Origin: a virus
Length of the DNA: 64,000 nt
Reading direction: 5' to 3' (one strand)
IMG/VR virus record: IMGVR_UViG_3300005527_000060
Under the pieces are notes generated by a model. That model was given only the letters and a program-made list of their open reading frames with translations. It made no database searches and had not been told where the DNA came from. Positions 1 through 64,000 of the stretch are shown piece after piece; position 1 is the stretch's first letter, and the number at the start of each line of letters is the position of its first letter. The position numbers and the translations under genes are program-made.

Positions 1-338
1 ATTGATATGTATCACAACTGTCTGGAAATATATTAGTTAATATATTCTCAAAGCACCAACTACCTTTTTTACTCCATGAAGTATCTTCTTTTACTTGATA
101 GACTCTAATCTCTAAAGCAGATTCATTATAGAACTCTAAATATAAATTAATATAAGCCTGAGTTAGATCAATACCCTGACTTCTCTTTTTATTAATCATA
201 GTAAAGTTATATTGATCTGAACCAAAGCCTCTATTATTCATTAGATTTTCTGCCAACTCTTGATAAAAAGGAATCTTACCTTCTTCTATATTTATAAAGA
301 AGGTAAGATTTGCTGTAACCATATAATATGTCTTCATT
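1..338 (-). CDS. hypothetical protein, N-terminal part only (ATG at 336-338, gene runs off window start)
   Basis: Open minus-strand frame from ATG at 338 to position 1 (MKTYYMVTANLTFFINIEEGKIPFYQELAENL...), with no stop before the window edge. Not in the supplied track because truncated. Confidence 0.3.
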
Positions 339-358
339 AAGTTATTAAGTATTTATGC

Positions 359-3300
359 TTAACGGACGGGACATGCCCCTTGACAAGAAGCACCTAAATC
401 AACATCATCAATATCAACATTAGCTCTTAAAGCTGCTTGTTCTAATTTAGCTAATAGATCTTCATTGACATAGAACTTGCCATCTTTAACCCACTCAGAC
501 TGCTTGAAAGAAGACATCATCTTGTTATAGACTTCTTCTGTTATTTCTTCATTAGGAAGAAGAGGATGATTACCACTGTAATAAGATAAGAAGGCCGCAT
601 TAATAAATCTAAACCAATTCTTTTCTTGATGTAACTCTTCTGCTAAGTTATCCCATTCATCTTCTTTAGCTGTAATAGTAGAAGACACCATATGATCAAC
701 ATAACAATCAGTAAATCTAAGTACATTTTGCAACTGTCTACTAGCACTTACACTACCTTGAGATTCAACCATACCAGAGTTAACAGGAAACTCAAATAAA
801 ACTGCATTAGAATTGTTAAAGGCTTCTTGTTTATCCTTATCAGTTAGAGATCTAAAGTGTTCAATTCTACTCCAAACATCTTTAAACTTTGGCTCATATT
901 TTGATTTAGTAATATTAAACCTAACTAATAACCTTTGAAATAATCTAATAACATTATTATTACTAAACACTTCAACTTGATCATTATATAGTTTAAGTAA
1001 ATCATAAGGAGTTGGAATCCAGCTAAAGCCCTGATCTTTTAATGTCTTAGCAAGAGCATCATTAGCGCCCATTTGAATTCTATTAATATAATAAGGTGCC
1101 CAATCCCAATGAACTCCACTAGAAGAGCCTAATACTTTAGAGCCAGTATTATGCGATTTAATACCACCTTGATAATACCAATGAGGATCATCTACTTCTA
1201 TATCATAAGTGTTAATTAACTCTTCTAATACTTCAACACTATCAACCTTATAAGGATTTTTATGACTCTTATCACTTGAAATAATAAAGCCATTTAATTT
1301 AGCTTTAATACTATTACTGTTAATAAAATCAATAGCTCTATTAGTTGAATAAGTTCTACTTAACTGTAAGTCATAATAAATGCCAATACTTTTAGTTGTT
1401 TCTCTTGTATAATCATAACAACTAAATGATAGCCCTACTGCTTCTCCAACTTCTTGTAACATTCTTGCAAAGTTTTCATTCTTTGTAGTAATACTACATC
1501 CTTTGTTTTTAAAGCAGCCATCATTATCTAAATAACCACAAATAAAAGATAGTAAAGCTTCTCTACTAGATCTTCTAATAATAAGAGGAATAGTAAAGTT
1601 TTTTGTCTTTAATAAACCATTAAGCTTTAAATATTCAACTAAATCTGTAGAATTAATATTTACCCTATACATATCTTTTATTTTATCTTTTGTAGCAACA
1701 GTAGAAATATTAAATAAACTATTGCTTAAATCAACAAACTTTTGTACTACTTCTATATATCCTGAATAGAAACTAATTGCATGATTAGTTACACTACCAT
1801 TAGCAAATACACTAGCAACCCACCAAGATAAATCATTAGTTATTTCTTTAGGAAATAATAAATCTTCTTTTCTTAAATGATTATATTTAGCACTGTAATT
1901 TGCTAGTAATTCATTAGTTACTTTATTATAAGTATCTAATTCAATATCTAATACATCGCCTTTCTTTAAATTAACAGCATTTTTCCATAAACCATTTACA
2001 CTAAAAGGATGTTGGAGTGTAAATACTAATTCTCTTCCATTGTTTAGTTTAATTTTTACAACTTTAGATAAGCCGTTATTATATACACTTCTAATAGAAA
2101 ATCCTTTAGTTGTTGTATTGTTTGTATCAACTTTATTAAAACCTAATTTAGATACATCTCCGATCTCATCAACTCTTAATAAACCTTCAGTTGTTGTTCT
2201 TATATGTGAAATTTTTCCGCACCCCTCTGGTTTAATACAACACACCATTAAGGGTCTTTCAATACCTAACTTATTAGCATATGTAGTTGCTTCATCATTA
2301 GCCCAGTCATTTAACTTAGTCATTAAGTCTTCTTGTTCTGTATAAGACAAATCTAGTTTATTAAATAATTGAATCCAACCAGTGACTGACACTCCCAACA
2401 ATCTTTCAGCTTTCTGAGTATCATCTAGTTCAGCTCTAGGCATAGTAACAAAGGTTTGTCTTGTAGCTATTCTAACTGTAAGTTTAATAGCTTGTTCTAA
2501 AGCTTTCTCATCTAGCTTATAACCAGTAACTGCACATAAATCATTATTATTACATTTTTTAATAACAAATTTATTAATTGGAAGAGTTGTTAAATTGCAA
2601 AATCCAGTTCCTTTACCATCTTTATAACCTACAGACAAAATTATTTCGTGGCATGGGTTCGTACAAATATCACAAAAATATTCCCAGATTTTCTTAACAT
2701 CAAAATCAGGTCTGTGCTTTCTAACAGCTAACCACTTCTTACCAACCATCTTCAAATAGTTAGCAAAGCCTGGATCACCAGCATTAGCAATTACTTTAAA
2801 TCTTTCTTTTAACCATTCAACAGAAGGTTTGTACTTATCAATAAACTTGAATAAATCTTCTTTAGAAACATCTGGATTGGCTTCTAGAAACTCTCTTAAT
2901 TCAGATAAATAAGGGGTGCCTAATGCTTCAGTATTATTACTTTGAATTCTATAATACTTACCCTTTAAAGTAGGATCATCAAATAGGTTTACCTTAGCAT
3001 TGGCCATTAGGTCATCACCTTCTTCAAAGAGACAAAGTAATGCAGATCTTCTAGTATTACCAGCTACAACACCCTTAGCAATAGCACAACAAATATCTAA
3101 ACAATCAATACTTCTAAGCTTACTATCCGGACATTCATTAAAGATATCAAAGACATCTTTAAGCAAATTCTTTAATGCTTCATGACCACTAGCCGTGCCA
3201 CCAAAACCATTAATTCTCTCACCTAATGGTCTAACAGAATCAAAATTAAATGAGATAGACGTATCTTTATTTATACAAAAAGCTATTTCTAAGAGAGCGT

Positions 3301-3880
3301 GTAAAGCATGTATCCATCCTTCTCTACTATCCCCAACCTGTACAATAGTTGCATTCTTAGAATAACTTACAATGGTACTTTCAATTCTCTCATGTTTAGG
3401 CTTTGGGTTATAAGAATCAAACAATATATCAAACTTCTTAATATTTGACAGCTCATTAATATCAGAGCCAAACACTCTAAATCCAACACCAGTACCAAGC
3501 ATTAACAGTTCAAATACAGTTGTAAAAGCTTCTATTCTATTAATAGCTAAAGCTGAACAATTGAAGGATGAAGCAGGATGTTTTTTATTAGCTTCAGTGC
3601 CTGCAATCCACATACTTCTACCAGAAGGCAGAGCTAGTAATTTATTCATATGATCCATCATAGTAGATCTTTCTAACTCATACTCTTGATCACTAATAAT
3701 ATCTTTAACAAGGTCTAAATTAGCATCTACTACTCTTGCATTTCTTTCTACAAATGTCTCTCTTCTTTTTTTATTTGGCAGCCATCTTCTATATGTTCTA
3801 ATATCAACAATAGAACCTACAGGACCAAAGTCAGGTTTAATATCTTGTTCTTCTTTATTTAACTCAAATTCAACTAACAT
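359..3880 (-). CDS. nrdJ: ribonucleotide reductase large subunit, class II-like (adenosylcobalamin-type), interrupted in-frame by an intein
   Basis: 1173-aa ORF. RNR active-site motif CDICTNPCHEI, C-terminal redox Cys pair CQGAC, conserved IKPEG|T(GSKVL) region split by a ~358-aa insertion. No nrdB-like gene nearby, consistent with class II. Confidence 0.8.
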   Translation of the reverse strand: MLVEFELNKEEQDIKPDFGPVGSIVDIRTYRRWLPNKKRRETFVERNARVVDANLDLVKDIISDQEYELERSTMMDHMNKLLALPSGRSMWIAGTEANKKHPASSFNCSALAINRIEAFTTVFELLMLGTGVGFRVFGSDINELSNIKKFDILFDSYNPKPKHERIESTIVSYSKNATIVQVGDSREGWIHALHALLEIAFCINKDTSISFNFDSVRPLGERINGFGGTASGHEALKNLLKDVFDIFNECPDSKLRSIDCLDICCAIAKGVVAGNTRRSALLCLFEEGDDLMANAKVNLFDDPTLKGKYYRIQSNNTEALGTPYLSELREFLEANPDVSKEDLFKFIDKYKPSVEWLKERFKVIANAGDPGFANYLKMVGKKWLAVRKHRPDFDVKKIWEYFCDICTNPCHEIILSVGYKDGKGTGFCNLTTLPINKFVIKKCNNNDLCAVTGYKLDEKALEQAIKLTVRIATRQTFVTMPRAELDDTQKAERLLGVSVTGWIQLFNKLDLSYTEQEDLMTKLNDWANDEATTYANKLGIERPLMVCCIKPEGCGKISHIRTTTEGLLRVDEIGDVSKLGFNKVDTNNTTTKGFSIRSVYNNGLSKVVKIKLNNGRELVFTLQHPFSVNGLWKNAVNLKKGDVLDIELDTYNKVTNELLANYSAKYNHLRKEDLLFPKEITNDLSWWVASVFANGSVTNHAISFYSGYIEVVQKFVDLSNSLFNISTVATKDKIKDMYRVNINSTDLVEYLKLNGLLKTKNFTIPLIIRRSSREALLSFICGYLDNDGCFKNKGCSITTKNENFARMLQEVGEAVGLSFSCYDYTRETTKSIGIYYDLQLSRTYSTNRAIDFINSNSIKAKLNGFIISSDKSHKNPYKVDSVEVLEELINTYDIEVDDPHWYYQGGIKSHNTGSKVLGSSSGVHWDWAPYYINRIQMGANDALAKTLKDQGFSWIPTPYDLLKLYNDQVEVFSNNNVIRLFQRLLVRFNITKSKYEPKFKDVWSRIEHFRSLTDKDKQEAFNNSNAVLFEFPVNSGMVESQGSVSASRQLQNVLRFTDCYVDHMVSSTITAKEDEWDNLAEELHQEKNWFRFINAAFLSYYSGNHPLLPNEEITEEVYNKMMSSFKQSEWVKDGKFYVNEDLLAKLEQAALRANVDIDDVDLGASCQGACPVR
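1148..2221 (-). mobile_element. intein with LAGLIDADG homing-endonuclease domain inside the RNR
   Basis: Insertion begins with Cys right after extein IKPEG (aa ~554) and ends ...GGIKSHN followed by Thr (+1) of extein TGSKVLG (aa ~911). Internal LAGLIDADG motifs LSWWVASVFANGSV and LLSFICGYLDNDGCF. Excising it restores the conserved RNR KPEGT motif. Confidence 0.65.
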
Positions 3881-3991
3881 ATAAATAAGTAATAATAATT
3901 TTATCTTTTAAAGACAAACTTAAATGTATTGATAAGTTAACACAGCTTTTATTACAATTTTATGTAATGTGTTAACTTATCAATTAGATCA

Positions 3992-4342
3992 CTATTTTAC
4001 TTTCTTTGTAGTTACTTCTTGTTCTTGTGTATTTTTATAGTCAATGGAAGCTGCAGCTTCCATTGGAATAAGTGTTACTACTCTTGTCCAATTTCTTTGA
4101 GCTACCGCTTCAATTACATCTTCTCTATTCTTATGAGTTGCTAGTTTAATAGCCTGAGCACCTGGCCCTTTAATTCTGATCTTTTCTTTACTAACAAAGG
4201 TTACTTTAAACCCATCAGGAGTAGACTCTCTACTAGAAATAATAGCAACATTTCTCTTTAGATTATTAAGATGTGCCGACTTAAGTCTTCTCTCATCAGA
4301 AGCTGGTCTTTTATTTTTATTACCTTTTACTGGTTTAGCCAT
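3992..4342 (-). CDS. hypothetical basic protein
   Basis: 116-aa ORF, Lys/Arg-rich N-terminus (MAKPVKGNKNKRPASDERRL). Ends in tandem stops TAG-TGA. Confidence 0.4.
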   Translation of the reverse strand: MAKPVKGNKNKRPASDERRLKSAHLNNLKRNVAIISSRESTPDGFKVTFVSKEKIRIKGPGAQAIKLATHKNREDVIEAVAQRNWTRVVTLIPMEAAASIDYKNTQEQEVTTKKVK

Positions 4343-4590
4343 GATATGTATTTCCTATTATTTTTATTAAATTATGTTCTTTGAGCTATATATTTTTTAA
4401 AGGTTACACTATTAAAACTTTTAGTTGTATTAGGTAAAACTGACAAACAAAAGTCTAAAATGATTTGTCTTTCCTTCTCATTGCTTATCTGACATATATG
4501 ATTTGCCAAATAAATAAAATCTTTTTCTAGTCACATTGTTATAGTAAATATAGTAATTTGCTACTTAACTAATAAAACTTAAAAAGCATA

Positions 4591-5385
4591 TTAAATGTCT
4601 AATACTTTTAAATCATATTTATCTAACAAAGTATTGTCATTTATATATAATAAACTATACTCTACACTGTATTTAAAAGATACATTGTCAAACAACTTAT
4701 CATTTATAAATTGTTTTTTAATTTTATATCTAATATGTGGATTTAAGTTTAAGGGTGACCAAGTATCCTCAGGGCTATATTTAAAATCTTTTAAGAGATA
4801 TCTATCTTTTAATTTAATTATAAAGCCTAGACTAGAACATTTCTCCTTATTATTTCTTTCACTGATCATATATACTAGATCAGTATTAAGAAACATAATT
4901 AAGCCAGTTAAATCTGATTCAGAATATGGCATTAATCTAACAAATAAATAAAGACATTCTTTATTTATTTCAAATGTCAAGTCACCATCTGCTGTATATA
5001 TGTTATTAAAAATAGAATCAGGTAGAAGATAATCTAACACTTTAACTTGATCCTTTGTAACAAGTCCTTTATAAAATGACTTGCTAGTTATTTTTATATA
5101 CTCTTCTATAGACATTGTAAAAGGAGCTGAATATGTATAATATTGAGCCTCTGAGTTTTGCATAAAATAATAATTATTATCTAATCTTACTTTTAGCAAT
5201 ACATTATAAACATCTCTACAAAAATCATGATCTAAAACATGATCCTTTAATTTTACATTGAGACAAAATAAAACTCCATCAATTTCTTCTAAAGTTATTT
5301 GTTTTTTCAGACGTAAAAAAACAGATGCTTTAATAGGAAACTGATTAATTTTATTTTTTATTGTATCTAGTCTTATTAACTTCAT
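4591..5385 (-). CDS. hypothetical protein
   Basis: 264-aa ORF in minus-strand gene series; no recognisable motif. Confidence 0.4.
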   Translation of the reverse strand: MKLIRLDTIKNKINQFPIKASVFLRLKKQITLEEIDGVLFCLNVKLKDHVLDHDFCRDVYNVLLKVRLDNNYYFMQNSEAQYYTYSAPFTMSIEEYIKITSKSFYKGLVTKDQVKVLDYLLPDSIFNNIYTADGDLTFEINKECLYLFVRLMPYSESDLTGLIMFLNTDLVYMISERNNKEKCSSLGFIIKLKDRYLLKDFKYSPEDTWSPLNLNPHIRYKIKKQFINDKLFDNVSFKYSVEYSLLYINDNTLLDKYDLKVLDI

Positions 5386-5442
5386 TATTTATAAGGATTT
5401 ATAAGGTTATTTTATGTCTATAACTATTAATATAAAACTCTT

Positions 5443-5964
5443 TTAATTTTTAGTTAAAAGAGTTTTATAGTATAGAGCAATTGCTATTGCATCTGCTTGC
5501 CCATCATTTTTAGGATTAAAATCTCTTGTTAATACCATACTCTTTCTTTTTGTTGGTTTAAGTTTAAGAGGCAATCCTGGATCAATAACATTTTTAAGAA
5601 CTATTGATTGCCAAACTCTAGGTTCAACTTCAATTATTTCAAAATCTAATGTAGACAATATTCCCAACAACATTCCAAAGTTTTTCATAGTGGTTTTTGC
5701 TGATTTAGTACCATCTCTACCACTCATTATAGTTTGAGTTTCAATAATAACTTTATTAGTTAATAAACTCCATTCTTGTAGTTTAGTATATATGTTTTTA
5801 CCATGTAGCCAAGTCTTTTTATCTTTTTTATAAGTAGGAGTATTAAGAACTTCTATTACTTTATCTGTAGTCAAATTATAAAGGCACAAGGCACCTTCTA
5901 AACCAGGATCTAAACTTATTACATACTTGTTATTATCTTTAACAATTTTATTACTAGATTGCAT
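5443..5964 (-). CDS. RuvC-like Holliday junction resolvase
   Basis: 173 aa. ISLDPGLEGAL (RuvC motif I D-P-G), IETQ, and DGQADAIAIALY (catalytic Asp with following Ala-rich helix), typical of the RuvC/A22 resolvase family. Confidence 0.65.
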   Translation of the reverse strand: MQSSNKIVKDNNKYVISLDPGLEGALCLYNLTTDKVIEVLNTPTYKKDKKTWLHGKNIYTKLQEWSLLTNKVIIETQTIMSGRDGTKSAKTTMKNFGMLLGILSTLDFEIIEVEPRVWQSIVLKNVIDPGLPLKLKPTKRKSMVLTRDFNPKNDGQADAIAIALYYKTLLTKN

Positions 5965-6019
5965 ACAAATACTTTACATATTGTTAATACTGTAGAGTAT
6001 ATATTAAATTAGAACAAAA

Positions 6020-6991
6020 GTGAAAAGATATTTATTCTTTCCAACATATCAATCTGATTGGTTTTTAGAACCACAGTATGTATTATGTGGCAGTCCCATA
6101 ACGGCTACTTTATCTCCTGTATCTAATGCAACTACTTATTTATGGGAGCAAATAGAGCCTAATCCCCTAACAGATCCTGTAACTATAATTCCAAATAACA
6201 CAAGTAAAAATGTAATTATTATTATTCCAAATAATATACAAAGTAATATTAGACTTAGAGTAACTTTAAATGGAGACACTAATAATTACAAATTTGTAGA
6301 TATCGTTCCTTTATTAGTTGATAACATTAATAATTTTAGTAAAGGAGGTTCTTTATTAGCTTATAACAATACATTAAATGATCCTATCACTATAACTTTA
6401 GCACCCTATCCTCCAGATGGTCCTCAAGTTATACAATATACTAATAATAATCAAACAACAGGAATTAGATTAAACAGTGTAAATTACACTTATAGAAATA
6501 CATTTGCACAATTTATTGATGTAATAGACTCAAATAACAATACAACTTCTGTATCAGTATTTAAATCAATAACAGACTTAACAACGCCTGACACTAGACT
6601 TAATTTAAATGTTAATACTAACTATACTTTTATAAAAAGATGGTTAGACATTAAAGTATTATCTCAAGAATTAGAAGGCAGTAATCAGCAAATATTAATG
6701 TCTTACCCTAATTATATAGCTGATGAATATGCTAAAACTTTTAATAAGGGCGCTTCTTTATTAACATTTAATAGAGTACCTTTTACAGTACAAAACATAT
6801 TTAACTTAGAAGATATAAGTAGTAGTAGTAATTTTAATAAAGGTGGCTCTTTATTATCATTTAATAGGGTACCTTTTACAGTACAAAACTTATCAGATAA
6901 TAATGATAATATAAGCAGTAGTAATTTTAATAAAGGCGCTTCTTATTTATCATTTAATAGGATACCTTTCACTTCAATAATTATAGGATAA
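6020..6991 (+). CDS. repeat-containing structural/fibre-like protein
   Basis: 323 aa, N/T/S-rich. C-terminus has three tandem ~32-aa repeats (NFNKGxSLLxFNRVPFTVQN). Confidence 0.45.
   Translation: MKRYLFFPTYQSDWFLEPQYVLCGSPITATLSPVSNATTYLWEQIEPNPLTDPVTIIPNNTSKNVIIIIPNNIQSNIRLRVTLNGDTNNYKFVDIVPLLVDNINNFSKGGSLLAYNNTLNDPITITLAPYPPDGPQVIQYTNNNQTTGIRLNSVNYTYRNTFAQFIDVIDSNNNTTSVSVFKSITDLTTPDTRLNLNVNTNYTFIKRWLDIKVLSQELEGSNQQILMSYPNYIADEYAKTFNKGASLLTFNRVPFTVQNIFNLEDISSSSNFNKGGSLLSFNRVPFTVQNLSDNNDNISSSNFNKGASYLSFNRIPFTSIIIG
6742..6985 (+). repeat. three tandem ~96-nt coding repeats at the 3' end of the 6020..6991 gene
   Basis: Near-identical nucleotide units aataa(a/g)gg(c/t)g(c/g)ttctttatta(a/t)catttaatag(a/g)gtaccttttacagtacaaaac seen directly. 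Confidence 0.55.
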
Positions 6992-7000
6992 AACAAATAA

Positions 7001-9859
7001 ATGAAATTATCAGGCCATTTAACTTTAGAAATAGTAGATGAAATTACTGGCAAAGTAATAGAAAAAAGAGAGCAAGATAATATAATTACTAATTTTGCTT
7101 ATACTGAAATGGTAAAGAATGATAATATATTTCAGTGGGCAGGAAGAAATATATTTATAAGCACAGAAACTGCTACTCCTGTGAGATCTAAAACATCAAT
7201 TCAATGTAGTGGAACCGCTTATCAAGGTTCTGGACAACCTGCAATTCAAGCTTTTCAAAATGCTAATCCACCTTATTTTGTAATAACACAAAGGTTAGAT
7301 GCAGTAGTAACTCCTAGAACATTTCAAACAGTTGGATTAACTCAATCTAGTGTAGGTCAAGTTGCAAATACAACAGTAGCTCCTTGGGCATATTTGTTAC
7401 TTAATACTCCTTGTACTCAACAGGCAGAACAAATTATAAATTTAACTTATAGAGTAACAGTACAAAATGCAACAGTTCCTGGAGTTTCTATAATTAAATA
7501 TCCAAGATGGATAAATGATGTTTGTGATGCATTAGTTAATACTACATTTGAAAGATATAACTTCTTATATAACACAGTAGTTCCAGCTTCTTTAGATGAA
7601 TATAACTGGCAGTTGTTGTTTGTAAGTAATAGGCTTAGTAGAACAGGAAGCACAGATGGTTTTAGCCAACCAGCATCTGGAACTTTTATATCAGGTCAGA
7701 ATCAAAATACTTTATTTTATAGATGTAAACAATATTGGACTATACCAAGAGACAATAATAATTCTAGATTTTCAAATGGAAGAATATTTAATGGTTATTT
7801 ATGTGGAAATAATTTTACAACAAAAACTGCAACAGGAAACAGACCAGAATCAGATCCTGGAAATACTTTTTCAGCTCATAAACATACAACTTTAAATAAT
7901 GTAACTTCCAGTTCTAATTTGCAGTCAGCTTTTGCTTATAGTGCAAATCCTAGAGATGATTTAGCTGGCATGTTTATACCTGATAATAATCCTAGTGGAA
8001 CAGGTGTTTTACAGTTTTCAGAAGATCCATGGACTGAAAAATGGCCTTCTATATATAGAATAAGAATAACTGAAGGAGGCCCTGTTGGAACTGCAAAATT
8101 TGTACTTGGAGTTAAAAGATTTGGAGGACATTCTGCTGATGCAAATTTTACTTATAGTGGATCTGGTACATCATTTCATCCATATATATATGCTGCATTA
8201 CAACCTTATCCTAATTGTCATGGTTGGCAATATGTAGCACCTATTATTGCTTGGGATAACTATTTAACAGTACAAGCAGATCAAAATGGACTTAGTATAA
8301 TTAATCAATTTACAGGTCAACATTGGGATTTTGACAGTACAAGACCTTCTCCATTTACATTATCTATTACACAATTTAGACAGTTTGCATTAGATCAAGC
8401 AAGAAACTTAATTTATGTTGCTGATTCTGTTACTGGATTATGGAAAATTAATATAACAAACATAAACAGTCCTGTTATAACACAAGAATCAACAACCCCT
8501 ACATATGCAGTTGATGTTAATGTTAATGGAGTAGTTTATGCTTTTATGAATTTAGCTACAACTGCTCTAACTTTAACTAGTTCTGCTAGTAGTTATACTA
8601 CTAATTTAAACTTTACAACTGTTGCTTTAACAACTTCTAATTGGCTTAATATACATATTAATAAAATACATGCTGATACTAGGATGGCTATCTGTGTTAG
8701 AGATAATACAGTTACTAATGGATTAAGAGGAGCTAGAGTATATTGGTGGAGTTTAGCTGGGGGCTCAAGTGCTAATAATATAACAACAGTACAAATATAT
8801 GTGGGAGAACATCAAGCTAATTATGCTTGGTCTAAAGGAAGTGATAATAGATTATGGAGTGGTGATGGCACTTTATTATCCTTTAACAGTAGTACTATTA
8901 TTAGACAGAATCCAGGAGATTTATCACAATTAAATTTATTACCTCAGTATGGAACTGAATCATATAGACAATTAGATGGAACAATAAATACGACTAACTT
9001 ATTTGGAAATGCTTGTGTTGCACAGGATTATTGGGGTAATTTTGTATCTAATAATGCTAATGGAAACATACAGTTAAGTAGTACAGGAGCTTCTGTTGGA
9101 AGTTATAATGAAAATACAAAATATCCTAGAATGCATATTAAAAGAGTGTCATTACCTAATGGTATAGTTTTAGCAGATACAGTTAGTTCAAATTATCTTA
9201 CAACTGGAAGTAGTAATACTTTATCTAGTTGGATTTGGTATAAATGGAATGGTACTAACTGGATTCCTTCTGTAACTTATAACAATAATACAGGAGATTT
9301 CACTGATACAACTGGAAGTGATACTAGAACTACTAGTAGTTCTTTTATAGATTTAATTGATGGAATAAATGTTAGATTTGAAAATACTGCAACTGGAACA
9401 TCATTTGTAGCTAATGAAGTATATGATCAATATGTATGTCAAGGTTTTATGAAAACAAATGATACATCTTTATATATTGAGAATATAACAGCATATATAC
9501 AACCCTATTTTGAAAAAGTAACATTAACTCCAACTATAATTACAGCCCCTAATAATTATGGAGTAGTAGTTGATGGAGCACCAGGAAACTTAGGATTAAG
9601 TAGTGCAGTTTCTGCTACAACAGAAAATGCTTTATGGCATTCAATATTACCAGAATATGCTCCAAACTTAATGAGATTTACTATAGATGGAACACCTATT
9701 ACAGGTATTTTTAGAGAAACTGTAGAAACAATTCCTACTCAAGCATCTCTTACAACTGGACAAGTAATTGTATATAGAAATGGTTTAATATTATGTTCTA
9801 CTGCTGATGTAGGTAAAACATTAGCTGGTTATTTCAGTTATGTAGCTAGGAGTGATTAA
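7001..9859 (+). CDS. large (952 aa) structural or tail-fibre-like protein
   Basis: Long N/T/S/G-rich ORF immediately downstream of the 6020 gene, plus strand, TAA stop. No enzymatic motifs. Confidence 0.45.
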   Translation: MKLSGHLTLEIVDEITGKVIEKREQDNIITNFAYTEMVKNDNIFQWAGRNIFISTETATPVRSKTSIQCSGTAYQGSGQPAIQAFQNANPPYFVITQRLDAVVTPRTFQTVGLTQSSVGQVANTTVAPWAYLLLNTPCTQQAEQIINLTYRVTVQNATVPGVSIIKYPRWINDVCDALVNTTFERYNFLYNTVVPASLDEYNWQLLFVSNRLSRTGSTDGFSQPASGTFISGQNQNTLFYRCKQYWTIPRDNNNSRFSNGRIFNGYLCGNNFTTKTATGNRPESDPGNTFSAHKHTTLNNVTSSSNLQSAFAYSANPRDDLAGMFIPDNNPSGTGVLQFSEDPWTEKWPSIYRIRITEGGPVGTAKFVLGVKRFGGHSADANFTYSGSGTSFHPYIYAALQPYPNCHGWQYVAPIIAWDNYLTVQADQNGLSIINQFTGQHWDFDSTRPSPFTLSITQFRQFALDQARNLIYVADSVTGLWKINITNINSPVITQESTTPTYAVDVNVNGVVYAFMNLATTALTLTSSASSYTTNLNFTTVALTTSNWLNIHINKIHADTRMAICVRDNTVTNGLRGARVYWWSLAGGSSANNITTVQIYVGEHQANYAWSKGSDNRLWSGDGTLLSFNSSTIIRQNPGDLSQLNLLPQYGTESYRQLDGTINTTNLFGNACVAQDYWGNFVSNNANGNIQLSSTGASVGSYNENTKYPRMHIKRVSLPNGIVLADTVSSNYLTTGSSNTLSSWIWYKWNGTNWIPSVTYNNNTGDFTDTTGSDTRTTSSSFIDLIDGINVRFENTATGTSFVANEVYDQYVCQGFMKTNDTSLYIENITAYIQPYFEKVTLTPTIITAPNNYGVVVDGAPGNLGLSSAVSATTENALWHSILPEYAPNLMRFTIDGTPITGIFRETVETIPTQASLTTGQVIVYRNGLILCSTADVGKTLAGYFSYVARSD

Positions 9860-10203
9860 TTAAATCTTCTTTTAGCTTTAAATAACCAATAAGTAGTAAT
9901 AATATAATTATCATAATCAATAATTACACACACTCCTCTCAATGTACTTATATATTTAATATATTTAGTATTTATTAAATCCTTATCATAAATAGTAAAA
10001 GAGAGGGCCTTTATAGCCCTCTTTTTAGTGCCATATACAATAGCAATCCAAATATATTCAATTGGGATTGCTCTCAAATCACTTCTTCTTTGAGCGTGTT
10101 CTACATCTTTAGGAACACCTCCAAACTCAGCCTGATTAACTAAACAATTTTCTTTTATTAGTTTATCTTTGTCAACCAACTGCTTTATCTTTTTCATACT
10201 CAT
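9856..10203 (-). CDS. hypothetical protein
   Basis: 115-aa ORF; start overlaps the next gene. Confidence 0.35.
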   Translation of the reverse strand: MSMKKIKQLVDKDKLIKENCLVNQAEFGGVPKDVEHAQRRSDLRAIPIEYIWIAIVYGTKKRAIKALSFTIYDKDLINTKYIKYISTLRGVCVIIDYDNYIITTYWLFKAKRRFN

Positions 10204-10555
10204 TTAATAACAGTCTCCGAGCTACTAAATATGCTATGTAATCTTGTATATTAGCAACCCTAACATTATTAAATGCCGCTTCTTTTATAAAGCTTATAGG
10301 TTCTTCTTCATTAATAAAATTATAACAATCATTAAATATAACACCATATTGCTTTAGAAGATCCTTATTTATATCCTTTTCAAATATATCAAGAACTGCT
10401 TTATCAATTTTGATTATATGATCAATAACATAATCCCATGTTATCTCTTCGTCTACAAAATTTAATAAATTTACATAACCAATAAAACAATTTAATGCAT
10501 TGGTTCTAGGCTGCAGTGTTAAAAAACTTAGTAGCTTATTAACTTTTGGGTTCAT
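10172..10555 (-). CDS. hypothetical protein
   Basis: 127-aa ORF, TGA stop, overlaps neighbours in phage-like fashion. Confidence 0.35.
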   Translation of the reverse strand: MNPKVNKLLSFLTLQPRTNALNCFIGYVNLLNFVDEEITWDYVIDHIIKIDKAVLDIFEKDINKDLLKQYGVIFNDCYNFINEEEPISFIKEAAFNNVRVANIQDYIAYLVARRLLLNEYEKDKAVG

Positions 10556-11235
10556 TTATTTCTACTATTCCTTAAATAATTATTAGCCATCCACAAGGGA
10601 CATTGTTTTAATCTATTCTTTATAGAAGCATTAATCAGAACAACTTTAGTTCTTTCTTTCATTATACATTTGGGAAATAAGCCAAGCTTTGATACTTCAT
10701 TTATGGTAAATCTAGGAACACCTAATAAAACACAATCTAATCTTATCTTTTCTAGTCTAAGTAATAAAGACCAGAAATATGTAAATAACATATAAGGATG
10801 TGTATCTCCATTTATTATTTGAGTAAAGCTATAACTATCTTTAACTATATGTTCATTCTTAACACTAAAATAATAATAGTTTAAACCTTCTTTATTTAAA
10901 GTCTTTTTTAATCTATTAAACCTTTTAAAAGTAACTTCCCACATATTACTGTAAAAAGAAACTTCATCATCAAATACTAGATCAACACAAGAGTGAGTTA
11001 ATAAATTTCTACTTATAATCTCATTTATTATAATTAAGTAGTGAGGATATAACCTATGTAATACTCTATGTTCATAGACGCACATCTTTTGTAATCTTGG
11101 TCTTAATAGATTATTAATTAAGTTTATTACATGTTCATCTTCTTTAATAGACACTGCAATTAATACAAAAGGTATATATAAATCATCAGCAGATCCACAC
11201 TGAACTGATATACAATTAATAATGTTTGGAGTCAT
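10552..11235 (-). CDS. hypothetical protein
   Basis: 227-aa ORF, 4-nt overlap with upstream primase gene. Confidence 0.4.
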   Translation of the reverse strand: MTPNIINCISVQCGSADDLYIPFVLIAVSIKEDEHVINLINNLLRPRLQKMCVYEHRVLHRLYPHYLIIINEIISRNLLTHSCVDLVFDDEVSFYSNMWEVTFKRFNRLKKTLNKEGLNYYYFSVKNEHIVKDSYSFTQIINGDTHPYMLFTYFWSLLLRLEKIRLDCVLLGVPRFTINEVSKLGLFPKCIMKERTKVVLINASIKNRLKQCPLWMANNYLRNSRNK

Positions 11236-12385
11236 AAAAGTCTAATATTTTAGTAGCATATTGATAGTTAGTTTTTCCTACACTATTATACATTACTTCT
11301 CTATTAGCCTCGTCATTAGTTACTTCTATTAATTTAATAAGTTCAACATGCTTAGATAAATCATCAATATACAACTGAACAAGAAAGTCATTAAATCTAA
11401 TCTTTTTAGATTCAACTAGCTCTTTTGTTAAAAGCCCCTTACATAATAACTCATTAATATCCTTTGCTCCATCAGGTAAAAATACATAATAGTTATTTTT
11501 AGGATTTAGTATAATCAGATTTATTATTTGAGGAATTAAACAATTATAAGATTTATAGTTACCTCTTTCATCTTTATCACTATCAAAACAAAAGCATATA
11601 TTATTAAATTTTTTAAGTTTACTAATATGATTTAATAAACCTTGAACACCTAATATTCCTACAGACTGCATACCTAATTGATATAAAGAAATAGTATCCA
11701 TAAAACCTTCAGCAATGTAAATACTATTACTATTATATAGATCTATAAATTGTTCTAATATTAATGTACTTATACTAGTTTGAAGGTTCTTATATCTAGG
11801 TATAAAATCATTTTCTGGTCCAACATATCTACCAACAAAAGATTCAATCTTATTTGACATTAAAGGGAAGATTATCCTATCAATAAAAAACTCTTTATTG
11901 TTTTTGAATAAACCATATTTAATTAAATCTGATCTATTAAATTCACCTCTAAGAGAAGTGCCAGTAGCATAACCAATACCTATTATATCTATTACATCTT
12001 TTGTAAGACCTCTATTAACTAAATAGTTTAAAGAGGGCCCTTTTAGATCATTAATATAAATACTGTTTATGCTTGTATAAAATAAATTCTTTTGCTTATC
12101 TTCTTCTGATAAAGAGTTTCTTCTTGCTATATTAAACTTAGTTGTTAAATCTTTTATAGAGTCTTTAAGTCTATCTTTATCACCAAAAGTTAGAAGAGCA
12201 TTTAGAGCAATTACATCTGCTTTAAAGTTACAAGAAGCACTATAACAGTATACAAACTCATTATTTATTACAGAGGCAGATTTAATCCTTTTACAGCAAG
12301 GACAGTCTATTCTTTTACTATATCCTGTTGATAATAGATCACTTATTTTTACCTTATTTTTAATATCATTAATTAGATTTCCCAC
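11216..12385 (-). CDS. DnaG-like DNA primase (zinc-ribbon + TOPRIM)
   Basis: N-terminal Cys4 zinc ribbon CPCCKR...CYSASC, and TOPRIM-like IYIAEGFMDTISL and D-rich CFCFDSDKDERG. Confidence 0.6.
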   Translation of the reverse strand: MGNLINDIKNKVKISDLLSTGYSKRIDCPCCKRIKSASVINNEFVYCYSASCNFKADVIALNALLTFGDKDRLKDSIKDLTTKFNIARRNSLSEEDKQKNLFYTSINSIYINDLKGPSLNYLVNRGLTKDVIDIIGIGYATGTSLRGEFNRSDLIKYGLFKNNKEFFIDRIIFPLMSNKIESFVGRYVGPENDFIPRYKNLQTSISTLILEQFIDLYNSNSIYIAEGFMDTISLYQLGMQSVGILGVQGLLNHISKLKKFNNICFCFDSDKDERGNYKSYNCLIPQIINLIILNPKNNYYVFLPDGAKDINELLCKGLLTKELVESKKIRFNDFLVQLYIDDLSKHVELIKLIEVTNDEANREVMYNSVGKTNYQYATKILDFYDSKHY

Positions 12386-13595
12386 TTATAAACCTTAAGT
12401 ATTCTGGATCAATGAAACAGCAGCTCTCAAAATAATCTGGATTACCAATAACTCTAATATTTTCTATATTAGTATTTCTAGAAAGCCCTACATATGCCAT
12501 GCCACTTGTTCTACCCATAAAGGTATCTTGTTGGCCCATACTAATTTGTAAAGCATCTGTAGTTATTCCTTGTGTACTATGAATGGTACAAGCAAAACTT
12601 AGTCTTAGAGGGATATAGTTAATACTACCTTCTTCTAACATAGTATCAGGATTTAACACCTTCTTCTTTACATATTTAACTAATATAGATTTGCCAGTTC
12701 TAAGTAAATTAACAAGAACACTATCCTTAAATAACTCTTCAACAACCCCCATATCTCCATTAGCTATAAGGCCCCCATCAGTTACAGTATTTGTAATACA
12801 TCTAACTAATACTCCAACCTTTAACACAACAGGATCTAGAAAAGAATTCCAACTATTATCAACCTTACCTAACTTATATCCTTTATAAGTATACTCTTGA
12901 TAGTTATCAATCGCCTTTAGTCTAGCTAAGTTATAGGCTTCAACTTTAGCTTTAGTACTAAATAAAGTTATGCCTAAAAAATCTGATTCAATGTCTTTAA
13001 CAAAACAATTATTATCTAATAACATTTGTTTTATCTTCTGTGTCTTTCCGAGTCTTAGATCATTTAAAGCGTCTTGAAAATCTTTATTTGTTTGTCTATG
13101 TATAACTGTTAGTACTTCAGTATTGAATCTATCTTTATACATACTTTTAAAGTATGGCTCTCCTTTAACAGGTGGTAGTTGAGCAATATCTCCAGTCAAG
13201 TATAACTCTAGACTTCTATGTGTTGTACCTCCATACATATCTAATACTTTAATCAAAGTATCAATATAGTCCCTAGGTAACATGCCAAACTCATCAATTG
13301 CAATACCATTATAATCTTCAAATAAGTTGTTTAATCTTTTTGTTAGCTTACCTGAAACAAAAGACTTAAGTAGATTTGTTGAATCAATGGCACCTAACAA
13401 AGAATGAATAGTACAAGCACTTTCACTTAAATTTACACTAGCAATTCCAGTACTAGCTGTCAATCTAAGATTATTAATACTCATCTCTTGCTTAAGCTTA
13501 AAACTTTTACCACTGCCACTAGGACCAGTTACAACCTTTATTGTAGTATTCATTAGTACTTTTATATTTAAATATTTAACATCCTTAATAACCAC
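12369..13595 (-). CDS. Dda/RecD-like SF1 DNA helicase
   Basis: Walker A VVTGPSGSGKSF, Walker B GIAIDEFGMLP, C-terminal motif FACTIHSTQGIT (SF1 motif V/VI). Confidence 0.7.
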   Translation of the reverse strand: MVIKDVKYLNIKVLMNTTIKVVTGPSGSGKSFKLKQEMSINNLRLTASTGIASVNLSESACTIHSLLGAIDSTNLLKSFVSGKLTKRLNNLFEDYNGIAIDEFGMLPRDYIDTLIKVLDMYGGTTHRSLELYLTGDIAQLPPVKGEPYFKSMYKDRFNTEVLTVIHRQTNKDFQDALNDLRLGKTQKIKQMLLDNNCFVKDIESDFLGITLFSTKAKVEAYNLARLKAIDNYQEYTYKGYKLGKVDNSWNSFLDPVVLKVGVLVRCITNTVTDGGLIANGDMGVVEELFKDSVLVNLLRTGKSILVKYVKKKVLNPDTMLEEGSINYIPLRLSFACTIHSTQGITTDALQISMGQQDTFMGRTSGMAYVGLSRNTNIENIRVIGNPDYFESCCFIDPEYLRFISGKSN

Positions 13596-13618
13596 TTAAT
13601 ATTTTTATAATAAATCTT

Positions 13619-14809
13619 CTAATGAAATACTATATTTTCTTTACCATATACTTCAGTATATGTATCTATTCTCTTTTTACTTTGGCTTGCAGGCCAGCCA
13701 ATAGGATCTATAAAGTCTATAACTTCCCCATATGTTTTAGTAAAACTCTTTCTTAAAACTCTACCAACTCTTTGTAATAACAATGTTGGAGAAGAGTTAG
13801 CTGCAGCTAATACAACTACTTCTAATGAAGGCATGTCTGTTCCTTCAGTTATTATATTAGGGCCTGCAATTAATATACAATTAGGGTTGCTTATACTACT
13901 AAGTCCTTTTGTATCTCCACCTTTAACAATGTATACAAGTTTATGTGGATAAGCTTTTTCTATTAAATCTTTTAATATTACCGCATGATTATTCTTTTCA
14001 GTATTAACCTTATTAACAATAATAACAGTAGACTTATCAAGTTGAACTAGTTCAACAATAAGATCATTTCTGCCCTTATTATTTATAATTAGACTATCTA
14101 TTTGTTTATTATAAGCAAAATTACTAAAGGTACAGTTAATAAACTTACGACTACAATAACCAATTGGAGCCTTATATATATTAATTTTTGGAGTAGATAT
14201 ACAACCTAATGCAATAGCTTGTTTCTCCGTTAGTTCATATAATAAAGGACCATATAACTTAGTAATTAAGTTATTAGTTTCTACATCTTCTGTATATGGA
14301 GTAGCTGATAAAGCTGTAATACATTTAACATTAACTAACATATTATATAAATCAATGCCAGACTGATTTATATATTTATGACACTCATCATATATGACAT
14401 AATCAATTAAATCTAAATTATTAATCTTAGTTAAAGTACCAACTAAACCCACAGTAATATTAGCCCATATAGGATATTTATTACCATCACCAATAGTTGT
14501 TATAGTTAAGTTTGTATCTTTTAGATAGTCAACCAAGACATCATTTATTTGAACTAATAAGTCTATCTTACTAACAACAACTAATATATGTTTTACTTGT
14601 GTTTTTCTACACAGTTCTGCAATTATTCTAGTTTTGCCTGTACCAGTTGTTAGTTTTAAAACACCACTACCCTTAGTTAATACTTCTACTATAGACTCCA
14701 TTTGATGTAAATATAAGTTAGAAGTCCAACCTTTTATAAAAGGTAAGGGGGAGTTTAATAGCTCCCCCTTAAAAGAAGTATTAGATAAATCTAATACTTT
14801 ATTATTCAT
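13619..14809 (-). CDS. SF2 (DEAH-type) helicase
   Basis: Motif I LTTGTGKTRI, motif II VIYDECHKY, motif VI LLQRVGRVLR. Ends with TAG stop. Confidence 0.6.
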   Translation of the reverse strand: MNNKVLDLSNTSFKGELLNSPLPFIKGWTSNLYLHQMESIVEVLTKGSGVLKLTTGTGKTRIIAELCRKTQVKHILVVVSKIDLLVQINDVLVDYLKDTNLTITTIGDGNKYPIWANITVGLVGTLTKINNLDLIDYVIYDECHKYINQSGIDLYNMLVNVKCITALSATPYTEDVETNNLITKLYGPLLYELTEKQAIALGCISTPKINIYKAPIGYCSRKFINCTFSNFAYNKQIDSLIINNKGRNDLIVELVQLDKSTVIIVNKVNTEKNNHAVILKDLIEKAYPHKLVYIVKGGDTKGLSSISNPNCILIAGPNIITEGTDMPSLEVVVLAAANSSPTLLLQRVGRVLRKSFTKTYGEVIDFIDPIGWPASQSKKRIDTYTEVYGKENIVFH

Positions 14810-15960
14810 TAAAAATTACTTATGTCTAACTTAGCTTCTGTTTGTTCTTTTTGTTCTTTAACTTCTTCTTCAGAAGGAGGTGCATAGTTTCCTCTTAACT
14901 CTGTAGTAAACTTATTAAATGGTACTTCTTGTAATACAAACTCAGGCTTATTAGCTTTCCAGTGTTGTACAATAAGACCTAATTCAGCAGTATCATATCC
15001 ACCATCTGAATTAAAAGACAGAGTTGAATAGCTTTGACCAGGCTTATTAAATACATTAACTTCTAATTTCCATTGAATCAAGTTAAAGAAGTTAGAAGCA
15101 GCAGATGCTTTCTTTACCTTTTCAAAGAAGCCACCAAAGCCATCAATTGCTTCTTGATTTGTAGCAGGATCAGCAAAGGAGCCTTGAATATGAGAACCAC
15201 TCAAATCAATATAAGTAGGAATAAAGTTCATTCTAATAGCTGTTTGATTCTTTGCAGCTAAATCCCAACTACTTGCAAAGAAAATATCAGAGACTGCAGT
15301 ATAAACAACTGACTGAGACTTCTTATTAAATACTCCAAGGTGTGTTATATACATAACTACTACACCCTTTTCTTTACACCAGTTTGGCTTACCATCTTTT
15401 GCCAAGTTTTGATTGCATCCTTGTTTAATACAATCAACACATAACATGCCATTAGAACCAACTGCATTTTGATTAGCAAATGAATCACTAGGAATTCTAT
15501 GTCCAGTAGTACTTCCCTTGCTATACATCCATTTAACTGGAACAATGATTGGTTCATTGGTAACCATATCTCCTACCTTTTGTCCAATAACAGAACAATA
15601 GTTAGTATATTTTCCATCACTAAACTCACTCAAACTATGTCTATCATTAAACTCTACAGCATAACCTTTGATAGAAGTTGGCACAATTTCTCTATCTAAC
15701 TCTTTATCATAGAAGGCTGTTAGTAAATTCTTACCACTAGCTTCTTGTTCAGGTGTAGAAGCCTTAACATAGGGATATTCAAAGGTAAATACTTTTTGCT
15801 TTGTAACCTTATAGAAATCTTTAGGAACTATATTATAAGGTGTAATTCCACCAAAATCCTTCTTTCCAGTACTAATATTAGTCTTACTAGATGTATCTTC
15901 AATACCTAGCTCAGCAGCTAGTCTCATAAATTCATCTACTTGTGCAATAGTTTCAGCCAT
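14809..15960 (-). CDS. hypothetical protein, Cys-cluster; possible ssDNA-binding or accessory replication protein
   Basis: 383 aa. CVDCIKQGCNQNLAKDGKPNWC cysteine cluster. Sits between helicase and clamp loader. Confidence 0.35.
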   Translation of the reverse strand: MAETIAQVDEFMRLAAELGIEDTSSKTNISTGKKDFGGITPYNIVPKDFYKVTKQKVFTFEYPYVKASTPEQEASGKNLLTAFYDKELDREIVPTSIKGYAVEFNDRHSLSEFSDGKYTNYCSVIGQKVGDMVTNEPIIVPVKWMYSKGSTTGHRIPSDSFANQNAVGSNGMLCVDCIKQGCNQNLAKDGKPNWCKEKGVVVMYITHLGVFNKKSQSVVYTAVSDIFFASSWDLAAKNQTAIRMNFIPTYIDLSGSHIQGSFADPATNQEAIDGFGGFFEKVKKASAASNFFNLIQWKLEVNVFNKPGQSYSTLSFNSDGGYDTAELGLIVQHWKANKPEFVLQEVPFNKFTTELRGNYAPPSEEEVKEQKEQTEAKLDISNF

Positions 15961-15962
15961 TA

Positions 15963-16655
15963 TTAAAATTGTTCTCTTGTTTGTGCATATATTTCTAAGT
16001 AAATTAATGCAAACTTAAGACTCAAATTATTATCTAACACTCTTAGTTTTAACAACTCAAAATAAGATAAAACCTGTGGATCTATATTTCTAACGGTGCT
16101 TAGTACACCTTTTATCATAAATAAATACCACAAAGTATTAGATTCCAAACTTAAAATAAGGCTATAATTATTACCATCTCTACCAATAGAATTGAGATAT
16201 TTCCACACATCTACTCTACTATTAACATATAAAATATTTAAAGTCTTAACAGTTATTACTTCATTTAAAGACTCCAAATATTCTAATTCTTCTACCCATT
16301 TTTTAGGGTTAGACCATTTTTTACATAGATCAGTAAAAAAGTTAAACCCTGCCAAATCAAATAGTTCTAACTTATCTTGCAATAAATAATTAAAGTCACT
16401 AAAGCCCAACCTACTTTTAGATAGCTTATCATCAACAACAAATATTAGATTATTTGATTTATGTTGTACAAGCTTTCCTTTATACTTTCTTATTAAATAG
16501 CAACTATAATTTATAAGCCCTTCATCATTATAAGAAGGGCTGCTTCTATTTATATTATCAATATAATTAGCTTCAACAGTAGTAGTAATTATAATAGGAT
16601 TATACTTATAGCAAAAGTATAAATCCTCAGAGGATTTAATATATACAATGCTCAA
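15963..16655 (-). CDS. hypothetical protein
   Basis: 230-aa ORF, overlaps clamp-loader start. Confidence 0.35.
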   Translation of the reverse strand: MSIVYIKSSEDLYFCYKYNPIIITTTVEANYIDNINRSSPSYNDEGLINYSCYLIRKYKGKLVQHKSNNLIFVVDDKLSKSRLGFSDFNYLLQDKLELFDLAGFNFFTDLCKKWSNPKKWVEELEYLESLNEVITVKTLNILYVNSRVDVWKYLNSIGRDGNNYSLILSLESNTLWYLFMIKGVLSTVRNIDPQVLSYFELLKLRVLDNNLSLKFALIYLEIYAQTREQF

Positions 16656-17688
16656 TATAATAATCCTCCAACGATTTAAAACTATAAAAGCTATCTAAAG
16701 TTCTTATCTTTTGGATAACTTCTCTATTTTCTTGTTGTTTGAAACCTCTTAACAAACTTATATAGTTTGGTAAAGAGACTTTAATATTGTTTGAATTATA
16801 TTTAATTAATAGATCTAAATCATGTATTAAATCTACTGAAGGATTATTAGTAATTTGTTCTATTATATCATCTATTAATATCTTAAGCAGCACTGTTGGA
16901 TTTGTATTTCTCAACCACAATTCACAAATATTAATTGCGGCTTTATAGTTTTTATTATATAAAGCGTGCCAAAAAGATTGTCTATCTGTAGCTCCACCAA
17001 TAAGGATGTTGCTAATACTTCTAGTACTATCAACTCCTGCACAATACTCTATCAGACTACTAATTTTTCTCATATTACCATCAGATAATAGAGCTAATAG
17101 TTTTGCATCTTTGTAGTTATATGGCCAGTTATCCAACACATAATCAATACAGTCTTTAGTTGTATGACTATTTAATTCTAGCTCCTTACATCTACTAGAT
17201 AAAGCATCTAAGATTGTATTAGATAGCTTACTTAGATCCATTGATATAAGAATCCAAGTGGTTGTTTCAGGAGTTGTATCTATATAACCTAACAGACTTT
17301 GTATGTGAGTACTATTTAACAACTGTATTTCATCTAACACAACAAACTTTCTGGTAAAGCCAATATCATTTAAATATAAAGGTGCTTCTTTAGCCCAGAG
17401 GTTTATTTCACCCAATAAGTCTGTCATGCCATCTAAGTTAGATATCTGTCTCCATTTAACATTATCTAACTCTCTAATATTAGTATTACAATAAACACAT
17501 TCTCCACAAGGCTTTTCTTCCTTACTAGAACACAATAAAGATCTAATACTTAACTCTGTTAATAAACTTTTACCCACCCCTGGTGGCCCAGTAATAAGCA
17601 ATGCAGAAGGAAACCTATTCTTACTAACACATTTCTTCATATAAGAAACAGCATTAGATTGTCCCTTATAATCATTCCAATTAATCAT
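16636..17688 (-). CDS. clamp loader subunit (RFC / DNA pol III gamma-tau-like AAA+ ATPase)
   Basis: Walker A LLITGPPGVGKSLL, Walker B FVVLDEIQ, SRC motif LSSRCKEL, Cys4 cluster CGECVYC as in gamma/tau. Confidence 0.65.
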   Translation of the reverse strand: MINWNDYKGQSNAVSYMKKCVSKNRFPSALLITGPPGVGKSLLTELSIRSLLCSSKEEKPCGECVYCNTNIRELDNVKWRQISNLDGMTDLLGEINLWAKEAPLYLNDIGFTRKFVVLDEIQLLNSTHIQSLLGYIDTTPETTTWILISMDLSKLSNTILDALSSRCKELELNSHTTKDCIDYVLDNWPYNYKDAKLLALLSDGNMRKISSLIEYCAGVDSTRSISNILIGGATDRQSFWHALYNKNYKAAINICELWLRNTNPTVLLKILIDDIIEQITNNPSVDLIHDLDLLIKYNSNNIKVSLPNYISLLRGFKQQENREVIQKIRTLDSFYSFKSLEDYYIEHCIY

Positions 17689-18314
17689 ATAACTCCAGCC
17701 AAAGTTAAAAATCTTATCATATCCTGTTTAAATAACCAAGTATGACTATATATTGGCACTGGTAAAACAGGAGTTTCATCTTCATTCTTTGGCAAGTATC
17801 TAAGAGGAGTAATTGGATTCCAAGTAACCACACATGGTCTGCCAGCATATGTCAATCCTACTTCATTTCTTAGCTTACTTATACTAGCTTTACTACCAAA
17901 TAATTGAGTAACAGCCTCTGAAGAAGCCACTAATATTGGAGCTTTACTATTACATTTAGATATTTCAAACTGTGTCCAATTACCACACTTCTCTATACAA
18001 GTTTTTGTTTCCTTCTTATTGTTTTTAACACTACAACTAAGAGCATTTGTAAAAAAGAAGTTATTATCTATATCAATATCATCTGTAATACTTCTAATAA
18101 CTCTTCTAAGAAATCCACCAGCATTCAAATATCCAGGCGCTTCAACTAATACTTTCTTTTCTTTCTCTTCTTCTTTGCCACTATAAGCAGATATAATAAT
18201 ACCTCTTATATTACTAAGAGGTATTTCTGCTTGCCCCCAAATTGGTGGTATTCTGGGATTAGATAAATGACAATTAGAACAAGTATTAGGTAATCCTATA
18301 GCTCTATAAGTCAA
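17685..18314 (-). CDS. uracil-DNA glycosylase-like protein (family 4-like)
   Basis: N-terminal Cys cluster, VLVEAPGYLNAGG resembling the UDG GE(A/G)PG motif. Weak. Confidence 0.4.
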   Translation of the reverse strand: MTYRAIGLPNTCSNCHLSNPRIPPIWGQAEIPLSNIRGIIISAYSGKEEEKEKKVLVEAPGYLNAGGFLRRVIRSITDDIDIDNNFFFTNALSCSVKNNKKETKTCIEKCGNWTQFEISKCNSKAPILVASSEAVTQLFGSKASISKLRNEVGLTYAGRPCVVTWNPITPLRYLPKNEDETPVLPVPIYSHTWLFKQDMIRFLTLAGVI

Positions 18315-18315
18315 T

Positions 18316-18540
18316 TTAAATACCTAAATATTTTATTAGTTCATCAGTTTTAATATCATGTGTCATTGCTCTAGCGCCAGTTATAACACTTTTTTCAATC
18401 CTTTGTTTAAAAGGATCTACTGCATCTTTAACTAGATTATCAATTAAAAATGTATCTAATAATTTAAGCTGCTCTGAAGTTAAATCAGTATTTAATAATT
18501 CTTTAAGCAAGTTAATACTTAATGTTGTATTATTCATCAT
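18316..18540 (-). CDS. hypothetical small protein
   Basis: 74-aa ORF in operon-like array. Confidence 0.3.
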   Translation of the reverse strand: MMNNTTLSINLLKELLNTDLTSEQLKLLDTFLIDNLVKDAVDPFKQRIEKSVITGARAMTHDIKTDELIKYLGI

Positions 18541-18745
18541 GACATTCTAATTTTTCCTTTAACAAGTTAATAATATCTTGTCTAGACATATCTTCTACTT
18601 CTCTATATACTTCATCTTTTATTCTAACAAGGGCAGTTTCTGCTCTCTCATTAATTAAGATATCTAGTAAAGCTTGTTCAACTATTGCTGCTTGATCTGT
18701 ATGCAATTTAGAGTCTAATAGTTGAACTAATAATTCATTTTTCAT
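18530..18745 (-). CDS. hypothetical small protein
   Basis: 71-aa ORF, overlapping neighbours. Confidence 0.3.
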   Translation of the reverse strand: MKNELLVQLLDSKLHTDQAAIVEQALLDILINERAETALVRIKDEVYREVEDMSRQDIINLLKEKLECHDE

Positions 18746-18963
18746 TTAGGCATGTCAGGAATTAAATTATAATTATCAGTTAATGCTTTATCATCTTGAT
18801 TAACAATCTGCCTTCTAATTTTAGCCATAGTATTTTCATCTTTATTCTTTTGCTTATTAAAGTAATAAGCAATTAACTGAGATCTATACAAAGCTCTTTG
18901 TTCTGGACTTAACATAAATTTATATACATGTATATACAATTGTTGTTGTTTCAATAGCCCCAC
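18742..18963 (-). CDS. hypothetical small protein
   Basis: 73-aa ORF, TGA stop. Confidence 0.3.
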   Translation of the reverse strand: MGLLKQQQLYIHVYKFMLSPEQRALYRSQLIAYYFNKQKNKDENTMAKIRRQIVNQDDKALTDNYNLIPDMPK

Positions 18964-20047
18964 TATCAGGACTATTTATTACTAAAATAGTAATATCTGT
19001 ATCAACTAGAGCTGTAACTCTTTGATTAATAGTAACTCCTGGACAGTTATTATTAGTAAGGCTAAGTGCTTGTTTAATGTGATTAACTTCTAATCTAACA
19101 TCAACAAAATTACCATCATATAACTCTGGCTTTAACTTTGCTGGCTCTTTACTAGTGGTACTAAAAACCTCTAGTAAAGTATTACTTTTATCACTATTTA
19201 AACAAATATAATCACCTTCAGTGTGAAAACCAATAGCCAAGTCTAACTCTGATCTCTTAACTGTAATACATCCACCAGCTTCTAATGCATATATATTATT
19301 AATAGTCTTTTCTATATTAACTATAGAACTAAGACTCTTATAACATACAACTCCTTTATCAGAGCTAAACATTAGCCACTTATTATTATTGTTATAACCT
19401 ATAGTTACAGAGCTGCCTAGAAAGGATAAACTACTATTTAATAGAACAGGTTTAATAGCAAAAGTTATATTTCCAATAGAGTCTAATTTAGACATAAACA
19501 AGTTATTACCTGTTATGCCAAACTTGCCACTAATGACTAACTCTTTGCTGTCACCTTTAAAGCCAATAACACTGCTATCACAAGTCTTAGCAATATCACT
19601 AACAGATAATAAATGAGGAATAAGAGTAGTATTGTCTTCATCTAATACAATATATTTATTCTCATCTAAGAAGTCTGAATTATGCAGACTAGTATTATCA
19701 ATCCAAATAGATTCACCAATAGAACCCATATTTAAAAGACTAAAGTTTAATACATTATTCTTTAAACTAACTTTTAAGTAAGATGCTTTTGTTGGTATTT
19801 TACTTAGTAACAATGACAACTTGGTAAAGTGAATTAAGCAGGTTCCATCTACATTGCTATTACCTTCTAAGGGATATAAGAACTTAGCACCATAATTACT
19901 ATTAACAGCAGTAAAGCTTAACTGATCACCTATGACAGTTACTTCTACACATTGTTCTAAGGAGGATGCAGTTTTATTATTTGCTAAGCTTATTGCCTGT
20001 TTAGCAGTATTTTTGAATCTAGTGATATCTGTAATTGTAAATAACAT
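18920..20047 (-). CDS. putative sliding clamp (beta-clamp-sized) - tentative
   Basis: 375 aa (DnaN size), located in the replication module downstream of the clamp loader. No strong motif; assignment by context only. Confidence 0.25.
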   Translation of the reverse strand: MLFTITDITRFKNTAKQAISLANNKTASSLEQCVEVTVIGDQLSFTAVNSNYGAKFLYPLEGNSNVDGTCLIHFTKLSLLLSKIPTKASYLKVSLKNNVLNFSLLNMGSIGESIWIDNTSLHNSDFLDENKYIVLDEDNTTLIPHLLSVSDIAKTCDSSVIGFKGDSKELVISGKFGITGNNLFMSKLDSIGNITFAIKPVLLNSSLSFLGSSVTIGYNNNNKWLMFSSDKGVVCYKSLSSIVNIEKTINNIYALEAGGCITVKRSELDLAIGFHTEGDYICLNSDKSNTLLEVFSTTSKEPAKLKPELYDGNFVDVRLEVNHIKQALSLTNNNCPGVTINQRVTALVDTDITILVINSPDSGAIETTTIVYTCI

Positions 20048-20616
20048 TAAGAATCTCCTTTTACGTCATAAGGACTTATAAGATCATCACTTAAGCCATC
20101 ATCATCTTCACTATCATCATCTTCATACTCATCACTTCTAGCTAAGTTCTTAGGATCTACAATCTTTAAGTTAAGCATATATCTAACATCTTCTTTAATT
20201 ATTTCAATTTGATCAAAGATAAGATTAAAGAAAGGAACTAAGTCCATACCTTGATATATGTTTGTCTCATAAGTTAGCTGTAAAAACACAACACCATTTG
20301 AGTTAATAGTCTCTGAAAAAAGATTAGCTATTAAATCAGGTCTTTCTCCATATTCCATAATCTTTTCAATCACCTGATCTAAGTCAGATTCAGTTGCAAT
20401 ATGAATAACTCCTACATTAAACTTAGTTCTTATAAAACTAACACCAGTAGAAACATTTAAATCAAAGAATATATTACTATCAACTGTTTTTAATTTCCAA
20501 TCATCTTTAGTTAAAAGACTGGTCAAATAATTATTAATCAGCCAAGTAGAAAACTTAGAGTTATAAATTGTATCTCTAATATAATCTAAGCTAGTAATTT
20601 TATTTAAATTTGTCAT
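20047..20616 (-). CDS. hypothetical protein with strongly acidic C-terminal tail
   Basis: 189 aa ending DEYEDDDSEDDDGLSDDLISPYDVKGDS. SSB-like acidic tail, otherwise unassigned. Confidence 0.35.
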   Translation of the reverse strand: MTNLNKITSLDYIRDTIYNSKFSTWLINNYLTSLLTKDDWKLKTVDSNIFFDLNVSTGVSFIRTKFNVGVIHIATESDLDQVIEKIMEYGERPDLIANLFSETINSNGVVFLQLTYETNIYQGMDLVPFFNLIFDQIEIIKEDVRYMLNLKIVDPKNLARSDEYEDDDSEDDDGLSDDLISPYDVKGDS

Positions 20617-20619
20617 AAT

Positions 20620-20956
20620 TTATTTCAAGTATTTTTCATTAAATACAGACTTAAAGTATAACTTATCTTTCTTCTAAATAGTCAAAAGGATTACAACCAC
20701 AAATATTAGTCTCTCTATTATTAGCATTTAATAAGTTTTCAATAGTAAGTTGACTTACATCTAACTCTATTAAATGGTCCTATTCTAAGACTTTTATAAC
20801 CTCACTATGTTTACCAGCAACTTCTCCTAAATATAAAGTAGAACCAATAATATTTTTAACTTCTACCTATGTTGAGACAAATAAACCTTCTAAGATACCA
20901 TAAAGATGGTTTAAGTTAAACTTATATAGTTTCTTAATACTTATATCTTCTGTCAT
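20620..20956 (-). other. candidate gene or pseudogene: 111-codon frame open except for two in-frame TAG codons
   Basis: ATG at 20956-20954 overlaps the polA exon-2 stop (TAATATG). Frame MTEDISIKKLYKFNLNHLYGILEGLFVST(TAG)VEVKNIIGSTLYLGEVAGKHSEVIKVLE(TAG)DHLIELDVSQLTIENLLNANNRETNICGCNPFDYLEER ends at TAA 4 nt before the next gene. No TAA/TGA in 111 codons of ~75% AT DNA. Confidence 0.3.
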
Positions 20957-20957
20957 A

Positions 20958-21119
20958 TTATTTCTTCCAACAAGGAGCAATTGTTAAACTACTAAAACCA
21001 CCAGTCTCACAATCAAAGTATTGCTTTAACATATCACCTTGTATTGTTTCCATCATATCTCTTAGTTTATTTCCCACTTCTTCTGCTGAGTCTTTATGCA
21101 ACTCATATACAATTTCATC
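20958..21119 (-). CDS. polA: DNA polymerase I-family polymerase, exon 2 (C-terminal 53 aa)
   Basis: Starts immediately after an intron-terminal G (..cataaatG|GATGAA). Encodes DEIVYELHKDSAEEVGNKLRDMMETIQGDMLKQYFDCETGGFSSLTIAPCWKK, which aligns with the Pol I segment after motif C (VH|DELVFEVHKDDVDAVAKQIHQLME...). Confidence 0.75.
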   Translation of the reverse strand, partial: DEIVYELHKDSAEEVGNKLRDMMETIQGDMLKQYFDCETGGFSSLTIAPCWKK

Positions 21120-22152
21120 CATTTATGTTACATGCTAAACGTTTCCTTTAACACTCTTATACTTTCATATAAGATCAGACTATATCATAGTATATTTCTA
21201 TACTCCCTGCTTTTCAGATACACTGTACCTTACTCTACTCAGTTATACATAATAATTATGTACCTTTTTGATAGTCGTTGAAGGAGATACAAGATCTTTA
21301 TATCCCCCTGCTGATTGCCCAATCTTCTTAGTTTTTATAACTATCAAGTATATTATTCCTAATTGCTTTGTAGTTAAGAAGCTCTAAGGGGTTTCCAGCA
21401 AAGCCACTTTAAAATAATCTTCTGCTTCTTGTTTGGTATGAAAATATTTACGCTTCATTTTGTTTCCATTCCAGGTTCTTACTTCCCATCTATTTCTTTC
21501 AGTTTTAAAAGAAAAGCCACCCTTTTTATCCCCATTTAACTTTCTAGAGTTTTTACCTCTTAGAGAAGTAATTCTACTTTCTTCTTCTAAAGAATTTAAT
21601 TCTTCTAAAGAAAATATTGTATCTGGGTTGTTTAAAACAGCACTGCTCTCAAATAATTCTAAAGCTTTTAAGTCATAATACTTTATTGCTGATTCAATAT
21701 TTGAGAAGGTTCTATGATAAGTAATTCCTGAATTAGCTATTAATACTGCATATGAAGTAGTACCATCTTTAAGAATCTTTTCTCTAATTCCATAATAACC
21801 ACTTAAAGGTTTAGCCCTTAATCTGTTATGTATGTTTACAGAATATGTAACTACTTTCAAATTAGAAAGACAGTTATTTAATTTATTTCTATCAAGATGA
21901 TCAACAACATATCCTTTTAAAGGACACATCAAAAATTGATGTAAATACATACTTCGTCTATTAAAGTAGCATCCTACATAATCTTCTGAAGGTGCAATAA
22001 ATAATTTGACATTTAATAAGTCAAGTAAATCTACTGTTGACTTGTCTAATAAAACTTCTTTTCCACGCAAATAAATTGTTTCCATTACATTAAACTAAAA
22101 CTATATTTTAATTATAGCATAACAGGGTTTAAAGTGCACAATGATAAGGGCT
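21120..22152 (-). mobile_element. group I self-splicing intron in polA, carrying an HNH-AP2 homing endonuclease ORF
   Basis: 5' exon ends ..GTG CAU (U before 5'SS), intron ends in G. On minus strand in order: P-like AATTGCTGGAAACCCC (21400-21387), Q-like GGCAATCAGCAGG (21320-21308), R-like TTCAACGACTATC (~21275-21262), S-like GATATAGTCTGAT (~21185-21175). Confidence 0.7.
21384..22085 (-). CDS. HNH homing endonuclease with two AP2 DNA-binding domains (intron-encoded)
   Basis: HNH_3-type motif GYVVDHLDRNKLNNCLSNLKVVTYSVNIHNR. AP2-like YYGIREK...YHRTFSNIESAIKYYDLKALELF and WEVRTWNGNKMKRKYFHTKQEAEDYF. TAG stop lies inside the intron P element. Confidence 0.75.
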   Translation of the reverse strand: METIYLRGKEVLLDKSTVDLLDLLNVKLFIAPSEDYVGCYFNRRSMYLHQFLMCPLKGYVVDHLDRNKLNNCLSNLKVVTYSVNIHNRLRAKPLSGYYGIREKILKDGTTSYAVLIANSGITYHRTFSNIESAIKYYDLKALELFESSAVLNNPDTIFSLEELNSLEEESRITSLRGKNSRKLNGDKKGGFSFKTERNRWEVRTWNGNKMKRKYFHTKQEAEDYFKVALLETP

Positions 22153-24255
22153 ATGCACTAAAGCTACAATACAATTTCTAACTTTGTATCTATTATTTAC
22201 TTCTTCTAAATACTTTCTAACATATGGCAGGGTTACTTTTAGTTGATCAGCACAAAATCCTTGAACATATCCATTTGGACCCTTTCTTTGAGCTGAAGCA
22301 TCATTTCCCTTTGAATTAGATTCATCTACCCATAACCATCTGCCAGTTGGTAGCCTTATTCTTTTACATCTAATTGCTTCTTTAGCACTATTATCAAGCC
22401 ACTCTTTAAGCTTAAAGAATTGACTAAAATAACTATGTAATACTTTAGCTGCATCTTCAACAGAACATTTTAAGTCTTCAGATAAACCTTGTTCAGTCTT
22501 ACCATAAATAACACTAAAGTTTAAAATCTTCCCTTGAAATCTGAAGTCTGTAGAAGAAGGTATACTACTTAATATATTAATAATATTAGTAGCTTCTTCA
22601 ATACTACATCCTAAATAGGTTTGTAGATCATTTATAGATTTATTATATACATCTAAATATAATAGATCTTTATTATTATAAGTATATTTAAAATTCTTAT
22701 GATTACCCTCAGCCATTTCTCTAATAAGTTCTGCTGGATAATTCTTTAAAGCTGGACATAAGCCCATAGCAGCTACAGTATGAGGATCAGTATAAGGATC
22801 TTCTACAGGTTTACCTTTCTTATTAAGTATTTGATTTCCATTATTATCTAATAGATATAACTGTTTTTTCTTTTGATAAAAGGGTGCTAAACCCGCTTCA
22901 TCTTTAGCATAAGCCATTGCAGTTAATACTTCTTGTGAACTAAAGTCAATGCCAGCAATAACATAATCTTGTCTAGCTATAAAACCGCTTCTAATGTCAT
23001 AATTGCCTCTAGCAATTACCTGTTGTAAATTCATCTTAAACTTTTTATCACCAACAATAATACTAGAAGAAGATGACATTCTACCAGTTCCAGCCCCCAC
23101 AGGATTAGTAGTAGCATGTAAAGCACCAGTTATTGGACTAACAATAGAGTTATATTTACTAATCTCTGTTATTAGTTTTTCCTGTCTTTTATATACAATA
23201 AAAGTATTTATAACCTCCTTTGCATCTTGCTTATTAGATATCATTTCTAAATCTACATCATCAGTGTCTTCCTCATCTTCATCATCATCTTGATTAGAAA
23301 GAAACTCTTTCATAATAGCAGCGTTCAAAGCAGTTAAATTAACTTTGAACTTACTATTAATAATAGTACCTAACTTCTTAGGATTATTAAAAATAGTTGT
23401 TACTATAGGAGATACTGTTAAAGATTGTTGTAAGATACCATCCTCATCTTCAACTAAAGACACTGATAATGGCTGATCTAATTGTCTTGCTAACTTAATC
23501 TTAGTATCATTAGATAGTTGTTCTAATTCTTTAATAAAGCTATTCATCTTAACTTTATCAATATTAAAACCAACATACTCAACAATAGCTAAGATTCTCA
23601 TTGCATCTTGATCTAGATTAAATGCATACTCTTGTTCATAATAACTTATAAGACTTTCTTTAACATTTATACATAATTCTAACCACTTAGTATTAACATC
23701 CATTGCTGAATATTCCAACTGAGCTTTACTAAGAATAGGGCTAGACCAATCAGATGTTTGTAATGTTTTATCCATTACAACTCCTGCAAAGTGTCTCATG
23801 ATAGAGCCTAAACTACTACCAATTGCCAACTTACTTTGTCTCCATCCAATAGATACATATAAAGTATTAAACATAACCATTGAACAGTATATATTGTTCA
23901 TTTCAATATTATAGTGATGTTTAATCTGTCTTATTTCAAAGGTTGCATTATGCGCCCATACAATAAATCTATTATTATTCTTTATTAGATTTAAGAAGGG
24001 CAGTATATCAACAGTATTTAATTCAACTACAACTGTTGGGCCATCATTACCAATCCAATTAATACTTATAAGTCTTAGCTTATTACAGTAGCAATCTAAA
24101 CCTGAGCTTACAAGTCTATATTCATCTTTAACATAGCCTTCAAAGTCAATACCAACATTTACCACTTCTTCTTTTGAAAGAGTTGTTAGAACATCTATTA
24201 TTTGTTCTAACAACTCTTGAGTAGTAATATAAGAATATATATTACTATTATGCAT
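22153..24255 (-). CDS. polA: DNA polymerase I-family polymerase, exon 1 (3'-5' exo + polymerase domains up to motif C ..ALVH)
   Basis: ORF 22129..24255 (708 aa) with exonuclease and family-A polymerase segments. Terminates 7 codons after ..IVALVH (motif C HDE missing its D-E); these codons (SPYHCAL*) are read-through into the intron. Confidence 0.8.
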
Positions 24256-24697
24256 CTTCTACTGAGCCAAAGATTTCTTCTAATACTTCAACTTCATCTG
24301 GCAGTTGTTCTGAAACCGTTTGTAAGAACAACTCATTTTGTGCTCTAGCCTCTGCTTCTGCATCATATAAACCAACTGCAGAAGTATCAAAATTACTTAT
24401 TGAATTAACTTGTGCTAACTCATTTCCAGTTGTTGAGGGTAATATTGGCTGCACAGAACCAGTTACATAAGAAGTATTATTCCTTGCATAGTTATTTCTG
24501 GCATTCTTATTAGGAGACACACCCAAAGATGCAGAAGAAAGTATCTCTGACAGTTCATTCAGCCTTTCATTTCCATAATCTAAAGTGGCTTTCAATAAAA
24601 GTAAATCATCAATAGAAATCTTCTTCAAGCCTTCTTTAGTAAAAAGATTTTTAAAATCTTTTATTGTTGTTTGAATTGGATTGCTTGTTTTAGCCAT
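24248..24697 (-). CDS. hypothetical protein
   Basis: 149-aa ORF overlapping the polA start. Confidence 0.35.
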   Translation of the reverse strand: MAKTSNPIQTTIKDFKNLFTKEGLKKISIDDLLLLKATLDYGNERLNELSEILSSASLGVSPNKNARNNYARNNTSYVTGSVQPILPSTTGNELAQVNSISNFDTSAVGLYDAEAEARAQNELFLQTVSEQLPDEVEVLEEIFGSVEDA

Positions 24698-24953
24698 CAG
24701 AATTATTCAACTCTTCAACGCCTTTAGCATAAACACTAGAAATTCTATTACCTTGAGTTTTAATACCTCTAATAGTATTAATAGGATAACTCATGATTTC
24801 CTCAGAAGTAAACTCTGACAATTGAGCAAGAATAGTAGTTAGATTAACTTGTCTAGAAGATTTAGTCTTTGAAGATTTAGCTTCAGCAACGGTAATAACC
24901 TCAGGGTCATTTTGAATAAGATCAACCAATGAAGTATTATTAGTAGGTTCCAT
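24690..24953 (-). CDS. hypothetical small protein
   Basis: 87-aa ORF. Confidence 0.3.
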   Translation of the reverse strand: MEPTNNTSLVDLIQNDPEVITVAEAKSSKTKSSRQVNLTTILAQLSEFTSEEIMSYPINTIRGIKTQGNRISSVYAKGVEELNNSDG

Positions 24954-24982
24954 AATTAAATTTCAGTCCTTATTTTTTTAAA

Positions 24983-25999
24983 TTAACATTTAGAATTAAC
25001 AGCATCTCTTAAAGCTTCAAATAGTTCAGGATCTTCTCTTAGTTTAGCTTCTAAGTTGTTTTCCCCTTGAACTTTAATTGGCTCTTCAGAGCTTAAATTT
25101 GGCAAACTTAATGTGATCCAAGAACCAGCAACCTTTATTAGTTCCTCCTTCTTGGCCATTCTAATTACATCTATATACTTATTGTAATTAGTATTAGTAA
25201 TAGTTTTATCAATACTATCTTGTTCAAGATCTACTTGCATTTCAATGCTTCTTAGTGCTTTACCATATTTAGATTTTATACATTTAATCTGAACATCAAA
25301 GTTATTAATGCCTTCTTCATCTGGTGATTTAAGAGCCTTCTTAGTTGTCATTAGTCTAATAGAAGCCCAATAAGGTAAACCCTTACCACCCATACTACCT
25401 TCTGGATTACCATATCCACTTAAGTTAGTATTTCTAACCTGATTAATAAGAATAAGTACTACATCATTCTTTTTACATTTAACACTAAACTGTGGAAGAT
25501 TTTCACTTAACAGTCTAGCTCTAATACCCATTACAAATACATCACCAATCTCTTTACTTTCATCTGTTAACTTCTCTGGAACTAAGCCAGCAACACTATC
25601 AATAATGACAGCACAGAAGTCTTCAGTAAGAAATGATCTAGTACATTGTAAGGCTTCTTCAGCACTTGTTGCATCTACTAATAATACTTTATCTGGGTCT
25701 AATCCTATATTAGTAGCATGACAAGAAGTATAGCCAAACTCTGCAGCCTGTACATAGCCAACAAATCTATCAGTTTGTTTTTGTAGTTGAGCTGCTATAT
25801 ACATAGCTAACAATGACTTAGTTGTTTGTTCTGGCCCATATATTTCAATAATAGTACCATGTGGAACGCCGCCACCTAACAAGTGATTTATAGAAGGAGA
25901 TTCAAGTTTAAATCTTTCAACTTCAACTTGGTTACCAATACAAACTTGCTTTTTACCAACTACCTTTTCAGTTAGCTTTACATACTCTTTTAAATCCAC
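24983..25999 (-). CDS. UvsX/RecA-like recombinase
   Basis: 338 aa. Modified Walker A IYGPEQTTKS (cf. T4 UvsX GPSKHFKS, RecA GPESSGKT), Walker B VVLILINQVR-type hydrophobic strand, L2-like GxG region. Confidence 0.55.
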   Translation of the reverse strand: MDLKEYVKLTEKVVGKKQVCIGNQVEVERFKLESPSINHLLGGGVPHGTIIEIYGPEQTTKSLLAMYIAAQLQKQTDRFVGYVQAAEFGYTSCHATNIGLDPDKVLLVDATSAEEALQCTRSFLTEDFCAVIIDSVAGLVPEKLTDESKEIGDVFVMGIRARLLSENLPQFSVKCKKNDVVLILINQVRNTNLSGYGNPEGSMGGKGLPYWASIRLMTTKKALKSPDEEGINNFDVQIKCIKSKYGKALRSIEMQVDLEQDSIDKTITNTNYNKYIDVIRMAKKEELIKVAGSWITLSLPNLSSEEPIKVQGENNLEAKLREDPELFEALRDAVNSKC

Positions 26000-26159
26000 T
26001 TACATAATACCTAATAAGATTAACCTTAAGAGGCAAACTTAATTATTCTAATGCATTATTAAAATCTTCTATAAAAGTATTAATACCTCCCTTGAAGTAT
26101 TTATTAACCCTTCCTTCACTACTCAACTCTATAAAAGCTTGTTGATAGTCTCTAACATC

Positions 26160-26525
26160 TTAAAGAGCTTCCATAGCTTTAATTATTTTATCCTCCTCTT
26201 GTTCAAAGTTGCAATCTTCATACACTTGATCACAATATTCTAACTCATCTTCTAATGTCCAAGTTCTTCCTAGATACCTTAACCAATCATCATGTTCAAG
26301 TGTATTATAATCTTGATAATTAGCGTCAGTAATCCGCCCACTCATAACTAAATCATCAACAGGATTTTTATCTAGTTCTTTAATTATTTCTCTATTTAGT
26401 TGAGCTTTTAATACTCTCTTATTTATTCTCTTTAACTTTCTTTTATACTTACCAGAAAGCTCTTTAAGGCTGTATTGTCTCTTGTTCTTGTCTGACATAT
26501 CCATTCTCCAACTGATCAAATACAA
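26160..26525 (-). CDS. hypothetical basic protein
   Basis: 121-aa ORF, K/R-rich N-terminus. Confidence 0.35.
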   Translation of the reverse strand: MYLISWRMDMSDKNKRQYSLKELSGKYKRKLKRINKRVLKAQLNREIIKELDKNPVDDLVMSGRITDANYQDYNTLEHDDWLRYLGRTWTLEDELEYCDQVYEDCNFEQEEDKIIKAMEAL

Positions 26526-26961
26526 GTTTAGACATTATAACAATAGTTCCATATTCTTTACTATTAATTAAATGTATTTCATCTATTCTATATTCTTTTG
26601 GAGTAATAGCTAACTTATTTACTGTAGTTCTACTCTTAATAGATATATGTATTTCATCACCATTAGGAAGTAGTAATATACCATCACCATCTCTAAACTT
26701 TGCTCCACTAGCTTCAGTGGCTTCTAAGCCAAAATCTTTTACTAATTGAGCCTCTACTTTTCTACCTCTTTTATTACATTCTTTACCTCTATTACTGGCT
26801 TTAATGTCTTTAGCAGGATGATCTTTTAAGTCCTTTATTTTTCTATTAAGGGGCTTATAATATAATTTACCAGTACCAACACCAGCAATACATTCAGAGC
26901 ATTTCTCTCCTGCATTAGTGCAATTCATTTCATATATATAAGGACAATTAACAAGCAGCAT
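26464..26961 (-). CDS. Zn-ribbon + PD-(D/E)xK-like nuclease (Hjc/Mrr-like), tentative
   Basis: N-terminal CxxC...CxxC (CPYIYEMNCTNAGEKCSEC), then ASGAKFRDGDGILLLPNGDEIHISIKSR resembling the Hjc SG...D...E-x-K core. Confidence 0.3.
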   Translation of the reverse strand: MLLVNCPYIYEMNCTNAGEKCSECIAGVGTGKLYYKPLNRKIKDLKDHPAKDIKASNRGKECNKRGRKVEAQLVKDFGLEATEASGAKFRDGDGILLLPNGDEIHISIKSRTTVNKLAITPKEYRIDEIHLINSKEYGTIVIMSKLVFDQLENGYVRQEQETIQP

Positions 26962-27029
26962 ACATTTGTATTGATTGAAAAAGTTATTTTATTTGTAGTA
27001 AATAATGTAGATAAATATTAGATAAATAA

Positions 27030-27449
27030 ATGCTTGTAAAGTATAACATAGCTAGTGAAATAACAGATGGAGTATCAACAAATATAAAGTGGGTATTACC
27101 TAAGACATTTGAGTTAACACCTGATCACCTATATCAATTTAACTCTGTAGCAATAGCAAAAGGAGATCCATTTACATTAACAGTAAACATAGATCCTTTA
27201 TACACTTTAAGATACTTAGTAATTAACAGTAATAACTCATTTACAATCAATATAAATGAGTCATTTGAACTATTAACTAATACATTTACGTTAGATGTTG
27301 GACCAAGTAGAACAGGCTTTACTAATCTAACTGAAATTGAAGAAGTACTAATAACTAATCCAACAGGATTCTCTGGACCTGTGGGCGCTCAATTTACAAA
27401 TCCAAATATAATTGAAGTCAAATATATATTAGTAATAGAAAAAAGATAA
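27030..27449 (+). CDS. hypothetical structural protein
   Basis: 139-aa plus-strand ORF starting a plus-strand block (27030-32789). Confidence 0.4.
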   Translation: MLVKYNIASEITDGVSTNIKWVLPKTFELTPDHLYQFNSVAIAKGDPFTLTVNIDPLYTLRYLVINSNNSFTININESFELLTNTFTLDVGPSRTGFTNLTEIEEVLITNPTGFSGPVGAQFTNPNIIEVKYILVIEKR

Positions 27450-27473
27450 TTATTAATATTAAAGAGATTTACA

Positions 27474-27812
27474 ATGCAAGTTACTATAAACGCTATTACA
27501 CAAAGAAATAATGTGACTGACGGTAACAAAGGAGATATTACAGTATCTTTGGAAGGTACTTTATGGACTATAAACCCTGCACAATTAGCTAATAAGTTTG
27601 TATATGCAGAGATACCAGCAGGTATAGTTAATGGCATTAATCCTGTATTTACATCAATAAATAGCTTTATACCAGCAACTTTAATAGTATATGTTAATGG
27701 TCTTAGACAAACTATTATAAATGATTACATTACAGCAGGAAATAATACTATAACATTTGTAAGTCCTCCATTAATAACAGATATTACAACAATAGACTAC
27801 ATAAAATTATAA
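27474..27812 (+). CDS. hypothetical structural protein
   Basis: 112-aa ORF, TAA stop. Confidence 0.4.
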   Translation: MQVTINAITQRNNVTDGNKGDITVSLEGTLWTINPAQLANKFVYAEIPAGIVNGINPVFTSINSFIPATLIVYVNGLRQTIINDYITAGNNTITFVSPPLITDITTIDYIKL

Positions 27813-27831
27813 TTATATAAAGTATAAGTAA

Positions 27832-28662
27832 ATGGCATTAACACAAATTGCAACAAGACAAATTCAAGATGGCGCTATTAATAATAGTAAGATTGGAGCA
27901 GGTGCTGGTATTACAACTAATAAGTTAGCTGAAGGTGCTGACTTTGTTAAAAGAGATGGTACAGTAACATTTACTGGTGCTGTTAACTTAGGTGGCCAAA
28001 GAATTACTAATTTAGCTTCACCTTCTAACTCAACAGACGCTGTAAACCAAGCTTATGTTGACACTCAAATATCTAATTTAAATAGCCTATTTGATTCTAA
28101 ACCAAGTGCTAAAGCAGCTACTACAGGTAATATTGCATTAACCAATCCAGCTACAGCAGTATTTGACACAGTTACTTTAAATCCAACTGAAATTCTATTT
28201 GTAAGAGCACAAACAGCTCCCTCTGAAAATGGTTTATATACATTCAATGGATCTAGTTCACCTTTAACTAGAATTACTCAAATGGATGTTTGGACTGAAT
28301 TCCCAGGCGCTTTATTTACAGTTGAATCTGGTGGTTCTGTTTATGGAAATACAATGTGGCTTTGTAATGTTGCTAGTGGTGGTACATTAGGTACAACACC
28401 TGTTACATTTATACAAGTTAATGCTGCTGGTTTAACAGGTAGTAACTTTGTTGATAAAGAGATACCAACAGGAGCTTTAAATGGGTCTAATACTACATTC
28501 ACATTAACTGCCACACCTGTTGCTGGCAGTGAACATGTGTATTTCAATGGTATATTACTAGATGTTGGCGCTAGCAATGATTATACAATTTCTAACGCCG
28601 TAATAACTACCTTATTTGCACCAACTGCTGCTGACAAGATTAGAGTATCATATAGAAAATAA
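27832..28662 (+). CDS. hypothetical fibre/structural protein
   Basis: 276 aa, A/T/G/N-rich, no catalytic motifs. Confidence 0.4.
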   Translation: MALTQIATRQIQDGAINNSKIGAGAGITTNKLAEGADFVKRDGTVTFTGAVNLGGQRITNLASPSNSTDAVNQAYVDTQISNLNSLFDSKPSAKAATTGNIALTNPATAVFDTVTLNPTEILFVRAQTAPSENGLYTFNGSSSPLTRITQMDVWTEFPGALFTVESGGSVYGNTMWLCNVASGGTLGTTPVTFIQVNAAGLTGSNFVDKEIPTGALNGSNTTFTLTATPVAGSEHVYFNGILLDVGASNDYTISNAVITTLFAPTAADKIRVSYRK

Positions 28663-28670
28663 TTAAATAA

Positions 28671-29081
28671 ATGGCTCCAACAACTGCAAGATTTAGTCAA
28701 TTAAATAGAGTAACAACTCTTACAGATGCAAGTATTATTAGTATAGATTCTAATACTACTATCATTGGAGTTTTGCCATCTTTATCACAAGCATGTACCT
28801 TTCAAACACCAACTGGAAATCCTACAGAGGGTCAATCATTACAAATAAGAATAACTAGTTCCTTACAGAGATCAATATCATTTGATAGCGGTTATTCAAC
28901 ATCTAGCAATAATGCTATACCAACTCTAACTACAGGATTAAATAAAGAAGACTATTTATTCTTTATATATAATGCAACTGATAACAAATGGAATTACATT
29001 AACAGCTCAATTCAACCAACAAATAGCAGTTCTAGTGGAATATCAGAGGAACTTGCAATAGCTTATTCAATAGCACTTTAA
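28671..29081 (+). CDS. hypothetical structural protein
   Basis: 136-aa ORF. Confidence 0.4.
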   Translation: MAPTTARFSQLNRVTTLTDASIISIDSNTTIIGVLPSLSQACTFQTPTGNPTEGQSLQIRITSSLQRSISFDSGYSTSSNNAIPTLTTGLNKEDYLFFIYNATDNKWNYINSSIQPTNSSSSGISEELAIAYSIAL

Positions 29082-29089
29082 TAAACAAA

Positions 29090-29671
29090 ATGAAACTAGC
29101 ACCTTTAAAAAACTATTCATTTAATGCATCAGCAAAAACCGTAACACTGTTAGATTATACTGATATTGATTTAGAATCAATATTAATAATTACTAATCTT
29201 GTTACTAATACACAAATATACAATTTTGCAATTAGTGGTAAAGGTGGAACTGTATTAAATAATGTATTAACATTACAATTTGATACAACTGTAATGAATG
29301 ATTCTGACACATTACAAATATACTATGATGATTCATCAAGAGACTTAACAGTTAATAATGAGGGTGAACTTAGAGTAACCTCTGAGGATAATATTGCAAT
29401 GTTAAGTAAAATATTAACAAGTTTATTACCTCTAACAAACACTGATTCTTCACAAAGAACTTTACAAACTGTTGATTCAATTAGTGCAGGTGTAACATTA
29501 CCAACAGTTACTAACGTTGGTACAGTAGCTACAATAACTAACGTTGGTACAGTAGCTACAATAACTAATCCAGTTGATACTGCTATTGGAGCTAATGGAT
29601 TAGGTGTTGGTTATGATTTATATATGATGAATCTCAGATCAGCTTATAATACAGCAATATTACCTAAATAA
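29090..29671 (+). CDS. hypothetical structural protein with short internal tandem duplication (TNVGTVATI x2)
   Basis: 193 aa; 27-nt perfect tandem duplication at ~29512-29565. Confidence 0.4.
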   Translation: MKLAPLKNYSFNASAKTVTLLDYTDIDLESILIITNLVTNTQIYNFAISGKGGTVLNNVLTLQFDTTVMNDSDTLQIYYDDSSRDLTVNNEGELRVTSEDNIAMLSKILTSLLPLTNTDSSQRTLQTVDSISAGVTLPTVTNVGTVATITNVGTVATITNPVDTAIGANGLGVGYDLYMMNLRSAYNTAILPK

Positions 29672-29677
29672 AAATAA

Positions 29678-32506
29678 ATGGCATTTATATCCTCTCTAAA
29701 AAAACATATAAACTTACCTCCTTGGGAAGCATTAAGACAAGCTCCAGTAGTTTCTAGTGCTATTAGTTGTGCTTGTAGTTCAGACAATTCAATGTTTCAT
29801 CCTACATTTGGTAGATACATTTACTACTTGTTAAATGCTACTAATTTTTGGAAATATGACACAATTACAGATACTTATTTACAATTATCCTCTCCACCTA
29901 TTGCCCCTACAACTTGGACCAATATAAGATTTAGTGGTGGTGCTGGAATAGAAGCAAACTTAATATCAGCCACATCATCTACTGCACAAATAGCTCCTTA
30001 TTTTGGCAAAACTTACAACACTTTTGATATAAAGATAATTAGTGGTACTGGTTCAGGACAAAGAAGATTAATTAGTGATGTATCAGACCCAATCATTGCC
30101 GATACAGGTGTAGCAACTGCTGTGTCTAATACAATTGGTTCTATATCTATAACTGATACAACAAAAACTTGGGCTATTAATCAATGGAAAGATTACTCTG
30201 CAAGAATTGTATCTGGATCAGGAGTAGGGCAAGTAAGAAGAATTATATCTAATACAGCTACTCAATTAGTTTTTGCGGATAGTACATTATCTTCTTATGA
30301 ACCCTTCTGTAATTCTCAGACATTTTCTCCTGCAATATCATCTACTGCTGGATCACAATCAATTTATCAGATAGAATCAGCCATAGTATCTATTGATTCT
30401 AATTGGGCTATTACACCTGATTCAACATCTAGATATAGAATAGAAGGTGGAACAGCTTATTTATTCTCTTCTGCTGCTGCAACACCTTTTTATACATTAC
30501 AGCAATATGATGTACTAACTGATACTTGGTATATTAAAACAGCTAACACTAATAATGTATCATCTGTTGCAACTGACTCTGCAATGTCATCTGTTGGAGA
30601 ACATGCATCTATTTGGTATAGAGGTACAGCTACAGGTACACAAACTACTAGTACATTACAAGACACTAATGCTAAGTGGTCACCTAATCAATGGGCTGGA
30701 TATTCAGTAAGGATTTACTCTGGTACAGGCGCTCAACAAATTAGATCTATTTTATCTAATACAGTAGATACATTAACTATAGATGCTATCTCTGGTTCTT
30801 CTGCTACTTGGACAACAATACCTAACTCAACTAGTAGATATTTTATTGATGGTTATGATGCTGGTATTGCATCTAGTGGAACTACAACAACACTTGTTGA
30901 TAGTAGTAAGAATTGGACAATAAATAGATGGAAGAATTACTCATTAAGAATAATTAGTGGTGCTGGCGCTGGTCAACTAATTCCTATTCTTTCCAACACT
31001 GCAACTACTCTTACATTCTACAAACCATTTGTTGCTCCAGACTCTACTAGTATTTACAAAATACAAGGTAACTCCAACAACTTATATCTAATGTTAGGTG
31101 GTCAAGCTGCTGTATTAAATCACAACATTGATGAAGACTTAGCTACGTATGGTAGAGTTGCTGATTTTGGTATAGCAAGTAATGCTTCAGTTAGATTTGC
31201 TGATAACAGACCAGTTAGTATTGCCTCTTTAAGCAATGCAACTACAACAGCAACAATAACAACTGCAATTGCACATAACTTTAAAGTGGGTCAGTCAGTT
31301 GTAGTTAGAGGAGCAACAGATGCAAACTTTAATGGGACATTTACAATTGCATCAGTTCCAAGTATTACTACATTCACTTATATAATGAGTAGTACACCAG
31401 CTTCTACTACATTAGCTAATACACAATCAACTACTACATTATCTGATTCAACCAAGAGTTGGACCACTAATCAATGGGCTGGTCATGTAGTTTATATGAA
31501 TACAACGGCTGTAACTGCTGCTACTGGTGTTGCTACAGGTCAAGCTTTACAAATAGTTTCTAATACAGCAACTACCTTAACATTTGTAGCTGGAAGTGCA
31601 CCTGTTAATGGAATTAGCAGATATATTATATGTCCTAGAGATGCTGAAGGACAAATGGCTAATGGACTAGCAACTGGAACACAGTCAACTACTACATTAC
31701 AAGATACTAATATATCTACATTCTCTGGCACGGGTTCTATTAGTGGAAACATATTAACAATTACTGCTGTAACAGCAGGTTATTTAACTATTGGCTCTGT
31801 AATTGTTGGAGGTACAGCAGGGACAACTGTTATTGGATATGGACCAAATACTAATGGAAGAATTGGTACATATGTAGTATCTATTAGTCAAACACTAGTA
31901 AGTACTACAATTACTTCTACTGGATGGGTTGTTAACTTTTTTGCAGGTAGAAGACTTAAATTAATTGGTGGAACTGGACAATCTGTTGAAGTTGCAATTA
32001 CATCTAATACAGCTAACACATTAACATTTAGTACTACAACTGCACCTGTAACTCTAGTTACAAGTTATGTAATATTGCAACAGCCAATTAGAGGTACTGG
32101 TATTGAATTAATACCTACATTTGGAGGTACTAATGCAACTAGAAGAGGTAGATATATCATTTGTGCAAGAGGCGGTGCCCAATTTGGATTTGACTCTTTA
32201 GACATAACTAATGATAAATTTGAAATGATGCCTGTAACACCTCAATTTGAAACTTTGTCCACTGGATCAATGTATGCTTATGATAATGTAGATAGAATAT
32301 ACTTTAATAAAGATGCAACTCAAAGATTATATTATTTAGATACAGTAACAAATAATATACATGGAGCTGGCTTTATGCCATTTGCAGCACCAACTGCAAC
32401 TATTGGTAACAAAATGGAAGTATTTACCTCTGAAGAAGGAAGCTCTTATTTATGGATAAATAGAAGTTCAAATACACAGTGCTTTAGAGTACCATTATTC
32501 TTTTAA
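29678..32506 (+). CDS. large (942 aa) repeat-domain structural/fibre-like protein
   Basis: Five ~90-100-aa internal repeats, each with W(x)N(Q/R)W(K/A)xYSxRIxSG(x)G(x)GQ...SNTATTLTF-type units. Confidence 0.45.
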   Translation: MAFISSLKKHINLPPWEALRQAPVVSSAISCACSSDNSMFHPTFGRYIYYLLNATNFWKYDTITDTYLQLSSPPIAPTTWTNIRFSGGAGIEANLISATSSTAQIAPYFGKTYNTFDIKIISGTGSGQRRLISDVSDPIIADTGVATAVSNTIGSISITDTTKTWAINQWKDYSARIVSGSGVGQVRRIISNTATQLVFADSTLSSYEPFCNSQTFSPAISSTAGSQSIYQIESAIVSIDSNWAITPDSTSRYRIEGGTAYLFSSAAATPFYTLQQYDVLTDTWYIKTANTNNVSSVATDSAMSSVGEHASIWYRGTATGTQTTSTLQDTNAKWSPNQWAGYSVRIYSGTGAQQIRSILSNTVDTLTIDAISGSSATWTTIPNSTSRYFIDGYDAGIASSGTTTTLVDSSKNWTINRWKNYSLRIISGAGAGQLIPILSNTATTLTFYKPFVAPDSTSIYKIQGNSNNLYLMLGGQAAVLNHNIDEDLATYGRVADFGIASNASVRFADNRPVSIASLSNATTTATITTAIAHNFKVGQSVVVRGATDANFNGTFTIASVPSITTFTYIMSSTPASTTLANTQSTTTLSDSTKSWTTNQWAGHVVYMNTTAVTAATGVATGQALQIVSNTATTLTFVAGSAPVNGISRYIICPRDAEGQMANGLATGTQSTTTLQDTNISTFSGTGSISGNILTITAVTAGYLTIGSVIVGGTAGTTVIGYGPNTNGRIGTYVVSISQTLVSTTITSTGWVVNFFAGRRLKLIGGTGQSVEVAITSNTANTLTFSTTTAPVTLVTSYVILQQPIRGTGIELIPTFGGTNATRRGRYIICARGGAQFGFDSLDITNDKFEMMPVTPQFETLSTGSMYAYDNVDRIYFNKDATQRLYYLDTVTNNIHGAGFMPFAAPTATIGNKMEVFTSEEGSSYLWINRSSNTQCFRVPLFF

Positions 32507-32513
32507 AAAAAAT

Positions 32514-32789
32514 ATGAAAAGGATTCTTAACAGTGTATCAATAAACTACAGTTCAAAGCTGCCTGAGGTTATTGTAGATATTCCAAAAATTACATTAGAT
32601 TTAAATAGTAATATGGCACTTGTAGAATTTAATCACAGTATTCCATTACATATACCTAATCAAATAGATACCTCAGTTCAAATTGAAAGTGGCACTATTG
32701 AATTACCTATACCTCAACAGTTATTAGATCTAATTATAAACTTTTATGAAGAATATACAGCAACAAAATATGGATATGAAGCTGTATAA
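32514..32789 (+). CDS. hypothetical small protein
   Basis: 91-aa ORF ending the plus-strand block. Confidence 0.35.
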   Translation: MKRILNSVSINYSSKLPEVIVDIPKITLDLNSNMALVEFNHSIPLHIPNQIDTSVQIESGTIELPIPQQLLDLIINFYEEYTATKYGYEAV

Positions 32790-32855
32790 ATAGATATAGT
32801 AAAAAGTACAAATAATAAAAACCTATTAGACATCTAATAGGTTTTTATTATTTAT

Positions 32856-33272
32856 TTAAACTACTTTATTATTTTCTATTTTATTAGTTTGTCTTGTACT
32901 ATTAGCATTCTTTAAAACTCTTTGCTTCTTAGTTTTACTATTCTTATCTAACTGATTAGACTTAGTAATAAAATAATCACAATTAGGATCTACAGCACTG
33001 CTTGTTTTCTCTGCTGTAATATTATAAGTAATGTAATTAAACTGATTAGTTAACCCTGTTGAAAGTGTAGGGTCCATTTTTATAGTCTGTCTTTCATCTA
33101 TGCTAACTTTAACCCATTCATCAGGCTCCACAGCTACAACAATAAACATTGGATGCTCATTACTAAGTTTAATAACTTGTGTTCCAAACTTAGTTGTATT
33201 TACAACGGCCACTTGTAAAACACCTCCCTGAGCTTTACAATTAATAGGTAAGATTACATCTGTCTGTTTCAT
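32856..33272 (-). CDS. hypothetical protein
   Basis: 138-aa ORF; ATG overlaps upstream stop. Confidence 0.35.
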   Translation of the reverse strand: MKQTDVILPINCKAQGGVLQVAVVNTTKFGTQVIKLSNEHPMFIVVAVEPDEWVKVSIDERQTIKMDPTLSTGLTNQFNYITYNITAEKTSSAVDPNCDYFITKSNQLDKNSKTKKQRVLKNANSTRQTNKIENNKVV

Positions 33273-33628
33273 TATTCATCTCTTATAATTTGTAATAAAT
33301 TACTTAAAACCTTATCTCTTAGAGAAGGAAACAACTTAAGATCATCTAAATTATGTATATAGGTTACCTTTAAATCTTTCAGATTATTAGGCGACTTAAA
33401 AACAAGTGATATATAATTTTCTTCTGTATTACATATAAATCTACTAAGTAATCTCCAGTGAAAATCTACTCTTTGGTTATATGGAGTGACTAGAGTATAT
33501 GCTATAGATTTGGCTAATAAATCTAAATCTTGCAAGCTATTTTTTAAAGGAATTACTTTTACTAAGTGTGGATAGGTAACTCTTTGATATGTGCCTGCCT
33601 TAGCAGCTTTAAACAAACTATTACACAT
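33272..33628 (-). CDS. hypothetical protein
   Basis: 118-aa ORF. Confidence 0.35.
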   Translation of the reverse strand: MCNSLFKAAKAGTYQRVTYPHLVKVIPLKNSLQDLDLLAKSIAYTLVTPYNQRVDFHWRLLSRFICNTEENYISLVFKSPNNLKDLKVTYIHNLDDLKLFPSLRDKVLSNLLQIIRDE

Positions 33629-34096
33629 TATAAAATATTAATCTGAGATAGTATTTAAGAAAATATTAAAAAAAATCTATATAGTGATATTATGACACCA
33701 GATTTAGGAAATAGAAGTTCAGCATTTAATATAGTATATCCAACTAACAATACTGGAGTCTTACAAATTGAAAATATTGGTACAGTAGACAACATAGACA
33801 AATAGGTAGTAATCCTCCTTAATATTATAACAATGATACAGTAATTAGAACTCCTAATCTTAATGATTTAGGACCGCTTTCTCTTGCAAATAATGTAATA
33901 GTTACATCTACAACTTTGTTAATAGGTGCAGCAGCAACAACAGCCCTACAAACAAATAGTAACATATTATTAAATGATATAGTTCAAGCTTTACCCACAG
34001 TTGGTACCAGCTTATTTAGCAGCTTATAATATACTTAAATCATTTTTAACAGAAGAACAGATTGAAGTAATAGATGAAGAAAATACCTGCTTTAAT

Positions 34097-34552
34097 CTAG
34101 TTTAAGACTAGTAGATCACTAGGATCATTTTGATAGTTTAAATAACCATCAAAACTATTATAAGCAAAGCCATCTTGTACTACTTCCATCTCTTGAGACA
34201 GAAGATATAAGATGGTTTTTGTTATATCTACATCTCCCAATAAATATACAAGAGGCCCTTGAATAGCTTCATCATTTACCAATAATAAATTAGGTAAATT
34301 ATTGTAATATAATATTGCCCAATTCCACACTTTATAGTAATCATAAGTATTAGAATAAGGCATACTTACAGTTAAAGAGTTATTAGACATCACTACTTTA
34401 ACTTCCATACTTGATAAAGTTAAAACAGGATCTTTTAAATTTAAATGACCTAAAAAAGGATTAAAGAATTTAGTTATTATTGGAGCCAAATCCTTAATTA
34501 TATATAGTGTTGGTAAATTTAATAGCTCAGTTTTTGTTAGTAATTTAGTCAT
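34097..34552 (-). CDS. hypothetical protein
   Basis: 151-aa ORF, TAG stop. Confidence 0.35.
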   Translation of the reverse strand: MTKLLTKTELLNLPTLYIIKDLAPIITKFFNPFLGHLNLKDPVLTLSSMEVKVVMSNNSLTVSMPYSNTYDYYKVWNWAILYYNNLPNLLLVNDEAIQGPLVYLLGDVDITKTILYLLSQEMEVVQDGFAYNSFDGYLNYQNDPSDLLVLN

Positions 34553-34587
34553 AATTTATAAGTAATAAAACAATAATAGTATAAATA

Positions 34588-35148
34588 ATGACATACACTA
34601 AAGCTCAAAATTTACTCATTAATAGTACTTCTCAGTATAGATCAACTAACTATGGTAAACATCCAATAAATGTGTTTAATATTGATGAAGCATTATTAAA
34701 CAATAAAACATATAACAACATAATGAACTCTTTAAATATGTTAGAGACTAATTATAATAATACTTTAGAAGAATTAGACAGTTTAATATCTGAAGCTCAA
34801 ACTAATTATAATAATATAAAACAGCAGATACTTCTACTAGATTTATTACCTACTTATACATATACTATTCCAGATAAACAAGATTATATTGACTTAATTA
34901 ATGAAATAAATACTTTAGTAGAAGAGTGTAATAAGATATTAGGTTCAATACTATTAGATACCCAATCTAATGTAGCAGTTTATACTAGTCAGCTTATTAT
35001 AAATGAAGTAGGAACTGGAATTAACTCAATAGTTAATAAACAATGGTTAAGCAACTATTTTAATTCTATATCTTTAATTCCTAAAATAAAACCAAGTAAT
35101 GCAGCCCTTATATGTAATAGTAGTGGAGAAATACAGTGGCAACAATAA
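34588..35148 (+). CDS. hypothetical protein, member of tandem paralog triplet
   Basis: 186 aa; C-terminus ..GEIQWQQ. Overlaps next paralog by 13 nt. Confidence 0.4.
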   Translation: MTYTKAQNLLINSTSQYRSTNYGKHPINVFNIDEALLNNKTYNNIMNSLNMLETNYNNTLEELDSLISEAQTNYNNIKQQILLLDLLPTYTYTIPDKQDYIDLINEINTLVEECNKILGSILLDTQSNVAVYTSQLIINEVGTGINSIVNKQWLSNYFNSISLIPKIKPSNAALICNSSGEIQWQQ

Positions 35149-35687
35149 GAAGTCTAAGAATTGGCAATGAAAACATAAAGTCTATAAATGAGTTAGAACA
35201 GTTTATAAACACTAACTACTTACAACAGATACAGGCAAAGATTCAACAAATAAGAGATAAGAAAAGACTTATTCAAGAAAAGCTTGATTTATATAACTCA
35301 CTTAATTCAACTAATACACTACTAAAAGAGCAACTCTTAACAGATGTTAAATATACAACTATATTATCTAATCAAGAAGAAGCTAATACTTTATTAGAAG
35401 ATTTCAATAAAGTATTAAAACAGCTAACAATAATTTTATCCTACAAAGATTTTATAACAACTAACAATCTATTACATAAACAAGATCTTTATGATAATAA
35501 CAAGGTTAGTATAGTTGAAGGAGAGTTTACAACCTTAGAAGTTATTAAACCAACCTCTGTTAAAGGAGCTATAAATAGAGAATTCTTAACCAAAGAATTA
35601 TTAAAGCTAGAACAGCCTCCAAAGCCATATCAGCCATTAAAGTATTTAGCAACAGATGAAGGAGGAAACCTTATATGGAAAGCTTAA
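35136..35687 (+). CDS. hypothetical protein, paralog 2
   Basis: 183 aa; coiled-coil-like; C-terminus ..GGNLIWKA. 13-nt overlaps on both sides. Confidence 0.4.
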   Translation: MATIRSLRIGNENIKSINELEQFINTNYLQQIQAKIQQIRDKKRLIQEKLDLYNSLNSTNTLLKEQLLTDVKYTTILSNQEEANTLLEDFNKVLKQLTIILSYKDFITTNNLLHKQDLYDNNKVSIVEGEFTTLEVIKPTSVKGAINREFLTKELLKLEQPPKPYQPLKYLATDEGGNLIWKA

Positions 35688-36190
35688 ATAATATATTTGA
35701 AAGACAAAGTTTAGTAGGTGATCAAGATACATCAACTATAAATAATTTGGATGATTATCTGGATTCATTACTAAACCCTTTTAATAATATGATTACTACT
35801 GAAATATTAGCTTTAAACGCTATGAAAAATACAATAGCTGAACCTATAACAACAGATAATAATACTGTTGCAAAACTACAGTCAGAAGACACAAGATTAA
35901 AAAACAAGTATACATTTATAGATGTATTATCTGATATAACCTTAGAAAGTAATGATTACATTAGTAGTTTAACAACTACTAAAGCATCTTTTATTAATAT
36001 ACTTAATGATAAAGCTTTAGCTGATTCTCCTCTAACTAGACCAATCCTTAAAACTATTTTAGATAAAGACAGCACTGCTATAACTAGAGGATATGTTAAT
36101 AATATACTTACTCTTTACACTCTTCCAACACCTATTCCAAATACAAAATTATATGTAAATAGAACAAGCACAGGATTTATTTGGGCTTAA
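35675..36190 (+). CDS. hypothetical protein, paralog 3
   Basis: 171 aa; C-terminus ..TGFIWA. Confidence 0.4.
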   Translation: MESLNNIFERQSLVGDQDTSTINNLDDYLDSLLNPFNNMITTEILALNAMKNTIAEPITTDNNTVAKLQSEDTRLKNKYTFIDVLSDITLESNDYISSLTTTKASFINILNDKALADSPLTRPILKTILDKDSTAITRGYVNNILTLYTLPTPIPNTKLYVNRTSTGFIWA

Positions 36191-36735
36191 ATAAAATTAT
36201 GATTAATGAGCAAAAACCACAAAACTTATTCTGTACAAAACACTTTTTAGCTGTAATGGCTGTGTTTTATATGACAACATTAAATCCAGCAATAGATAGT
36301 TGGATTGATGGAAATATGACTAAAAAGGATATAGGTAAACTATTTAATGCTTTGATTGTAACTATAGTTGGGGCATCTTTAAAAGTATTTGATAAAGATG
36401 TATACACTCCTAAGTTTATTCCTGGTAGAAATAAAGATAAAGCATTAGATAATATAAATGAGTTGTTATCTCCAACAGTAAATGAAGTAAGAAAAGTTGT
36501 ATTAGAAACAGTTAAAGAAGCTGTTAATAATAATAATATAAATACAGATATAAACAAATCAATTAATAATATTACAACTGATACTTTAAATACAATTATT
36601 CCTGCTAATAATATACAAAGTAATATTGCAAAAGATATTATAAACAATACAATTAGTTCAGCTACAGAGTCATTTACATCTAATATAAACACAGATATAA
36701 ATAATAAACCCAATAAACTACAAAATAAACATTAA
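36181..36735 (+). CDS. hypothetical membrane-associated protein
   Basis: 184 aa, hydrophobic N-terminal segment, N/I-rich tail. Confidence 0.35.
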   Translation: MGLNKIMINEQKPQNLFCTKHFLAVMAVFYMTTLNPAIDSWIDGNMTKKDIGKLFNALIVTIVGASLKVFDKDVYTPKFIPGRNKDKALDNINELLSPTVNEVRKVVLETVKEAVNNNNINTDINKSINNITTDTLNTIIPANNIQSNIAKDIINNTISSATESFTSNINTDINNKPNKLQNKH

Positions 36736-36801
36736 AAAACAACTTAGCTATTAATTAATAGCTAAGTTGTTTTTTAATGTTTATTTTGTAATTATAAATA
36801 A

Positions 36802-37704
36802 CTATACTTTCATAATATAAGCAAGAGCATAATAAGGAGGTAAATTAGTAGTAGTTGCAGTAGTTGCACTATATGTATGAGTATGTGCTTCATTAGCACC
36901 TGTTGAACCAATAGTAATATTAGTAAATGCACTATTTGTATTAATGGGACCTTCATTTCCATTATTACTATTTTCATAATAAGGGCCTGGTCTATTATTA
37001 TCTCCTGCATTTTGAAAGTGATAATGTCCTGGATCATTTAATGGATGAGTATGAGCAGGCATTTGATTAATAGTTAAAGCTGTACCACCAGTTGTTCCAG
37101 TAATAGTATGAGTATGATTACCAGAACCACCAATAGCATTAACAGCATAAGTAGAACCTGCACCAATGATAAATCTATTTCTTAAATCAGGTGTACCATT
37201 TGTACCATCTGTAAGTTGCCAACCAACAGGAATATTTGCAATAAGACCTACCCAAACAACAATAATACCACTAGCAATAGCTTCTTCTAAAGTAGTTAGT
37301 CTTCCTTCAACAGATAATAATCTGCTATTAAAAGAAGCAACTGTACCGCTTAAACTATTGAAACCTCCTATCAAAGTTGCAATTTGAGTGTTTAAATCAG
37401 CTATAGTAGTATTTTGATTATTAATTAAAGTAGTTAAAGAATTTATATTTCCTTGTAATGTAGTTTGAACATCAATTAAATCTTGAGCCACTTCTCCAAT
37501 AGCTGTCTCAACATTATCAATGTCTGCTTGTAAATCAATTATTACTTGATTAAGTAACAAGCAAGTTGATAAAGATAGTTGATTAATCTTTGCACAGTTT
37601 AATTCACCAACTGCATTTGCTAAGTCAAGTACAAAGTCAAAGTTATTATCTAACTCATCACAGGTTAAGTTTGTACCTTTAGTTGAGATTTTTATTAAGG
37701 CCAT
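36802..37704 (-). CDS. tail fibre protein with phage tail-collar domain
   Basis: GWQLTDGTNGTPDLRNRFIIGAGS...GGSGNHTHT matches the phage tail-collar / MdpB-like domain signature. N-terminal coiled-coil-like region. TAG stop. Confidence 0.7.
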   Translation of the reverse strand: MALIKISTKGTNLTCDELDNNFDFVLDLANAVGELNCAKINQLSLSTCLLLNQVIIDLQADIDNVETAIGEVAQDLIDVQTTLQGNINSLTTLINNQNTTIADLNTQIATLIGGFNSLSGTVASFNSRLLSVEGRLTTLEEAIASGIIVVWVGLIANIPVGWQLTDGTNGTPDLRNRFIIGAGSTYAVNAIGGSGNHTHTITGTTGGTALTINQMPAHTHPLNDPGHYHFQNAGDNNRPGPYYENSNNGNEGPINTNSAFTNITIGSTGANEAHTHTYSATTATTTNLPPYYALAYIMKV

Positions 37705-37767
37705 ATGATATATTTATATATTTTGTAAATACAATTATATATCATATGGCCTTAATAAATGTGCTAT

Positions 37768-37941
37768 AAAATCTCTATATAGGCTTCTTAATTAATTTTT
37801 GTGGAGCTGGTGCTGGATTATCTAAAGGAGGCTCAAATACAGTAGGAGTAGAAGTAGGAACAGGAGTGGTACTTATTGCACAACTACCTAAAGATCCAAT
37901 AAATAAACATCCAACAAATGACAAAAGAATCAAATATTTTT
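37768..37941 (-). CDS. small lipoprotein (57 aa), not in supplied track
   Basis: MNKKYLILLSFVGCLFIGSLGSC: signal peptide plus lipobox-like LGSC. ATG overlaps the upstream TGA (ATGA). Confidence 0.4.
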
Positions 37942-37944
37942 TAT

Positions 37945-39357
37945 TCATTTTACTAACAAAATTTCTCCAAAATTAACAGTACTTGAACAATGATCTTCTG
38001 GTACAACCCATAGAGTTGGAATAAAACCCTTACTATTGACAGGTTCTAATCTTTTATCAACAGCCTCTAACCACAGATCAGTTAGAACAATCAACATAGA
38101 TATATTATCTACATTAATTTCTATATCATAGTTAGAATAGCTATTAAAAAACTCTTCAAATAGAGGTATTACATCAGTACCACCGCCGCCAATTAAATAC
38201 TTACTCTTTTCTTCTATTAGAAGATCACCAAGAGGTTTATCTAACTCATTTATATCAAACAAATGACAACCAGTCATACCCACATCAAATGTGATAAGTA
38301 ATAAATTACCTACATACTTTGATATCTCTGTTATTTGAAATAAGAACTTAGATAAAGTCTCAGTGCAAGAGAAAATAGAACCAGATAGATCTATATATAC
38401 AACTACAGTATTTGGTTTTGGTAGAGGCTTATATGAATATTCAATAGGACATCTAGTAAAAGAACTTAAGCCTAAATCATAAGCATAAAAGTTATCTTGT
38501 ATAAGACTGTCGTAATTAGTTATAACTCTATCATTAACTGATGATATTGCAATCTGTTTTAATCTATCTTCCCAAGATATATTTGAAGATTTAGTTTCTT
38601 CAAACTCAGGGGGAATTATACCAGAGGATAAACTTCCTGGATTTTTACCTCTACTTCTTAGATTATTTGCAGCTTTCTTAGCAATCTCTTGTATAGCTTC
38701 AACAGCTTCTAATGCTTCTGAAGTATCTTTTGACAGTATTAAATCACAATCAATATTATCAAGATCAATTGTTTTACCACTAGGAAGTTTAATACAGTTA
38801 TCACTTAGTTCTCCGCCAGCACCAGCCCCACCAGAATCATTATTATTTGAAGTAGATTTTGACAATACCTCAAGTAATAATTCATCTTCAGTCCAACTAT
38901 TAATATTTAATTTTGGATGATCTGGGGGTAATAAATTGTTTAATACTGTTGGTTCTAAGCTGCCAAAAGAATAACCAGCATTTATTAGATTAGTATTAAT
39001 AATTGCATCTAAAACATAGTTTACTAATTTTGGTAAATTAGGCCTATTTCTATACTTAGAATATAGAGCATCATTATTAAAACCATATCTCCAATTATGA
39101 TGAAGATATATATGATATATCTCATGCAAAAAGATAAAAATAAACTCATCTAACTTACTTTTATCTTTTTGCACCTCTTCAATAAATTTCTCTTGTATGG
39201 AGATAGAAGAAGAAGTGCAAGCCATATATTCAAAGTCTTCATAATTTCCAAACTCAATTTTTATGCCACTTAGTAAGTAGCAAAAAAAGGGTTCATAGTT
39301 ATTGATCAAAAAACATATATTATCTACACTTCTTAAGTTAAAAGATAGGGGTGTCAT
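37945..39357 (-). CDS. VWA-domain protein with N-terminal putative metallopeptidase-like (HExxH) region, DUF2201-type architecture
   Basis: HEIYH motif near the N-terminus, MIDAS-like VVVYIDLSGSIFS in the C-terminal half. Adjacent to MoxR-type ATPase. Confidence 0.5.
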   Translation of the reverse strand: MTPLSFNLRSVDNICFLINNYEPFFCYLLSGIKIEFGNYEDFEYMACTSSSISIQEKFIEEVQKDKSKLDEFIFIFLHEIYHIYLHHNWRYGFNNDALYSKYRNRPNLPKLVNYVLDAIINTNLINAGYSFGSLEPTVLNNLLPPDHPKLNINSWTEDELLLEVLSKSTSNNNDSGGAGAGGELSDNCIKLPSGKTIDLDNIDCDLILSKDTSEALEAVEAIQEIAKKAANNLRSRGKNPGSLSSGIIPPEFEETKSSNISWEDRLKQIAISSVNDRVITNYDSLIQDNFYAYDLGLSSFTRCPIEYSYKPLPKPNTVVVYIDLSGSIFSCTETLSKFLFQITEISKYVGNLLLITFDVGMTGCHLFDINELDKPLGDLLIEEKSKYLIGGGGTDVIPLFEEFFNSYSNYDIEINVDNISMLIVLTDLWLEAVDKRLEPVNSKGFIPTLWVVPEDHCSSTVNFGEILLVK

Positions 39358-40637
39358 TATGATAGGCTATTAATTATACTACTCTTTAACTTCATTCTTT
39401 CTTTTAAGAAAGGTAGATGAAAAATGGTGTCAACTAAGCATGTATACTTAGCTATATCACTCTTATTACTAATAATTAAATCCCACGTATCAGCAACTAA
39501 AACATTAGCATTTATTGATTTAAATTTGGTGTTTCCAAGTTTATTTATAACTTTTGCTAAGTTATTTAGAGGTTCATATACATACATAGATCTTTGACTA
39601 TTAGGCGCTGCAACCTTTTCAACTTGACCTTTACTTAAAGCTTCTTGATATTTAATAACTTCTTTTCCAATCTCCTGATAGAGAGTAGATAAGACAGTAC
39701 TAATAGCTTCATTATCAGAACTAATAATAGTTGCATAGTCAAAACTATCATTACAATTTTGTATTAAAGTCTCAGTTGATGGAATATTCAAAGTTCCCTT
39801 CAGTGATTTCATAAACATAGGTGTAATTTCTTTACCTACTAAACCACTTACAGCACTACTAAAAACACCAATATAATCATCACTTAAGACATTACTTTGT
39901 TGTCTATACAGCATATGACTAACACCCTCCCAAGTTCTAGGAGAGGGTCTAATAGAATTAGAAGAACTATTAGCTGAATAAAAACCTAATAAATCTTTAG
40001 GTAATTGGTTTTCTTGTATATATTCTTCATCATTAGTAATTGCATACTTTCTAGCTTCAAGAAAGGCATAAACAGATGGATGAAACTTTTGTTTAGCATG
40101 TATTAGAAATTCATTAGCATCTAATCTAACATTTAAAACACAACATCTATTAAGAATAGCAGAGCTAATATTATAAACATTAGCTCTGTCATTCTGTCTA
40201 TTAGTTGCACCAATAATAAGAAATTTTTCTACTGGAAGATCATAGTTACCTAGTTTTCTATCCCCCAGGATTTGTTGGAGAACCATCATCTCCTGTGGTG
40301 AAGCATTACCAAAGTCGTCTAAAAACAGGATTGATTTATTCTTAGAATCCATTGCTTCTGAGAACCATTCTGCTGGATAATGGGTGCATCTATTTCTATC
40401 AGAGTCAATAAAATCAACTCCATAAATATTTGATCTTGTAATCAATCCACCTGTAAATGCAAAGACTTTGTAACCTTTTTGTTCTCCATATTGATAAACC
40501 ATTGCAGACTTACCATAACCAGGAGCAGACTGAAGTAACAAACTTCTTTTAGTTACTTCCATAAACTCTATAGCTTTAGGAACTTGTCCCAAGGTAATAG
40601 AACCACCATTAAAATTTAACAGATTATTTGATGCCAT
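39357..40637 (-). CDS. MoxR-like AAA+ ATPase
   Basis: Walker A LQSAPGYGKSAMV, Walker B ILFLDDFGNA. Paired with VWA protein. Confidence 0.55.
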   Translation of the reverse strand: MASNNLLNFNGGSITLGQVPKAIEFMEVTKRSLLLQSAPGYGKSAMVYQYGEQKGYKVFAFTGGLITRSNIYGVDFIDSDRNRCTHYPAEWFSEAMDSKNKSILFLDDFGNASPQEMMVLQQILGDRKLGNYDLPVEKFLIIGATNRQNDRANVYNISSAILNRCCVLNVRLDANEFLIHAKQKFHPSVYAFLEARKYAITNDEEYIQENQLPKDLLGFYSANSSSNSIRPSPRTWEGVSHMLYRQQSNVLSDDYIGVFSSAVSGLVGKEITPMFMKSLKGTLNIPSTETLIQNCNDSFDYATIISSDNEAISTVLSTLYQEIGKEVIKYQEALSKGQVEKVAAPNSQRSMYVYEPLNNLAKVINKLGNTKFKSINANVLVADTWDLIISNKSDIAKYTCLVDTIFHLPFLKERMKLKSSIINSLS

Positions 40638-40638
40638 A

Positions 40639-41184
40639 TTATATTATTGAAAAACTATCTTGAATTTGTTGTTTAGCATCTACTATAAGTAGATCTAAGT
40701 AATTTATATATTTAAAAAATATTAAAAGAGATTTTTGCCCTTTTAACTTCCAGGAACCTGTCTCATAATATATAAGATCATCCTTAATTAAATCATCTAA
40801 AGATATATCAAACATAATTAAAAGCTCAGATAAAATAATATCTTTTATCAATACTTTATCAGGTAAGTTATAGTTTATAAGAGTATAATAAAACTTTAAA
40901 TATTTTGTAAGTCTGCCTACTATTTCTAAAAATAGTAAAGACACTTCTTCTTTTGTATAAAGGGTTGTTTTATTTATATTCTTATAAGACAGACATAAAG
41001 AATTGAATAGATAAAATTCTTGAACTGACTTTTCCAAATCTAACCTACTTCCATTTTTTCCATATAATGTTATAGGCTCATTAATATCATAATGAGATTT
41101 TATAGTTTGTTTTATTGGTTTATATAGTTTAATTGGATATTCTCCACCTACTAACCTCAAACAATTATTCTGAAATACATTCAT
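40639..41184 (-). CDS. hypothetical protein
   Basis: 181-aa ORF. Confidence 0.35.
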   Translation of the reverse strand: MNVFQNNCLRLVGGEYPIKLYKPIKQTIKSHYDINEPITLYGKNGSRLDLEKSVQEFYLFNSLCLSYKNINKTTLYTKEEVSLLFLEIVGRLTKYLKFYYTLINYNLPDKVLIKDIILSELLIMFDISLDDLIKDDLIYYETGSWKLKGQKSLLIFFKYINYLDLLIVDAKQQIQDSFSII

Positions 41185-41197
41185 TAAAGCAGTTATG

Positions 41198-41773
41198 TTA
41201 TATTAAAAATGCAGTGCTTCTATTACTAATATGATCAGGCACTTTAACAATATTATTACTAATAATGTCAACTGCTTTATCTATATCAATTTTTCTAGTA
41301 TTTTGATTATCTTCCGTCCATAGATAATTACCTTCTTCACTAATACTAATAATACTATCTGCCCCCATAGAAAAATAATAACATTCAATATTAGGCTTTC
41401 CTTCTTTAGTTCTAGAGGTAACTGCAACTGGTTTGGTTGTATAAGATATGGCTAATACATATTCACTTTTTTTATGAGTTATATTATTAAATCTTTTATC
41501 CACAAATTTAAAGTTACTTAAGTTATCCATATCTGAGGGCATATCTTCAAGTTCTAACTCTAAGTATAGAGCAACTCTTTTCTTATGATTTTTATCTAAG
41601 TTATTAGATGGTAAATCATAATGAACTGTATCTTCCCCCACAAACCTATTAATTGCAAAGTGCAGTGTGATCATTTTCTTATTATCAACTACTTTAACAT
41701 ATGACCAACTTGTAAATACACCACATACATATGAATCTGAAACCTTATTAATACCCTTATTATTGTCTTGCAT
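41198..41773 (-). CDS. hypothetical protein
   Basis: 191-aa ORF. Confidence 0.35.
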   Translation of the reverse strand: MQDNNKGINKVSDSYVCGVFTSWSYVKVVDNKKMITLHFAINRFVGEDTVHYDLPSNNLDKNHKKRVALYLELELEDMPSDMDNLSNFKFVDKRFNNITHKKSEYVLAISYTTKPVAVTSRTKEGKPNIECYYFSMGADSIISISEEGNYLWTEDNQNTRKIDIDKAVDIISNNIVKVPDHISNRSTAFLI

Positions 41774-41868
41774 AAATAGCCTGAATACATTTTTTTATCT
41801 TAATTACATACTTAATATCCTATATATAATATTATTATTATTTCAACTTATAAAATTATTACAAATAT

Positions 41869-42594
41869 ATGGCTTCAAAGAAAATATCTCAATTACCTCC
41901 TGCATCTTCTGTAACTAATGCCAGTTTATTAGCAGTAGTTAATACAGTCTCAGGAGTTACAGAAAAAGCAACAGTAGATCAACTACCCATTGGTATTACA
42001 GTAGCTAACTTAGGAGGTGGCTCTACTATAGGCAGCATAACAGGAGCAGAGTTAAGATTAAAAACCCTACTTCCTGGAACAGCAACTACATTTACAGTTA
42101 ATTCAGATACTATAACTATTAATAATAATTTGAATATTACTAATGTAGGTTCTGGTGTTTCTTTACTTAATTCCTTTGCTAATCCTAATGTCGCCTTAAA
42201 GACAATAACAGGTAGTTCTGGAATAGTAGTAACTGATAACACCACTAGTATTAATATATCTTCTAGTGTTAATAGCTCTTTAGATTCTATAATTGGATCT
42301 ATTGAAATACCAACTGTAAAAGTATATGTATTAGAAAACTATATAACTAAAGCATATAATATTACTAAGTTATATTTAAATAATACTAGTGGTTCAGCAA
42401 CTGTTAGATTAGTTAAACAAGATGCTTTAGGAGCAACTTTAGCTAATAGTACAACATTCAACGTGTCAACTACTAGATCAACTAACATCATTAGTTCCTT
42501 TTCAACGGTAGTTGGAGAGCAGTTAGTTCTTGAAGTCTTATCAACATCAAGCTCTTTAAATCTAAACTTTACAATAGAAATAACTTATATTTAA
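41869..42594 (+). CDS. hypothetical structural/fibre-like protein
   Basis: 241 aa, S/T/N/G-rich plus-strand ORF. Confidence 0.4.
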   Translation: MASKKISQLPPASSVTNASLLAVVNTVSGVTEKATVDQLPIGITVANLGGGSTIGSITGAELRLKTLLPGTATTFTVNSDTITINNNLNITNVGSGVSLLNSFANPNVALKTITGSSGIVVTDNTTSINISSSVNSSLDSIIGSIEIPTVKVYVLENYITKAYNITKLYLNNTSGSATVRLVKQDALGATLANSTTFNVSTTRSTNIISSFSTVVGEQLVLEVLSTSSSLNLNFTIEITYI

Positions 42595-42857
42595 TATCTA
42601 ATATAGATTCTTTTTGGAAAGGCAAAATCAAAATAATCCAACAAATCAACTAAAAAAGGTTTATAATCATCAATTTTAATTTTGACTTGGCAGATTCCAG
42701 TTGAATTAGATTTTAAGAAGTCTAACATATGATGAGAGACGGTATTTCTCCAATTGGACTCAGTATTTATGTTTTCTTCTGAGACATAAATACTGAGTTT
42801 ATTTTTATCTTCATCTAAATGTATAAGAGGAATTTTATCTGACATTTGAATATCCAA
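42591..42857 (-). CDS. hypothetical small protein
   Basis: 88-aa ORF. Confidence 0.3.
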   Translation of the reverse strand: MDIQMSDKIPLIHLDEDKNKLSIYVSEENINTESNWRNTVSHHMLDFLKSNSTGICQVKIKIDDYKPFLVDLLDYFDFAFPKRIYIRY

Positions 42858-43125
42858 GAGGCATTTCTAAACTAGAACCTATATAAGTAATCTTTTCTTC
42901 TGGAGTTGATATAATAATAAACTCCTCAGAAATAAAATTATCATCTATCATATTATTATCATATCTAATGATTAAATAATCAATAAATACTTTTATAACT
43001 GTAGCAAAAACTAAATGAGCTGATTTAACTAATTGATCATTTAGTTTTAGCTCAGCAATTGCTATTCTATTGTTTGTTTGTACTGGTTTTCCCAATTTGT
43101 CTATAATCATTAAACAATTCCTCAC
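42835..43125 (-). CDS. hypothetical small protein
   Basis: 96-aa ORF. Confidence 0.3.
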   Translation of the reverse strand: MRNCLMIIDKLGKPVQTNNRIAIAELKLNDQLVKSAHLVFATVIKVFIDYLIIRYDNNMIDDNFISEEFIIISTPEEKITYIGSSLEMPLGYSNVR

Positions 43126-43411
43126 TTACATTAAAGTAATTTGCTAATAACCTCTTATGAGGAGTAATACCATTCAAACCACTAAGCATTTCATTTAGTT
43201 GTCTAGGTTTAATACCTAAATCATTTGAAATATCTTTTTGACTTTTGCCACTAATTTTTACCAACACTTGCAAATTATAACTACCAACAACAACCTGCCA
43301 GTGGGTTATATAAGTTTCAGCAGTCTTTACATCTTGTTTATTAAGATTACCTCTTAATAAATCCTTTCTCAGAGATTTGAACTCAACAACATTTCTAGGA
43401 TAATTAATCAT
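43067..43411 (-). CDS. hypothetical protein
   Basis: 114-aa ORF. Confidence 0.3.
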   Translation of the reverse strand: MINYPRNVVEFKSLRKDLLRGNLNKQDVKTAETYITHWQVVVGSYNLQVLVKISGKSQKDISNDLGIKPRQLNEMLSGLNGITPHKRLLANYFNVSEELFNDYRQIGKTSTNKQ

Positions 43412-43467
43412 AATTACATATTTTTTGTCATATTTTTATACTTAAAGTTTTCAAACTTAACACAAAC

Positions 43468-43824
43468 TTAATCCCAACTAAATATTATTAGCTCTAAATC
43501 AGCTACAAGCTCTTCAGTCTCTTTATAAGTATATAATTTAACGTTATTAATATAATCATTTAAATACTTTATTAATTTAATATATGTTGAATGAACTACA
43601 TCATAATTAACAGAAGTATATAGATTAAAGTTAACATCAATTGTTCTTCCACATACACTTACATCTTTTATAAAGGATAAATCATTTATAAATATACTTC
43701 TTCTATATTTATGTAGAGGGTTATCACTCTTTAAATAAAATAGAGGTTGTGTATTTATTAAGCTTTTTCTTGAATATAATTTATAAGCAAAAATATTATT
43801 CCCAACTAAATAAAGTAAATTCAA
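43468..43824 (-). CDS. hypothetical protein
   Basis: 118-aa ORF. Confidence 0.3.
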   Translation of the reverse strand: MNLLYLVGNNIFAYKLYSRKSLINTQPLFYLKSDNPLHKYRRSIFINDLSFIKDVSVCGRTIDVNFNLYTSVNYDVVHSTYIKLIKYLNDYINNVKLYTYKETEELVADLELIIFSWD

Positions 43825-43990
43825 ATAACTCTAAAATATATTTATTTAAATAGGGTATTAAAGATAAGTATATTTCTTTAAACTCCAAATATGATATCTT
43901 ACTATACTTAATAATATTGAATTGAACATCTTGTAGGCCAGAGATTCTAAAATCTTTAGACACTGCTATTGATGTAAATATTTTTACCAA
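43796..43990 (-). CDS. hypothetical small protein
   Basis: 64-aa ORF overlapping the previous gene by 29 nt; low confidence. Confidence 0.2.
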   Translation of the reverse strand: MVKIFTSIAVSKDFRISGLQDVQFNIIKYSKISYLEFKEIYLSLIPYLNKYILELFEFTLFSWE

Positions 43991-44100
43991 AAATCATAAT
44001 CTTGTACATATATTAAAAAAATAAGTCTGACGCACTAAGTTTAATATAACATTCTTCTTCATATTTTATTGATCTTTTATAAACTAGTATATTGTCCAAT

Positions 44101-44421
44101 TCATTTTAGCTTTGCAATAGCTCTTTTATTGTTATATAAATTCATTCTAGGAACAGCATCAATTTCTAACTGTTCTAGTATTAACAGTCTTTGTTTTGTT
44201 ATATTTCTCTCAGCCATTACTAAAACATTAAAACTAAAGTTAATTAGTCCATATTTGTTAAAGTCTGCTTGCAGTTTTTTATTAGAGTGTTTATTAATTA
44301 ATAAAGAGATTAAATGACTATTCCACCTAATCATCATATCAATAGAACTGCCAATATATTTTTTATTAGTAGGTATACAAGTAATACAATATATACCTAC
44401 TAATTTTATTCTTCTATTCAT
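44101..44421 (-). CDS. free-standing GIY-YIG nuclease-domain protein
   Basis: VGIYCITCIPTNKKYIGSSIDMMIRWNSHL contains GIY...YIG...R...H/N arrangement; 106 aa, TGA stop. Confidence 0.5.
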   Translation of the reverse strand: MNRRIKLVGIYCITCIPTNKKYIGSSIDMMIRWNSHLISLLINKHSNKKLQADFNKYGLINFSFNVLVMAERNITKQRLLILEQLEIDAVPRMNLYNNKRAIAKLK

Positions 44422-44477
44422 TGTTTATTAAGTTTGTATATAATATGTTTTATTAAAACACAAACTTAATATGTAGT

Positions 44478-45044
44478 CTATAAAGACTTAGCAACAGATG
44501 CTAATAACTTATTGTCATATTGATTGGGGTATGTTGTCTTAAAGTAATTCATGACATCTTTAATATTAGTTAAGTTATTATCTTTAATAATAGTTAACAT
44601 ATACTCTTTAGTAAAGGCTTTAGGAAGTAGGCTATTTAAATAGTCTAACTCTCTAATTAATGATTGAAGATTACTATTAGTTGGATTTAGAGACAGTATT
44701 TGTTCAAGGGTTAGTTGATTATAAGTATAAGATACTTGCACTTTTTCACCCTCCTCATTTACTTTATCTTCTGCTAAAGCAACTAAATCTCCAACATCTT
44801 TATCACTCTTACTAACAATAATTATTGCAGCCTTTCTTGCAACATTAAACCTTTGTTTAACCGTCTCCAAAAAGATATTCTCATCTATTGAAGTTATATC
44901 AATTAAACTACTTAAGCTTTTAGCTTTAGTTCTTAGAGAAGACAATAAAGATTGTTTAAATACAAACTCTTCATTGTCTTTAGTATTACTAGCTAATCTA
45001 ATTTGTTTTATAGATTCTAATAGTTGTTCAACTTGTTTAATCAT
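44478..45044 (-). CDS. hypothetical protein
   Basis: 188-aa ORF, TAG stop. Confidence 0.35.
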   Translation of the reverse strand: MIKQVEQLLESIKQIRLASNTKDNEEFVFKQSLLSSLRTKAKSLSSLIDITSIDENIFLETVKQRFNVARKAAIIIVSKSDKDVGDLVALAEDKVNEEGEKVQVSYTYNQLTLEQILSLNPTNSNLQSLIRELDYLNSLLPKAFTKEYMLTIIKDNNLTNIKDVMNYFKTTYPNQYDNKLLASVAKSL

Positions 45045-45838
45045 TATTTAGTTGTTGGTAGAGATGGAGCTTGAAGGATAATAGGAGTATTAGATGTTCT
45101 ATTACCAAACACAAAAGTGTTGCCATTCCACTTCTCAATTGCTTTTTGTTCTAGAATTTGTGGAGTTAAAGAATCAGACAAGATCTTATTTTGTTGAGCC
45201 AAGATCTTAGCAGTCTCAGCTTTAATAACTGCTGCTTCTTGTTCCTGTGTAGCAATAGCTTTAGCTTCAATTGAAGCCTGAACTTCTGGATCTAAAACAA
45301 TACCAGTAATTGCCAAATTCTGTAGATTAATAATAGCTTGATTAGCAAGAGAAACATTAATAAGTTCAATAATTTCTTGTGAAACTGCAGCCTGATTATT
45401 AATAATATGAGTCATTGAATACTTTGAGATTACTTGTTTCACGGCTGCTAGCAAATAAGGCTCAAGAGCTGTTGCATCAATATAAGCAGCATCTTTAGCA
45501 AGATCACCAGTAATAAGAAGGTTGTTCTTTACTGCAGTTGCAAGATGTGCAGGGTTTACATTATAAGTAGAAGTTGCTGTAATTGTGATTTTTTGACCAT
45601 CAGAACTTAAACCAGAAAAGCTTTCTGGTAGAGCTTTAATAGATACATCTACAGGCTTTGTAGCGGTAATAAAAGGCACTACAAAGTTTACACCAGGAAC
45701 AAGAATTTGAGGCTGAACCTCACCAAAAATATATTTTACATGCACAGTACCTTGTTGTACAGTAGCAACAGATCCAATTGCAGCAGCAATAACAACTAAA
45801 CCAGCAACACCCAAAGCAGAAAGAGTTAAATACTTCAT
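45044..45838 (-). CDS. SPFH/band-7 (prohibitin/HflC-like) membrane protein
   Basis: N-terminal TM helix (LSALGVAGLVVIAAAIGSV), then QQGTVHVKYIFGEVQPQILVPGVNFVVPFI (SPFH core), then Ala/Gln-rich coiled coil. Confidence 0.6.
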   Translation of the reverse strand: MKYLTLSALGVAGLVVIAAAIGSVATVQQGTVHVKYIFGEVQPQILVPGVNFVVPFITATKPVDVSIKALPESFSGLSSDGQKITITATSTYNVNPAHLATAVKNNLLITGDLAKDAAYIDATALEPYLLAAVKQVISKYSMTHIINNQAAVSQEIIELINVSLANQAIINLQNLAITGIVLDPEVQASIEAKAIATQEQEAAVIKAETAKILAQQNKILSDSLTPQILEQKAIEKWNGNTFVFGNRTSNTPIILQAPSLPTTK

Positions 45839-45868
45839 TTTTTTTATTTTTATAATTGATTAATTGTA

Positions 45869-46240
45869 TTACTTTAGATATAAGATACTAAAGTAATTAA
45901 TGAGTAAATGCATAGTTTGATCAGCAAGAATTAATAACCAGAAGCTTATATATTCTGGAGTACCCTGTGGATAAATTTCTTCTAATGATTGTGGATTAAA
46001 ACCACCAAATAAGTAGTTTTTAGCCTTAGTAACATAAACGGCCAATCTTAATCTATCAATGACAACATGTGTAAAAGCAATTACAAATAAAGCATTAGGA
46101 CTAGCTATAAATATAAAAGGAAGGCTATACATAATTCCATGATATACAGCCCACCAGTTAGATTTAGTTTTATTAATAGCCATATTATGACTTTGTAAAA
46201 CATAATCTCCAACTAAGTGAGCAAGAAGTTGTTCATACAT
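45869..46240 (-). CDS. hypothetical membrane protein
   Basis: 123 aa with hydrophobic segments. Confidence 0.35.
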   Translation of the reverse strand: MYEQLLAHLVGDYVLQSHNMAINKTKSNWWAVYHGIMYSLPFIFIASPNALFVIAFTHVVIDRLRLAVYVTKAKNYLFGGFNPQSLEEIYPQGTPEYISFWLLILADQTMHLLINYFSILYLK

Positions 46241-46245
46241 ATTTC

Positions 46246-46440
46246 TTATTTAATCTTTGATATTTTTTCTTGAAGAAGTTTAAAAAAGCTCTCATTGAGT
46301 ATAATATTAACAACATTATTTTCTTCACCAAAAGATAATGTAAAATCTTCTAAAGAATCATGTCTATCCGTGTTTTTTATTATTTCTAGCCTGTCAGCTT
46401 CAATTTCAATTATCTGAGAAGTTTTTGTTGTTGTTCTCAT
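46246..46440 (-). CDS. hypothetical small protein
   Basis: 64-aa ORF. Confidence 0.3.
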   Translation of the reverse strand: MRTTTKTSQIIEIEADRLEIIKNTDRHDSLEDFTLSFGEENNVVNIILNESFFKLLQEKISKIK

Positions 46441-46446
46441 ATATAT

Positions 46447-46647
46447 CTATTCATATAACCAACTAAAGGACCAAACAAGAACTATCAAGCCAGAAACAAA
46501 ATAAAGTAGAGATACAAGCTTTGCTGTCATAAATGGAGATAAACAAATTGCTGTTAATCCAACAATAAACCACATGCCAAAGCGTATTTGATTTAAAGTA
46601 AGACCATCAATAAAGTTAACAAGACGTTTAAGATGTCTTTTAATCAT
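46447..46647 (-). CDS. small membrane protein
   Basis: 66 aa, two predicted TM helices, TAG stop. Confidence 0.35.
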   Translation of the reverse strand: MIKRHLKRLVNFIDGLTLNQIRFGMWFIVGLTAICLSPFMTAKLVSLLYFVSGLIVLVWSFSWLYE

Positions 46648-46716
46648 AATAATCTATTCTCTTTTACTATTAAGGATACATATTTTTTAGAGTTAATTGA
46701 TTATGCTTATTCATGC

Positions 46717-46992
46717 TCAATTTTCCATTACAGACTTAATAATAGACATAATATCAAAGAAGTCATTATATTTAATAACCTCATTATTAATTATTTCAAA
46801 GTCATTATCATCTAACAATTCTTTATTACTTAAGGTATTAAATCTTATACTAATTAAGTTAAACTCTTGTAGTAATTTATAATAAACTTTATCAGTTAAC
46901 TTATATCTAAGTAAACCTGCAAGGTTAGAGTCTTTATGAAACTCTAACCACAGTTTACAACAAGTAACATACTTAATAAAACTATCATTCAT
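46717..46992 (-). CDS. hypothetical small protein
   Basis: 91-aa ORF fitting the minus-strand series. Confidence 0.3.
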   Translation of the reverse strand: MNDSFIKYVTCCKLWLEFHKDSNLAGLLRYKLTDKVYYKLLQEFNLISIRFNTLSNKELLDDNDFEIINNEVIKYNDFFDIMSIIKSVMEN

Positions 46993-47001
46993 TATTTATT
47001 A

Positions 47002-47307
47002 TTAGATCTTAATTTGACTGGGAGTAAATAGACTGCCTGAACAATAGTTAATAATAAGCACTGCGCCACTTGTATTTGTAACTTTAATTGGCACTCTATA
47101 AGTATGTCCACTACCACAGCCTAACCATTCTTTATCTAAAGTACTAACAAATGTTAGATTATAAGCAGTCACCTTAGTCTTTATCTCTTGTAATTGAGCT
47201 GATGTTAAAGGACTTGTTAGATCCTTATAAACTGAATGAACTGCAACAAAAGTAATAACAAGTGCTACTGCAATCCAGCCAGAAGCTTCTTTAATATCTT
47301 TCCACAT
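47002..47307 (-). CDS. hypothetical secreted/membrane-anchored protein
   Basis: 101 aa, N-terminal TM/signal-like (WIAVALVITFVAV). Confidence 0.35.
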   Translation of the reverse strand: MWKDIKEASGWIAVALVITFVAVHSVYKDLTSPLTSAQLQEIKTKVTAYNLTFVSTLDKEWLGCGSGHTYRVPIKVTNTSGAVLIINYCSGSLFTPSQIKI

Positions 47308-47309
47308 AT

Positions 47310-48077
47310 TTAATAATTGACAGCTAAGTACTGCTCAACATAGTTTTTATCTTTACTAAACTCAGGAATGTTATTATCAACAACCCACCTAGATCTATAA
47401 ACTGGTTTATCTCCAACATAACAATGAATGTAAGTTTCTTTGATAATACATCTACCTCTTTTATAACTAACAGGTAAATTATTCCAGTTATAGCCTTTCT
47501 CAAAGCACATATCTTGCACTTGAGACATATTCTTTCTATCTAGTTCATTATGACTATATAGAGTTTGTCCTAAAGCTTGGATGCTGTTTTTAATACAGTC
47601 TCTTTGTCTTGCAACAAAGTAATTATTAACCTCAGCTTCTGGATAGTTATTAAATCTGGAGTCAAACTTTGCAAACTTTTGGTTTTCAATTTTAGGTGTT
47701 TTATCACCCCAAATCTTCCAACTACTTAAGCAAAATCTACCACCAGCTTCACTTGCACTTTCGCTGAGCATTTTATTAAGGTTATAATTTCTCCAAGCTT
47801 GTGATTGAAGGTTTTTATAATCATGAAGAAAGACACTTATCTCATCAGATTGAATGTATATCAGTTGACAACCCTGCATTAACTTAGCTAAGAAAATGCC
47901 AGTTTCATCCATTACTTCCATAAATTCAGGACTGAACTTATCCTTTAACTCAGCAGTATAAGAACTAAAGGTAATTCCATCAAGCCTGCCAATAACAGGT
48001 ATTCTTCTTAATAAGTATTGAGTTTGTCTTTCCTCATAATTCTCTTTAAGACGCTTCATTATAGGACAATTAGACAT
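47310..48077 (-). CDS. Thg1-like protein (tRNA-His guanylyltransferase family, 3'-5' nucleotide addition)
   Basis: IPVIGRLDGITFSSYT (Thg1 VVRIDGKKFHEFS motif) and LIYIQSDEISVFL (Thg1 AFGESDEYSFIL motif); 255 aa. Confidence 0.65.
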   Translation of the reverse strand: MSNCPIMKRLKENYEERQTQYLLRRIPVIGRLDGITFSSYTAELKDKFSPEFMEVMDETGIFLAKLMQGCQLIYIQSDEISVFLHDYKNLQSQAWRNYNLNKMLSESASEAGGRFCLSSWKIWGDKTPKIENQKFAKFDSRFNNYPEAEVNNYFVARQRDCIKNSIQALGQTLYSHNELDRKNMSQVQDMCFEKGYNWNNLPVSYKRGRCIIKETYIHCYVGDKPVYRSRWVVDNNIPEFSKDKNYVEQYLAVNY

Positions 48078-48537
48078 AGTTTTTAACAGTATCTAAAATC
48101 AATGAAGCCTTCTTTAGATTGACCTCTTTTTCTTCTGGTGTTAAAGAGTCATAACATACACTAGCTCTGCTATTTTCTACAGGATTATTAGAACTTTCTC
48201 CAATATCTTCAGACCAAATGTTGTGACATACTGCGGCCAAATCAATCTTTAGCTCTGGATCATTTAAGGCATAAAGTTTATCTTCTAGCTCTTTAATGTA
48301 TTTGGAATCCTTGTAGGATGTCCAGCCATCTGTAACAATAATATAAAGTACAATAAAAAACCAAATTAAGCTTACTATGCTATATGTTACTGGATTTCTT
48401 GTAACTAGATACATAATAAACAAAGAAACTGTTTGAACCAGCCACAATAGATATACAACTTTAACATATCTATTATATGTTAGAAAGTCCATAATACTTG
48501 CAAGATTTCTCATCAACTTTCTTTTATTAAACATCAT
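48070..48537 (-). CDS. hypothetical membrane protein
   Basis: 155 aa with 2-3 TM helices. Confidence 0.35.
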   Translation of the reverse strand: MMFNKRKLMRNLASIMDFLTYNRYVKVVYLLWLVQTVSLFIMYLVTRNPVTYSIVSLIWFFIVLYIIVTDGWTSYKDSKYIKELEDKLYALNDPELKIDLAAVCHNIWSEDIGESSNNPVENSRASVCYDSLTPEEKEVNLKKASLILDTVKNYV

Positions 48538-48577
48538 AAAACTCCTATTTATTTTCTAATTTAAATCAAATCTATTT

Positions 48578-49162
48578 TTAAGGAAGGTGAACATTTGTAT
48601 TACAAGTAAAAGTATCACCCTGAGTTATAACTTCATCTAATATATTAGAAGTAATAAACTCTGCATTTTTTATAACGGTTTCTATATCTTCAGATTCTGT
48701 AAAATCTCCTAATACATAATCTAATATAGATGTGTCATTAAGAGGCTTTCCAATGCCAATCTTCAACCTATTAAAGCTTTCAGTTCCTAGCTCTTCAATG
48801 ATACTTTTAATACCATTATGACCGCCTGAACGTCCCTTCTCTCTAAATCTAATAGTACCTAAAGGAAGTGTTATATCATCATATATAACAAGTATATTAG
48901 ACGGATTAATCTTTAATTCTTTACAGATAGCTGAGACACATAACCCACTATTATTCATCATAGTAGTAGGTTTAGTTAATATAACTAGTTTAGTATAACC
49001 AACTCTAATAATACCTTCAAAGCGCTTATCAAAGAAATCTATAGAATGCCAAACACCATAGCTAGACATTAGTTGATCAATTACTTTATAGCCAACATTA
49101 TGTCTATTATTAATATATTGTTGGCCTGGATTACCCAGGCCAACAACCAAGTTTATTTTCAT
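48578..49162 (-). CDS. pth: peptidyl-tRNA hydrolase
   Basis: MKINLVVGLGNPGQQYINNRHNVGYKVIDQL matches the bacterial Pth N-terminal catalytic region (GLGNPG...RHN); 194 aa. Confidence 0.85.
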   Translation of the reverse strand: MKINLVVGLGNPGQQYINNRHNVGYKVIDQLMSSYGVWHSIDFFDKRFEGIIRVGYTKLVILTKPTTMMNNSGLCVSAICKELKINPSNILVIYDDITLPLGTIRFREKGRSGGHNGIKSIIEELGTESFNRLKIGIGKPLNDTSILDYVLGDFTESEDIETVIKNAEFITSNILDEVITQGDTFTCNTNVHLP

Positions 49163-49176
49163 TTGTTTATATAAAT

Positions 49177-49468
49177 TTAATCTTCTTCATCCTCTTCCCA
49201 GTCCCAATCATTCTGATCATCATATGTATTAGAACTAGATCTTACATTTTGATTTTCTTCAGAGATTTTAAATAAAACATCCTTTAATTCTCCCTCAGCA
49301 AACTTATACTCTGAAATAGGTATATACTTACAGACTCTTAGCTTACTATTATTATAATCTCTAGGAATAGCCACAATGTCTTGTGGATCAACTTCAACTA
49401 GAATAATTGCATCTCTTTCAGAAACAGCATTACCATAATGAGGTATATAGCCCCAACAACAAACATGT
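49177..49468 (-). CDS. exon 2 of an intron-split hypothetical gene (exon 1 = 50584..51159)
   Basis: Supplied ORF 49177..49374 extends in-frame upstream to 49468 (..HVCCWGYIPHYGNAVSERDAIILVEVDPQDIV|AIPRDYNN..) without any start codon. Begins right after the intron 3' motif GATAACAAAATTG. Confidence 0.5.
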
Positions 49469-50575
49469 CAATTTTGTTATCCTAAAGGTTTTTTATCCTC
49501 TAGTTCTATATCTTATTGCTTTGATATAGTTCAGCATATATCTTTATCCTTAATAATTAAGGATATCCCGCACTCTTGGGATTAGTAATATTACTAATAA
49601 GTTTTTTAAACTCTGGATTATATTCCTTTACAGGGTTCACCATACCTATGCGTTGCGATGTTATATAGCTTTTATTCTATATAATTATCTCAGTGTTGTC
49701 CTAATTAAATTAAATTTATCCTTCTTTCTTTGTAAATAAAAGTTAGCGTCTTTATAAATATAATTACCAAATTCAATAATATGACTTTGAGTTCTTATAT
49801 TTAAAGTAGCACAAGTCTTTCTATATAACATTGTTGATTTTATTGTTTTTGGTAAACATTCAGCAATGCTTTTTAGTATAGAATCTGACCCATTAACAAT
49901 TATAATATTAGCAAGTCCTGTTGCTTTTCTAAAAGAAATACAGCCATCTCCATCAAAATAACCTCTAATAACATGATGAATCAAATCATTATCTATTTTT
50001 GGAATTTCAATATCTGCATATGTTTTTCTAGGACCAACTCCATATTTTGCTAAAGCATTTACAATTCTAAAGGAATTAATTCTAAATATTATTTGAGGTT
50101 TTCTATTTAAAGCGCCTTTTGTATTATTAAGTATCTTTTTTAAACCTTTAGGATATATATAATCTCTATATAAATCAATAATATATTCATCAATGTTTGA
50201 TAAACAAATACCAATTCTATTTTTATCATATACACATCCATCTGCTAAAAAGAATCCAAATAAATAAGCTTTTATTTCATTATCAATGTTATCAAAAAAG
50301 TCATGAGCAACTTCTTTATTCTTAGGCCAACTAATAGGCAATTTCTCATTAAATTTCTTTAATAAAGACTGAATATTTTGATAACAAGTCTCATAATGAT
50401 TTGCTATTTCGTTTAAAGAAAAACCTTCTAAATTTAATTTAATTATTTCATTTAAAGTTTCTTGATTATATTTAAGCATATAAGTATCCATGTATTAATG
50501 GGTATATTATATGTAATATAAATATTACTTTAATGAGCAAAAGATTTTCACTGATATTGCGGGATTTATTACCTA
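49469..50575 (-). mobile_element. group I-like intron with LAGLIDADG homing endonuclease ORF
   Basis: 3' end GATAACAAAATTG| shared with two other introns. S-like AAGATATAGAAC. 7-bp long-range pairing AATCCCGCAAT (50565-50555) / GTGCGGGAT (~49580-49572) bracketing the HEG ORF. Hairpin ATCCTTAATTATTAAGGAT (~49555-49573). 5' splice site not located precisely. Confidence 0.5.
49685..50491 (-). CDS. LAGLIDADG homing endonuclease (double-motif), intron-encoded
   Basis: LFGFFLADGCVYD and IRGYFDGDGCISF motifs; 268 aa. Confidence 0.75.
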   Translation of the reverse strand: MDTYMLKYNQETLNEIIKLNLEGFSLNEIANHYETCYQNIQSLLKKFNEKLPISWPKNKEVAHDFFDNIDNEIKAYLFGFFLADGCVYDKNRIGICLSNIDEYIIDLYRDYIYPKGLKKILNNTKGALNRKPQIIFRINSFRIVNALAKYGVGPRKTYADIEIPKIDNDLIHHVIRGYFDGDGCISFRKATGLANIIIVNGSDSILKSIAECLPKTIKSTMLYRKTCATLNIRTQSHIIEFGNYIYKDANFYLQRKKDKFNLIRTTLR

Positions 50576-50583
50576 TTAATTAC

Positions 50584-51159
50584 TTAATAGGAGGCCATCA
50601 TGTTTAGCCCTTCACTGCAAGTATTATCAATATTATCATCTACCTTGTTTCTAGGCATTGATACTGGAACACCAAACTCATGTTTAAATGTATGAGTGTA
50701 CAAATCAAGAAATACATCTTTCTCTTTAGTTCTACCAACAATCTTATATAGAATTAAGTTACCATTTTCATTAATAACTACATTATTAGCTTCTATAAAC
50801 TCTGAAAGGAAGTTTAAAGGTCTATAAGAAGGATTAAGCTTTAACTTATTCCAAAAGTTAATTAGAGGTTGAATATTAGTTAGTCTTTGCTCATACATAG
50901 TAATAATCATTCTATTAAGAGCTTTTGGAAGATTCTCTCCATTATAAGTAACTAATCCATTAGTAATCTCAATGCCTAAATTTTCTGCAATAACACTAGT
51001 AACATTTAAAAGTTTATATAATTCTTCTTCTTCATTATTTAATGCTAATTCTAATACTTGTGCATACTTAGCATCTTCTCTATTAATTGTGTAAGTTTTT
51101 CCTTTTACAATTACAGACAATGTAGTAGGAAAAATAAGGTAGTTAACGATGTTAGACAT
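50584..51159 (-). CDS. exon 1 of intron-split hypothetical gene (3' boundary / 5' splice site uncertain)
   Basis: 191-aa ORF whose last codons (..LNMMASY*) probably read into the intron. Downstream exon 49468..49177 lacks a start codon. Confidence 0.45.
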   Translation of the reverse strand: MSNIVNYLIFPTTLSVIVKGKTYTINREDAKYAQVLELALNNEEEELYKLLNVTSVIAENLGIEITNGLVTYNGENLPKALNRMIITMYEQRLTNIQPLINFWNKLKLNPSYRPLNFLSEFIEANNVVINENGNLILYKIVGRTKEKDVFLDLYTHTFKHEFGVPVSMPRNKVDDNIDNTCSEGLNMMASY

Positions 51160-52755
51160 TAGTTTGATTTTTGTTGTAATAATCTGTTTGCTTAATATAA
51201 TTACTCATTAATATATTTTGAGAACTATTGTTTTTAATACTTTGTTCTATTAAAGGATATGTTTGTTTAATCTTTGCCACTAAATCTAATAAATCTATTT
51301 CAGCCTTCTTTATTTTTATTAAACCTGCCTGATATAGATTTTTAAGTAAGTAGTGTTTATGCAAATAAGGAGTATACTTATTAGACTCTAAAAATAAAGA
51401 GGTTATAATACTATCTGGATTTTCTCTAATAAATAAGTCTTTATTTTCTAAATGAAGTAGTGTTGATCCACCGTATATTCTTGAATAATATATAAAATAA
51501 TTTGTGTCAATCTTATCAGCTAGTTTTTGCTGTATCTCTTCAATTAAATCTTTCCAACAATGCTTTACTAAAGAGGGATCATTAACAACATATATATCTT
51601 CTTCATTACAATAGTCAATAAGCTCATGTTTAAATATGTAAAAACTGCTTAAGTTATATACTTGTTTAGAAATATAATAGTAACTTTTATTAGTATCAAT
51701 ATTTAACTCTCTACCTAATACTCCTGGATATGCTGACAATCTATTGCATTTAGCATTAATAGATACTCTTTTAGTAGTATTAGTTGTCTTTTTAACCTCA
51801 AGATCTACCTTAGGAATAACACTAGAAAGCAGTCTAAGATTAAATATTTTATTGTCAATATTATTAACTAAACAGGTGTTTTCTAGTTCTTCTGCAGGAA
51901 TGTATTTACTTAAAGCTTTGACAGTTAAAGCATAAGATACATCATTATAATAATAAGTATAAGTCTTATTAAAGTAATGATACTTATTCTTACATTGAAT
52001 TATATTCCCCTTCCCCTTCTTTGTCTTATTAAAACATATAACTTCTTTTAGCCAGCTATTATAAGATATAGGATTATCCTTCCACTTAATTGGCCCAAAG
52101 AGTAAATTACTACTTGATAAGAAAGATTGAACATCATCCCAATGTTCAAACATTTCCATTTGTTCTTTTACATATTCTTTATATTCTGCAACAATATTAG
52201 ACAAACACTCAGCAATATATACTTTAGTCTTCTGACTTAATTGTATATCTTTATCTGCTGATTGATCAACTCTACCAATTTCAATATCAAATATAAACTT
52301 TTTATTTGTATTGACTTTTGACAAGTAATCTAGGTCTTGTGAATTTAAAACTTCTTTATAATTAGATAGCTCTATTTTATTAGGTAAGCCGCCAATCAAG
52401 CCAAATAAATTATTAGGATAAGTATCACTTCTAACAATTTTAAAATGTCTTCCTTCTTTAATAACTTGTTCTGGGACAACTAATTCCTTATCAACTGCAA
52501 CTAAAACATTATATAAATATCTAGTATTATTAGTTACATATCTACAAATATTAATAACATCATTCTCTTTAATCTCAAAAGATATCTCTACCCCTGTATC
52601 TTGAGTTGTTTTCTCTTTAGATAGCAATGAACAAAAGACCTTATTATTGTCTTTAGATATTACATATTCACATCTAACTCTGCCTTCTTCTTCTTCTGTA
52701 ATACTAATTACCACATACATATCAGTATATGCTAAAGGAGACATTCTACCTAGAC
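51152..52755 (-). CDS. large hypothetical protein; probably the 3' exon of a multi-intron gene
   Basis: 544-aa ORF (51152..52786) whose first codons abut the S element/3' end of the upstream intron. Likely exon start ~52755 after ..CAAGATAAACATGTTG|. No recognisable catalytic motif. Confidence 0.45.
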
Positions 52756-52834
52756 CAACATGTTTATCTTGTATTACTACAAGCATGGACTATATCATCA
52801 TTAACTATAAAAATAGTTAATGCTGGACGCTTTA

Positions 52835-53443
52835 CTATATATTTATTGCTTTATACTTCATACATTCAATTTGATTAACATAAGGTCTTACTATTTCTAA
52901 GAATCTTCTACCTTCTTTAGTAGACATTCTTAGTCTGTATAGATTTTTATGCTTTGTTATCTTCCAAGTAATATCCCATTTATCTTGAAAATATTTAACT
53001 ATTGTTTCATTTTCTTCTTTTGATAAATAAGTACTAAGAATTAATTCCCAAGCATGTATCTTGCCATTTCTTTTTTTAGGATATAAAGAACCATCATCCA
53101 TCCACCAAATAGCTAATCCTATAGGAGTTAGTCTATTTAAAGCTTTAAGAGGTATAGTTTTTACTTTATTTTTATATAAATATCTATGTAAAACTCTAAA
53201 ATATTTATGTCCTTTTTCTAAGACAACGGCAGGATATCCATTATTAACTATTTGTCTAACATTTATATTAGATTGAAAGATATTTCTAATTAAATTAGCT
53301 TTCCACTCTAAATATTCTTTTTGTTTTAGACAGTGAGTAATACTTAATCTACCAGATAATGAAGCATGACTAGGTTTTGCAACACAACCATCTCCAAAAA
53401 TAATTCCCATCAATATTGAAATGTTTTCTTTTGTTTTTAACAT
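52835..53443 (-). CDS. LAGLIDADG homing endonuclease
   Basis: LMGIIFGDGCVAK and LAIWWMDDGSLY motifs; tandem TAG-TAA stops. Confidence 0.7.
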   Translation of the reverse strand: MLKTKENISILMGIIFGDGCVAKPSHASLSGRLSITHCLKQKEYLEWKANLIRNIFQSNINVRQIVNNGYPAVVLEKGHKYFRVLHRYLYKNKVKTIPLKALNRLTPIGLAIWWMDDGSLYPKKRNGKIHAWELILSTYLSKEENETIVKYFQDKWDITWKITKHKNLYRLRMSTKEGRRFLEIVRPYVNQIECMKYKAINI

Positions 53444-53570
53444 ATCTTTTCACACTCTTGGTGTGGATATAAAATAATATAGATAGTCTCTGAACCTTCT
53501 CTTTCCTACAGAGCTTGGCTGCTGATTGCCCTTAATCTTAATTAGTGGGGTTTCCAGCAATTCATCCAGT

Positions 53571-54233
53571 TTAAAGTGGACATGGTTTTTTGTTATACTG
53601 ATTATTTTTAGTATGTGCTGATTTCCAAGTAAGATTATTTATTACATCCCACTTTCTTTGCATATATAAAGCATCATTATTTGTCATTAGATTAACTATA
53701 TTTATCATACTAGCTTGACGACCTACTTTTAGTTCATATTGATTTCTTCTTGAAACCAAACTGTATCTAATATCATATTCATCATATATTCCAATTAAGT
53801 ATTTAAAGAAAGAAGCGCAGTTTCCATAAATTGTAATTTTTTTATTATTATTAGAATCTACATAAACATTGCCATCTCCGTCAAAAACACCTCTTAAGAA
53901 ATCTCCTGGATATAGTAAAATACCAGGATTACCTAAAAGATGTATATTTTTTATACTTTTGCTTGGCACTAAACCATGACTCATTAAATCAATAACATAT
54001 TGTTTACTATAACAATAGATATACCAACTCTTTTCATCTTTAGACTTTTTAGGGGCACAAAAGAAAGGGAAAACATCTATTATTTTATATAATAATTCAA
54101 CATCATTAATCTTTATTCTGCAAGCATATTGTTGTCCTATATTATTTATAATAGTTCCATCACTATATATAAGACCTAGTAAATAAGCTTTATTTGGAGT
54201 ATCAATACTTTTAAACTCATCAGTATATTTCAT
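53571..54233 (-). CDS. LAGLIDADG homing endonuclease (double motif)
   Basis: AYLLGLIYSDGTI and LRGVFDGDGNVYV motifs; stop 10 nt upstream of the intron P element. Confidence 0.7.
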   Translation of the reverse strand: MKYTDEFKSIDTPNKAYLLGLIYSDGTIINNIGQQYACRIKINDVELLYKIIDVFPFFCAPKKSKDEKSWYIYCYSKQYVIDLMSHGLVPSKSIKNIHLLGNPGILLYPGDFLRGVFDGDGNVYVDSNNNKKITIYGNCASFFKYLIGIYDEYDIRYSLVSRRNQYELKVGRQASMINIVNLMTNNDALYMQRKWDVINNLTWKSAHTKNNQYNKKPCPL

Positions 54234-54300
54234 TATTAGATAATAAATTTATTATCTAATTATATCAAAAAATACATAGTTAAACATCAACTATATATGT

Positions 54301-54489
54301 TTATCCACCTAATAGATCATTACTATTAGACTTTGTTGAGTAACCAACCTTAGTATAATAATTAGTCATAAAGTCCCTACTTAGACCTTTAGCATAATCT
54401 CTAATAACAAGATGATTATCAAAATGATTAGGTAGAAATATATCTATAGGTTTTTTAATATCATGCTTTATATGTTCATCTAATGCGTT
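54301..54489 (-). CDS. short exon/ORF between two introns (..LYDNKLNALDEHIKHDIKKPIDIF..LLGG*)
   Basis: Frame opens right at the 3' end of intron B (GATAACAAATTG|AACGCA) with no ATG (track used TTG). Ends in TAA just before the first LAGLIDADG ORF. Confidence 0.3.
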   Translation of the reverse strand, partial: NALDEHIKHDIKKPIDIFLPNHFDNHLVIRDYAKGLSRDFMTNYYTKVGYSTKSNSNDLLGG

Positions 54490-54830
54490 CAATTTGTTAT
54501 CATAAAGGCTCTTTATCCTTTATTTCTTTATATTTCTATAAAGTTCGGACTATATCATCATCCTAATTAGTTAGGATGTCCTGCGCTCTTGTCTCCTTAT
54601 CACCATATATTATAAAAAATACTTAGGCTCGTTATGTTTTTATAACATAATAGATTATTTAATCTAAGAGATAGTCTCTGAACATTCAAATACATTTCTG
54701 TATAAGCTTTGCTGCTGATTGCCTCGACTTAAGTATTTATGAATACTTGTAAGGGGTTTCCAGCAATTCACAGGATTTTTCAATAAGAATTACTTCTTAA
54801 AGCTCCAACTGTCTTATATTATTTATTTAC
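54490..54830 (-). mobile_element. group I intron (no ORF) with the same P/Q/R/S core as the two introns above
   Basis: P AATTGCTGGAAACCCC (54765-54752), Q GGCAATCAGCAGC (54723-54712), R GTTCAGAGACTATCTC (54684-54673), S GATGATATAGTCCGAAC (~54560-54546), terminal GGATAAAGAGCCTTTATGATAACAAATTG (54518-54490). Confidence 0.6.
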
Positions 54831-54835
54831 TTAAA

Positions 54836-55006
54836 TATAATAATATTTTTAGAGAACGTTTCTTTAAAAGCCGCCAATAATGGATTAGTATAAATATTAT
54901 TTCTTAGAATGCCTAATATTAAAGCAGTTTGACTTTCATCTATAGAAAAGAAACTCTGTTTTAAATTAGACTTAAACTCTTCTTGTACAACTGGTATCAT
55001 TGTTTT
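54836..55006 (-). CDS. small hypothetical ORF (57 aa) abutting the intron 5' side
   Basis: MIPVVQEEFKSNLKQSFFSIDESQTALILGILRNNIYTNPLLAAFKETFSKNIIIFK*. Not in track (<60 aa). All three frames closed before the P element. Confidence 0.25.
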
Positions 55007-55164
55007 ATATTAAGAACAAAATTAACTATTAATAAACAAACTTAAGATTACACTATCTTTCTTTTAAGCTAGGTAACTCTATTTCATTAAATCCTAAAGC
55101 TTTAACTTTAGCTTTATATTTATTATTAATGACTAATATCTCATCATTTACCCATTCAATATCA

Positions 55165-55632
55165 TCAGGTAACAATTTTAATATTTCCCCTGTTTAGATC
55201 ATCCTTAAGCTGCTGTCTTAAATGAGTTATATATTCTACAATCCATTTATGACCAGCATCTACTTGTTTGCCACTAAAAACATAATAATGATCAAATGGT
55301 AAAACAGATTCAACAAATTGAATGTGAAATGGGCTGCCACAAATCTTAGTTTTGATTGCAACTTTAATACATTCTTTAAACAGATCATCTGAAATATCTA
55401 CAACTTTTGGTAAAGATTTGCCTAACTTCTTAGCAGCAAAACCAGACATATTTCTCAATCTTTCATCTCTTGTGCTAATGTAATACCACAAGCCTTCAAC
55501 TGATTCAAATCTGCCTAATCCCCCAAGAACAATAGGATATCTATACCAATTGGATAAAAAACAACCTAGTACTGTTTTACCTTGAGAATAGATATTTATA
55601 TGATCTACACCATCATTATTACTGTTATACAT
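55165..55632 (-). CDS. NADAR (YbiA/DUF1768) domain protein
   Basis: INIYSQGKTVLGCFLSNWYRYPIVLGGLGRFESVEGLWYYISTRD aligns with YbiA INFYS..GDFSNFAAWPIKVDGKTWPTSEHYFQAQK. 155 aa, TGA stop. Confidence 0.55.
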   Translation of the reverse strand: MYNSNNDGVDHINIYSQGKTVLGCFLSNWYRYPIVLGGLGRFESVEGLWYYISTRDERLRNMSGFAAKKLGKSLPKVVDISDDLFKECIKVAIKTKICGSPFHIQFVESVLPFDHYYVFSGKQVDAGHKWIVEYITHLRQQLKDDLNRGNIKIVT

Positions 55633-55634
55633 AA

Positions 55635-56066
55635 CTAACTTTTATCCAAAATATTAATAATTTTAAAGGCTTCTATAGCTTCTGATTCAAAGTCTTGTTC
55701 TTGTTGTCTTTGCTCTAATATTCTTTTATCTATTGATACTAAAAAAGAATTAATCTCATCATTAAAGAAATTTAAAGCCGCAATTAGATCCTTTGAATTA
55801 TCAAAGGAACTAAATATTGTACAGACTTCATTAGAAACATTATAATCAATTCTAAATAGATGAACTGATTTTTCTTTATAGACAGTATAAAAGGTTATTC
55901 TTCTTTCTAAAGATCCTGTCCAAGTAGTATATTTAATATAAATATTTTTATTATAAAAATACTCTACAAAATCTTTATTTTCAAAGAAAGAAGAAATTGA
56001 TGTAATAAAAGTAAGAAATCTTTTTACATCAGTGTCAAAGTCATTTTTATGATAACAAGCTGCCAT
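55635..56066 (-). CDS. hypothetical protein
   Basis: 143-aa ORF, TAG stop overlapping the start region of the NADAR gene. Confidence 0.35.
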   Translation of the reverse strand: MAACYHKNDFDTDVKRFLTFITSISSFFENKDFVEYFYNKNIYIKYTTWTGSLERRITFYTVYKEKSVHLFRIDYNVSNEVCTIFSSFDNSKDLIAALNFFNDEINSFLVSIDKRILEQRQQEQDFESEAIEAFKIINILDKS

Positions 56067-56072
56067 AGTTAT

Positions 56073-56240
56073 TATTTCCTATGTGGACAGCCACCATTAC
56101 CACAATAATTCTCAGCAATATCTTCATCTGTTTCACCACATTTCCTACATTTAAAAGCTGTAATTCTTCTTTTAGTTAGAACTACTTTATATTGCTTTTT
56201 ACTCCTTGATACAGGCTTTGTTACTGTACAAATCATACAT
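56073..56240 (-). CDS. small zinc-ribbon protein (55 aa), not in supplied track
   Basis: MICTVTKPVSRSKKQYKVVLTKRRITAFKCRKCGETDEDIAENYCGNGGCPHRK* with CxxC....CxxxxC. Confidence 0.35.
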
Positions 56241-56249
56241 TTTTACCTA

Positions 56250-56486
56250 CTATTTAATAACTGTTAATACAATCTGATCATTCTTATTGAAGGAGAACTC
56301 AAGATTTAAAGTTATTGTCTTTTTATCAACAATAACTCTATCTTCTAAGTTAGTTTCTATGATAGCTAAAATACCATTGTGCAAGTCAGTTACACAATCA
56401 CAATCAGCACAAAACACAGAGTTAAGATGTTTTAATATCAAACATCTTAACTCTTCACCTATATCTCTAATCTCTGTCATTTGCAT
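56250..56486 (-). CDS. hypothetical small protein
   Basis: 78-aa ORF ending in tandem TAG-TAG. Confidence 0.3.
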   Translation of the reverse strand: MQMTEIRDIGEELRCLILKHLNSVFCADCDCVTDLHNGILAIIETNLEDRVIVDKKTITLNLEFSFNKNDQIVLTVIK

Positions 56487-57120
56487 AAATACTGATAAAT
56501 GCTTCAGTATTTTCTGATAGAAACTTAATTAAATTAATATTAAAATATTTATCTAGAAGATCTTTAAGATAAATAACAATCTGCTCTTTTATAGAAAGTT
56601 TAATTAAATTAATTAATCCTAAATTCCTTTCTACCTCTTCAGACTCTCCTAGATTGTGTTTTGTTTGATAATAAACAAAGTTACTAGCTGCCGTTAGAAT
56701 AGCTTTATTCTTAGACAGCTTTGCTAACGCTTCAAGAAATAATTCTCTTTTCTCTAGTTCTTTAGCATGAGCTTTATAACCTTTTAAAACATTGTCTTCC
56801 CAGTTCTCTGGTAAAGAAGTAGGAATTGTTACTTTATTTATATCTTCCTCAGGCAGAGCAGGAATATTTTTTAAATGACCTGATAAGGCTAATAGTTGGC
56901 AGGTCATTAAAGAAAGTATTTCAGTTGCTTCTATTGCTTTTATACTAAGACCCTCTTGTTCATCAGCTAATGCAATAACTAACATAAATGCACTTACAAT
57001 TTGGAACACATCTGGAGGTATTTCATTTACAGATCTGATGGAAAATAAAGAATACATTAACTTATATTTGTCATCATCAGAGTAGTTATCTATATTAGCT
57101 AGTAAATCTTTGATCTTCAT
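56467..57120 (-). CDS. hypothetical protein
   Basis: 217-aa ORF, TAG stop. Confidence 0.35.
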   Translation of the reverse strand: MKIKDLLANIDNYSDDDKYKLMYSLFSIRSVNEIPPDVFQIVSAFMLVIALADEQEGLSIKAIEATEILSLMTCQLLALSGHLKNIPALPEEDINKVTIPTSLPENWEDNVLKGYKAHAKELEKRELFLEALAKLSKNKAILTAASNFVYYQTKHNLGESEEVERNLGLINLIKLSIKEQIVIYLKDLLDKYFNINLIKFLSENTEAFISIYANDRD

Positions 57121-57390
57121 TTAGTTTTTAAAAGAGTAATTTTCTATTATTTGTATTTGTAATTCACTAATAAGACTAGTGTTTGGTTTTTCTGGTAATT
57201 TTGTATCAATAAAAGCTTTTTCTAATCTAGCTTCTAGTTGTGTTACATAAATTAATATTTCATCATATGTAACATTACCTTGTCTAATAGCTTTCAAATA
57301 GTCAACATCACCAACAGCCTTTCTGTCAACTAAGACTTGTTGACTTTCAACTATCTCACAAGCCATAGTATATAGCCTTACAGCGTGTCC
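57121..57390 (-). CDS. hypothetical protein; candidate 3' exon of the upstream nucleotidyltransferase gene
   Basis: Track ORF starts at TTG 57393, but the sequence immediately upstream is the conserved intron terminus GATAACAAAATTG|, so coding probably starts at 57390 as an exon (..GHAVRLYTMACEIVESQQ..). Confidence 0.35.
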   Translation of the reverse strand, partial: GHAVRLYTMACEIVESQQVLVDRKAVGDVDYLKAIRQGNVTYDEILIYVTQLEARLEKAFIDTKLPEKPNTSLISELQIQIIENYSFKN

Positions 57391-58425
57391 CAATTTTGTT
57401 ATCTTATAGGCTCTTTATCCTATAATTCTATATGTCACCATATAGTTCAGACTATTTCTTCGTGTTTATATTAGATAAACCGTTCCCCTGCGCTCTTGGA
57501 TAATTTTATTGGCATAGATTGCTCCTTAGCCTCATATCTAGTCGTTAGACCTTTCTACATTCTTTCAAATATAGCTTGGTAAGGAATTGTCTTTATTCAA
57601 AGAGTTTCTCCTTTTCACAGAGTTTTAACACCCCAGAGTATTCTAACTGATCATATATAGTTTGTTTACCAATTCTTTGATAATGTATTTCAATTAAATG
57701 AATATTTTGTTCTTTTAGCAATTCTCTTTTAATCTGATCAATTTTTCTAACATCATTTAGTCTAGATTTATCCCAAAATTTAGTTTCTTTATAATGTTGT
57801 TGACCTTGAATTTCTATAGCTACTTTAGCATCAAAATAATATCTATCTAATTCTAAAAACATATTAGTTTCAGGATTCTTTAGTAAAAGACCTTTTTCAA
57901 GTAATTGTTTTCTTCCATTATCAATAAAGTTTTTATCTAATATGAATTTATCAAGTAATGATTTTACATATATTTCAAGACAAGACTTAGTATTCTTAAC
58001 ATATAAATTTAATGCTTTTAAATGTTGTACTAGAGTTATGTTATGAAATTTAGGTAAACATGATACTAACTGAGATTTATGTTCTATACTTATTATTGAT
58101 GGATCTAAGGGAAAATACCCATACTTATCAACTAACTTATATATTTCAGTATTTACATTATTAATATCTTTATAATAATTCTTAGGTGTAAACTTAATCT
58201 CATAATTTATATAAGTTAAAAATTCACTAAATGATAATCCAGTTCTTTGTATAGCACAAAGTAAATAATTATAGCCATTATTTTTTTAAGAATGTATTAC
58301 TTAGATATTGATCTTCATGTTTTTCTGAAACTAACATAAATTCATTCTTGATATTTTCAATTTTAGTTAAATAACCCTTTTTGTGTAAACGCATAAACTA
58401 TATAATAAACAATAATATTATTATA
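57391..58425 (-). mobile_element. group I-like intron containing a frameshifted homing-endonuclease-like ORF
   Basis: 3' terminal module GGATAAAGAGCCTATAAGATAACAAAATTG (57420-57391) nearly identical to the intron B terminus. S-like AAATAGTCTGAACTATA (~57455-57440). Lies between the 58426 ORF and the 57390 exon. Confidence 0.5.
57593..58394 (-). pseudogene. intron-encoded endonuclease-like ORF disrupted by a +1 frame change in an A7 run (or sequencing error)
   Basis: MRLHKKGYLTKIENIKNEFMLVSEKHEDQYLSNTFLKK stops at TAA inside A7 (plus T7 58281-58287). The +1 frame continues open for ~230 codons into track ORF 57593..57862 (..YYFDAKVAIEIQGQQHYKE.., Vsr/DUF559-like). Confidence 0.4.
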
Positions 58426-59292
58426 CTATAGTTTAAGGTGTTTACCATCATAACCTACCTTAGCTTCTAGTTCAGCTCTCTTAGAGTTTCTATTAGCCTT
58501 CCAGGATTGATAGTTCTTATATTTATTTAACTCCTTAAGATACAATTTAGTTCTCTTAAGATAGTCCATATAATTAGAATCAGCCTTGACTAAATAGCCA
58601 ACATACTGTTCAACCTCATCTGGAACATAGTTTCTTATAAGCAGACCTTTATAGTCCACCTTACTAAACAGCTCTTCTAAGGTTGGCTCTCTATCTAGAT
58701 GAAATGTTTTAGCATCTAATAATAAGACATATAATAATTCTAAAAACATATTATAGTCTTTTCTTAATAGATTCTCATCTAGGCCAAAATCTTCTGGTTT
58801 AGGTTGTTCATTAAAAAAGTTAGGGTTCTTATTATATTCTAATAACCACCCTCTATGAGTGTTACACTTATTAATTTGGTCTTTAGCATACTGACCGTAA
58901 GACCATCTTGCTGTCTTACATAGAAAGGCATTTCTAAAATTAATTAGAGGATAAATAACTGGATCTAATACATCATATTCAGGGCTATAAAGTAAGTCTA
59001 AACAGTTTGGATTATTCTGTAATAGCAGTTCTATCATCTTTGTAAGTTCTAAGATCTTACTATCTTGGCCTGTTAAATAAGGATACATACAAGGCTCAGA
59101 ATCAGTAAATAATTGATTCTTTTCCTGTAAGTAGAAAGGTTCTGGGGTGATACCAATATAATATTGTTTAGGGGCAATACAAATGCCTCTTCTATCAACA
59201 TCAGAACCTTCTACACTTGTACCATATAAAGTAGAGCCAACTTTAGTTAGAAGAACAATACTCTGTTCTAACTCCAGTCTAGTATTAAACAT
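58426..59292 (-). CDS. Pol-beta-superfamily nucleotidyltransferase (GS-x10-DxD); possibly the 5' exon of a split gene
   Basis: N-terminal GSTLYGTSVEGSDVDRRGICIAP matches the minimal NTase signature G[SG]x9-13[DE]h[DE]h. 288 aa; TAG stop sits at the intron boundary. Confidence 0.5.
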   Translation of the reverse strand: MFNTRLELEQSIVLLTKVGSTLYGTSVEGSDVDRRGICIAPKQYYIGITPEPFYLQEKNQLFTDSEPCMYPYLTGQDSKILELTKMIELLLQNNPNCLDLLYSPEYDVLDPVIYPLINFRNAFLCKTARWSYGQYAKDQINKCNTHRGWLLEYNKNPNFFNEQPKPEDFGLDENLLRKDYNMFLELLYVLLLDAKTFHLDREPTLEELFSKVDYKGLLIRNYVPDEVEQYVGYLVKADSNYMDYLKRTKLYLKELNKYKNYQSWKANRNSKRAELEAKVGYDGKHLKL

Positions 59293-59295
59293 ATG

Positions 59296-59856
59296 TTATG
59301 GATAATTATAATTAGGAACACTTTCTAAAGAAGTATACTTCTTCTCATGCAATCTGTAAGCAAATATTTCATCATAACTACCATATTTTGTAATTGGATG
59401 AGTTGTTCCAAATTCTTGGTCACTATAACCAGAACCAACAACACCACCAGTGGAACGATTAGTCACAGAAAGAGATTTTAAAGACTCTTTTGAGAATGAA
59501 AAATCCTCTTTTTGTTGAAAATATTCATCTCTAAATCTGACACAGACAAGACCCCAATCATCTTCTTCAGTTGAAATAATTTGACTCAAGTCAGTCTCTC
59601 TCTTAGCTTTAAAAGTAAACTGGGAATGAGATTTTAAGCCTCTTTCAATCTCTCCACCACTAAAAGGGCTTAAGATTAGGCTGCTTACCCAAGCCTTTTT
59701 ATTACCAACCTTTCCATTCATATATAAGTCTAGCTGAACTCTTGTATATATATTGTTATATACTCTTACTTTAAATGTTTCATCATCCAGTAATTCTATT
59801 ACTCTATTAATAGGAGTAACTACTTTACCTTTACTATTTACAATTTCAAATCTCAT
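59296..59856 (-). CDS. hypothetical protein
   Basis: 186-aa ORF. Confidence 0.35.
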   Translation of the reverse strand: MRFEIVNSKGKVVTPINRVIELLDDETFKVRVYNNIYTRVQLDLYMNGKVGNKKAWVSSLILSPFSGGEIERGLKSHSQFTFKAKRETDLSQIISTEEDDWGLVCVRFRDEYFQQKEDFSFSKESLKSLSVTNRSTGGVVGSGYSDQEFGTTHPITKYGSYDEIFAYRLHEKKYTSLESVPNYNYP

Positions 59857-59897
59857 ATTAATCTCATTAATTTTATTATTTTTTTTTAATTACACAA

Positions 59898-60431
59898 TTA
59901 ATTTCTAGATAAAACATCTTGTTTATCAATCAAACGGAATAACTCTGAACTGTATTTAATTAGAGTATCATCCTCTAATAAATAATAAGTCTGCCAGTGT
60001 CTAATACAATATACTGTTGCAACATCAATAACTATATCAGGATAAGCTTTTTTGATTGAAGAGATAACATATTCTTCAATCTTTTTACCCTTAACAATGC
60101 TTTGTTCAAAGTCAGTATAAACAACTTCTTTGATAGTTGACATATATAAAGAGTTTGAATCAAACAAGCTTCTTTTAGTCTTAACAAGAACAGAATCACC
60201 AGCCTTAAACTCTTCCTCTTCAGGATATAAATTTATCTCTATTCCTTTAGTTAATTTTTTAGTTTGCACATCAAGTACTAAATCAACTAAGTATACTGGT
60301 TGATTATTAATGACATAGTCTTTACCATAAGCACGCTTAACATAATCAATTCTTTCATCCCAACAAGGAATAATTTCATCTGGATGCTCAGGATTAACTG
60401 CACCCTTAACTAAAATATATCTACCATTCAT
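59898..60431 (-). CDS. hypothetical protein
   Basis: 177-aa ORF; ATG embedded in ATGAATGGTAG overlapping upstream TAG stop. Confidence 0.35.
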   Translation of the reverse strand: MNGRYILVKGAVNPEHPDEIIPCWDERIDYVKRAYGKDYVINNQPVYLVDLVLDVQTKKLTKGIEINLYPEEEEFKAGDSVLVKTKRSLFDSNSLYMSTIKEVVYTDFEQSIVKGKKIEEYVISSIKKAYPDIVIDVATVYCIRHWQTYYLLEDDTLIKYSSELFRLIDKQDVLSRN

Positions 60432-60918
60432 AACTTTTTACTGTTTTATTTTTCTCTCTAAAGTGTCTAAGGAACTGCAATACATCTCGGTCTTTAAAAT
60501 CTAAATTGTATTCTAGCTGTTTTAAGTTTATTTTATTTTTATTACTAACTAATATATCTATTTCTTTATAAAACAGATTTAACATATCATCTACATCTTC
60601 TTTAGAAATGACAGAATCCATAGATAGAGCATATCTTTTATATCCAGAATTTACATATATTGCAAATAATTCAAAGGGTTTTAAATTATCAACAGTAAAA
60701 CATACTATCTTATTAACACTGTTATTATAACTATTTCTACCACCAACACCAAACTTAAATCCACCTGGCCCATAAGATATAAACTCTATTGCAAAGTTAT
60801 AATTACAAAGACAAACAGTACTTGCAGTTTCTAAGACATGTATATTAAAATAACCTTGCCACAGATGATCAATAATTCTAACTACTCTTCTTGGAAGTAT
60901 TTCTTCATTAACCCACAT
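60421..60918 (-). CDS. hypothetical protein
   Basis: 165-aa ORF, TAG stop. Confidence 0.35.
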   Translation of the reverse strand: MWVNEEILPRRVVRIIDHLWQGYFNIHVLETASTVCLCNYNFAIEFISYGPGGFKFGVGGRNSYNNSVNKIVCFTVDNLKPFELFAIYVNSGYKRYALSMDSVISKEDVDDMLNLFYKEIDILVSNKNKINLKQLEYNLDFKDRDVLQFLRHFREKNKTVKSYEW

Positions 60919-60931
60919 AATATATTTATAG

Positions 60932-60949
60932 TATATATATATATATATA
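60932..60949. repeat. (TA)9 microsatellite
   Basis: tatatatatatatatata seen directly; flanks the non-coding island. Confidence 0.9.
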
Positions 60950-60991
60950 AATTAAAAGCTGTTGTTATTTATTTAACAACAGCTTTTAATT
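60950..60991. promoter_or_regulatory. perfect 18-bp inverted repeat (hairpin, 6-nt loop)
   Basis: aattaaaagctgttgtta-tttatt-taacaacagcttttaatt; arms exactly complementary. Confidence 0.7.
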
Positions 60992-60999
60992 ATAAATAA

Positions 61000-61355
61000 A
61001 ATGTTCATATAGCAGCCAGAGGATAACTTAGGGTTGCTTTAAAGACACCACTAACCTTGATTCTGGATTTCAAATAGCTTTAAGATTTAAACTTATAAAC
61101 TTTGAGTGTATATACTGCCTGAGTAATACTTGTTTGAATTTTGAACTTATGAGCTTATAAACTTTAACCTTTAAACTTTGAGTTGGGTAATTGATCCTCA
61201 CCTATGTCGGCAAGCTCCAATCAAGTTGGTTGTATAATCCTACAATTTATAATAGCCCTGAGACAGCAGGGCCAACTGCTTCAAAATAATAAGTTTCACT
61301 ATATGAACAGATCTGGACATTTAGACAATTAGGTATTTAATATTCCTAATTCTAA
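61000..61355. other. ~360-nt non-coding island: candidate ncRNA gene or replication/regulatory region
   Basis: No ORF on either strand. Contains three copies of (c)TTA(T/A)AAACTTT(G/A)A(G/C) at 61092-61106, 61153-61168 and 61169-61184. GC-richer stretch CCTGAGACAGCAGGGCCAACTGCTTC. Bounded by (TA)n tracts on both sides. Confidence 0.35.
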
Positions 61356-61362
61356 TTTAACT

Positions 61363-61386
61363 TATATATATATATATATATATATA
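61363..61386. repeat. (TA)12 microsatellite
   Basis: tatatatatatatatatatatata directly abutting the TAA stop of the 61387 gene. Confidence 0.9.
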
Positions 61387-62049
61387 TTATACCACTTCTA
61401 ATAAAGTAGTTGCATTAAACTTAGATAAAGCTCTATCAATTTCACTTTCAAAAGTATCAATATACTCTTCATATTTAGCTATTTCTTTAGTTAAACCTAA
61501 AGGATCAAGTCTAAGAGGCTGATTAGCAGGACTAAATTCTCTTGTGCATTTATCAACAAAAGCTTCATCTCTTTTTGCACCTTGAGCGGCTACTGAATTT
61601 GCAATATGTCTTTCTAATTTATCTGCATATTCTACCTTTTTCAATTCAAGAGCTTTCTCAGTTTGATGATTAGCTTCTTTCATCTTATGAAGTAAATTCT
61701 TTTCTAATACTAAACTCTTCTTTCTCTCAATTAATTCAGCAGGTGTATATTCTTTACCAAGAATAGTAACAGTATTAATTAATACTGTACCTGGAGGAAT
61801 GCCAGCATTAACTTTAATAATTGCAGCCTTAATAGCATGTCTTGTCTCAATTAAAGCAGTTAAACTTTGATAGCCGCCTTTAATATCCTTTTCAGCTTGT
61901 TTAATCTCAGCTTCTAGCTTTGGAGAAACAACTTTTTCATATGTAATAACATCAAAGATTGCAATTTTAATAGCTGCTAAAATTCTTTTTTCAAGTAAAG
62001 TTACTTGAGCTAAACCATCTGTAACAGTATAATTTGTTGGGGTTGTCAT
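61387..62049 (-). CDS. hypothetical protein (coiled-coil rich)
   Basis: 220-aa ORF immediately downstream of prfB. Confidence 0.4.
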   Translation of the reverse strand: MTTPTNYTVTDGLAQVTLLEKRILAAIKIAIFDVITYEKVVSPKLEAEIKQAEKDIKGGYQSLTALIETRHAIKAAIIKVNAGIPPGTVLINTVTILGKEYTPAELIERKKSLVLEKNLLHKMKEANHQTEKALELKKVEYADKLERHIANSVAAQGAKRDEAFVDKCTREFSPANQPLRLDPLGLTKEIAKYEEYIDTFESEIDRALSKFNATTLLEVV

Positions 62050-62054
62050 TTTAT

Positions 62055-63111
62055 TTATTTTGAGTTTTGAGTTTTGATTTTTAAGTTTTCTAATATGAAT
62101 TCTGTTAGATATTTACCTTCCAGAAATCCATATACATCTGACGTTTGACATTCTGTTCTATCATCCTTTACAAGGGTATATGGATGAATAGAATATGTTC
62201 TTATTCTACTTCCAAATCCAGTGTCTAATACACCTTCTTTAGTACTTTGCAGCTCTGTAAATTCATCATTATCTTTTATTAGTTGTAGTCTAGAAGTTAA
62301 TAGTTTTAAGGCTCTTTGCTTATTCTCATGCTGAGATCTAGTCTCTTGACATTTAACTGCAATACCAGTTGGTATGTGAGTTATTCTAATAGCAGTTTCA
62401 ACCTTATTAACATTTTGTCCTCCTTTTCCACCACTTCTAAAAGTATCTATTATTAGATCTTTAGGGTTAATTGTTAATTGAGAATTAACAATTATAGGTT
62501 CAACTTCAACACCACAAAAAGAGGTATGTCTTTTATCCTTTCCACCATAAGGTGAGACTCTTTGCAGTCTGTGATTTCCTCTTTCATTCTTTAAATAACC
62601 ATAAGAATAATCTCCTTCAATAAGTACACAGGCTGATTTAATACCTGTTACATCTCCTTCTTGAATATCAATTAAACTATACTTATAGTTATTATCTTTT
62701 AACCAATTATAATACATTTGAAGTATTTGTTTGGCCCAATCACAAGCTTCAGTTCCACCAGCTCCTGCTATAACATATAACATACAATTATTAATATCAT
62801 ACTTAGCTGTGAATAGATTATTAATCTGCCAAGTATGTAAAAACAAATCTAATTTAGATGTAATATTTAACACATCTTGTTCTAGTTCTAGTTCTAGTTC
62901 TTCTGCAACTTCTAAATCTTCTATTAATTTAAAATTAGCTTTTATAGTATCAATTAAACTTGTTTTGTTACTTAGAATTTGAAGTAAGTCTAGATTAGAC
63001 CAATCATAATTTAATTCTAAATTAATATTAATTACATCTTCTTCTAATTGTCTAAAGACTTTGTAGAAGAGGTTGAATTTTATTATAATATGTAGAAGTA
63101 ATTGTTTTCAT
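62055..63111 (-). CDS. prfB: peptide chain release factor 2 homolog with programmed +1 frameshift (join 63111..63055, 63053..62055)
   Basis: Body: RF2-type tripeptide region RVSPYGGKDKRHTSF, GGQ motif RSGGKGGQNVN, CMLYVIAGAGGTEACDWA (cf. E. coli CYLDIQAGSGGTEAQDWA). Frame 0 from ATG 63111: MKTITSTYYNKIQPLLQSL then TAG. The +1 frame is open from 63053 for 333 codons into the track ORF. Confidence 0.8.
63051..63057 (-). promoter_or_regulatory. prfB +1 frameshift site CUU UAG A
   Basis: Same slippery CUU-U as the E. coli site CUU UGA C, but the zero-frame stop is UAG. Confidence 0.7.
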
Positions 63112-63125
63112 GATTTTATTGTTAT

Positions 63126-63389
63126 TTAAATAGTGTTTTTGCAATTAGTTACAAACTTAATTAAGTCCTCTGTAGGAATAGAAAAGTTTAAAGAATTCCA
63201 ATAAATAGTATCACCCAAGCTACTTAGTCCAACCTTGTCTAGATCAGAATGAGAAGCATGTTTCAAAGCAGGAACTATCTCAGGAGAGAATGTAATCTTA
63301 GTAGTATTACTAAGAACTAAAGTTAATAGAAAAGCAAATTTATCATATTCAATATTTACTACTCTTGGGCCAGCCAAAATATCTGTCAT
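63126..63389 (-). CDS. hypothetical small protein, tandem paralog A
   Basis: 87 aa; C-terminus ..LGDTIYWNSLNFSIPTEDLIKFVT similar to the next gene. Confidence 0.35.
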   Translation of the reverse strand: MTDILAGPRVVNIEYDKFAFLLTLVLSNTTKITFSPEIVPALKHASHSDLDKVGLSSLGDTIYWNSLNFSIPTEDLIKFVTNCKNTI

Positions 63390-63390
63390 A

Positions 63391-63729
63391 TTAATTATTA
63401 TTACTAGTTACACGTTTAATTAAATCTTCTGTATGAATATCAAAGTCTAAAGATTCCCAATGAATAGAATCTCCAGAATGACTAATCCACTGATCTTTTA
63501 AACTAATTTCATTAGCATCTTTAAGTTCTTTTACCAAATGAACTGGAAAACTAACTAAGGCACCATTAATTAAAGATAAATTAACAACAATGCTTTGCTC
63601 ATCTGTTTTAGTACAATAAACAGATTTTACTCTGGCAGTATTTAAAAGACTCTTTTTTGTAGCTTCTTTTGCATTAGTTATTTGAGTTTCCAATTCCTCA
63701 TCAGTAATGCTCCAATTTTTAGCAGTCAT
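63391..63729 (-). CDS. hypothetical small protein, tandem paralog B
   Basis: 112 aa; C-terminus ..SGDSIHWESLDFDIHTEDLIKRVT. Confidence 0.35.
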   Translation of the reverse strand: MTAKNWSITDEELETQITNAKEATKKSLLNTARVKSVYCTKTDEQSIVVNLSLINGALVSFPVHLVKELKDANEISLKDQWISHSGDSIHWESLDFDIHTEDLIKRVTSNNN

Positions 63730-63785
63730 ATTATTGTTATTGATTTGCTTTATTAATTACATAAAATAATACTCTTAGTAGAGTA

Positions 63786-63859
63786 ATCCTACATACCAGA
63801 TTTGAACTGGTGATACCCAACGTGAAAGGTTGGTGGCATAGACCGCTTGCCCAATGTAG
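63786..63859 (-). tRNA. tRNA-Glu (anticodon UUC)
   Basis: Minus-strand cloverleaf: acceptor CCTACAT/ATGTAGG, D arm GGCA-AGCGGTCTA-TGCC, anticodon arm CCAAC-CTTTCAC-GTTGG (anticodon TTC), T arm ACCAG-TTCAAAT-CTGGT. No encoded CCA. Confidence 0.65.
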
Positions 63860-63933
63860 GTTATTTATAGAGAACAAGATGATTTTGTTTTTTTTTAGCA
63901 TAAAAAAGTATTAATTGCTGAATCATCTTTATA

Positions 63934-64000
63934 TAGTCCTAGAAAGATTTGAACTTTCACTGAATAGATTCTAAGTCTACCGCCTCTTCCAATTGGGCTA
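63934..64000 (-). tRNA. tRNA, 5' end beyond the window; anticodon loop CTTAGAA (anticodon UAG)
   Basis: Minus strand: U8-A9, D arm GCCC-AATTGGAAG-AGGC, anticodon arm GTAGA-CTTAGAA-TCTAT, 5-nt variable loop, T arm GAAAG-TTCAAAT-CTTTC, acceptor 3' strand TAGGACT + A. Anticodon UAG would be Leu(CUN), but the short variable arm is atypical for bacterial tRNA-Leu. Confidence 0.45.

What the first reader, a model, noticed from the sequence alone, without database searches (positions are those of the whole stretch)
20958..24255. Family A DNA polymerase split inside motif C (..LVH | DE..) by a ~1 kb group I intron carrying an HNH-AP2 endonuclease
The 708-aa pol ORF stops 7 codons after ..IVALVH. The missing D-E of the HDE catalytic motif and the final 53 residues (DEIVYELHKDSAEEVGNKLRDMME..CWKK, alignable to Pol I after VHDE) are encoded 1033 nt downstream, directly after an intron-terminal G. 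The 5' exon ends in U. The intervening sequence has P/Q/R/S-like elements and a complete HNH + 2xAP2 ORF. The functional enzyme therefore requires splicing, and the supplied ORF track mis-terminates the gene.
Basis: partly seen in the sequence, partly recalled or inferred. Interest (0 to 1): 0.6.

Follow-up and report, generated by a model that had tools for sequence, protein, structure and literature searches.

The report
Group I intron splitting phage DNA polymerase
A 1033-base self-splicing (group I) intron carrying a homing-endonuclease gene interrupts the catalytic H-D-E motif of a large phage's DNA polymerase gene; it is real and very well supported, but it is an ordinary example of a well-known kind of mobile element.

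Summary
The family A polymerase ORF (22129..24255, minus strand) stops 7 codons after ..IVALVH. The missing D-E and the last 53 residues start at 21119, right after an intron-terminal G.

- **Exact junction seen:** a public contig (L016) is 100% identical to the window over 8.6 kb but lacks exactly 22152..21120. Its 754-aa polymerase equals the predicted spliced protein.
- **Intron-less relatives:** several homologues read ..ALVHDEIVYEL.. without a break.
- **Ribozyme:** the 3' 245 nt match Rfam RF00028 (32.4 bits, below the cut-off of 50, because a 716-nt insert splits the ribozyme). ORF-less 255-284 nt introns at the same codon in relatives score 75.5 and 63.1 bits.
- **Structure:** P1 (U·G at the splice site), P10, P3-P9.1 and the terminal G are all present, with compensatory changes.
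- **Endonuclease:** the ORF is HNH plus two AP2-fold domains.
- **Mobility:** the intron is 96.6-99.3% identical between phages whose flanking polymerase exons are 66-80% identical.

Group I introns with HNH genes in phage polymerase genes are well known, including at this codon (E. coli 881) in T7-like phages. One minor unusual point: the endonuclease gene sits between P3 and P4, inside a long closing stem. This is a new member of a known kind.

The parts
22153..24255 (-). DNA polymerase exon 1 (codons 1-701: 3'-5' exonuclease, then polymerase motifs A and B, ending ..IVALVH)
   Evidence: Pfam DNA_pol_A 105.7 bits and DNA_pol_A_exo1 57.9 bits. Collinear with intron-less homologues P0002, P0003, P0006, P0007, P0020 and P0056.
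21120..22152 (-). Group I intron, 1033 nt, IA2-like. It starts after U22153 and ends with G21120.
   Evidence: Absent, to the base, from the 100% identical contig L016. RF00028 matches 21156..21400 at 32.4 bits, E 8.6e-7. Same-site ORF-less relatives score 75.5 and 63.1 bits. Helices checked.
22134..22144 (-). Internal guide sequence UCAUUGUGCAC. GUGCAC pairs with the exon 1 end GUGCAU (P1, U·G at the splice site). UCAUU pairs with the exon 2 start GAUGA (P10).
   Evidence: 8/8 and 5/5 canonical pairs. In the distant relative L022 the exon reads GUCCAU and the guide reads GUGGAC, a compensatory change.
22121..22127 (-). P3 5' strand CCCUGUU. It pairs with AGCAGGG at 21205..21211.
   Evidence: 7/7 pairs. 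It occupies the same position, after the conserved UUAAAC, as P3 in the ORF-less relatives and in the K44, Staphylococcus and Aeromonas phage introns.
21403..22119 (-). Insert between P3 and P4 (a P3.1-type hairpin): leader, endonuclease ORF and a long closing stem (GCUAU/GUGGC, UUAAAAUA/UAUUUUAA and further pairs)
   Evidence: RNAfold of the insert alone pairs its two ends with p>0.9. The expected number of end-to-end pairs is 20.9, against a mean of 3.8 and a maximum of 14.3 in 30 shuffles. The same architecture, with a different stem sequence, occurs in L022.
21384..22085 (-). Homing endonuclease gene, 233 aa: HNH catalytic domain (about residues 54-87) and two AP2-fold DNA-binding domains (about 98-148 and 188-231). 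Its last 17 nt double as the 5' strands of P4 and P5.
21120..21400 (-). Ribozyme core downstream of the ORF: P4, P5/P5a, P6, P7, P7.1, P7.2, P3', P8, P7', P9, P9.1 and the terminal G
   Evidence: RF00028 alignment. Helix coordinates. Compensatory changes in P3, P4, P7, P7.1, P7.2, P8, P9 and P9.1 among six or seven related introns.
20958..21119 (-). DNA polymerase exon 2 (DEIVYELHKD..CWKK, 53 codons plus stop). It supplies the catalytic Asp and Glu of motif C.
   Evidence: Continuous with exon 1 in intron-less homologues. Aligns to Taq HDELVLE.

Best explanation
The window comes from a large (about 230 kb), AT-rich phage whose family A DNA polymerase gene is interrupted between the His and Asp codons of motif C (..VH|DE..) by a mobile group I intron of the IA2 type.

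Inferred mechanism, from the established group I pathway:
1. In the pre-mRNA the last six exon bases GUGCAU pair with the intron guide GUGCAC (P1, U·G at the cleavage site).
2. Free guanosine bound in P7 attacks after U22153.
3. The terminal G21120 then enters the same site, while P10 (GAUGA/UCAUU) holds exon 2.
4. The exons are ligated, restoring ..ALVHDEIVYEL.. and a 754-aa polymerase.

The intron carries a 233-aa HNH endonuclease with two AP2-type DNA-binding domains. The gene lies in a long hairpin between P3 and P4. The enzyme presumably nicks or cuts intron-less polymerase alleles of co-infecting relatives, so that recombinational repair copies the intron in (homing).

Shown here: the boundaries, the ribozyme core, the domain make-up of the ORF, the presence/absence polymorphism, and lateral spread. 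Inferred: catalysis itself, the endonuclease's activity and its target.
For: - **Exact boundaries:** L016 is 100% identical on both sides and lacks exactly 22152..21120. Its protein equals the predicted spliced protein, 754/754.
- **Other intron-less alleles:** L020 (95.6% and 98.5% nt identity) and L001 (85%) are collinear at the same point. Five uninterrupted homologues read IVAL[VI]HDEIVYEL.
- **Ribozyme:** RF00028 matches 21156..21400 at 32.4 bits, E 8.6e-7. ORF-less introns of 255-284 nt at the same codon in L015 and L008 score 75.5 and 63.1 bits, above the cut-off of 50.
- **Helices:** all are canonical in every sequence checked. Compensatory changes include P7 GACUA/UAGUC versus GAUCA/UGAUC, and P1 GUGCAU/GUGCAC versus GUCCAU/GUGGAC.
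- **Essential residues:** the spliced junction aligns to Taq VHDE, the catalytic motif C. The polymerase therefore cannot work unspliced, yet the interrupted gene is seen on 17 contigs of up to 228 kb.
- **Mobility:** the intron is 96.6% (L011) and 99.3% (L004) identical to the window's. Over the last 600 nt of exon 1 the identities are 66% and 70%, and exon 2 is 80% identical in L011.
- **Endonuclease:**
Against: - No RNA or biochemical evidence was available. I could not establish whether L016 (JGI 3300005420) is a metagenome (an intron-less allele) or a metatranscriptome (a spliced RNA).
- The window's own intron does not reach Rfam's curated threshold (32.4 against 50 bits), and a search of the whole 4 kb found nothing. 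The reason is that the 716-nt insert splits the model.
- The endonuclease gene sits in a less usual place, between P3 and P4, next to the J3/4 nucleotides that contact P6. One could doubt that such a ribozyme folds efficiently.
- The AP2 domains fail Pfam in this protein.
Confidence: 0.93

Rival explanations
1. A fractured polymerase gene without RNA splicing. A free-standing HNH endonuclease gene has split the gene, and the 708-aa N-terminal product and a 54-aa C-terminal peptide (MDEIVYEL..) are translated separately and assemble in trans.
For: Exon 2 is preceded by an in-frame start codon made of the last three intron bases: AUG here, and AUG or GUG in all relatives. Both pieces are called as separate genes in public annotation. 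Split phage genes with intervening endonuclease genes are known (general knowledge).
Against: The intervening sequence has a complete group I core with covariation. Its guide sequence pairs with both exon ends. The break falls between adjacent catalytic residues, H|DE. ORF-less 255-nt versions occupy the same site, which a free-standing endonuclease insertion does not explain. By eye there is no Shine-Dalgarno-like sequence before the AUG.
Confidence: 0.03
2. A decayed intron. The ribozyme no longer splices because the large insert disrupts it, so the polymerase gene in this genome is a pseudogene, or the phage relies on another polymerase.
For: The RF00028 score is below threshold. The insert lies at J3/4, a functionally sensitive junction.
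Against: All core helices are intact and the consensus P7, J8/7 and J6/7 sequences are retained. The same insert architecture is conserved in a distant lineage (L022: endonuclease 47% identical, different stem sequence), which argues for selection. The endonuclease ORF is intact in three diverged copies, with 15 synonymous and 10 non-synonymous differences between the window and L011. The exons are intact and identical to those of the intron-less allele. The interrupted allele is the commoner one, on 17 contigs against 1.
Confidence: 0.03
3. An assembly artefact: the 1033-nt segment was wrongly joined into the contig.
For: One contig lacks the segment.
Against: The same intron at the same position occurs in independent assemblies from different samples and sources: L003/L004, L011 and L021, and 17 contigs carrying P0001. 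It has the exact hallmarks of a group I intron.
Confidence: 0.01

Closest known systems
[quoted passage not shown]
   Same: Family A polymerase. The insertion is reported at E. coli position 881, which is the His of the VHDE motif, so the same codon boundary as here or within a codon of it. Subgroup IA2. Carries an HNH endonuclease gene.
   Different: Those endonuclease ORFs are in P6a; here the ORF lies between P3 and P4. The host is a roughly 230 kb AT-rich phage rather than a 40 kb podovirus. I could not read the original paper, so identity of the site to the base is not verified.
SPO1, SP82, Bastille and Pf-WMP3 polymerase introns (I-HmuI, I-HmuII, I-BasI, I-PfoP3I)
   Different: Those introns are inserted at E. 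coli position 674, in the fingers, not in motif C. I-HmuI uses NUMOD and helix-turn-helix type DNA-binding modules, not AP2.
Introns of Salmonella phage Kenya-K44 (helicase gene), Staphylococcus phage JDF86 (lysin gene, 'AP2 domain protein' ORF), Aeromonas phage PS1 and Bacillus phages AR9/PBS1
   Same: The P4-P6 domain is 78-81% identical in nucleotide sequence to window 21308..21401. Same IA2-like core.
   Different: Different host genes. In K44 and the Staphylococcus phage the ORF lies in the P8 loop and J3/4 is a plain AAU or UAAU.
HNH-AP2 homing endonucleases (HNH_3 plus AP2 architecture, widespread in phages)
   Same: The same domain order, with an I-HmuI-type HNH motif followed by AP2. 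11,809 cluster representatives match at E<=1e-3. Of 19 aligned relatives, 19 match HNH_3 and 10 match Pfam AP2.
   Different: The AP2 domains here are too diverged for Pfam. The second one is shortened at its C-terminal end, where the ORF runs into P4 and P5.

Membership tests
Group I intron (Rfam RF00028) | Match to the covariance model of the conserved core (P3-P9) at or above the curated score | tested here: inconclusive
   Window 21156..21400 scores 32.4 bits, E 8.6e-7, below the cut-off of 50. The match is truncated at its 5' end because a 716-nt insert separates P1-P3 from P4. There is no hit when the whole 4 kb is searched. ORF-less introns at the same codon score 75.5 bits (L015) and 63.1 bits (L008), full length.
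Group I intron (Rfam RF00028) | 5' exon ends in U, paired as U·G in P1 with an internal guide sequence; intron ends in G; P10 possible | tested here: met
   GUGCAU|AG pairs with UUGUGCAC, 8/8, with U22153·G. The last intron base is G21120. P10 is GAUGA/UCAUU, 5/5. P1 covaries with the exon in L022.
Group I intron (Rfam RF00028) | P3/P7 pseudoknot and the P4-P6 and P3-P8 domains supported by covariation | tested here: met
   All helices are canonical in 6-7 sequences. Both-side changes occur in P3, P4, P7, P7.1, P7.2, P8, P9 and P9.1. RNAalifold finds 7 pairs with compensatory changes in the parts that MAFFT aligns. The sample is small and the helices were assigned by hand.
Group I intron (Rfam RF00028) | Precise removal that restores the reading frame | tested here: met
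   A sequence lacking exactly 22152..21120 exists and is otherwise 100% identical. Whether it is DNA or RNA is unknown.
Group I intron (Rfam RF00028) | Guanosine-dependent self-splicing | not testable with these tools
   Needs an in vitro transcription and splicing assay, or RNA from infected cells.
Subgroup IA2 | Extra helices P7.1 and P7.2 between P7 and P3' | tested here: met
   Two hairpins lie at 21262..21246 and 21229..21217. In the ORF-less relatives the two hairpins are joined by GUA, as described for IA2 (PMC3428280). No subgroup-specific model was run.
HNH (His-Me finger) homing endonuclease, I-HmuI type | HNH_3 motif with the catalytic His and the Asn residues | tested here: met
HNH (His-Me finger) homing endonuclease, I-HmuI type | Site-specific cleavage or nicking of the intron-less allele | not testable with these tools
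   Indirect support only: the intron is 96.6-99.3% identical across phages whose exons are 66-80% identical.
AP2 DNA-binding domain (Pfam PF00847) | Match to the AP2 profile; three-stranded sheet packed on a helix | tested here: inconclusive
Family A DNA polymerase | Motifs A, B and C, with catalytic Asp and Glu in motif C | tested here: met
   Pfam DNA_pol_A scores 105.7 bits. The spliced sequence aligns to Taq and Klenow through ..VHDE.. at E about 1e-14. Without exon 2 the Asp and Glu are missing.

The most novel reading that the evidence does not exclude
The endonuclease cassette occupies a site not used in the characterised phage polymerase introns. It is a roughly 700-nt hairpin inserted between P3 and P4 (a giant P3.1), closed by a 15-20 bp long-range stem that brings P3 and J3/4-P4 back together.

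This architecture is conserved, with a different stem sequence, in a distant lineage (L022: endonuclease 47% identical, same polymerase codon). The ribozyme also looks like a recombinant. Its P1-P3 and P7'-P9.1 parts resemble the ORF-less introns at the same site, while its P4-P6 domain resembles introns of T5-like, Twort-like and Aeromonas phages.

If both points hold, this would be a case of modular assembly of a mobile intron, and it would show that the J3/4 junction tolerates a very large insertion.
Probability: 0.35. Interest if true: 0.35.

Novelty: new member of a known kind. Interest (0 to 1): 0.27.

Why it matters
- **Annotation:** the polymerase of this phage group is deposited as a truncated 708-aa 'hypothetical protein' plus a 54-aa orphan. 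The true product is 754 aa.
- **Biology:** the finding adds an uncultured lineage of roughly 230 kb AT-rich phages to the list of phages whose polymerase genes are hot spots for mobile introns. This lineage has at least three insertion sites, and alleles with zero, one or two introns coexist.
- **A ready-made natural experiment:** intron-plus and intron-minus alleles that are 100% identical in their flanks, ORF-less and ORF-containing introns at one codon, and an endonuclease gene in an unusual position in the ribozyme.

None of this changes current understanding of group I introns or homing.

Tried and rejected
- **Rfam over the whole 4 kb** found no group I hit. Only the ORF-free 3' part gave one. 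The full-window search at gathering threshold also missed this intron.
- **Related loci:** IMG/VR gave only two distant loci. The metagenome scan gave four, of which two were useful.
- **Word-indexed protein search for the endonuclease** found only its own cluster. The exhaustive search was needed.
- **MAFFT and RNAalifold on the two intron types together** misaligned P4-P8, so helices were assigned by hand and checked by script.
- **Promoter scan:** the number of hits is not above the shuffled expectation in this AT-rich DNA. The TGCTATAAT before the endonuclease gene is therefore only a by-eye remark.
- **Sample type of JGI 3300005420 / Ga0068879:** not found in the paper library.
- **Bonocora & Shub 2004** is not held.
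- **An alternative P3 next to P4** (GCUUU/AAAGC) was considered and rejected. It leaves no J3/4, has no counterpart in L022, and ignores the conserved UUAAAC-P3 position seen in all relatives.
- **Intein, group II intron and frameshift** were rejected. There are in-frame stops directly after the junction, no group II signal, and the missing segment has exact group I boundaries.
Full report
**1. The observation**

On the minus strand there are three ORFs:
- a 708-aa ORF (22129..24255) ending ..NCIVALVH-SPYHCAL*;
- a 233-aa ORF (21384..22085);
- a 54-aa ORF (20958..21122) reading M-DEIVYELHKD..CWKK.

The last base of the His codon is U22153. The next 1033 nt (22152..21120) end in G, and 21119 starts GAT GAA in frame. 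Joining 22153 to 21119 gives a 754-aa protein. Pfam assigns the large ORF to DNA_pol_A (105.7 bits) and DNA_pol_A_exo1 (57.9 bits), and the middle ORF to HNH_3 (30.9 bits, cut-off 24.8).

**2. Is the junction real?**

A protein search with the joined sequence found uninterrupted homologues: P0002 (88% identical), P0003, P0006, P0007 and P0020. All read IVAL[VI]HDEIVYEL straight through. Many others stop just after ..LVH, with read-through tails such as SPYHCAL, KRSNCAL or NPYHCAH.

The 90% cluster of the 708-aa protein also holds a 754-aa member, P0056, which is 754/754 identical to my predicted spliced protein. Its contig L016 (JGI 3300005420, 8.7 kb) is 100.000% identical to window 26575..22153 and then to 21119..16958. 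Exactly the proposed 1033 nt are missing and nothing else differs.

Two further intron-less alleles are collinear at the same point: L020 (95.6% and 98.5% identical) and L001 (about 85%). I could not find out whether L016 is DNA or RNA. Either way it fixes the boundaries.

The joined sequence aligns without a gap to Taq ..LQVHDELVLEAPKERAE.. and to Klenow (E about 1e-14). The break therefore lies inside motif C, between the His and the catalytic Asp-Glu.

**3. Is it a group I intron?**

Rfam found nothing when the whole 4 kb was searched. Searching only 21100..21400 gave RF00028 at 32.4 bits, E 8.6e-7. The alignment covers P4, P5, P6, the P7 5' strand (CUUCAACGACUA), P3', P8, GAUAUAGUCU and P9.

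Relatives carry ORF-less introns of 255-284 nt at exactly the same codon: L013, L014, L015 and L008. L015 scores 75.5 bits and L008 63.1 bits over the full model, above the curated 50.

By hand, checked by script, the window's intron has:

| Element | Pairing |
|---|---|
| P1 | GUGCAU·AG / UUGUGCAC, with U22153·G |
| P10 | GAUGA / UCAUU |
| P3 | CCCUGUU / AGCAGGG |
| P4 | UGCUG / CAGCA |
| P6 | GGGGAUA / UAUCUCC |
| P7 | GACUA / UAGUC |
| Also present | P5/P5a, P7.1, P7.2, P8, P9, P9.1 and the terminal G |

Every helix is canonical in every sequence examined. Compensatory changes occur in P3, P4, P7 (GACUA/UAGUC versus GAUCA/UGAUC), P7.1, P7.2, P8, P9 and P9.1. In a distant relative the exon reads GUCCAU and the guide reads GUGGAC. 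P7.1 and P7.2 place the intron in the IA2-like group.

**4. The ORF**

- It matches PHROG 99, 'HNH endonuclease', at 1e-23.
- It matches I-HmuI (1u3e) over the HNH motif at E 8e-4, and the double-AP2 plant factor WRI1 (7wq5) over residues 123-231 at E 1.5e-4.
- Pfam AP2 itself fails (E 0.16).
- An exhaustive search found 11,809 cluster representatives at E<=1e-3. In an alignment of 19 of them all match HNH_3 and 10 match Pfam AP2.
- An AlphaFold model (pLDDT 86.8) shows strand-strand-strand-helix units at 100-148 and 190-231.

'HNH plus two AP2' is therefore right, with diverged AP2 domains.

**5. Mobility**

| Compared with the window | Intron identity | Exon 1, last 600 nt | Exon 2 |
|---|---|---|---|
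| L004 (243-kb contig) | 99.3% (7 differences in 1033 nt) | 70% | 98.8% |
| L011 | 96.6% | 66% | 80% |

An element far more conserved than its essential host gene, present or absent at one exact site, with ORF-less versions at the same site, is the classical signature of homing.

In L021 the polymerase has two introns: one with a 389-aa LAGLIDADG ORF before ..QGFCADQ.., and this HNH intron in motif C. Other homologues stop in motif A (GIDFSS|). The family therefore has at least three insertion sites.

**6. Where the ORF sits**

In the ORF-less relatives and in the related introns of Salmonella phage K44, Staphylococcus phage JDF86 and Aeromonas phage PS1, the order is UUAAAC - P3 - (U)AAU - UGCUGG (P4). 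In K44 and the Staphylococcus phage the ORF is in the P8 loop.

In the window the order is CCCUGUU (P3) - AU - [716 nt] - UU - UGCUGG (P4). The leader and ORF therefore lie between P3 and P4, and the ORF's last 17 nt form the 5' strands of P4 and P5.

Folding the insert alone pairs its two ends with probability above 0.9 (GCUAU/GUGGC, UUAAAAUA/UAUUUUAA and more). The expected number of end-to-end pairs is 20.9, against a mean of 3.8 and a maximum of 14.3 in 30 shuffles. The one difference in L011 keeps the pair (U·G to U-A).

The nearest other relative of the endonuclease (P0068, 47% identical) lies in a 213-kb contig, L022. There it is again in a polymerase gene after ..VVH|DE.., again between P3 (CUUGG/CCAAG) and P4. 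It is again closed by a long stem, but with a different sequence (GAAUUAAA/UUUAAUUC). The expected number of end pairs is 18.4, against 2.9 in shuffles. Its 3' core scores 35.2 bits. The arrangement is therefore conserved and presumably functional.

Reviews list an optional P3.1 pairing in group I introns (PMC3873408). The position is thus not unheard of, but it differs from the P6a and P8 locations of the characterised polymerase introns.

The ribozyme also looks mosaic:
- intron nt 752-845 are 78-81% identical to the K44, Staphylococcus and Aeromonas introns, and show no detectable similarity to the ORF-less same-site introns;
- nt 948-1033 are 86-89% identical to the ORF-less same-site introns.

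**7. Comparison with what is known**

Self-splicing IA2 introns with HNH endonucleases in phage family A polymerase genes have been known since SPO1. PMC3428280 lists insertion sites at E. coli positions 674 (SPO1, SP82, Bastille, Pf-WMP3), 676 (phiL7) and 881 (the T7-like PhiI and W31). His881-Asp882-Glu883 is the motif split here, from established knowledge of Pol I, so the same site is already on record. I could not read the original paper to confirm this to the base.

A 2025 survey found 45 introns in Bastillevirinae, most of them in polymerase genes, often two or three per gene and mostly with HNH ORFs (PMC11878797). The present case is a new member of this kind in an uncultured, AT-rich (28.9% G+C) large phage. 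Its polymerase has no close relative among deposited phages; the best is Microcystis phage Ma-LMM01 at 28%.

**8. Rivals**

- **Trans-assembling split polymerase.** Exon 2 has a start codon formed by the intron's last three bases, AUG or GUG in all relatives. The complete, covarying ribozyme, the guide sequence that pairs with both exons, and the ORF-less versions all argue against it.
- **Dead intron or pseudogene.** Contradicted by intact helices, an intact ORF in three diverged copies, conservation of the architecture in L022, and the fact that the interrupted allele is the common one (17 contigs against 1).
- **Assembly artefact.** Excluded by independent assemblies.

**9. Verdict**

Confidence that this is a functional, mobile group I intron is about 0.93. 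Novelty is a new member of a known kind, and interest is modest (about 0.27). The main practical consequence is correcting the annotation of the polymerase. The position of the endonuclease gene and the mosaic ribozyme are the only points a specialist might want to follow up.

Noticed in passing
window 54526..54825 (-): A second group I intron, RF00028 at 75.7 bits over the full model, ORF-less, with the same TGCTGGAAACCCCTTA P4-P5 sequence as the polymerase intron. It lies between the small ORFs 54827..55000 and 54301..54492. By eye these join as ..ETFSKN|ALDEH.. The host gene was not identified: Pfam gave nothing for my guessed join.
   Followed up: partly
window about 52769..54300 (-): A third group I intron in the same gene, with its core in two pieces: RF00028 at 39.1 bits on 53460..53566 (P3-P7) and 18.2 bits on 52769..52879 (P8-P9). 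It carries two LAGLIDADG ORFs. The first is 53571..54233 (LAGLIDADG_3, 4e-8), upstream of P3. The second is 52835..53443 (LAGLIDADG_2, 3.4e-37), in the P8 region. The 544-aa ORF 51152..52786 would be the downstream exon, with no Pfam match.
   Followed up: partly
L021 5001..9692; proteins P0005, P0012, P0018, P0019, P0023 and P0024: Relatives of this polymerase carry introns at two other sites. One is before ..QGFCADQ.. (the exon ends GPNGFV; in L021 that intron holds a 389-aa LAGLIDADG_3 ORF, and the HNH intron in motif C is also present). The other is in motif A (the exon ends GIDFSS or GIDFTA). Alleles with zero, one and two introns coexist.
   Followed up: partly
window about 22559..22699 (-), polymerase residues about 519-565: The window's polymerase, like P0002 and P0003, has an extra stretch of about 47 aa (KNFKYTYNNKDLLYLDVYNKSINDLQTYLGCSIEEATNIINILSSIP..) just before motif B. 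It is absent from P0004-P0008, P0012 and P0020. The stretch is too short for an intein and its function is unknown. It coincides with the most divergent part of the window/L004 comparison.
   Followed up: no
window 21120..21122 (-), and the same position in L004, L008, L011 and L013-L015: The last three bases of the intron are AUG (GUG in some relatives). Gene callers therefore give exon 2 a spurious start codon and report it as a separate 54-aa protein, P0053, seen on 29 contigs.
   Followed up: yes
window 22111..22119 (-): TGCTATAAT, which looks like an extended -10 promoter, lies 25 nt upstream of the endonuclease start codon and forms part of the 5' strand of the closing stem. A promoter scan of the region finds no more sites than in shuffled sequence, so this may well be chance in AT-rich DNA.
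   Followed up: partly
L022 1..3678 (NCBI GCA_050655955.1, 213-kb contig): In this more distant large phage the polymerase region is called as at least five consecutive short ORFs (1-489, 486-791, 788-1108, 1086-1463, 1948-2454) before the motif C intron. This suggests further interruptions or frameshifts. Only the motif C intron was examined.
   Followed up: no
L012 4972..5631: Another relative has, at the same codon, an intron whose P1-P3 is 93% identical to the window's but whose downstream core differs. The contig ends in an unrelated ORF before any exon 2 was found. It could be a different intron lineage or a chimeric contig.
   Followed up: no
window 63934..64000 (-): A tRNA gene cut by the end of the window (RF00005, 42 bits).
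   Followed up: no

Follow-up and report, generated by a model that had tools for sequence, protein, structure and literature searches.

The 64-kb window (the whole stretch of 64,000 nucleotides analysed) carries genes for a bacterial-type Thg1-like 3'-5' RNA polymerase (TLP), a canonical bacterial-type peptidyl-tRNA hydrolase (Pth1), an RNA-ligase-associated Pol-beta nucleotidyltransferase (RlaP) interrupted by a group I intron, a release factor 2 (prfB) and tRNAs, all on the minus strand (Table 1). The window is a section of an uncultured jumbo phage genome of ~216 kb and 29% GC; positions 52055-64000 are 100% identical to part of a 216,004-bp contig (L008, from ENA ERZ27247957 k141_467024). 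No GenBank phage matched in a megablast with 20 kb, and a scan of IMG/VR for close relatives with the TLP protein found nothing; the relatives described below were located solely via the protein database.

Table 1. Features of the window, by position
Feature	Coordinates	Strand	Length	Basis or remark
Protein with YqeY/GatB-like C-terminal domain	44478..45044	-	188 aa	phrog_1460 'tRNA amidotransferase', E 2.7e-9
SPFH/Band-7 protein	45044..45838	-		PF01145, E 4e-27; context only
TLP, bacterial-type Thg1-like 3'-5' RNA polymerase	47310..48077	-	255 aa	Profile and structure match
p155, predicted membrane protein	48070..48537	-	155 aa	Between Pth1 and TLP
Pth1, canonical bacterial-type peptidyl-tRNA hydrolase	48578..49162	-	194 aa	PF01195
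RlaP exon 2	57121..57390	-	89 codons + stop	phrog_388 positions 250-331 of 351, E 1.4e-10
Group I intron in RlaP gene	57391..58434	-	1044 nt	Rfam Intron_gpI
Decayed homing-endonuclease ORF in RlaP intron	57593-57862			Intact 266-aa ORF there in relatives
RlaP exon 1	58435..59292	-	286 codons	PF10127 and phrog_388
prfB (RF2), +1 programmed frameshift	62055..63111	-		PCRF E 6e-36; RF-1 E 1e-35
tRNA-Glu(UUC)	63787..63860	-		ARAGORN; Rfam tRNA 57 bits
Second tRNA, anticodon UAG (called Leu), 3' part	63934..64000	-		Rfam tRNA 42 bits; 5'-truncated

These genes belong to a block of ~30 kb of early and auxiliary genes that all lie on one strand, so strand sharing among them is uninformative. Genes linked to RNA repair or translation number at least nine within ~29 kb, while the larger ORFs over the window's first 44 kb yielded none; scattered between these genes are more than 30 unrelated ORFs, homing endonucleases and introns. 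A promoter and terminator scan of 44000-50600 performed no better than on shuffled sequence and no operon structure can therefore be inferred. The repair and translation genes are independent accessories and not an operon-like kit. The gene for the 188-aa protein is a backbone gene found in all relatives at 47-95% identity, with a faint match to PF09424 (YqeY) in the homologue from one of them (L094), and its YqeY/GatB-like domain is, by sequence, a candidate tRNA-binding domain. The SPFH/Band-7 gene occurs in most clade relatives and is absent from L094. Band-7 proteins have been linked to RNA repair, and a 2016 NAR paper by Burroughs and Aravind is said to be the primary source for the RlaP, Band-7 and ROT systems.

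Enzymes and RNAs of the block

Profile and structure comparison both supported a Thg1 fold for the TLP. The protein matched PF04446 over profile positions 6-130 of 130 (E 2.7e-16; 60.1 bits, cut-off 29.2) and phrog_4717 'tRNA-His guanylyltransferase' (E 3.7e-66), and in the PDB it matched the sequence of the B. thuringiensis TLP (BtTLP; 4KGK, E 2.6e-45). Foldseek of the AF2 model (pLDDT 94.5) returned 4KGM as the top match (E 1e-24; TM 0.85/0.94; rmsd 1.6 A), and all 32 matches with E <= 0.001 were Thg1 or TLP chains. The RLDGxxF and SDEIS motifs by which an earlier, sequence-only reading had recognised the gene are present as read, within GRLDGITF (D33) and QSDEIS (D78, E79); these three palm carboxylates, which bind the two metal ions, do not vary across 56 aligned sequences and line up with the motifs of BtTLP. 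The phage protein has ~39-41% identity to BtTLP (4KGK/4KGM) over the full length, compared to 18-20% identity to the Thg1 of Candida, human and yeast, and shares with BtTLP the fold, the metal carboxylates and the absence of the HINNLYN motif of eukaryotic Thg1, the aligned stretch being IKNSIQA (residues 162-168). Unlike BtTLP, it has D46, flanked by K45 and K47, where BtTLP has the ATP-activation residue K43, it carries a 10-residue insertion around residues 120-135, and it is a phage-encoded protein of predicted activity. No experiments on any phage TLP were found in the literature searched.

The hydrolase matched PF01195 over profile positions 1-173 of 183 (E 1.1e-56), in agreement with its earlier identification as a canonical Pth. 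Among solved structures the best bacterial match was 4QT4 (E 5e-40), with E. coli 2PTH at E 3.5e-28, and its GNPG, RHNVG, YDD and GGHNG stretches aligned to the motifs of solved Pth that hold the catalytic Asn10, His20, Asp93 and Asn114. The TLP had been placed two genes away; a single gene, p155, in fact lies between them, its stop overlapping the TLP start by 8 nt. This protein gave no Pfam or PHROG match and is not TLP-specific, with homologues persisting in two relatives that lack the TLP (L093, L094). Pth1 of the PF01195 type was found in just 21 of 50,697 phage records, mostly as unannotated fragments, and a survey of jumbo phages lists it in one phage only, PTH2 being the usual form (PMC7824862).

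The Pol-beta-type nucleotidyltransferase previously noted at 58426..59292 has the GS-x10-DVD core (G19, S20, D31, V32, D33) and matched PF10127 (E 3.8e-15; 56.7 bits, cut-off 23). It thus falls in RlaP, a family acting on RNA 3' ends, and not with the antibiotic NTases or CD-NTases that had been considered, but the ORF as cited is only exon 1 of the gene. This exon matched phrog_388 over positions 35-222 of 351 (E 4.5e-30) and ends in GYDGKHL with U as its final base, directly before the 5' splice site, and the intron itself ends in G. In a focused search the intron matched Intron_gpI at 57428-57668 with 44.1 bits (E 1e-9), below the gathering score of 50. The joined protein of 375 aa, over its residues 8-369 as query, aligns collinearly in one tblastn piece to phage RlaPs that have no interruption; it has invariant columns in common with them and regains the GYD.K...H.VRL motif. 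Joining the exons did not carry the Pfam match into the C-terminal half, and the evidence for the exon split is phrog_388 and the collinear tblastn alignment; the spliced protein, searched against PDB sequences, returned nothing relevant. An intact product would require removal of the 1044-nt intervening sequence by splicing, a step that the boundaries, the restored frame and the Intron_gpI match support.

Both tRNAs of the earlier reading are present, and the second, cut by the window end, is completed by the identical contig L008, where the whole 74-nt gene lies at 8867-8940. No acceptor-stem mismatches, which would be a sign of 5'-editing, were found in the phage tRNAs; with fully paired stems no need for editing is apparent. 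Just past the window end L008 carries an intron-containing tRNA-Leu(UAA), and ~5 kb past it an Rnl-type RNA ligase (PF09414, E 1.3e-11; phrog_968, E 2.8e-29), which lies ~10 kb upstream of RlaP and is not adjacent to it (in L094 the two are within 4 kb). A Ro/TROVE-like protein (DUF2828/DUF7788; phrog_850 'RNA-binding protein', E 1.8e-141) is also encoded past the window end, alongside an array of ~12 repeated Y-RNA-like hairpins whose arms co-vary, and with a YrlA-like match (39 bits; E 6e-6). No Pnkp (the end-healing kinase/phosphatase) was found within the 73 kb examined of the ~216-kb genome. The sequence-only reading had contrasted Thg1-based repair with the Pnk/Rnl-based systems of other phages; this contrast fails here, since the ligase, the Ro/TROVE-like protein and the Y-like RNAs of the same phage mean that its repair is not Thg1-based in place of Rnl-based.

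Inheritance of TLP and Pth1

Pth1 was found at the same syntenic position in the clade relatives at identities down to 48%. One relative (L092) has both genes (Pth 55%, TLP 54% identity), while in L093 and L094 the TLP is missing but rIIB, Pth, p155 and the YqeY-like gene are retained, and another (L003) has an N-terminally truncated TLP of 216 aa without the catalytic Asp. An apparent loss of Pth in L003 was rejected: the missing stretch consists of scaffold Ns, and the 3' end of the gene is intact. The TLP slot is variable and rich in homing endonucleases, which flank it, and the 5' half of the TLP gene is mosaic among genomes that are 95-98% identical. Pth is thus part of the conserved backbone of the clade and the TLP is a gain/loss insertion; the loss or truncation of the latter in close relatives indicates that it is dispensable. 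Because Pth stays in syntenic relatives where the TLP is missing or truncated, the two are not a module and are not inherited together, and their adjacency appears to be incidental.

Phage TLPs are common: they are represented by PHROG 4717, by 151 GenBank phage records and by at least 585 IMG/VR contigs, and cultured carriers include Bacillus Bastille-like and Caulobacter CbK-like phages. We surveyed the neighbourhoods of 80 other TLP-bearing IMG/VR loci, representing 45 lineages. Neither Pth1 nor RF2 occurred within 10 kb of the TLP at any of the 80, Pth-TLP adjacency being confined to this clade. RlaP lay within 3 kb of the TLP in seven mutually divergent lineages (within 100 nt in three of these), a PTH2-type hydrolase (PF01981, E 1.5e-20) within 3 kb in five related lineages and a PNK-like kinase within 3 kb in four lineages. 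Enrichment was weak (RlaP, P ~0.004-0.23; PTH2, P 0.05-0.6), with P values that are conservative in that they assume one copy of the partner gene in every genome. tRNA-His was not enriched near viral TLPs, being found within 10 kb at two of the 80 loci, about the expectation for any tRNA species; at one locus (L034) it lies directly upstream of the TLP.

Proposed function and alternatives

Building on enzyme families, intact catalytic residues, a fold and an inheritance pattern that computation establishes, we consider the genes to be, probably, a loose collection for RNA-end repair and translation maintenance that sustains translation during infection, plausibly against host tRNA-cleaving defences. 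By analogy with characterised homologues, the TLP would activate a 5'-monophosphate with ATP or GTP and then refill the acceptor strand of a 5'-truncated tRNA using the 3' strand as template. RlaP, whose family adds 1-2 NMP to an RNA 3'-OH (PMC12776372), would likewise add 1-2 nucleotides at the 3'-OH of a broken RNA before the ligase sealed the break. Pth1 would recycle peptidyl-tRNA dropped off stalled ribosomes, and RF2 and the phage tRNAs would top up termination and decoding, so that together the set could keep translation running. Against this reading stand the weak neighbourhood enrichments, the scattering of the genes among unrelated ORFs, the uninformative promoter and terminator scan, the dispensability of the TLP, and the failure to find a Pnkp in the 73 kb examined or an experiment on any phage TLP in the literature searched; nor do we know of a host nuclease that makes 5'-truncated tRNAs during infection. 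The earlier reading of these genes as a kit for the upkeep of tRNAs and ribosomes is plausible in this general form; as a unit it does not hold, given the relatives without a TLP.

Such a scheme has precedents. TLP-type counter-defence RNA repair with RlaP, Pth and ROT/TROVE was proposed in 2010 (PMC2904730) and 2021 (PMC7824862), and an RNA-repair and ribosome-rescue scheme for jumbo phages is set out in section 3.4.9 of the latter (Iyer et al., 2021). The predicted jumbo-phage sets (PMC7824862; Anantharaman et al., 2010, PMC2904730) have in common with this phage an Rnl-type ligase, RlaP, Thg1, a peptidyl-tRNA hydrolase, ROT/TROVE with tRNA-like RNA, phage tRNAs and the proposed purpose of countering host tRNases; this phage differs in its bacterial-type Pth1, its RF2 and an RlaP with a group I intron. 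As the published predictions already describe such a gene set, the kind of system is not new; the novelty that had been claimed for Thg1-based phage repair was overstated, TLPs being routinely annotated in phages and their role twice proposed. The system also resembles the Pnkp-Rnl1 repair of PrrC-cleaved tRNA-Lys in T4, in its phage RNA ligase (outside the window), in RlaP (NrdC.11 in T4; PMC12776372) and in the underlying idea that the phage mends host tRNAs after a defence nuclease has cut them. It is unlike T4 in the absence of Pnkp from the 73 kb, and the TLP would add a step of 5'-end rebuilding that T4 lacks. With the 5'-editing of mitochondrial tRNAs by Dictyostelium TLP3 it would share the use of a template to restore the first nucleotides of the acceptor stem in the 3'-5' direction (PMC6471195), but the Dictyostelium pathway fixes genome-encoded mismatches, whereas the phage tRNAs are fully paired.

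A stricter form of this idea, in which TLP, RlaP, Rnl ligase and Pth1 make up a two-ended pathway of tRNA restoration against a host defence that trims or cleaves acceptor stems, seems to us rather unlikely. The TLP would then rebuild the 5' acceptor strand, RlaP and Rnl would deal with 3' ends or breaks, and Pth would clear peptidyl-tRNA. If true, phages would here have their first Thg1-type counter-defence, and bacterial-type TLPs a physiological role.

It is possible, though also doubtful, that the genes have no common purpose and are merely co-located auxiliaries of a variable region, the TLP perhaps acting on the Y-like or other phage RNAs. The TLP is an indel with a mosaic 5' half between homing endonucleases, it adjoins Pth at none of the 80 other loci and it shares a strand with everything else in the block; some TLPs, such as DdiTLP4, are also thought to act on non-tRNA substrates (PMC6471195). 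Against this, the repair and translation genes are concentrated in the block and are missing from the larger ORFs of the first 44 kb, and unrelated viral contigs again place TLPs close to RlaP, PTH2 and PNK-like genes.

Maturation of tRNA-His, by addition of G-1 opposite C73 of the phage or host tRNA and in place of general repair, is the standard annotation of the TLP in the GenBank phage records and PHROG 4717. We regard it as improbable here, although the reaction is within reach of bacterial and archaeal TLPs in vitro (PMC6471195) and the locus with tRNA-His immediately upstream would suit it. The phage protein lacks the HINNLYN anticodon-recognition motif, whose His stacks on G36, no tRNA-His was found within the 73 kb examined and few viral TLP loci have one nearby. 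Bacteria, moreover, usually encode G-1 in the tRNA-His gene. The closest structure is that of BtTLP, and every bacterial or archaeal TLP that has been tested favours 5'-truncated tRNAs over full-length tRNA-His (PMC6471195).

RF2 raises a separate question of stop-codon use. That prfB is frameshifted, as first read, was confirmed by its N-terminus lying in another frame: ORF0 spans 63111-63052 and the shift site at 63057-63051 is CTT TAG A, compared to the canonical CUU UGA C, and is kept in an 88%-identical relative (L095). The protein has the GGQ motif and the tripeptide SPY in place of SPF; SPY was seen only in three RF2s of the phage clade and SPF in 112 of 120 homologues. SPY and the UAG-based shift site might reflect an altered stop-codon specificity. 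A recoding module of RF2 and tRNAs, in which late genes would read TAG as sense as some gut phages do, is very improbable and was rejected for the 64 kb seen on stop usage and coding density: the shift site does use TAG and recoded phages reportedly encode release factors (Borges et al. in 2022), but TAA (62), TAG (14) and TGA (9) all end genes in the window, the standard code gives 90% coding density with structural genes included, and no suppressor tRNA occurs among the anticodons found (UUC, UAG, UAA) in the window and its L008 extension.

A phage that combines a TLP, RlaP, RNA ligase, Pth1 and Ro/Y-RNA would be a handy entry point to the question whether 3'-5' polymerases mend tRNAs in vivo, and could reveal which host nucleases these polymerases answer. 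As to its host, the tRNA-Leu(UAA) intron at the canonical site hints at a cyanobacterium, and the nearest named cellular homologues of TLP, Pth and RF2 include cyanobacterial ones; for RF2, homologues from the Ignavibacteria group are at least as close as the cyanobacterial ones.

Identity and viral relatives of the Thg1-like protein

Enzyme families, fold, catalytic residues and the pattern of inheritance were established computationally. The gene calls of the sequence-only reading held: the motif-based Thg1-like protein (TLP, 3'-5' polymerase family) matched Thg1 profiles and was supported by structure prediction, the peptidyl-tRNA hydrolase proved canonical in profile and catalytic motifs, the nucleotidyltransferase (NTase) kept its motif and limits and was placed in the RlaP family (RNA-ligase-associated Pol-beta nucleotidyltransferase), and the frameshifted prfB, tRNA-Glu and a second tRNA, cut off by the window end, were all present.

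Coordinates of the features discussed (window positions unless a contig is named)
Feature	Position	Strand	Remarks
Class II (B12-dependent) ribonucleotide reductase	359-3880	-	1173 aa; intein with LAGLIDADG domain
YqeY/GatB-like C-terminal domain gene	44478-45044	-	phrog_1460 'tRNA amidotransferase', E 2.7e-9
Band-7/SPFH gene	45044-45838	-	abuts YqeY-like gene
TLP	47310-48077	-	255 aa; Pfam Thg1 PF04446, E 2.7e-16
155-aa predicted membrane protein gene	48070-48537	-	
Pth1	48578-49162	-	full length; PF01195, E 1.1e-56
Free-standing LAGLIDADG gene	49685-50491		
rIIA-like gene	52787-55000	-	
LAGLIDADG ORFs in rIIA-like gene	52835-53443, 53571-54233		
Group I intron matches in rIIA-like gene	53460-53566, 54526-54825		partial core; full Rfam match (75.7 bits)
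RlaP C-terminal ORF	57121-57393		90 aa; phrog_388 positions 250-331 of 351
NTase ORF (RlaP exon 1 side)	58426-59292	-	PF10127, E 3.8e-15; phrog_388, E 4.5e-30, positions 35-222 of 351
RF2 main ORF	62055-62873	-	PCRF and RF-1 domains
prfB, whole	62055-63111	-	L095 counterpart 9680-10726
prfB ORF0	63111-63052	-	ends CTT TAG
tRNA-Glu(UUC)	63787-63860	-	
Single hairpin module	63874-63929	-	
Hairpin array	L008 4160-5050		4-5 kb past window end
tRNA-Leu(UAA)	L008 8429-8840		just past window end; 329-nt group I intron between U34 and A35
'tRNA-Leu(UAG)'	L008 8867-8940		74 nt

The PF04446 match to the TLP reached 60 bits (cut-off 29), and PHROG 4717 'tRNA-His guanylyltransferase' matched at E 3.7e-66. 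The nearest solved structure was the Bacillus thuringiensis Thg1-like protein 4KGK (E 2.6e-45 in a single-sequence search; E 1e-90 when searched with a family profile). An AlphaFold2 model (pLDDT 94.5, 56 homologues as input) superposed on 4KGM with TM 0.85/0.94 and an rmsd of 1.6 A, and more poorly on eukaryotic Thg1 structures (TM about 0.7, 18-20% identity). The metal-binding carboxylates D33, D78 and E79 were invariant among the 56 aligned homologues. The HINNLYN motif, the reader of the tRNA-His anticodon, is eukaryote-specific; it was absent from the phage TLP on alignment. Because the nearest structure is bacterial, eukaryotic Thg1 fits less well and the HINNLYN position reads IKNSIQA, the phage enzyme is classed, by sequence and model, as a bacterial-type TLP. 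Every bacterial-type TLP assayed to date favours repairing 5'-truncated tRNAs in a templated way over G-1 addition (PMC6471195); no experimental work on any phage TLP was found in the literature searched.

At least 585 IMG/VR contigs and 151 GenBank phage records carried TLP homologues, those in GenBank mostly labelled tRNA-His guanylyltransferase. Neighbourhoods were surveyed at the 80 best IMG/VR TLP loci (10-kb flank each side; 45 lineages at 70% TLP identity). RlaP was the most recurrent neighbour found, within 3 kb in seven mutually divergent lineages. At the same distance, five related lineages had a PTH2-family hydrolase (PF01981, E 1.5e-20), and four lineages had an AAA_33 PNK-like kinase. 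On the conservative premise of one partner-gene copy in every genome, with genome size setting the range, these counts were only weakly to moderately above chance for RlaP (P 0.004-0.23) and PTH2 (P 0.05-0.6). Within 10 kb, tRNA-His was found at two of the 80 loci, and Pth1 and RF2 (the prfB product) at none. Bacillus phages Bc431v3 and G carried no Pth, RlaP or ligase near the TLP. Three unrelated viral lineages had RlaP no more than 100 nt from the TLP (L040, TLP 3083-3802; L050/L051, 10001-10738; L085, 10001-10663), which suggests that the 5'-end and 3'-end nucleotidyltransferases may work together.

Inheritance of TLP and Pth1

Pth1 matched solved bacterial Pth structures (best E 5e-40), and every catalytic motif aligned with theirs. 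It is encoded one gene upstream of the TLP in an unbroken series of minus-strand genes, in DNA of 29% GC, separated by the 155-aa membrane protein gene, whose stop overlaps the TLP start. Bacterial-type Pth1 is scarce in phages, matching 21 of 50,697 records, most of which are fragments without annotation; a 2021 jumbo-phage survey reported Pth1 in one phage and PTH2 as widespread (PMC7824862).

The order Pth, 155-aa gene, TLP was maintained in three related contigs, L001-L003 (79-98% nucleotide identity). The TLP 5' half was strongly divergent in L002 and L003 (loci L002 9034-10732, L003 9906-10651 and window 47643-48069), in genomes otherwise 94-98% identical and next to flanks of about 95% identity. 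A LAGLIDADG_2 endonuclease was inserted directly upstream of the TLP in L002, and a stop codon in the L003 gene left a 216-aa product, seen on five contigs, that starts after the catalytic Asp and so lacks it. Together these features point to a recombination hot spot with decay under way. An apparent Pth loss in L003 was rejected, as a scaffold gap lies at that place.

More distant syntenic members of the clade were located through Pth homologues. L092 had both Pth (55% identity) and TLP (54%), and three small ORFs lie between the two genes. The TLP was absent from the 257-kb contig L093 (Pth 62%) and from L094 (Pth 48%), both of which retained rIIB and Pth as well as the genes for the 155-aa and YqeY-like proteins; in L094 the slot flanked by the 155-aa and 101-aa gene homologues is filled by a 91-aa ORF. 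Pth is therefore part of the clade backbone and the TLP an accessory insertion, the two not being co-inherited. The pairing seen in the window is lost in some relatives, and the adjacency appears incidental. The slot beside Pth seems to collect translation genes. In L092, a class I aminoacyl-tRNA synthetase (tRNA-synt_1e, CysRS-like, 452 aa; 8180-9538) lies two genes upstream of Pth. The YqeY-like gene was present in every clade relative examined, so its product may be another tRNA-binding component.

RlaP, RNA ligase and the proposed repair role

The NTase gene is split by a putative group I intron. Exon 1 ends ...GYDGKHL at 58435 with a final U, and exon 2 (GHAVRLY...) runs from 57390, immediately preceded by G. 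Joining them gave a 375-aa protein that aligned in one tblastn piece (query residues 8-369) with uninterrupted phage RlaPs and brought back the conserved motif GYD.K...H.VRL. The 1044-nt intervening sequence matched Rfam Intron_gpI across the conserved P3-P9 core at 44 bits (E 1e-9, focused search), which falls short of the gathering score, 50. It contained a decayed endonuclease ORF where relatives have an intact 266-aa ORF. RlaP enzymes have been shown to extend RNA 3'-OH ends by one or two NMPs, favouring damaged RNAs (PMC12776372).

The RF2 protein was 100% identical to a database protein present on contigs up to 228 kb. One of these, L008 (216,004 bp), was 100% identical to window 52055-64000 and continued 8.9 kb beyond the window end; the source genome is an uncultured jumbo phage. 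This extension encoded an RNA ligase (PF09414, E 1.3e-11; phrog_968, E 2.8e-29), a pentapeptide protein and a DUF2828/DUF7788 protein of a Ro/TROVE-like family (phrog_850 'RNA-binding protein', E 1.8e-141). Since an Rnl-type ligase is also encoded, this phage does not have Thg1-based repair in place of an Rnl-based system. Neither Pnkp nor tRNA-His was seen in the 73 kb examined.

The various enzymes for mending RNA ends and recycling ribosomes would sustain translation while host nucleases attack tRNAs; we infer both what they act on and their connection with defence. This best-supported reading had already been proposed for jumbo phages, earlier by Anantharaman et al. and in the repair and rescue repertoire of Iyer et al. 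2021, comprising RNA ligases, RlaP, CCA-adding enzyme, Thg1, ROT/TROVE and peptidyl-tRNA hydrolase (PMC7824862, section 3.4.9). The idea of a tRNA and ribosome upkeep kit is partly supported. The gene set belongs to a kind already predicted by computation; what marks out this lineage is the bacterial-type Pth1 in the backbone, the intron-split RlaP and an odd RF2.

Release factor 2, tRNAs and other genome features

From the CTT TAG that finishes prfB ORF0, the +1 frame runs on into the main ORF, a predicted prfB-type programmed frameshift with UAG replacing the usual UGA and with no obvious SD-like stimulator ahead of the site. The shift site CUU UGA C is near-universal in prfB. CTT TAG A was kept in L095, an 88% identical relative with different codons upstream of the site. 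The stop-codon-reading tripeptide SPF, found in 112 of the 120 best homologues, was replaced by SPY in three, all from this phage clade, and the unusual shift site is likewise confined to the clade. The pairing of UAG with SPY is the most unusual detail of the gene set; the shift may be sensed by RF1, or RF2 specificity may be altered. Stop-codon recoding was excluded for the window, where TAA, TAG and TGA end 62, 14 and 9 genes at 90% coding density.

The phage tRNAs are atypical. The first acceptor pair was C1:G72 in both tRNA-Glu and tRNA-Leu(UAA). The tRNA-Leu(UAA) intron (Intron_gpI, 46.5 bits, E 8e-11, focused search), lacking in the same tRNA of L095 (9021-9109), occupies a site typical of cyanobacteria and plastids, which hints at a cyanobacterial host. 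A long variable arm is expected of bacterial tRNA-Leu; the 'tRNA-Leu(UAG)' is a class I tRNA without one, so its amino-acid identity is uncertain.

Directly upstream of the Ro/TROVE-like gene lay about 12 tandem hairpin modules (AAAGATnnTTCAGCAA, a variable 20-110 nt, AAnnATCTTG), the arms co-varying among copies. Permuted tRNA-like inserts occurred in two modules, one with a sub-threshold Rfam YrlA match (39 bits, E 6e-6). The array looks like a Y-RNA-like array, unusually large for a phage.

The rest of the window encoded class II RNR, primase, helicases, DNA polymerase A, RecA, rIIB and tail-fibre-like genes. One or two group I introns apparently interrupt the rIIA-like gene. It holds two LAGLIDADG endonuclease ORFs, the free-standing gene being the third in the region; the rIIA-like homologue in L092 is uninterrupted (653 aa).

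Follow-up and report, generated by a model that had tools for sequence, protein, structure and literature searches.

The window, as the whole 64-kb stretch (64,000 nucleotides) analyzed here is called, belongs to an uncultured AT-rich freshwater phage with 29% G+C. Five group I introns lie in it, all on the minus strand: two in rIIA and one each in rlaP, rIIB and polA. Over 13.6 kb the window differs from three independent assemblies by 0, 0 and 1 mismatches, and therefore the intron region is not an assembly artefact. The longest contigs with this rIIA gene measure 216-228 kb. A megablast search of deposited phages with positions 51000-56000 returned no match; IMG/VR scans found no relatives with rIIA and only 27-34% relatives with the polA C-terminus. 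The rIIA gene consists of three exons separated by two introns, named I1 and I2.

54851..55000, minus strand: rIIA exon 1, 50 codons; the spliced product aligns without gaps to uninterrupted homologues (P0007-P0021) and the frame is restored
54490..54850, minus strand: I1, 361 nt, no ORF; Rfam RF00028 at 75.7 bits, E 2e-17, model positions 1-253
54303..54489, minus strand: rIIA exon 2, 187 nt, NALDEH...NDLLGG plus the first base of a Phe codon; phrog_612 RIIA at 5.9e-17, homologue alignment
52759..54302, minus strand: I2, 1544 nt; precisely absent from the relatives L001 and L008
51152..52758, minus strand: rIIA exon 3, 535 codons plus stop; frame restoration, homologue alignment

The initial annotation described an interrupted, unidentified large gene. 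The interruption is real, but the gene can be identified: by homology it is rIIA, the T4-type rII protein and GHKL-fold ATPase. PHROG and tblastn matches, the GHKL domains of its homologues and the presence of rIIB immediately downstream support this assignment. The tblastn matches fall in 2497 phage records, many of them annotated as rIIA (24-27% identity, E down to 5e-18); the homologues carry PF02518 and PF13589, and the ORF downstream matches RIIB PHROGs and PF26926. Likewise, the 544-aa ORF is the 3' exon as proposed, but this exon starts at 52758 and not near 52755. The dN/dS ratio of the spliced gene is 0.23 against L006 and 0.17 against L001, indicating that the host gene is still under selection.

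The strings P, Q, R and S, on which the claim of an intron family was based, recur in the same order on the minus strand of three introns, as reported. P (AATTGCTGGAAACCCC) is exact at 54768..54753 and 53562..53547 and has 2 mismatches at 21403..21388; 0.37 matches would be expected, and a count of 3 arose in 1 of 100 shuffles. Q (GGCAATCAGCAG) is exact at 54723..54712, 53530..53519 and 21319..21308, a count reached by no shuffle. R (GTTCAGAGACTA) is exact at 54683..54672 and 53495..53484 and reads CTTCAACGACTA, with 3 mismatches, in the polA copy at 21283..21272. S is exact at 54556..54543, with its core GATATAGTC preserved at 52796.. and 21186... These strings are essentially equal to the Rfam group I consensus elements AAUUGCGGgAAAcCcc, AAuCCGCAG, GUUCAaAGACUA and GAUAUAGUCu. 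The "identical core elements" are thus the universal catalytic-core consensus, and identity there reflects catalytic constraint. The three introns recognized by these strings are genuine, but the count fell short of five, because in the rIIB and rlaP introns covariation has altered the P, R and S strands so that they no longer match these strings.

An Rfam scan matched Intron_gpI (RF00028, gathering score 50) to I1 with 75.7 bits at 54825..54526, and partially (39.1 bits, P3-P7) at 53566..53460 in I2. No other match appeared in the whole window at E<=1, the polA, rIIB and rlaP introns being missed. A custom model of the 3' domain, R1, scored all five introns at 43-79 bits, the next best match reaching 11.7 bits; R1 was built from the same five introns and scores sequence only, having no base pairs because MAFFT misaligned the hairpins. 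The expected fold into helices P3-P9 was supported by RNAalifold on I2 orthologues and by a hand-curated strand table across the five introns, whose pairs were counted in Python. P3, P4, P6, P7, P8, P9 and P9.1 are fully paired in all checked sequences except one (the L008 rIIB intron, with 6 of 7 pairs in P3), while the sequences themselves vary. Across the five introns, the hand-curated strands of P3-P9.1 show 2-4 pair types per position, for instance UGCUGG/UCAGCA, UCAGUG/CACUGA and AAGGAG/UUCCUU in P4 and GACUA/UAGUC versus GCAUA/UAUGC in P7.

All five introns are preceded by U and end in G. A U.G wobble at the 5' splice site is clear in I1 (CUCU/GGAG), rIIB (GGGCU/GGCCU) and polA (GUGCAU/GUGCAC). 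Removing the introns restores the reading frames of rIIA, rIIB, rlaP and polA, and no gap appears at any of the five junctions when the spliced products are aligned with uninterrupted homologues. Moreover, relatives' DNA lacks each rIIA and rIIB intron precisely at the predicted boundaries. The insertion sites fall in functional motifs, namely the GHKL N-box and ATP lid of rIIA and motif C of polA. Inteins were rejected, since the insertions have stops in every frame, contain ribozyme cores and encode ORFs with their own start codons. A sixth intron was sought in the ORF-free gaps 20617..20957 and 60919..61386, which hold no group I core motifs. It is therefore very probable that rIIA holds two subgroup-IA-like group I self-splicing introns, within a set of at least five in the window that would be mobile by homing; splicing, endonuclease activity and target sites are what we infer from the DNA.

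I1 follows a U (..UCU) and has its omega G at 54490. Exon 1 ends in ...KETFS, immediately before the Asn of the N-box. P1 forms between UUGGAG and CUCU of the exon plus the following AA, the U.G wobble falling at the splice site. A 90-nt insert separates the P7 5' strand from P3', the place of P7.1/P7.2 in subgroup IA. I1 is missing from L008, L009, L010, L023 and L025 and present in L006; in L001 it is present with a 355-aa LAGLIDADG ORF in loop L1.

I2 splits the GGFGLG ATP-lid motif within a codon (gga u before the intron, uu after it), follows a U and has its terminal omega G at 52759. The same site is contiguous in L001 (35/42 nt identical) and L008 (34/42), and the intron-less L001 site, a candidate endonuclease target like its L008 equivalent, reads ATAATGATTTGCTTGGTGGTT before and TTGGTCTAGGCAGAATGTCTC after the junction. 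The P1 of I2 is weak (UGGAU/GUUUA, three wobble pairs; 7 bp in L025), and the register is uncertain because the guide sequence sits in the conserved loop of a covarying hairpin. The parts of I2 are as follows.

53571..54233, minus strand: ORF A, 220 aa, double-motif LAGLIDADG; LAGLIDADG_3 at 4e-8, 33.8 bits; phrog_4645
53484..53569, minus strand: 5' half of the core; partial Rfam match of 39.1 bits, helix table, RNAalifold on orthologues
53569..53563 P3 5' strand, 53562..53547 P (P4), then P5, 53530..53519 Q (P4'), then P6, 53495..53484 R (P7 5' strand), all minus strand: elements of the 5' half
52835..53443, minus strand: ORF B, 202 aa, double-motif LAGLIDADG; LAGLIDADG_2 at 3.4e-37, 128.4 bits, profile 2-168 of 168; phrog_11023
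52759..52832, minus strand: 3' domain, with P3' 52829..52823, P8, S/P7' 52796.., P9 and omega G 52759; R1 at 44.6 bits
52834..53512, minus strand: recombination patch, 679 nt, with P6/P6a, the P7 5' strand, a short leader and ORF B

The earlier claim of two separate double-motif LAGLIDADG ORFs in this intron holds: both match Pfam above the cut-offs (25 bits for LAGLIDADG_2, 22.5 bits for LAGLIDADG_3), and each has two motifs with the acidic residue retained, AYLLGLIYSDG and FLRGVFDGDG in ORF A, ILMGIIFGDG and LAIWWMDDG in ORF B. ORF A lies between the P1/P2 region and P3, its stop codon adjoining P3, and is also found in L006 and L025 (dN/dS 0.19 against L025). ORF B lies between the P7 5' strand and P3'. 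By these profiles the two are intact genes from unrelated LAGLIDADG families. Over the endonuclease genes, dN/dS is 0.19-0.28.

Because ORF B interrupts the ribozyme, I2 of the window scores only 39.1 bits, below the Rfam gathering score; the orthologues without ORF B in L006 and L025 reach 75.4 and 75.0 bits. From these two, RNAalifold recovered P3, P4, P5, P6, P7.1, P7.2, P8 and P9 de novo, with 9 compensatory pairs. Two hairpins are predicted between the P7 5' strand and P3' in both; in the window, ORF B replaces this segment. With two endonuclease genes of different families within 1.5 kb, I2 might be a twintron, or a pair of adjacent introns, each encoding one endonuclease, with a micro-exon in between; short internal exons have been described in phage genes, and the arrangement would resemble the phiNIT1 polymerase intron, for which sequential colonisation was proposed (PMC11878797). 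Nevertheless, I2 has a single core set, one P3-P7 5' half and one P3'-P8-P7'-P9 3' half, and neither Rfam nor R1 found a second complete ribozyme nested in it or adjacent to it. The orthologues without ORF B are single complete ribozymes, and uninterrupted homologues have no extra residues at the junction. A compound intron of this kind is thus scarcely credible.

A comparison with L006 and L025 favors instead one ribozyme that acquired its second endonuclease gene later. The window is 99.4% identical to L006 in I2 up to 53513 and ~94% identical from 52833, and between these points the two are unalignable. With boundaries at 53513/53512 and 52834/52833, the patch replaces a 90-nt stretch of L006 and L025 (P6a, P7 5' strand, P7.1/P7.2). 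Across this stretch L006 and L025 agree at 84%, whereas the window version differs, and the P6 pair is CC/GG in the window but GC/GC in L006. Unrelated phage introns (L020-L022) contain homologues of ORF B (47-59% identity) at the corresponding position of the ribozyme, and ORF-B-type genes stand there in the same Q and CC/GG P6 context. Most likely, I2 at first held only ORF A, upstream of P3, and later gained the 679-nt patch from a different intron lineage, whose LAGLIDADG_2 gene would always lie between P7 and P3'. Homology arms were probably supplied by conserved core elements, Q/P4' at one end of the patch and P3' at the other.

The remaining three introns lie on either side of rIIA.

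51159..50606 and 49468..49177, minus strand: rIIB exons; alignment with uninterrupted homologues
49469..50605, minus strand: rIIB intron, 1137 nt; R1 at 72.3 bits, rIIB uninterrupted in L001 and L009
49685..50491, minus strand: rIIB intron ORF, 268 aa, LAGLIDADG_3 at 41.9 bits, in the P5 loop
59292..58435 and 57390..57121, minus strand: rlaP exons; GYDGKHL joined to GHAVRL as in the uninterrupted P0192 and P0193
57391..58434, minus strand: rlaP intron, 1044 nt, in an RlaP-like nucleotidyltransferase gene; R1 at 74.4 bits
24255..22153 and 21119..20958, minus strand: polA exons; alignment with Taq pol I continuous across the junction
21120..22152, minus strand: polA intron, 1033 nt; R1 at 43.5 bits
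21384..22085, minus strand: polA intron ORF, 233 aa, HNH; HNH_3 at 2e-7, phrog_99 at 1e-23, 3' end entering P4/P5

In the rIIB intron, P1 pairs GGGCU with GGCCU, P7 has covaried (GCAUA/UAUGC) and P2 shows 3 double changes. This intron is present in L006, L008 and L010; L009 and L010 have the same rIIA protein, yet the rIIB intron is found in L010 and not in L009. In the rlaP intron, an extra A within 58287..58281 shifts the frame of the nuclease gene and leaves the remnant ORFs 58394..58278 and 57862..57593; in L006 this gene is intact as a 266-aa ORF (phrog_9084 homing endonuclease), and the extra A lies in a run of this base. The guide base opposite the splice-site U of this intron is A in the window and G in L006. 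That a group I intron interrupts polA was confirmed by the alignment with Taq pol I, which places the junction in motif C between ALVH and DEIVYE; GUGCAU, ending at the splice site, pairs with GUGCAC in P1. The best P3 5' strand (CCCUGUU, 7 bp) lies upstream of the HNH ORF, and no acceptable 5' strand adjoins P4, so that ~720 nt would separate P3 from P4, which is atypical. L020 was considered as a polA intron at the window's site and rejected, its host gene not being polA according to tblastn.

From the shared strings, the initial annotation deduced recent intragenomic spread, the introns being recent copies of one intron within this genome. The 12-16-nt strings P, Q, R and S are indeed identical in I1 and I2 and near-identical in polA, and the rlaP, I1 and rIIB introns share a 30-nt 3' tail, GGATAAAGAGCC..GATAACAAAATTG, with 0 expected by chance. 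However, the strings equal the Rfam family consensus, and outside the core there is little likeness: ribozymes of different introns align there with scores of 141-250 against 125-178 for shuffled controls, whereas the same intron in different phages scores 415-648. Scores against shuffled controls were used instead of global percent identity; the 63-78% global identity between different introns is inflated because of AT-richness and gap placement. P3, P8 and P9 are wholly different between introns. The endonucleases of the five introns are at most 30% identical or belong to unrelated families, and they occupy five different ribozyme positions. In addition, introns of the unrelated phage contigs L020 and L021 have the L9.1 loop GAUAAAGAG too, and the introns of the window are already found in relatives with rIIA only 41-60% identical. 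Recent copying inside this genome is therefore highly improbable. By these comparisons the relationship among the five introns is old, and none is a recent copy of another. The same intron is closer between diverged relatives than its flanking exons are: 96% for the I1 ribozyme of the window and L001 (exons 80-85%), 83-84% for I2 of the window and L025 (exons 66-68%) and 87.6% for the rIIB intron of the window and L010 (exons 70-71%). This points to homing, with the same intron passing recently from one phage genome to another.

Each intron sits within a strongly conserved motif of the gene that hosts it. Once transcribed, the ribozyme, with its P3-P9 core and guanosine-binding P7, is predicted to remove itself by two transesterifications, the first at the U paired in P1 and the second after the terminal G, which would restore the reading frame. 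The intron-encoded endonucleases (LAGLIDADG, HNH and a PHROG-only homing nuclease) are expected to cleave intron-less alleles of related phages during co-infection, and repair would then copy the intron into the cleaved allele. Such copying would explain why the same intron is more alike between diverged phages than the flanking exons.

Another possibility is that the insertions no longer splice and that rIIA (and rIIB) are pseudogenes or expressed as fragments. T4 can do without its rII genes in most hosts, and essentiality therefore cannot be used as an argument for rIIA splicing; the loss of P7.1/P7.2 from I2 of the window and the decay of the rlaP intron, with its frameshifted nuclease gene and the A opposite the splice-site U, point in the same direction. 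Yet frames and conserved motifs are kept in all exons, dN/dS remains at 0.17-0.23 across intron-containing genomes, and compensatory changes maintain the pairing of the ribozyme helices. ORF-B-type genes occur at the same position in other introns, indicating that this architecture is tolerated, and polA, normally essential, is likewise interrupted, in its catalytic motif C. Taken together, loss of splicing is very unlikely, and functional self-splicing introns remain the preferred reading.

Mobile group I introns of phages are textbook knowledge and intron-rich large phages were recently described, so their existence here is unsurprising. What they add is that rIIA, rIIB and an RlaP-like gene join the intron hosts, in a previously uncharacterized freshwater phage lineage; none of the three is named as an intron host in the literature compared here. 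The introns form a natural allele series (no intron, an ORF-less intron, one endonuclease gene, two, and a decaying one) that offers ready substrates for homing tests and for study of how endonuclease genes invade ribozymes. Annotation pipelines split these genes into fragments (57-, 63- and 544-aa "hypothetical proteins"), and the spliced models correct such calls. Tentatively, the ORF-B-type LAGLIDADG_2 gene could be a mobile cassette, passed among non-orthologous group I introns and not among host genes, always between P7 5' and P3' and together with a short ribozyme piece (P6, P7 5'); we regard this as possible, though not likely. The conserved catalytic core might itself be its target, or at least the route of its recombination. 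Any IA intron already resident could then act as a landing pad, and on this reading I2 of the window, set beside L006 and L025, would be an example caught in the act that explains the origin of multi-endonuclease introns.

Among phages, orf142 of Staphylococcus phage Twort reportedly contains three introns. The group I introns of Herelleviridae (SPO1 and Bastille polA; the Bastillevirinae survey, PMC11878797) resemble those described here in having IA-type ribozymes in phage genes, several per gene with short exons between them, polA as a favored target, endonuclease genes looped out of the ribozyme, and frameshifted endonuclease remnants. Their enzymes are mostly HNH, with occasional LAGLIDADG_2 of phrog_11023, the PHROG family of ORF B (PMC11878797). 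The present phage, by contrast, represents a different, uncultured freshwater lineage (in deposited phages, polA finds its best match in Microcystis phages, at 28% identity), LAGLIDADG predominates with 3/5 nuclease genes in the window, and one single ribozyme carries two endonuclease genes. The "Jug" jumbo gut phages, with a mean of 18.5 group I introns per genome, many homing endonuclease genes and split essential genes, have splicing backed by metatranscriptome reads (PMC12880540). [quoted passage not shown] However, their introns average ~206 nt and their endonuclease genes are mostly stand-alone HNH, whereas the introns here measure 361-1544 nt and 4/5 carry their own nuclease gene.

In T4, td, nrdB and nrdD hold self-splicing IA introns in conserved sites (review PMC3984707). 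T-even introns are alike in that they spread by double-strand-break repair in mixed infections, ORF-less or degenerate ones being mobilizable in trans, but they encode GIY-YIG or HNH enzymes, whereas LAGLIDADG prevails here; LAGLIDADG enzymes are mostly organellar, bacterial or archaeal (review PMC3984707). More than one double-motif LAGLIDADG gene in a single group I intron is also found in fungal mitochondria, as in the Exserohilum turcicum cob intron with five LAGLIDADG genes (PMC11835236). In these organellar introns the route of acquisition is unsettled, whereas here the relatives with ORF A only represent the "before" state and the patch is defined to the nucleotide.

The window holds five group I introns, and the three noted in the initial annotation are among them. 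The annotated strings P, Q, R and S were all found recurring on the minus strand. P has perfect copies at 54768..54753 and 53562..53547 and one with two mismatches at 21403..21388 (three matches in the window versus 0.37 expected). Q is perfect at each of the three sites, R is exact at both rIIA sites with CTTCAACGACTA as its polA copy, and S is exact at 54556..54543, its GATATAGTC core being retained at the other two sites. The Rfam group I model scored 75.7 bits at 54825..54526 (gathering score 50), within I1, and gave a partial P3–P7 match of 39.1 bits at 53566..53460, within I2. A U precedes every intron and a G ends it. Over 13.6 kb, the window differs from three independent assemblies of different samples by 0, 0 and 1 mismatches.

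Predicted introns
58434..57391, minus: rlaP intron, splitting an RlaP-like nucleotidyltransferase at GYDGKHL/GHAVRL
54850..54490, minus: I1, rIIA intron 1
54302..52759, minus: I2, rIIA intron 2
50605..49469, minus: rIIB intron, 1137 nt, with a 268-aa LAGLIDADG_3 gene in its P5 loop, splitting ...CSEGL/HVCCW...
22152..21120, minus: polA intron, splitting motif C

The rIIB and rlaP introns were missed by the strings because their P4 and P7 helices are altered on both strands (P4 UCAGUG/CACUGA and AAGGAG/UUCCUU; P7 GCAUA/UAUGC). A 3′-domain model recovered the five introns at 43–79 bits, every other hit staying at or below 12 bits; being built from these introns, it argues only against more copies of that kind.

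The large interrupted gene, which had been left without a name, is rIIA. The 63-aa ORF between I1 and I2 matches RIIA PHROGs (5.9e-17), and the ORF directly downstream of the 544-aa ORF matches RIIB. Joining 55000..54851, 54489..54303 and 52758..51152 yields a predicted 647-aa protein in unbroken frame. Its matches lie in the rIIA regions of 2497 deposited phage genomes, and in many of these the region is annotated as rIIA. Uninterrupted metagenomic homologues measure 639–672 aa, some with GHKL ATPase Pfam domains, and align without gaps over both junctions (KETFS/NALDEH and LLGG/FGLGRMSP); I1 and I2 therefore lie within GHKL-fold ATP-binding motifs, which we take to be the N-box ExxxNxxD and the glycine-rich lid. 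Among the contigs compared (L numbers), the I2 site is uninterrupted in L001 (76% protein identity) and L008 (55%), and the I1 site in L008–L010, L023 and L025, so that the relatives' DNA confirms the predicted rIIA boundaries to the base. The rlaP junction sequence is likewise identical in uninterrupted homologues of 93% and 83% identity, rIIB is one unsplit 281-aa gene in L001, and the predicted spliced polA aligns continuously with Taq polymerase (ALVHDEIVYE versus QVHDELVLE).

Core helices are paired in all five introns despite differing sequences. Unguided RNAalifold on I2 of L006 and L025, both of which carry ORF A only and score 75 bits each with Rfam, recovered P3, P4, P5, P6, P8 and P9 with nine compensatory pairs, together with two hairpins between P7 and P3′ (P7.1/P7.2), a hallmark of subgroup IA. 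The weak point of I2 is its short, wobble-rich P1. Near its 5′ end (54285..54262, minus; L025:2651-2674), a 6-bp hairpin is changed at 5 of 6 pairs, AUAGUU/AACUAU in the window versus GUAAGA/UCUUAC in L025, with a conserved loop, (R)AUGUUUA, holding the presumed guide sequence, which may thus be sequestered in an alternative structure. In the rlaP intron, guide base 58378, opposite the splice-site U, is A in the window (and in three independent assemblies) and G in L006. In the polA intron, the HNH ORF is preceded by the sole good P3 5′ strand, CCCUGUU (22127..22121; partner strand AGCAGGG); this placement would leave about 720 nt between P3 and P4, which is atypical. An 8-bp A-U stem could close that insert. 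Downstream of polA exon 2, 341 nt (20617..20957, minus) look like decayed coding sequence, with no ORF of at least 45 aa on either strand and no group I motifs.

The shared strings had been read as a sign of recent intron spread within this genome, a reading that is not supported. They are the Rfam group I consensus itself. ORF-stripped alignments between different introns score 141–250 versus 125–178 for shuffled sequences; versions of one intron taken from different phages reach 415–648. The nuclease genes of different introns share 25–30% identity or no detectable likeness, ORF A and ORF B are unrelated, and the genes occupy five different ribozyme positions.

Nuclease gene positions
L1: I1 of L001
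Upstream of P3: ORF A and rlaP
P5 loop: rIIB
Between P7 and P3′: ORF B
Fifth position, placed tentatively: polA HNH ORF

The rlaP, I1 and rIIB introns have a 30-nt 3′ tail in common; the L9.1 loop of this tail is also seen in introns on unrelated phage contigs. Judged by these comparisons, the five introns are old relatives and not the product of a recent burst within one genome.

The recent event, as far as sequence identities tell, is intron exchange between genomes. Introns are more alike than their exons for rIIB (window versus L010, 87.6% versus 70–71%), the I1 ribozyme (L001, 96% versus 80–85%) and I2 (L025, 83–84% versus 66–68%). The rIIB intron is present in L006, L008 and L010 and absent from L001 and L009, and of L009 and L010, which share the same rIIA protein, only the latter has it. 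I1 has no ORF in the window and a 355-aa LAGLIDADG gene in L001. In L006 the nuclease gene of the rlaP intron is intact (266 aa); in the window phage a single additional A within the run 58287..58281 puts it out of frame, in all three independent assemblies. The dN/dS values are 0.17–0.23 for spliced rIIA and 0.19–0.28 for nuclease genes, so purifying selection acts on both the host gene and the endonucleases. All of these observations agree with the homing cycle, in which introns are gained, spread, decay and are lost (PMC3984707).

I2 does carry the two double-motif LAGLIDADG ORFs first annotated, ORF A (53571..54233, minus) and ORF B (52835..53443, minus); ORF A matches LAGLIDADG_3 (4e-8) and ORF B LAGLIDADG_2 (3.4e-37), and each ORF has two motifs with the acidic residue retained. 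I2 of L006 is 99.4% identical to that of the window in the 5′ part including ORF A, and about 94% from P3′ on. Between these parts, 679 nt of the window (53512-52834) are unalignable with 90 nt of L006, a stretch 84% identical in L025, a far more distant relative. Besides ORF B and a P7 5′ strand, the patch holds its own P6 pair (CC/GG, not GC/GC) and its own P6a hairpin. Three unrelated phage contigs (L020–L022) carry homologues of ORF B (47–59% identity) at the same ribozyme place, directly after GGTT(C/T)A..GACTA and before P3′-P8-P7′; the Q...CC(A/G)AGC context is the same in L020 and L022, and the Q strand differs in L021. On the simplest reading, a fragment of an ORF-B-bearing intron replaced the matching fragment of the resident I2, which would have involved recombination at the conserved core sequences that flank the patch. 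A twintron is excluded, as I2 has a single ribozyme core only.

Several other features were observed. An L020 intron has the same P1 as the polA intron, GUGCAU/...GUGCAC (L020:3350-3400 versus window 22165..22130), and its 5′ exon matches the polA site at 11/12 nt. Its host gene, unrelated and ruled out as polA by tblastn, has an exon ending ...DVALVH and a ThiF gene nearby; the likeness may reflect transposition of an intron to a site of similar sequence. At this L020 locus, a LAGLIDADG_2 gene stands beside an opposite-strand LAGLIDADG_3 gene. In L006, a 311-aa LAGLIDADG_2 gene (12784-13719) lies directly upstream of a Thg1-like gene and is missing from the window (~48070..48100); it adds to the endonuclease insertions that vary within this lineage. 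A cluster of genes for RNA repair or related to tRNA (Thg1-like, peptidyl-tRNA hydrolase, RlaP-like) covers 47310..49162, 58426..59292 and 63787..64000, with an RNA ligase in L009.

Predicted tRNAs
63787..63860: tRNA-Glu
63934..64000: second tRNA, truncated at the window edge

In addition, an ORF-free gap (60919..61386) contains a candidate structured non-coding RNA of about 300 nt (~61000..61310, minus; MFE -81 kcal/mol, z = -2.8), with flanking (TA)n runs and a 12-bp long-range closing stem followed by a terminator hairpin. L006 has one substitution over about 240 aligned nt upstream of the terminator and compensatory changes in its stem; an Rfam search gave no match at E<=1. A near-perfect hairpin lies at 37691..37759 (23 bp + 7 bp, z = -8.7). 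Both of its strands match microRNA models; it is probably a palindromic site, for example a bidirectional terminator.

In Bastillevirinae, one phage gene may hold several group I introns and polA is a preferred target; remnants of frameshifted nuclease genes occur there, internal exons can be small, and a polA intron carries a LAGLIDADG gene of phrog_11023 (PMC11878797). In jumbo gut phages the mean number of group I introns per genome is 18.5 (PMC12880540). From fungal mitochondria, group I introns that carry multiple LAGLIDADG genes are reported (PMC11835236), and the usual phage intron enzymes were listed in 2014 as GIY-YIG, HNH, PD-(D/E)xK and EDxHD (PMC3984707). Among deposited phages, the closest polA match of the window lineage is to Microcystis phages (28% identity). 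What is new relative to these papers is the phage lineage, the host genes rIIA, rIIB and rlaP, and the predominance of LAGLIDADG. Also new is one phage ribozyme carrying two endonuclease genes, with its precursor still present in relatives, and the main value lies in a clean natural series for studying the invasion of ribozymes by endonuclease genes.
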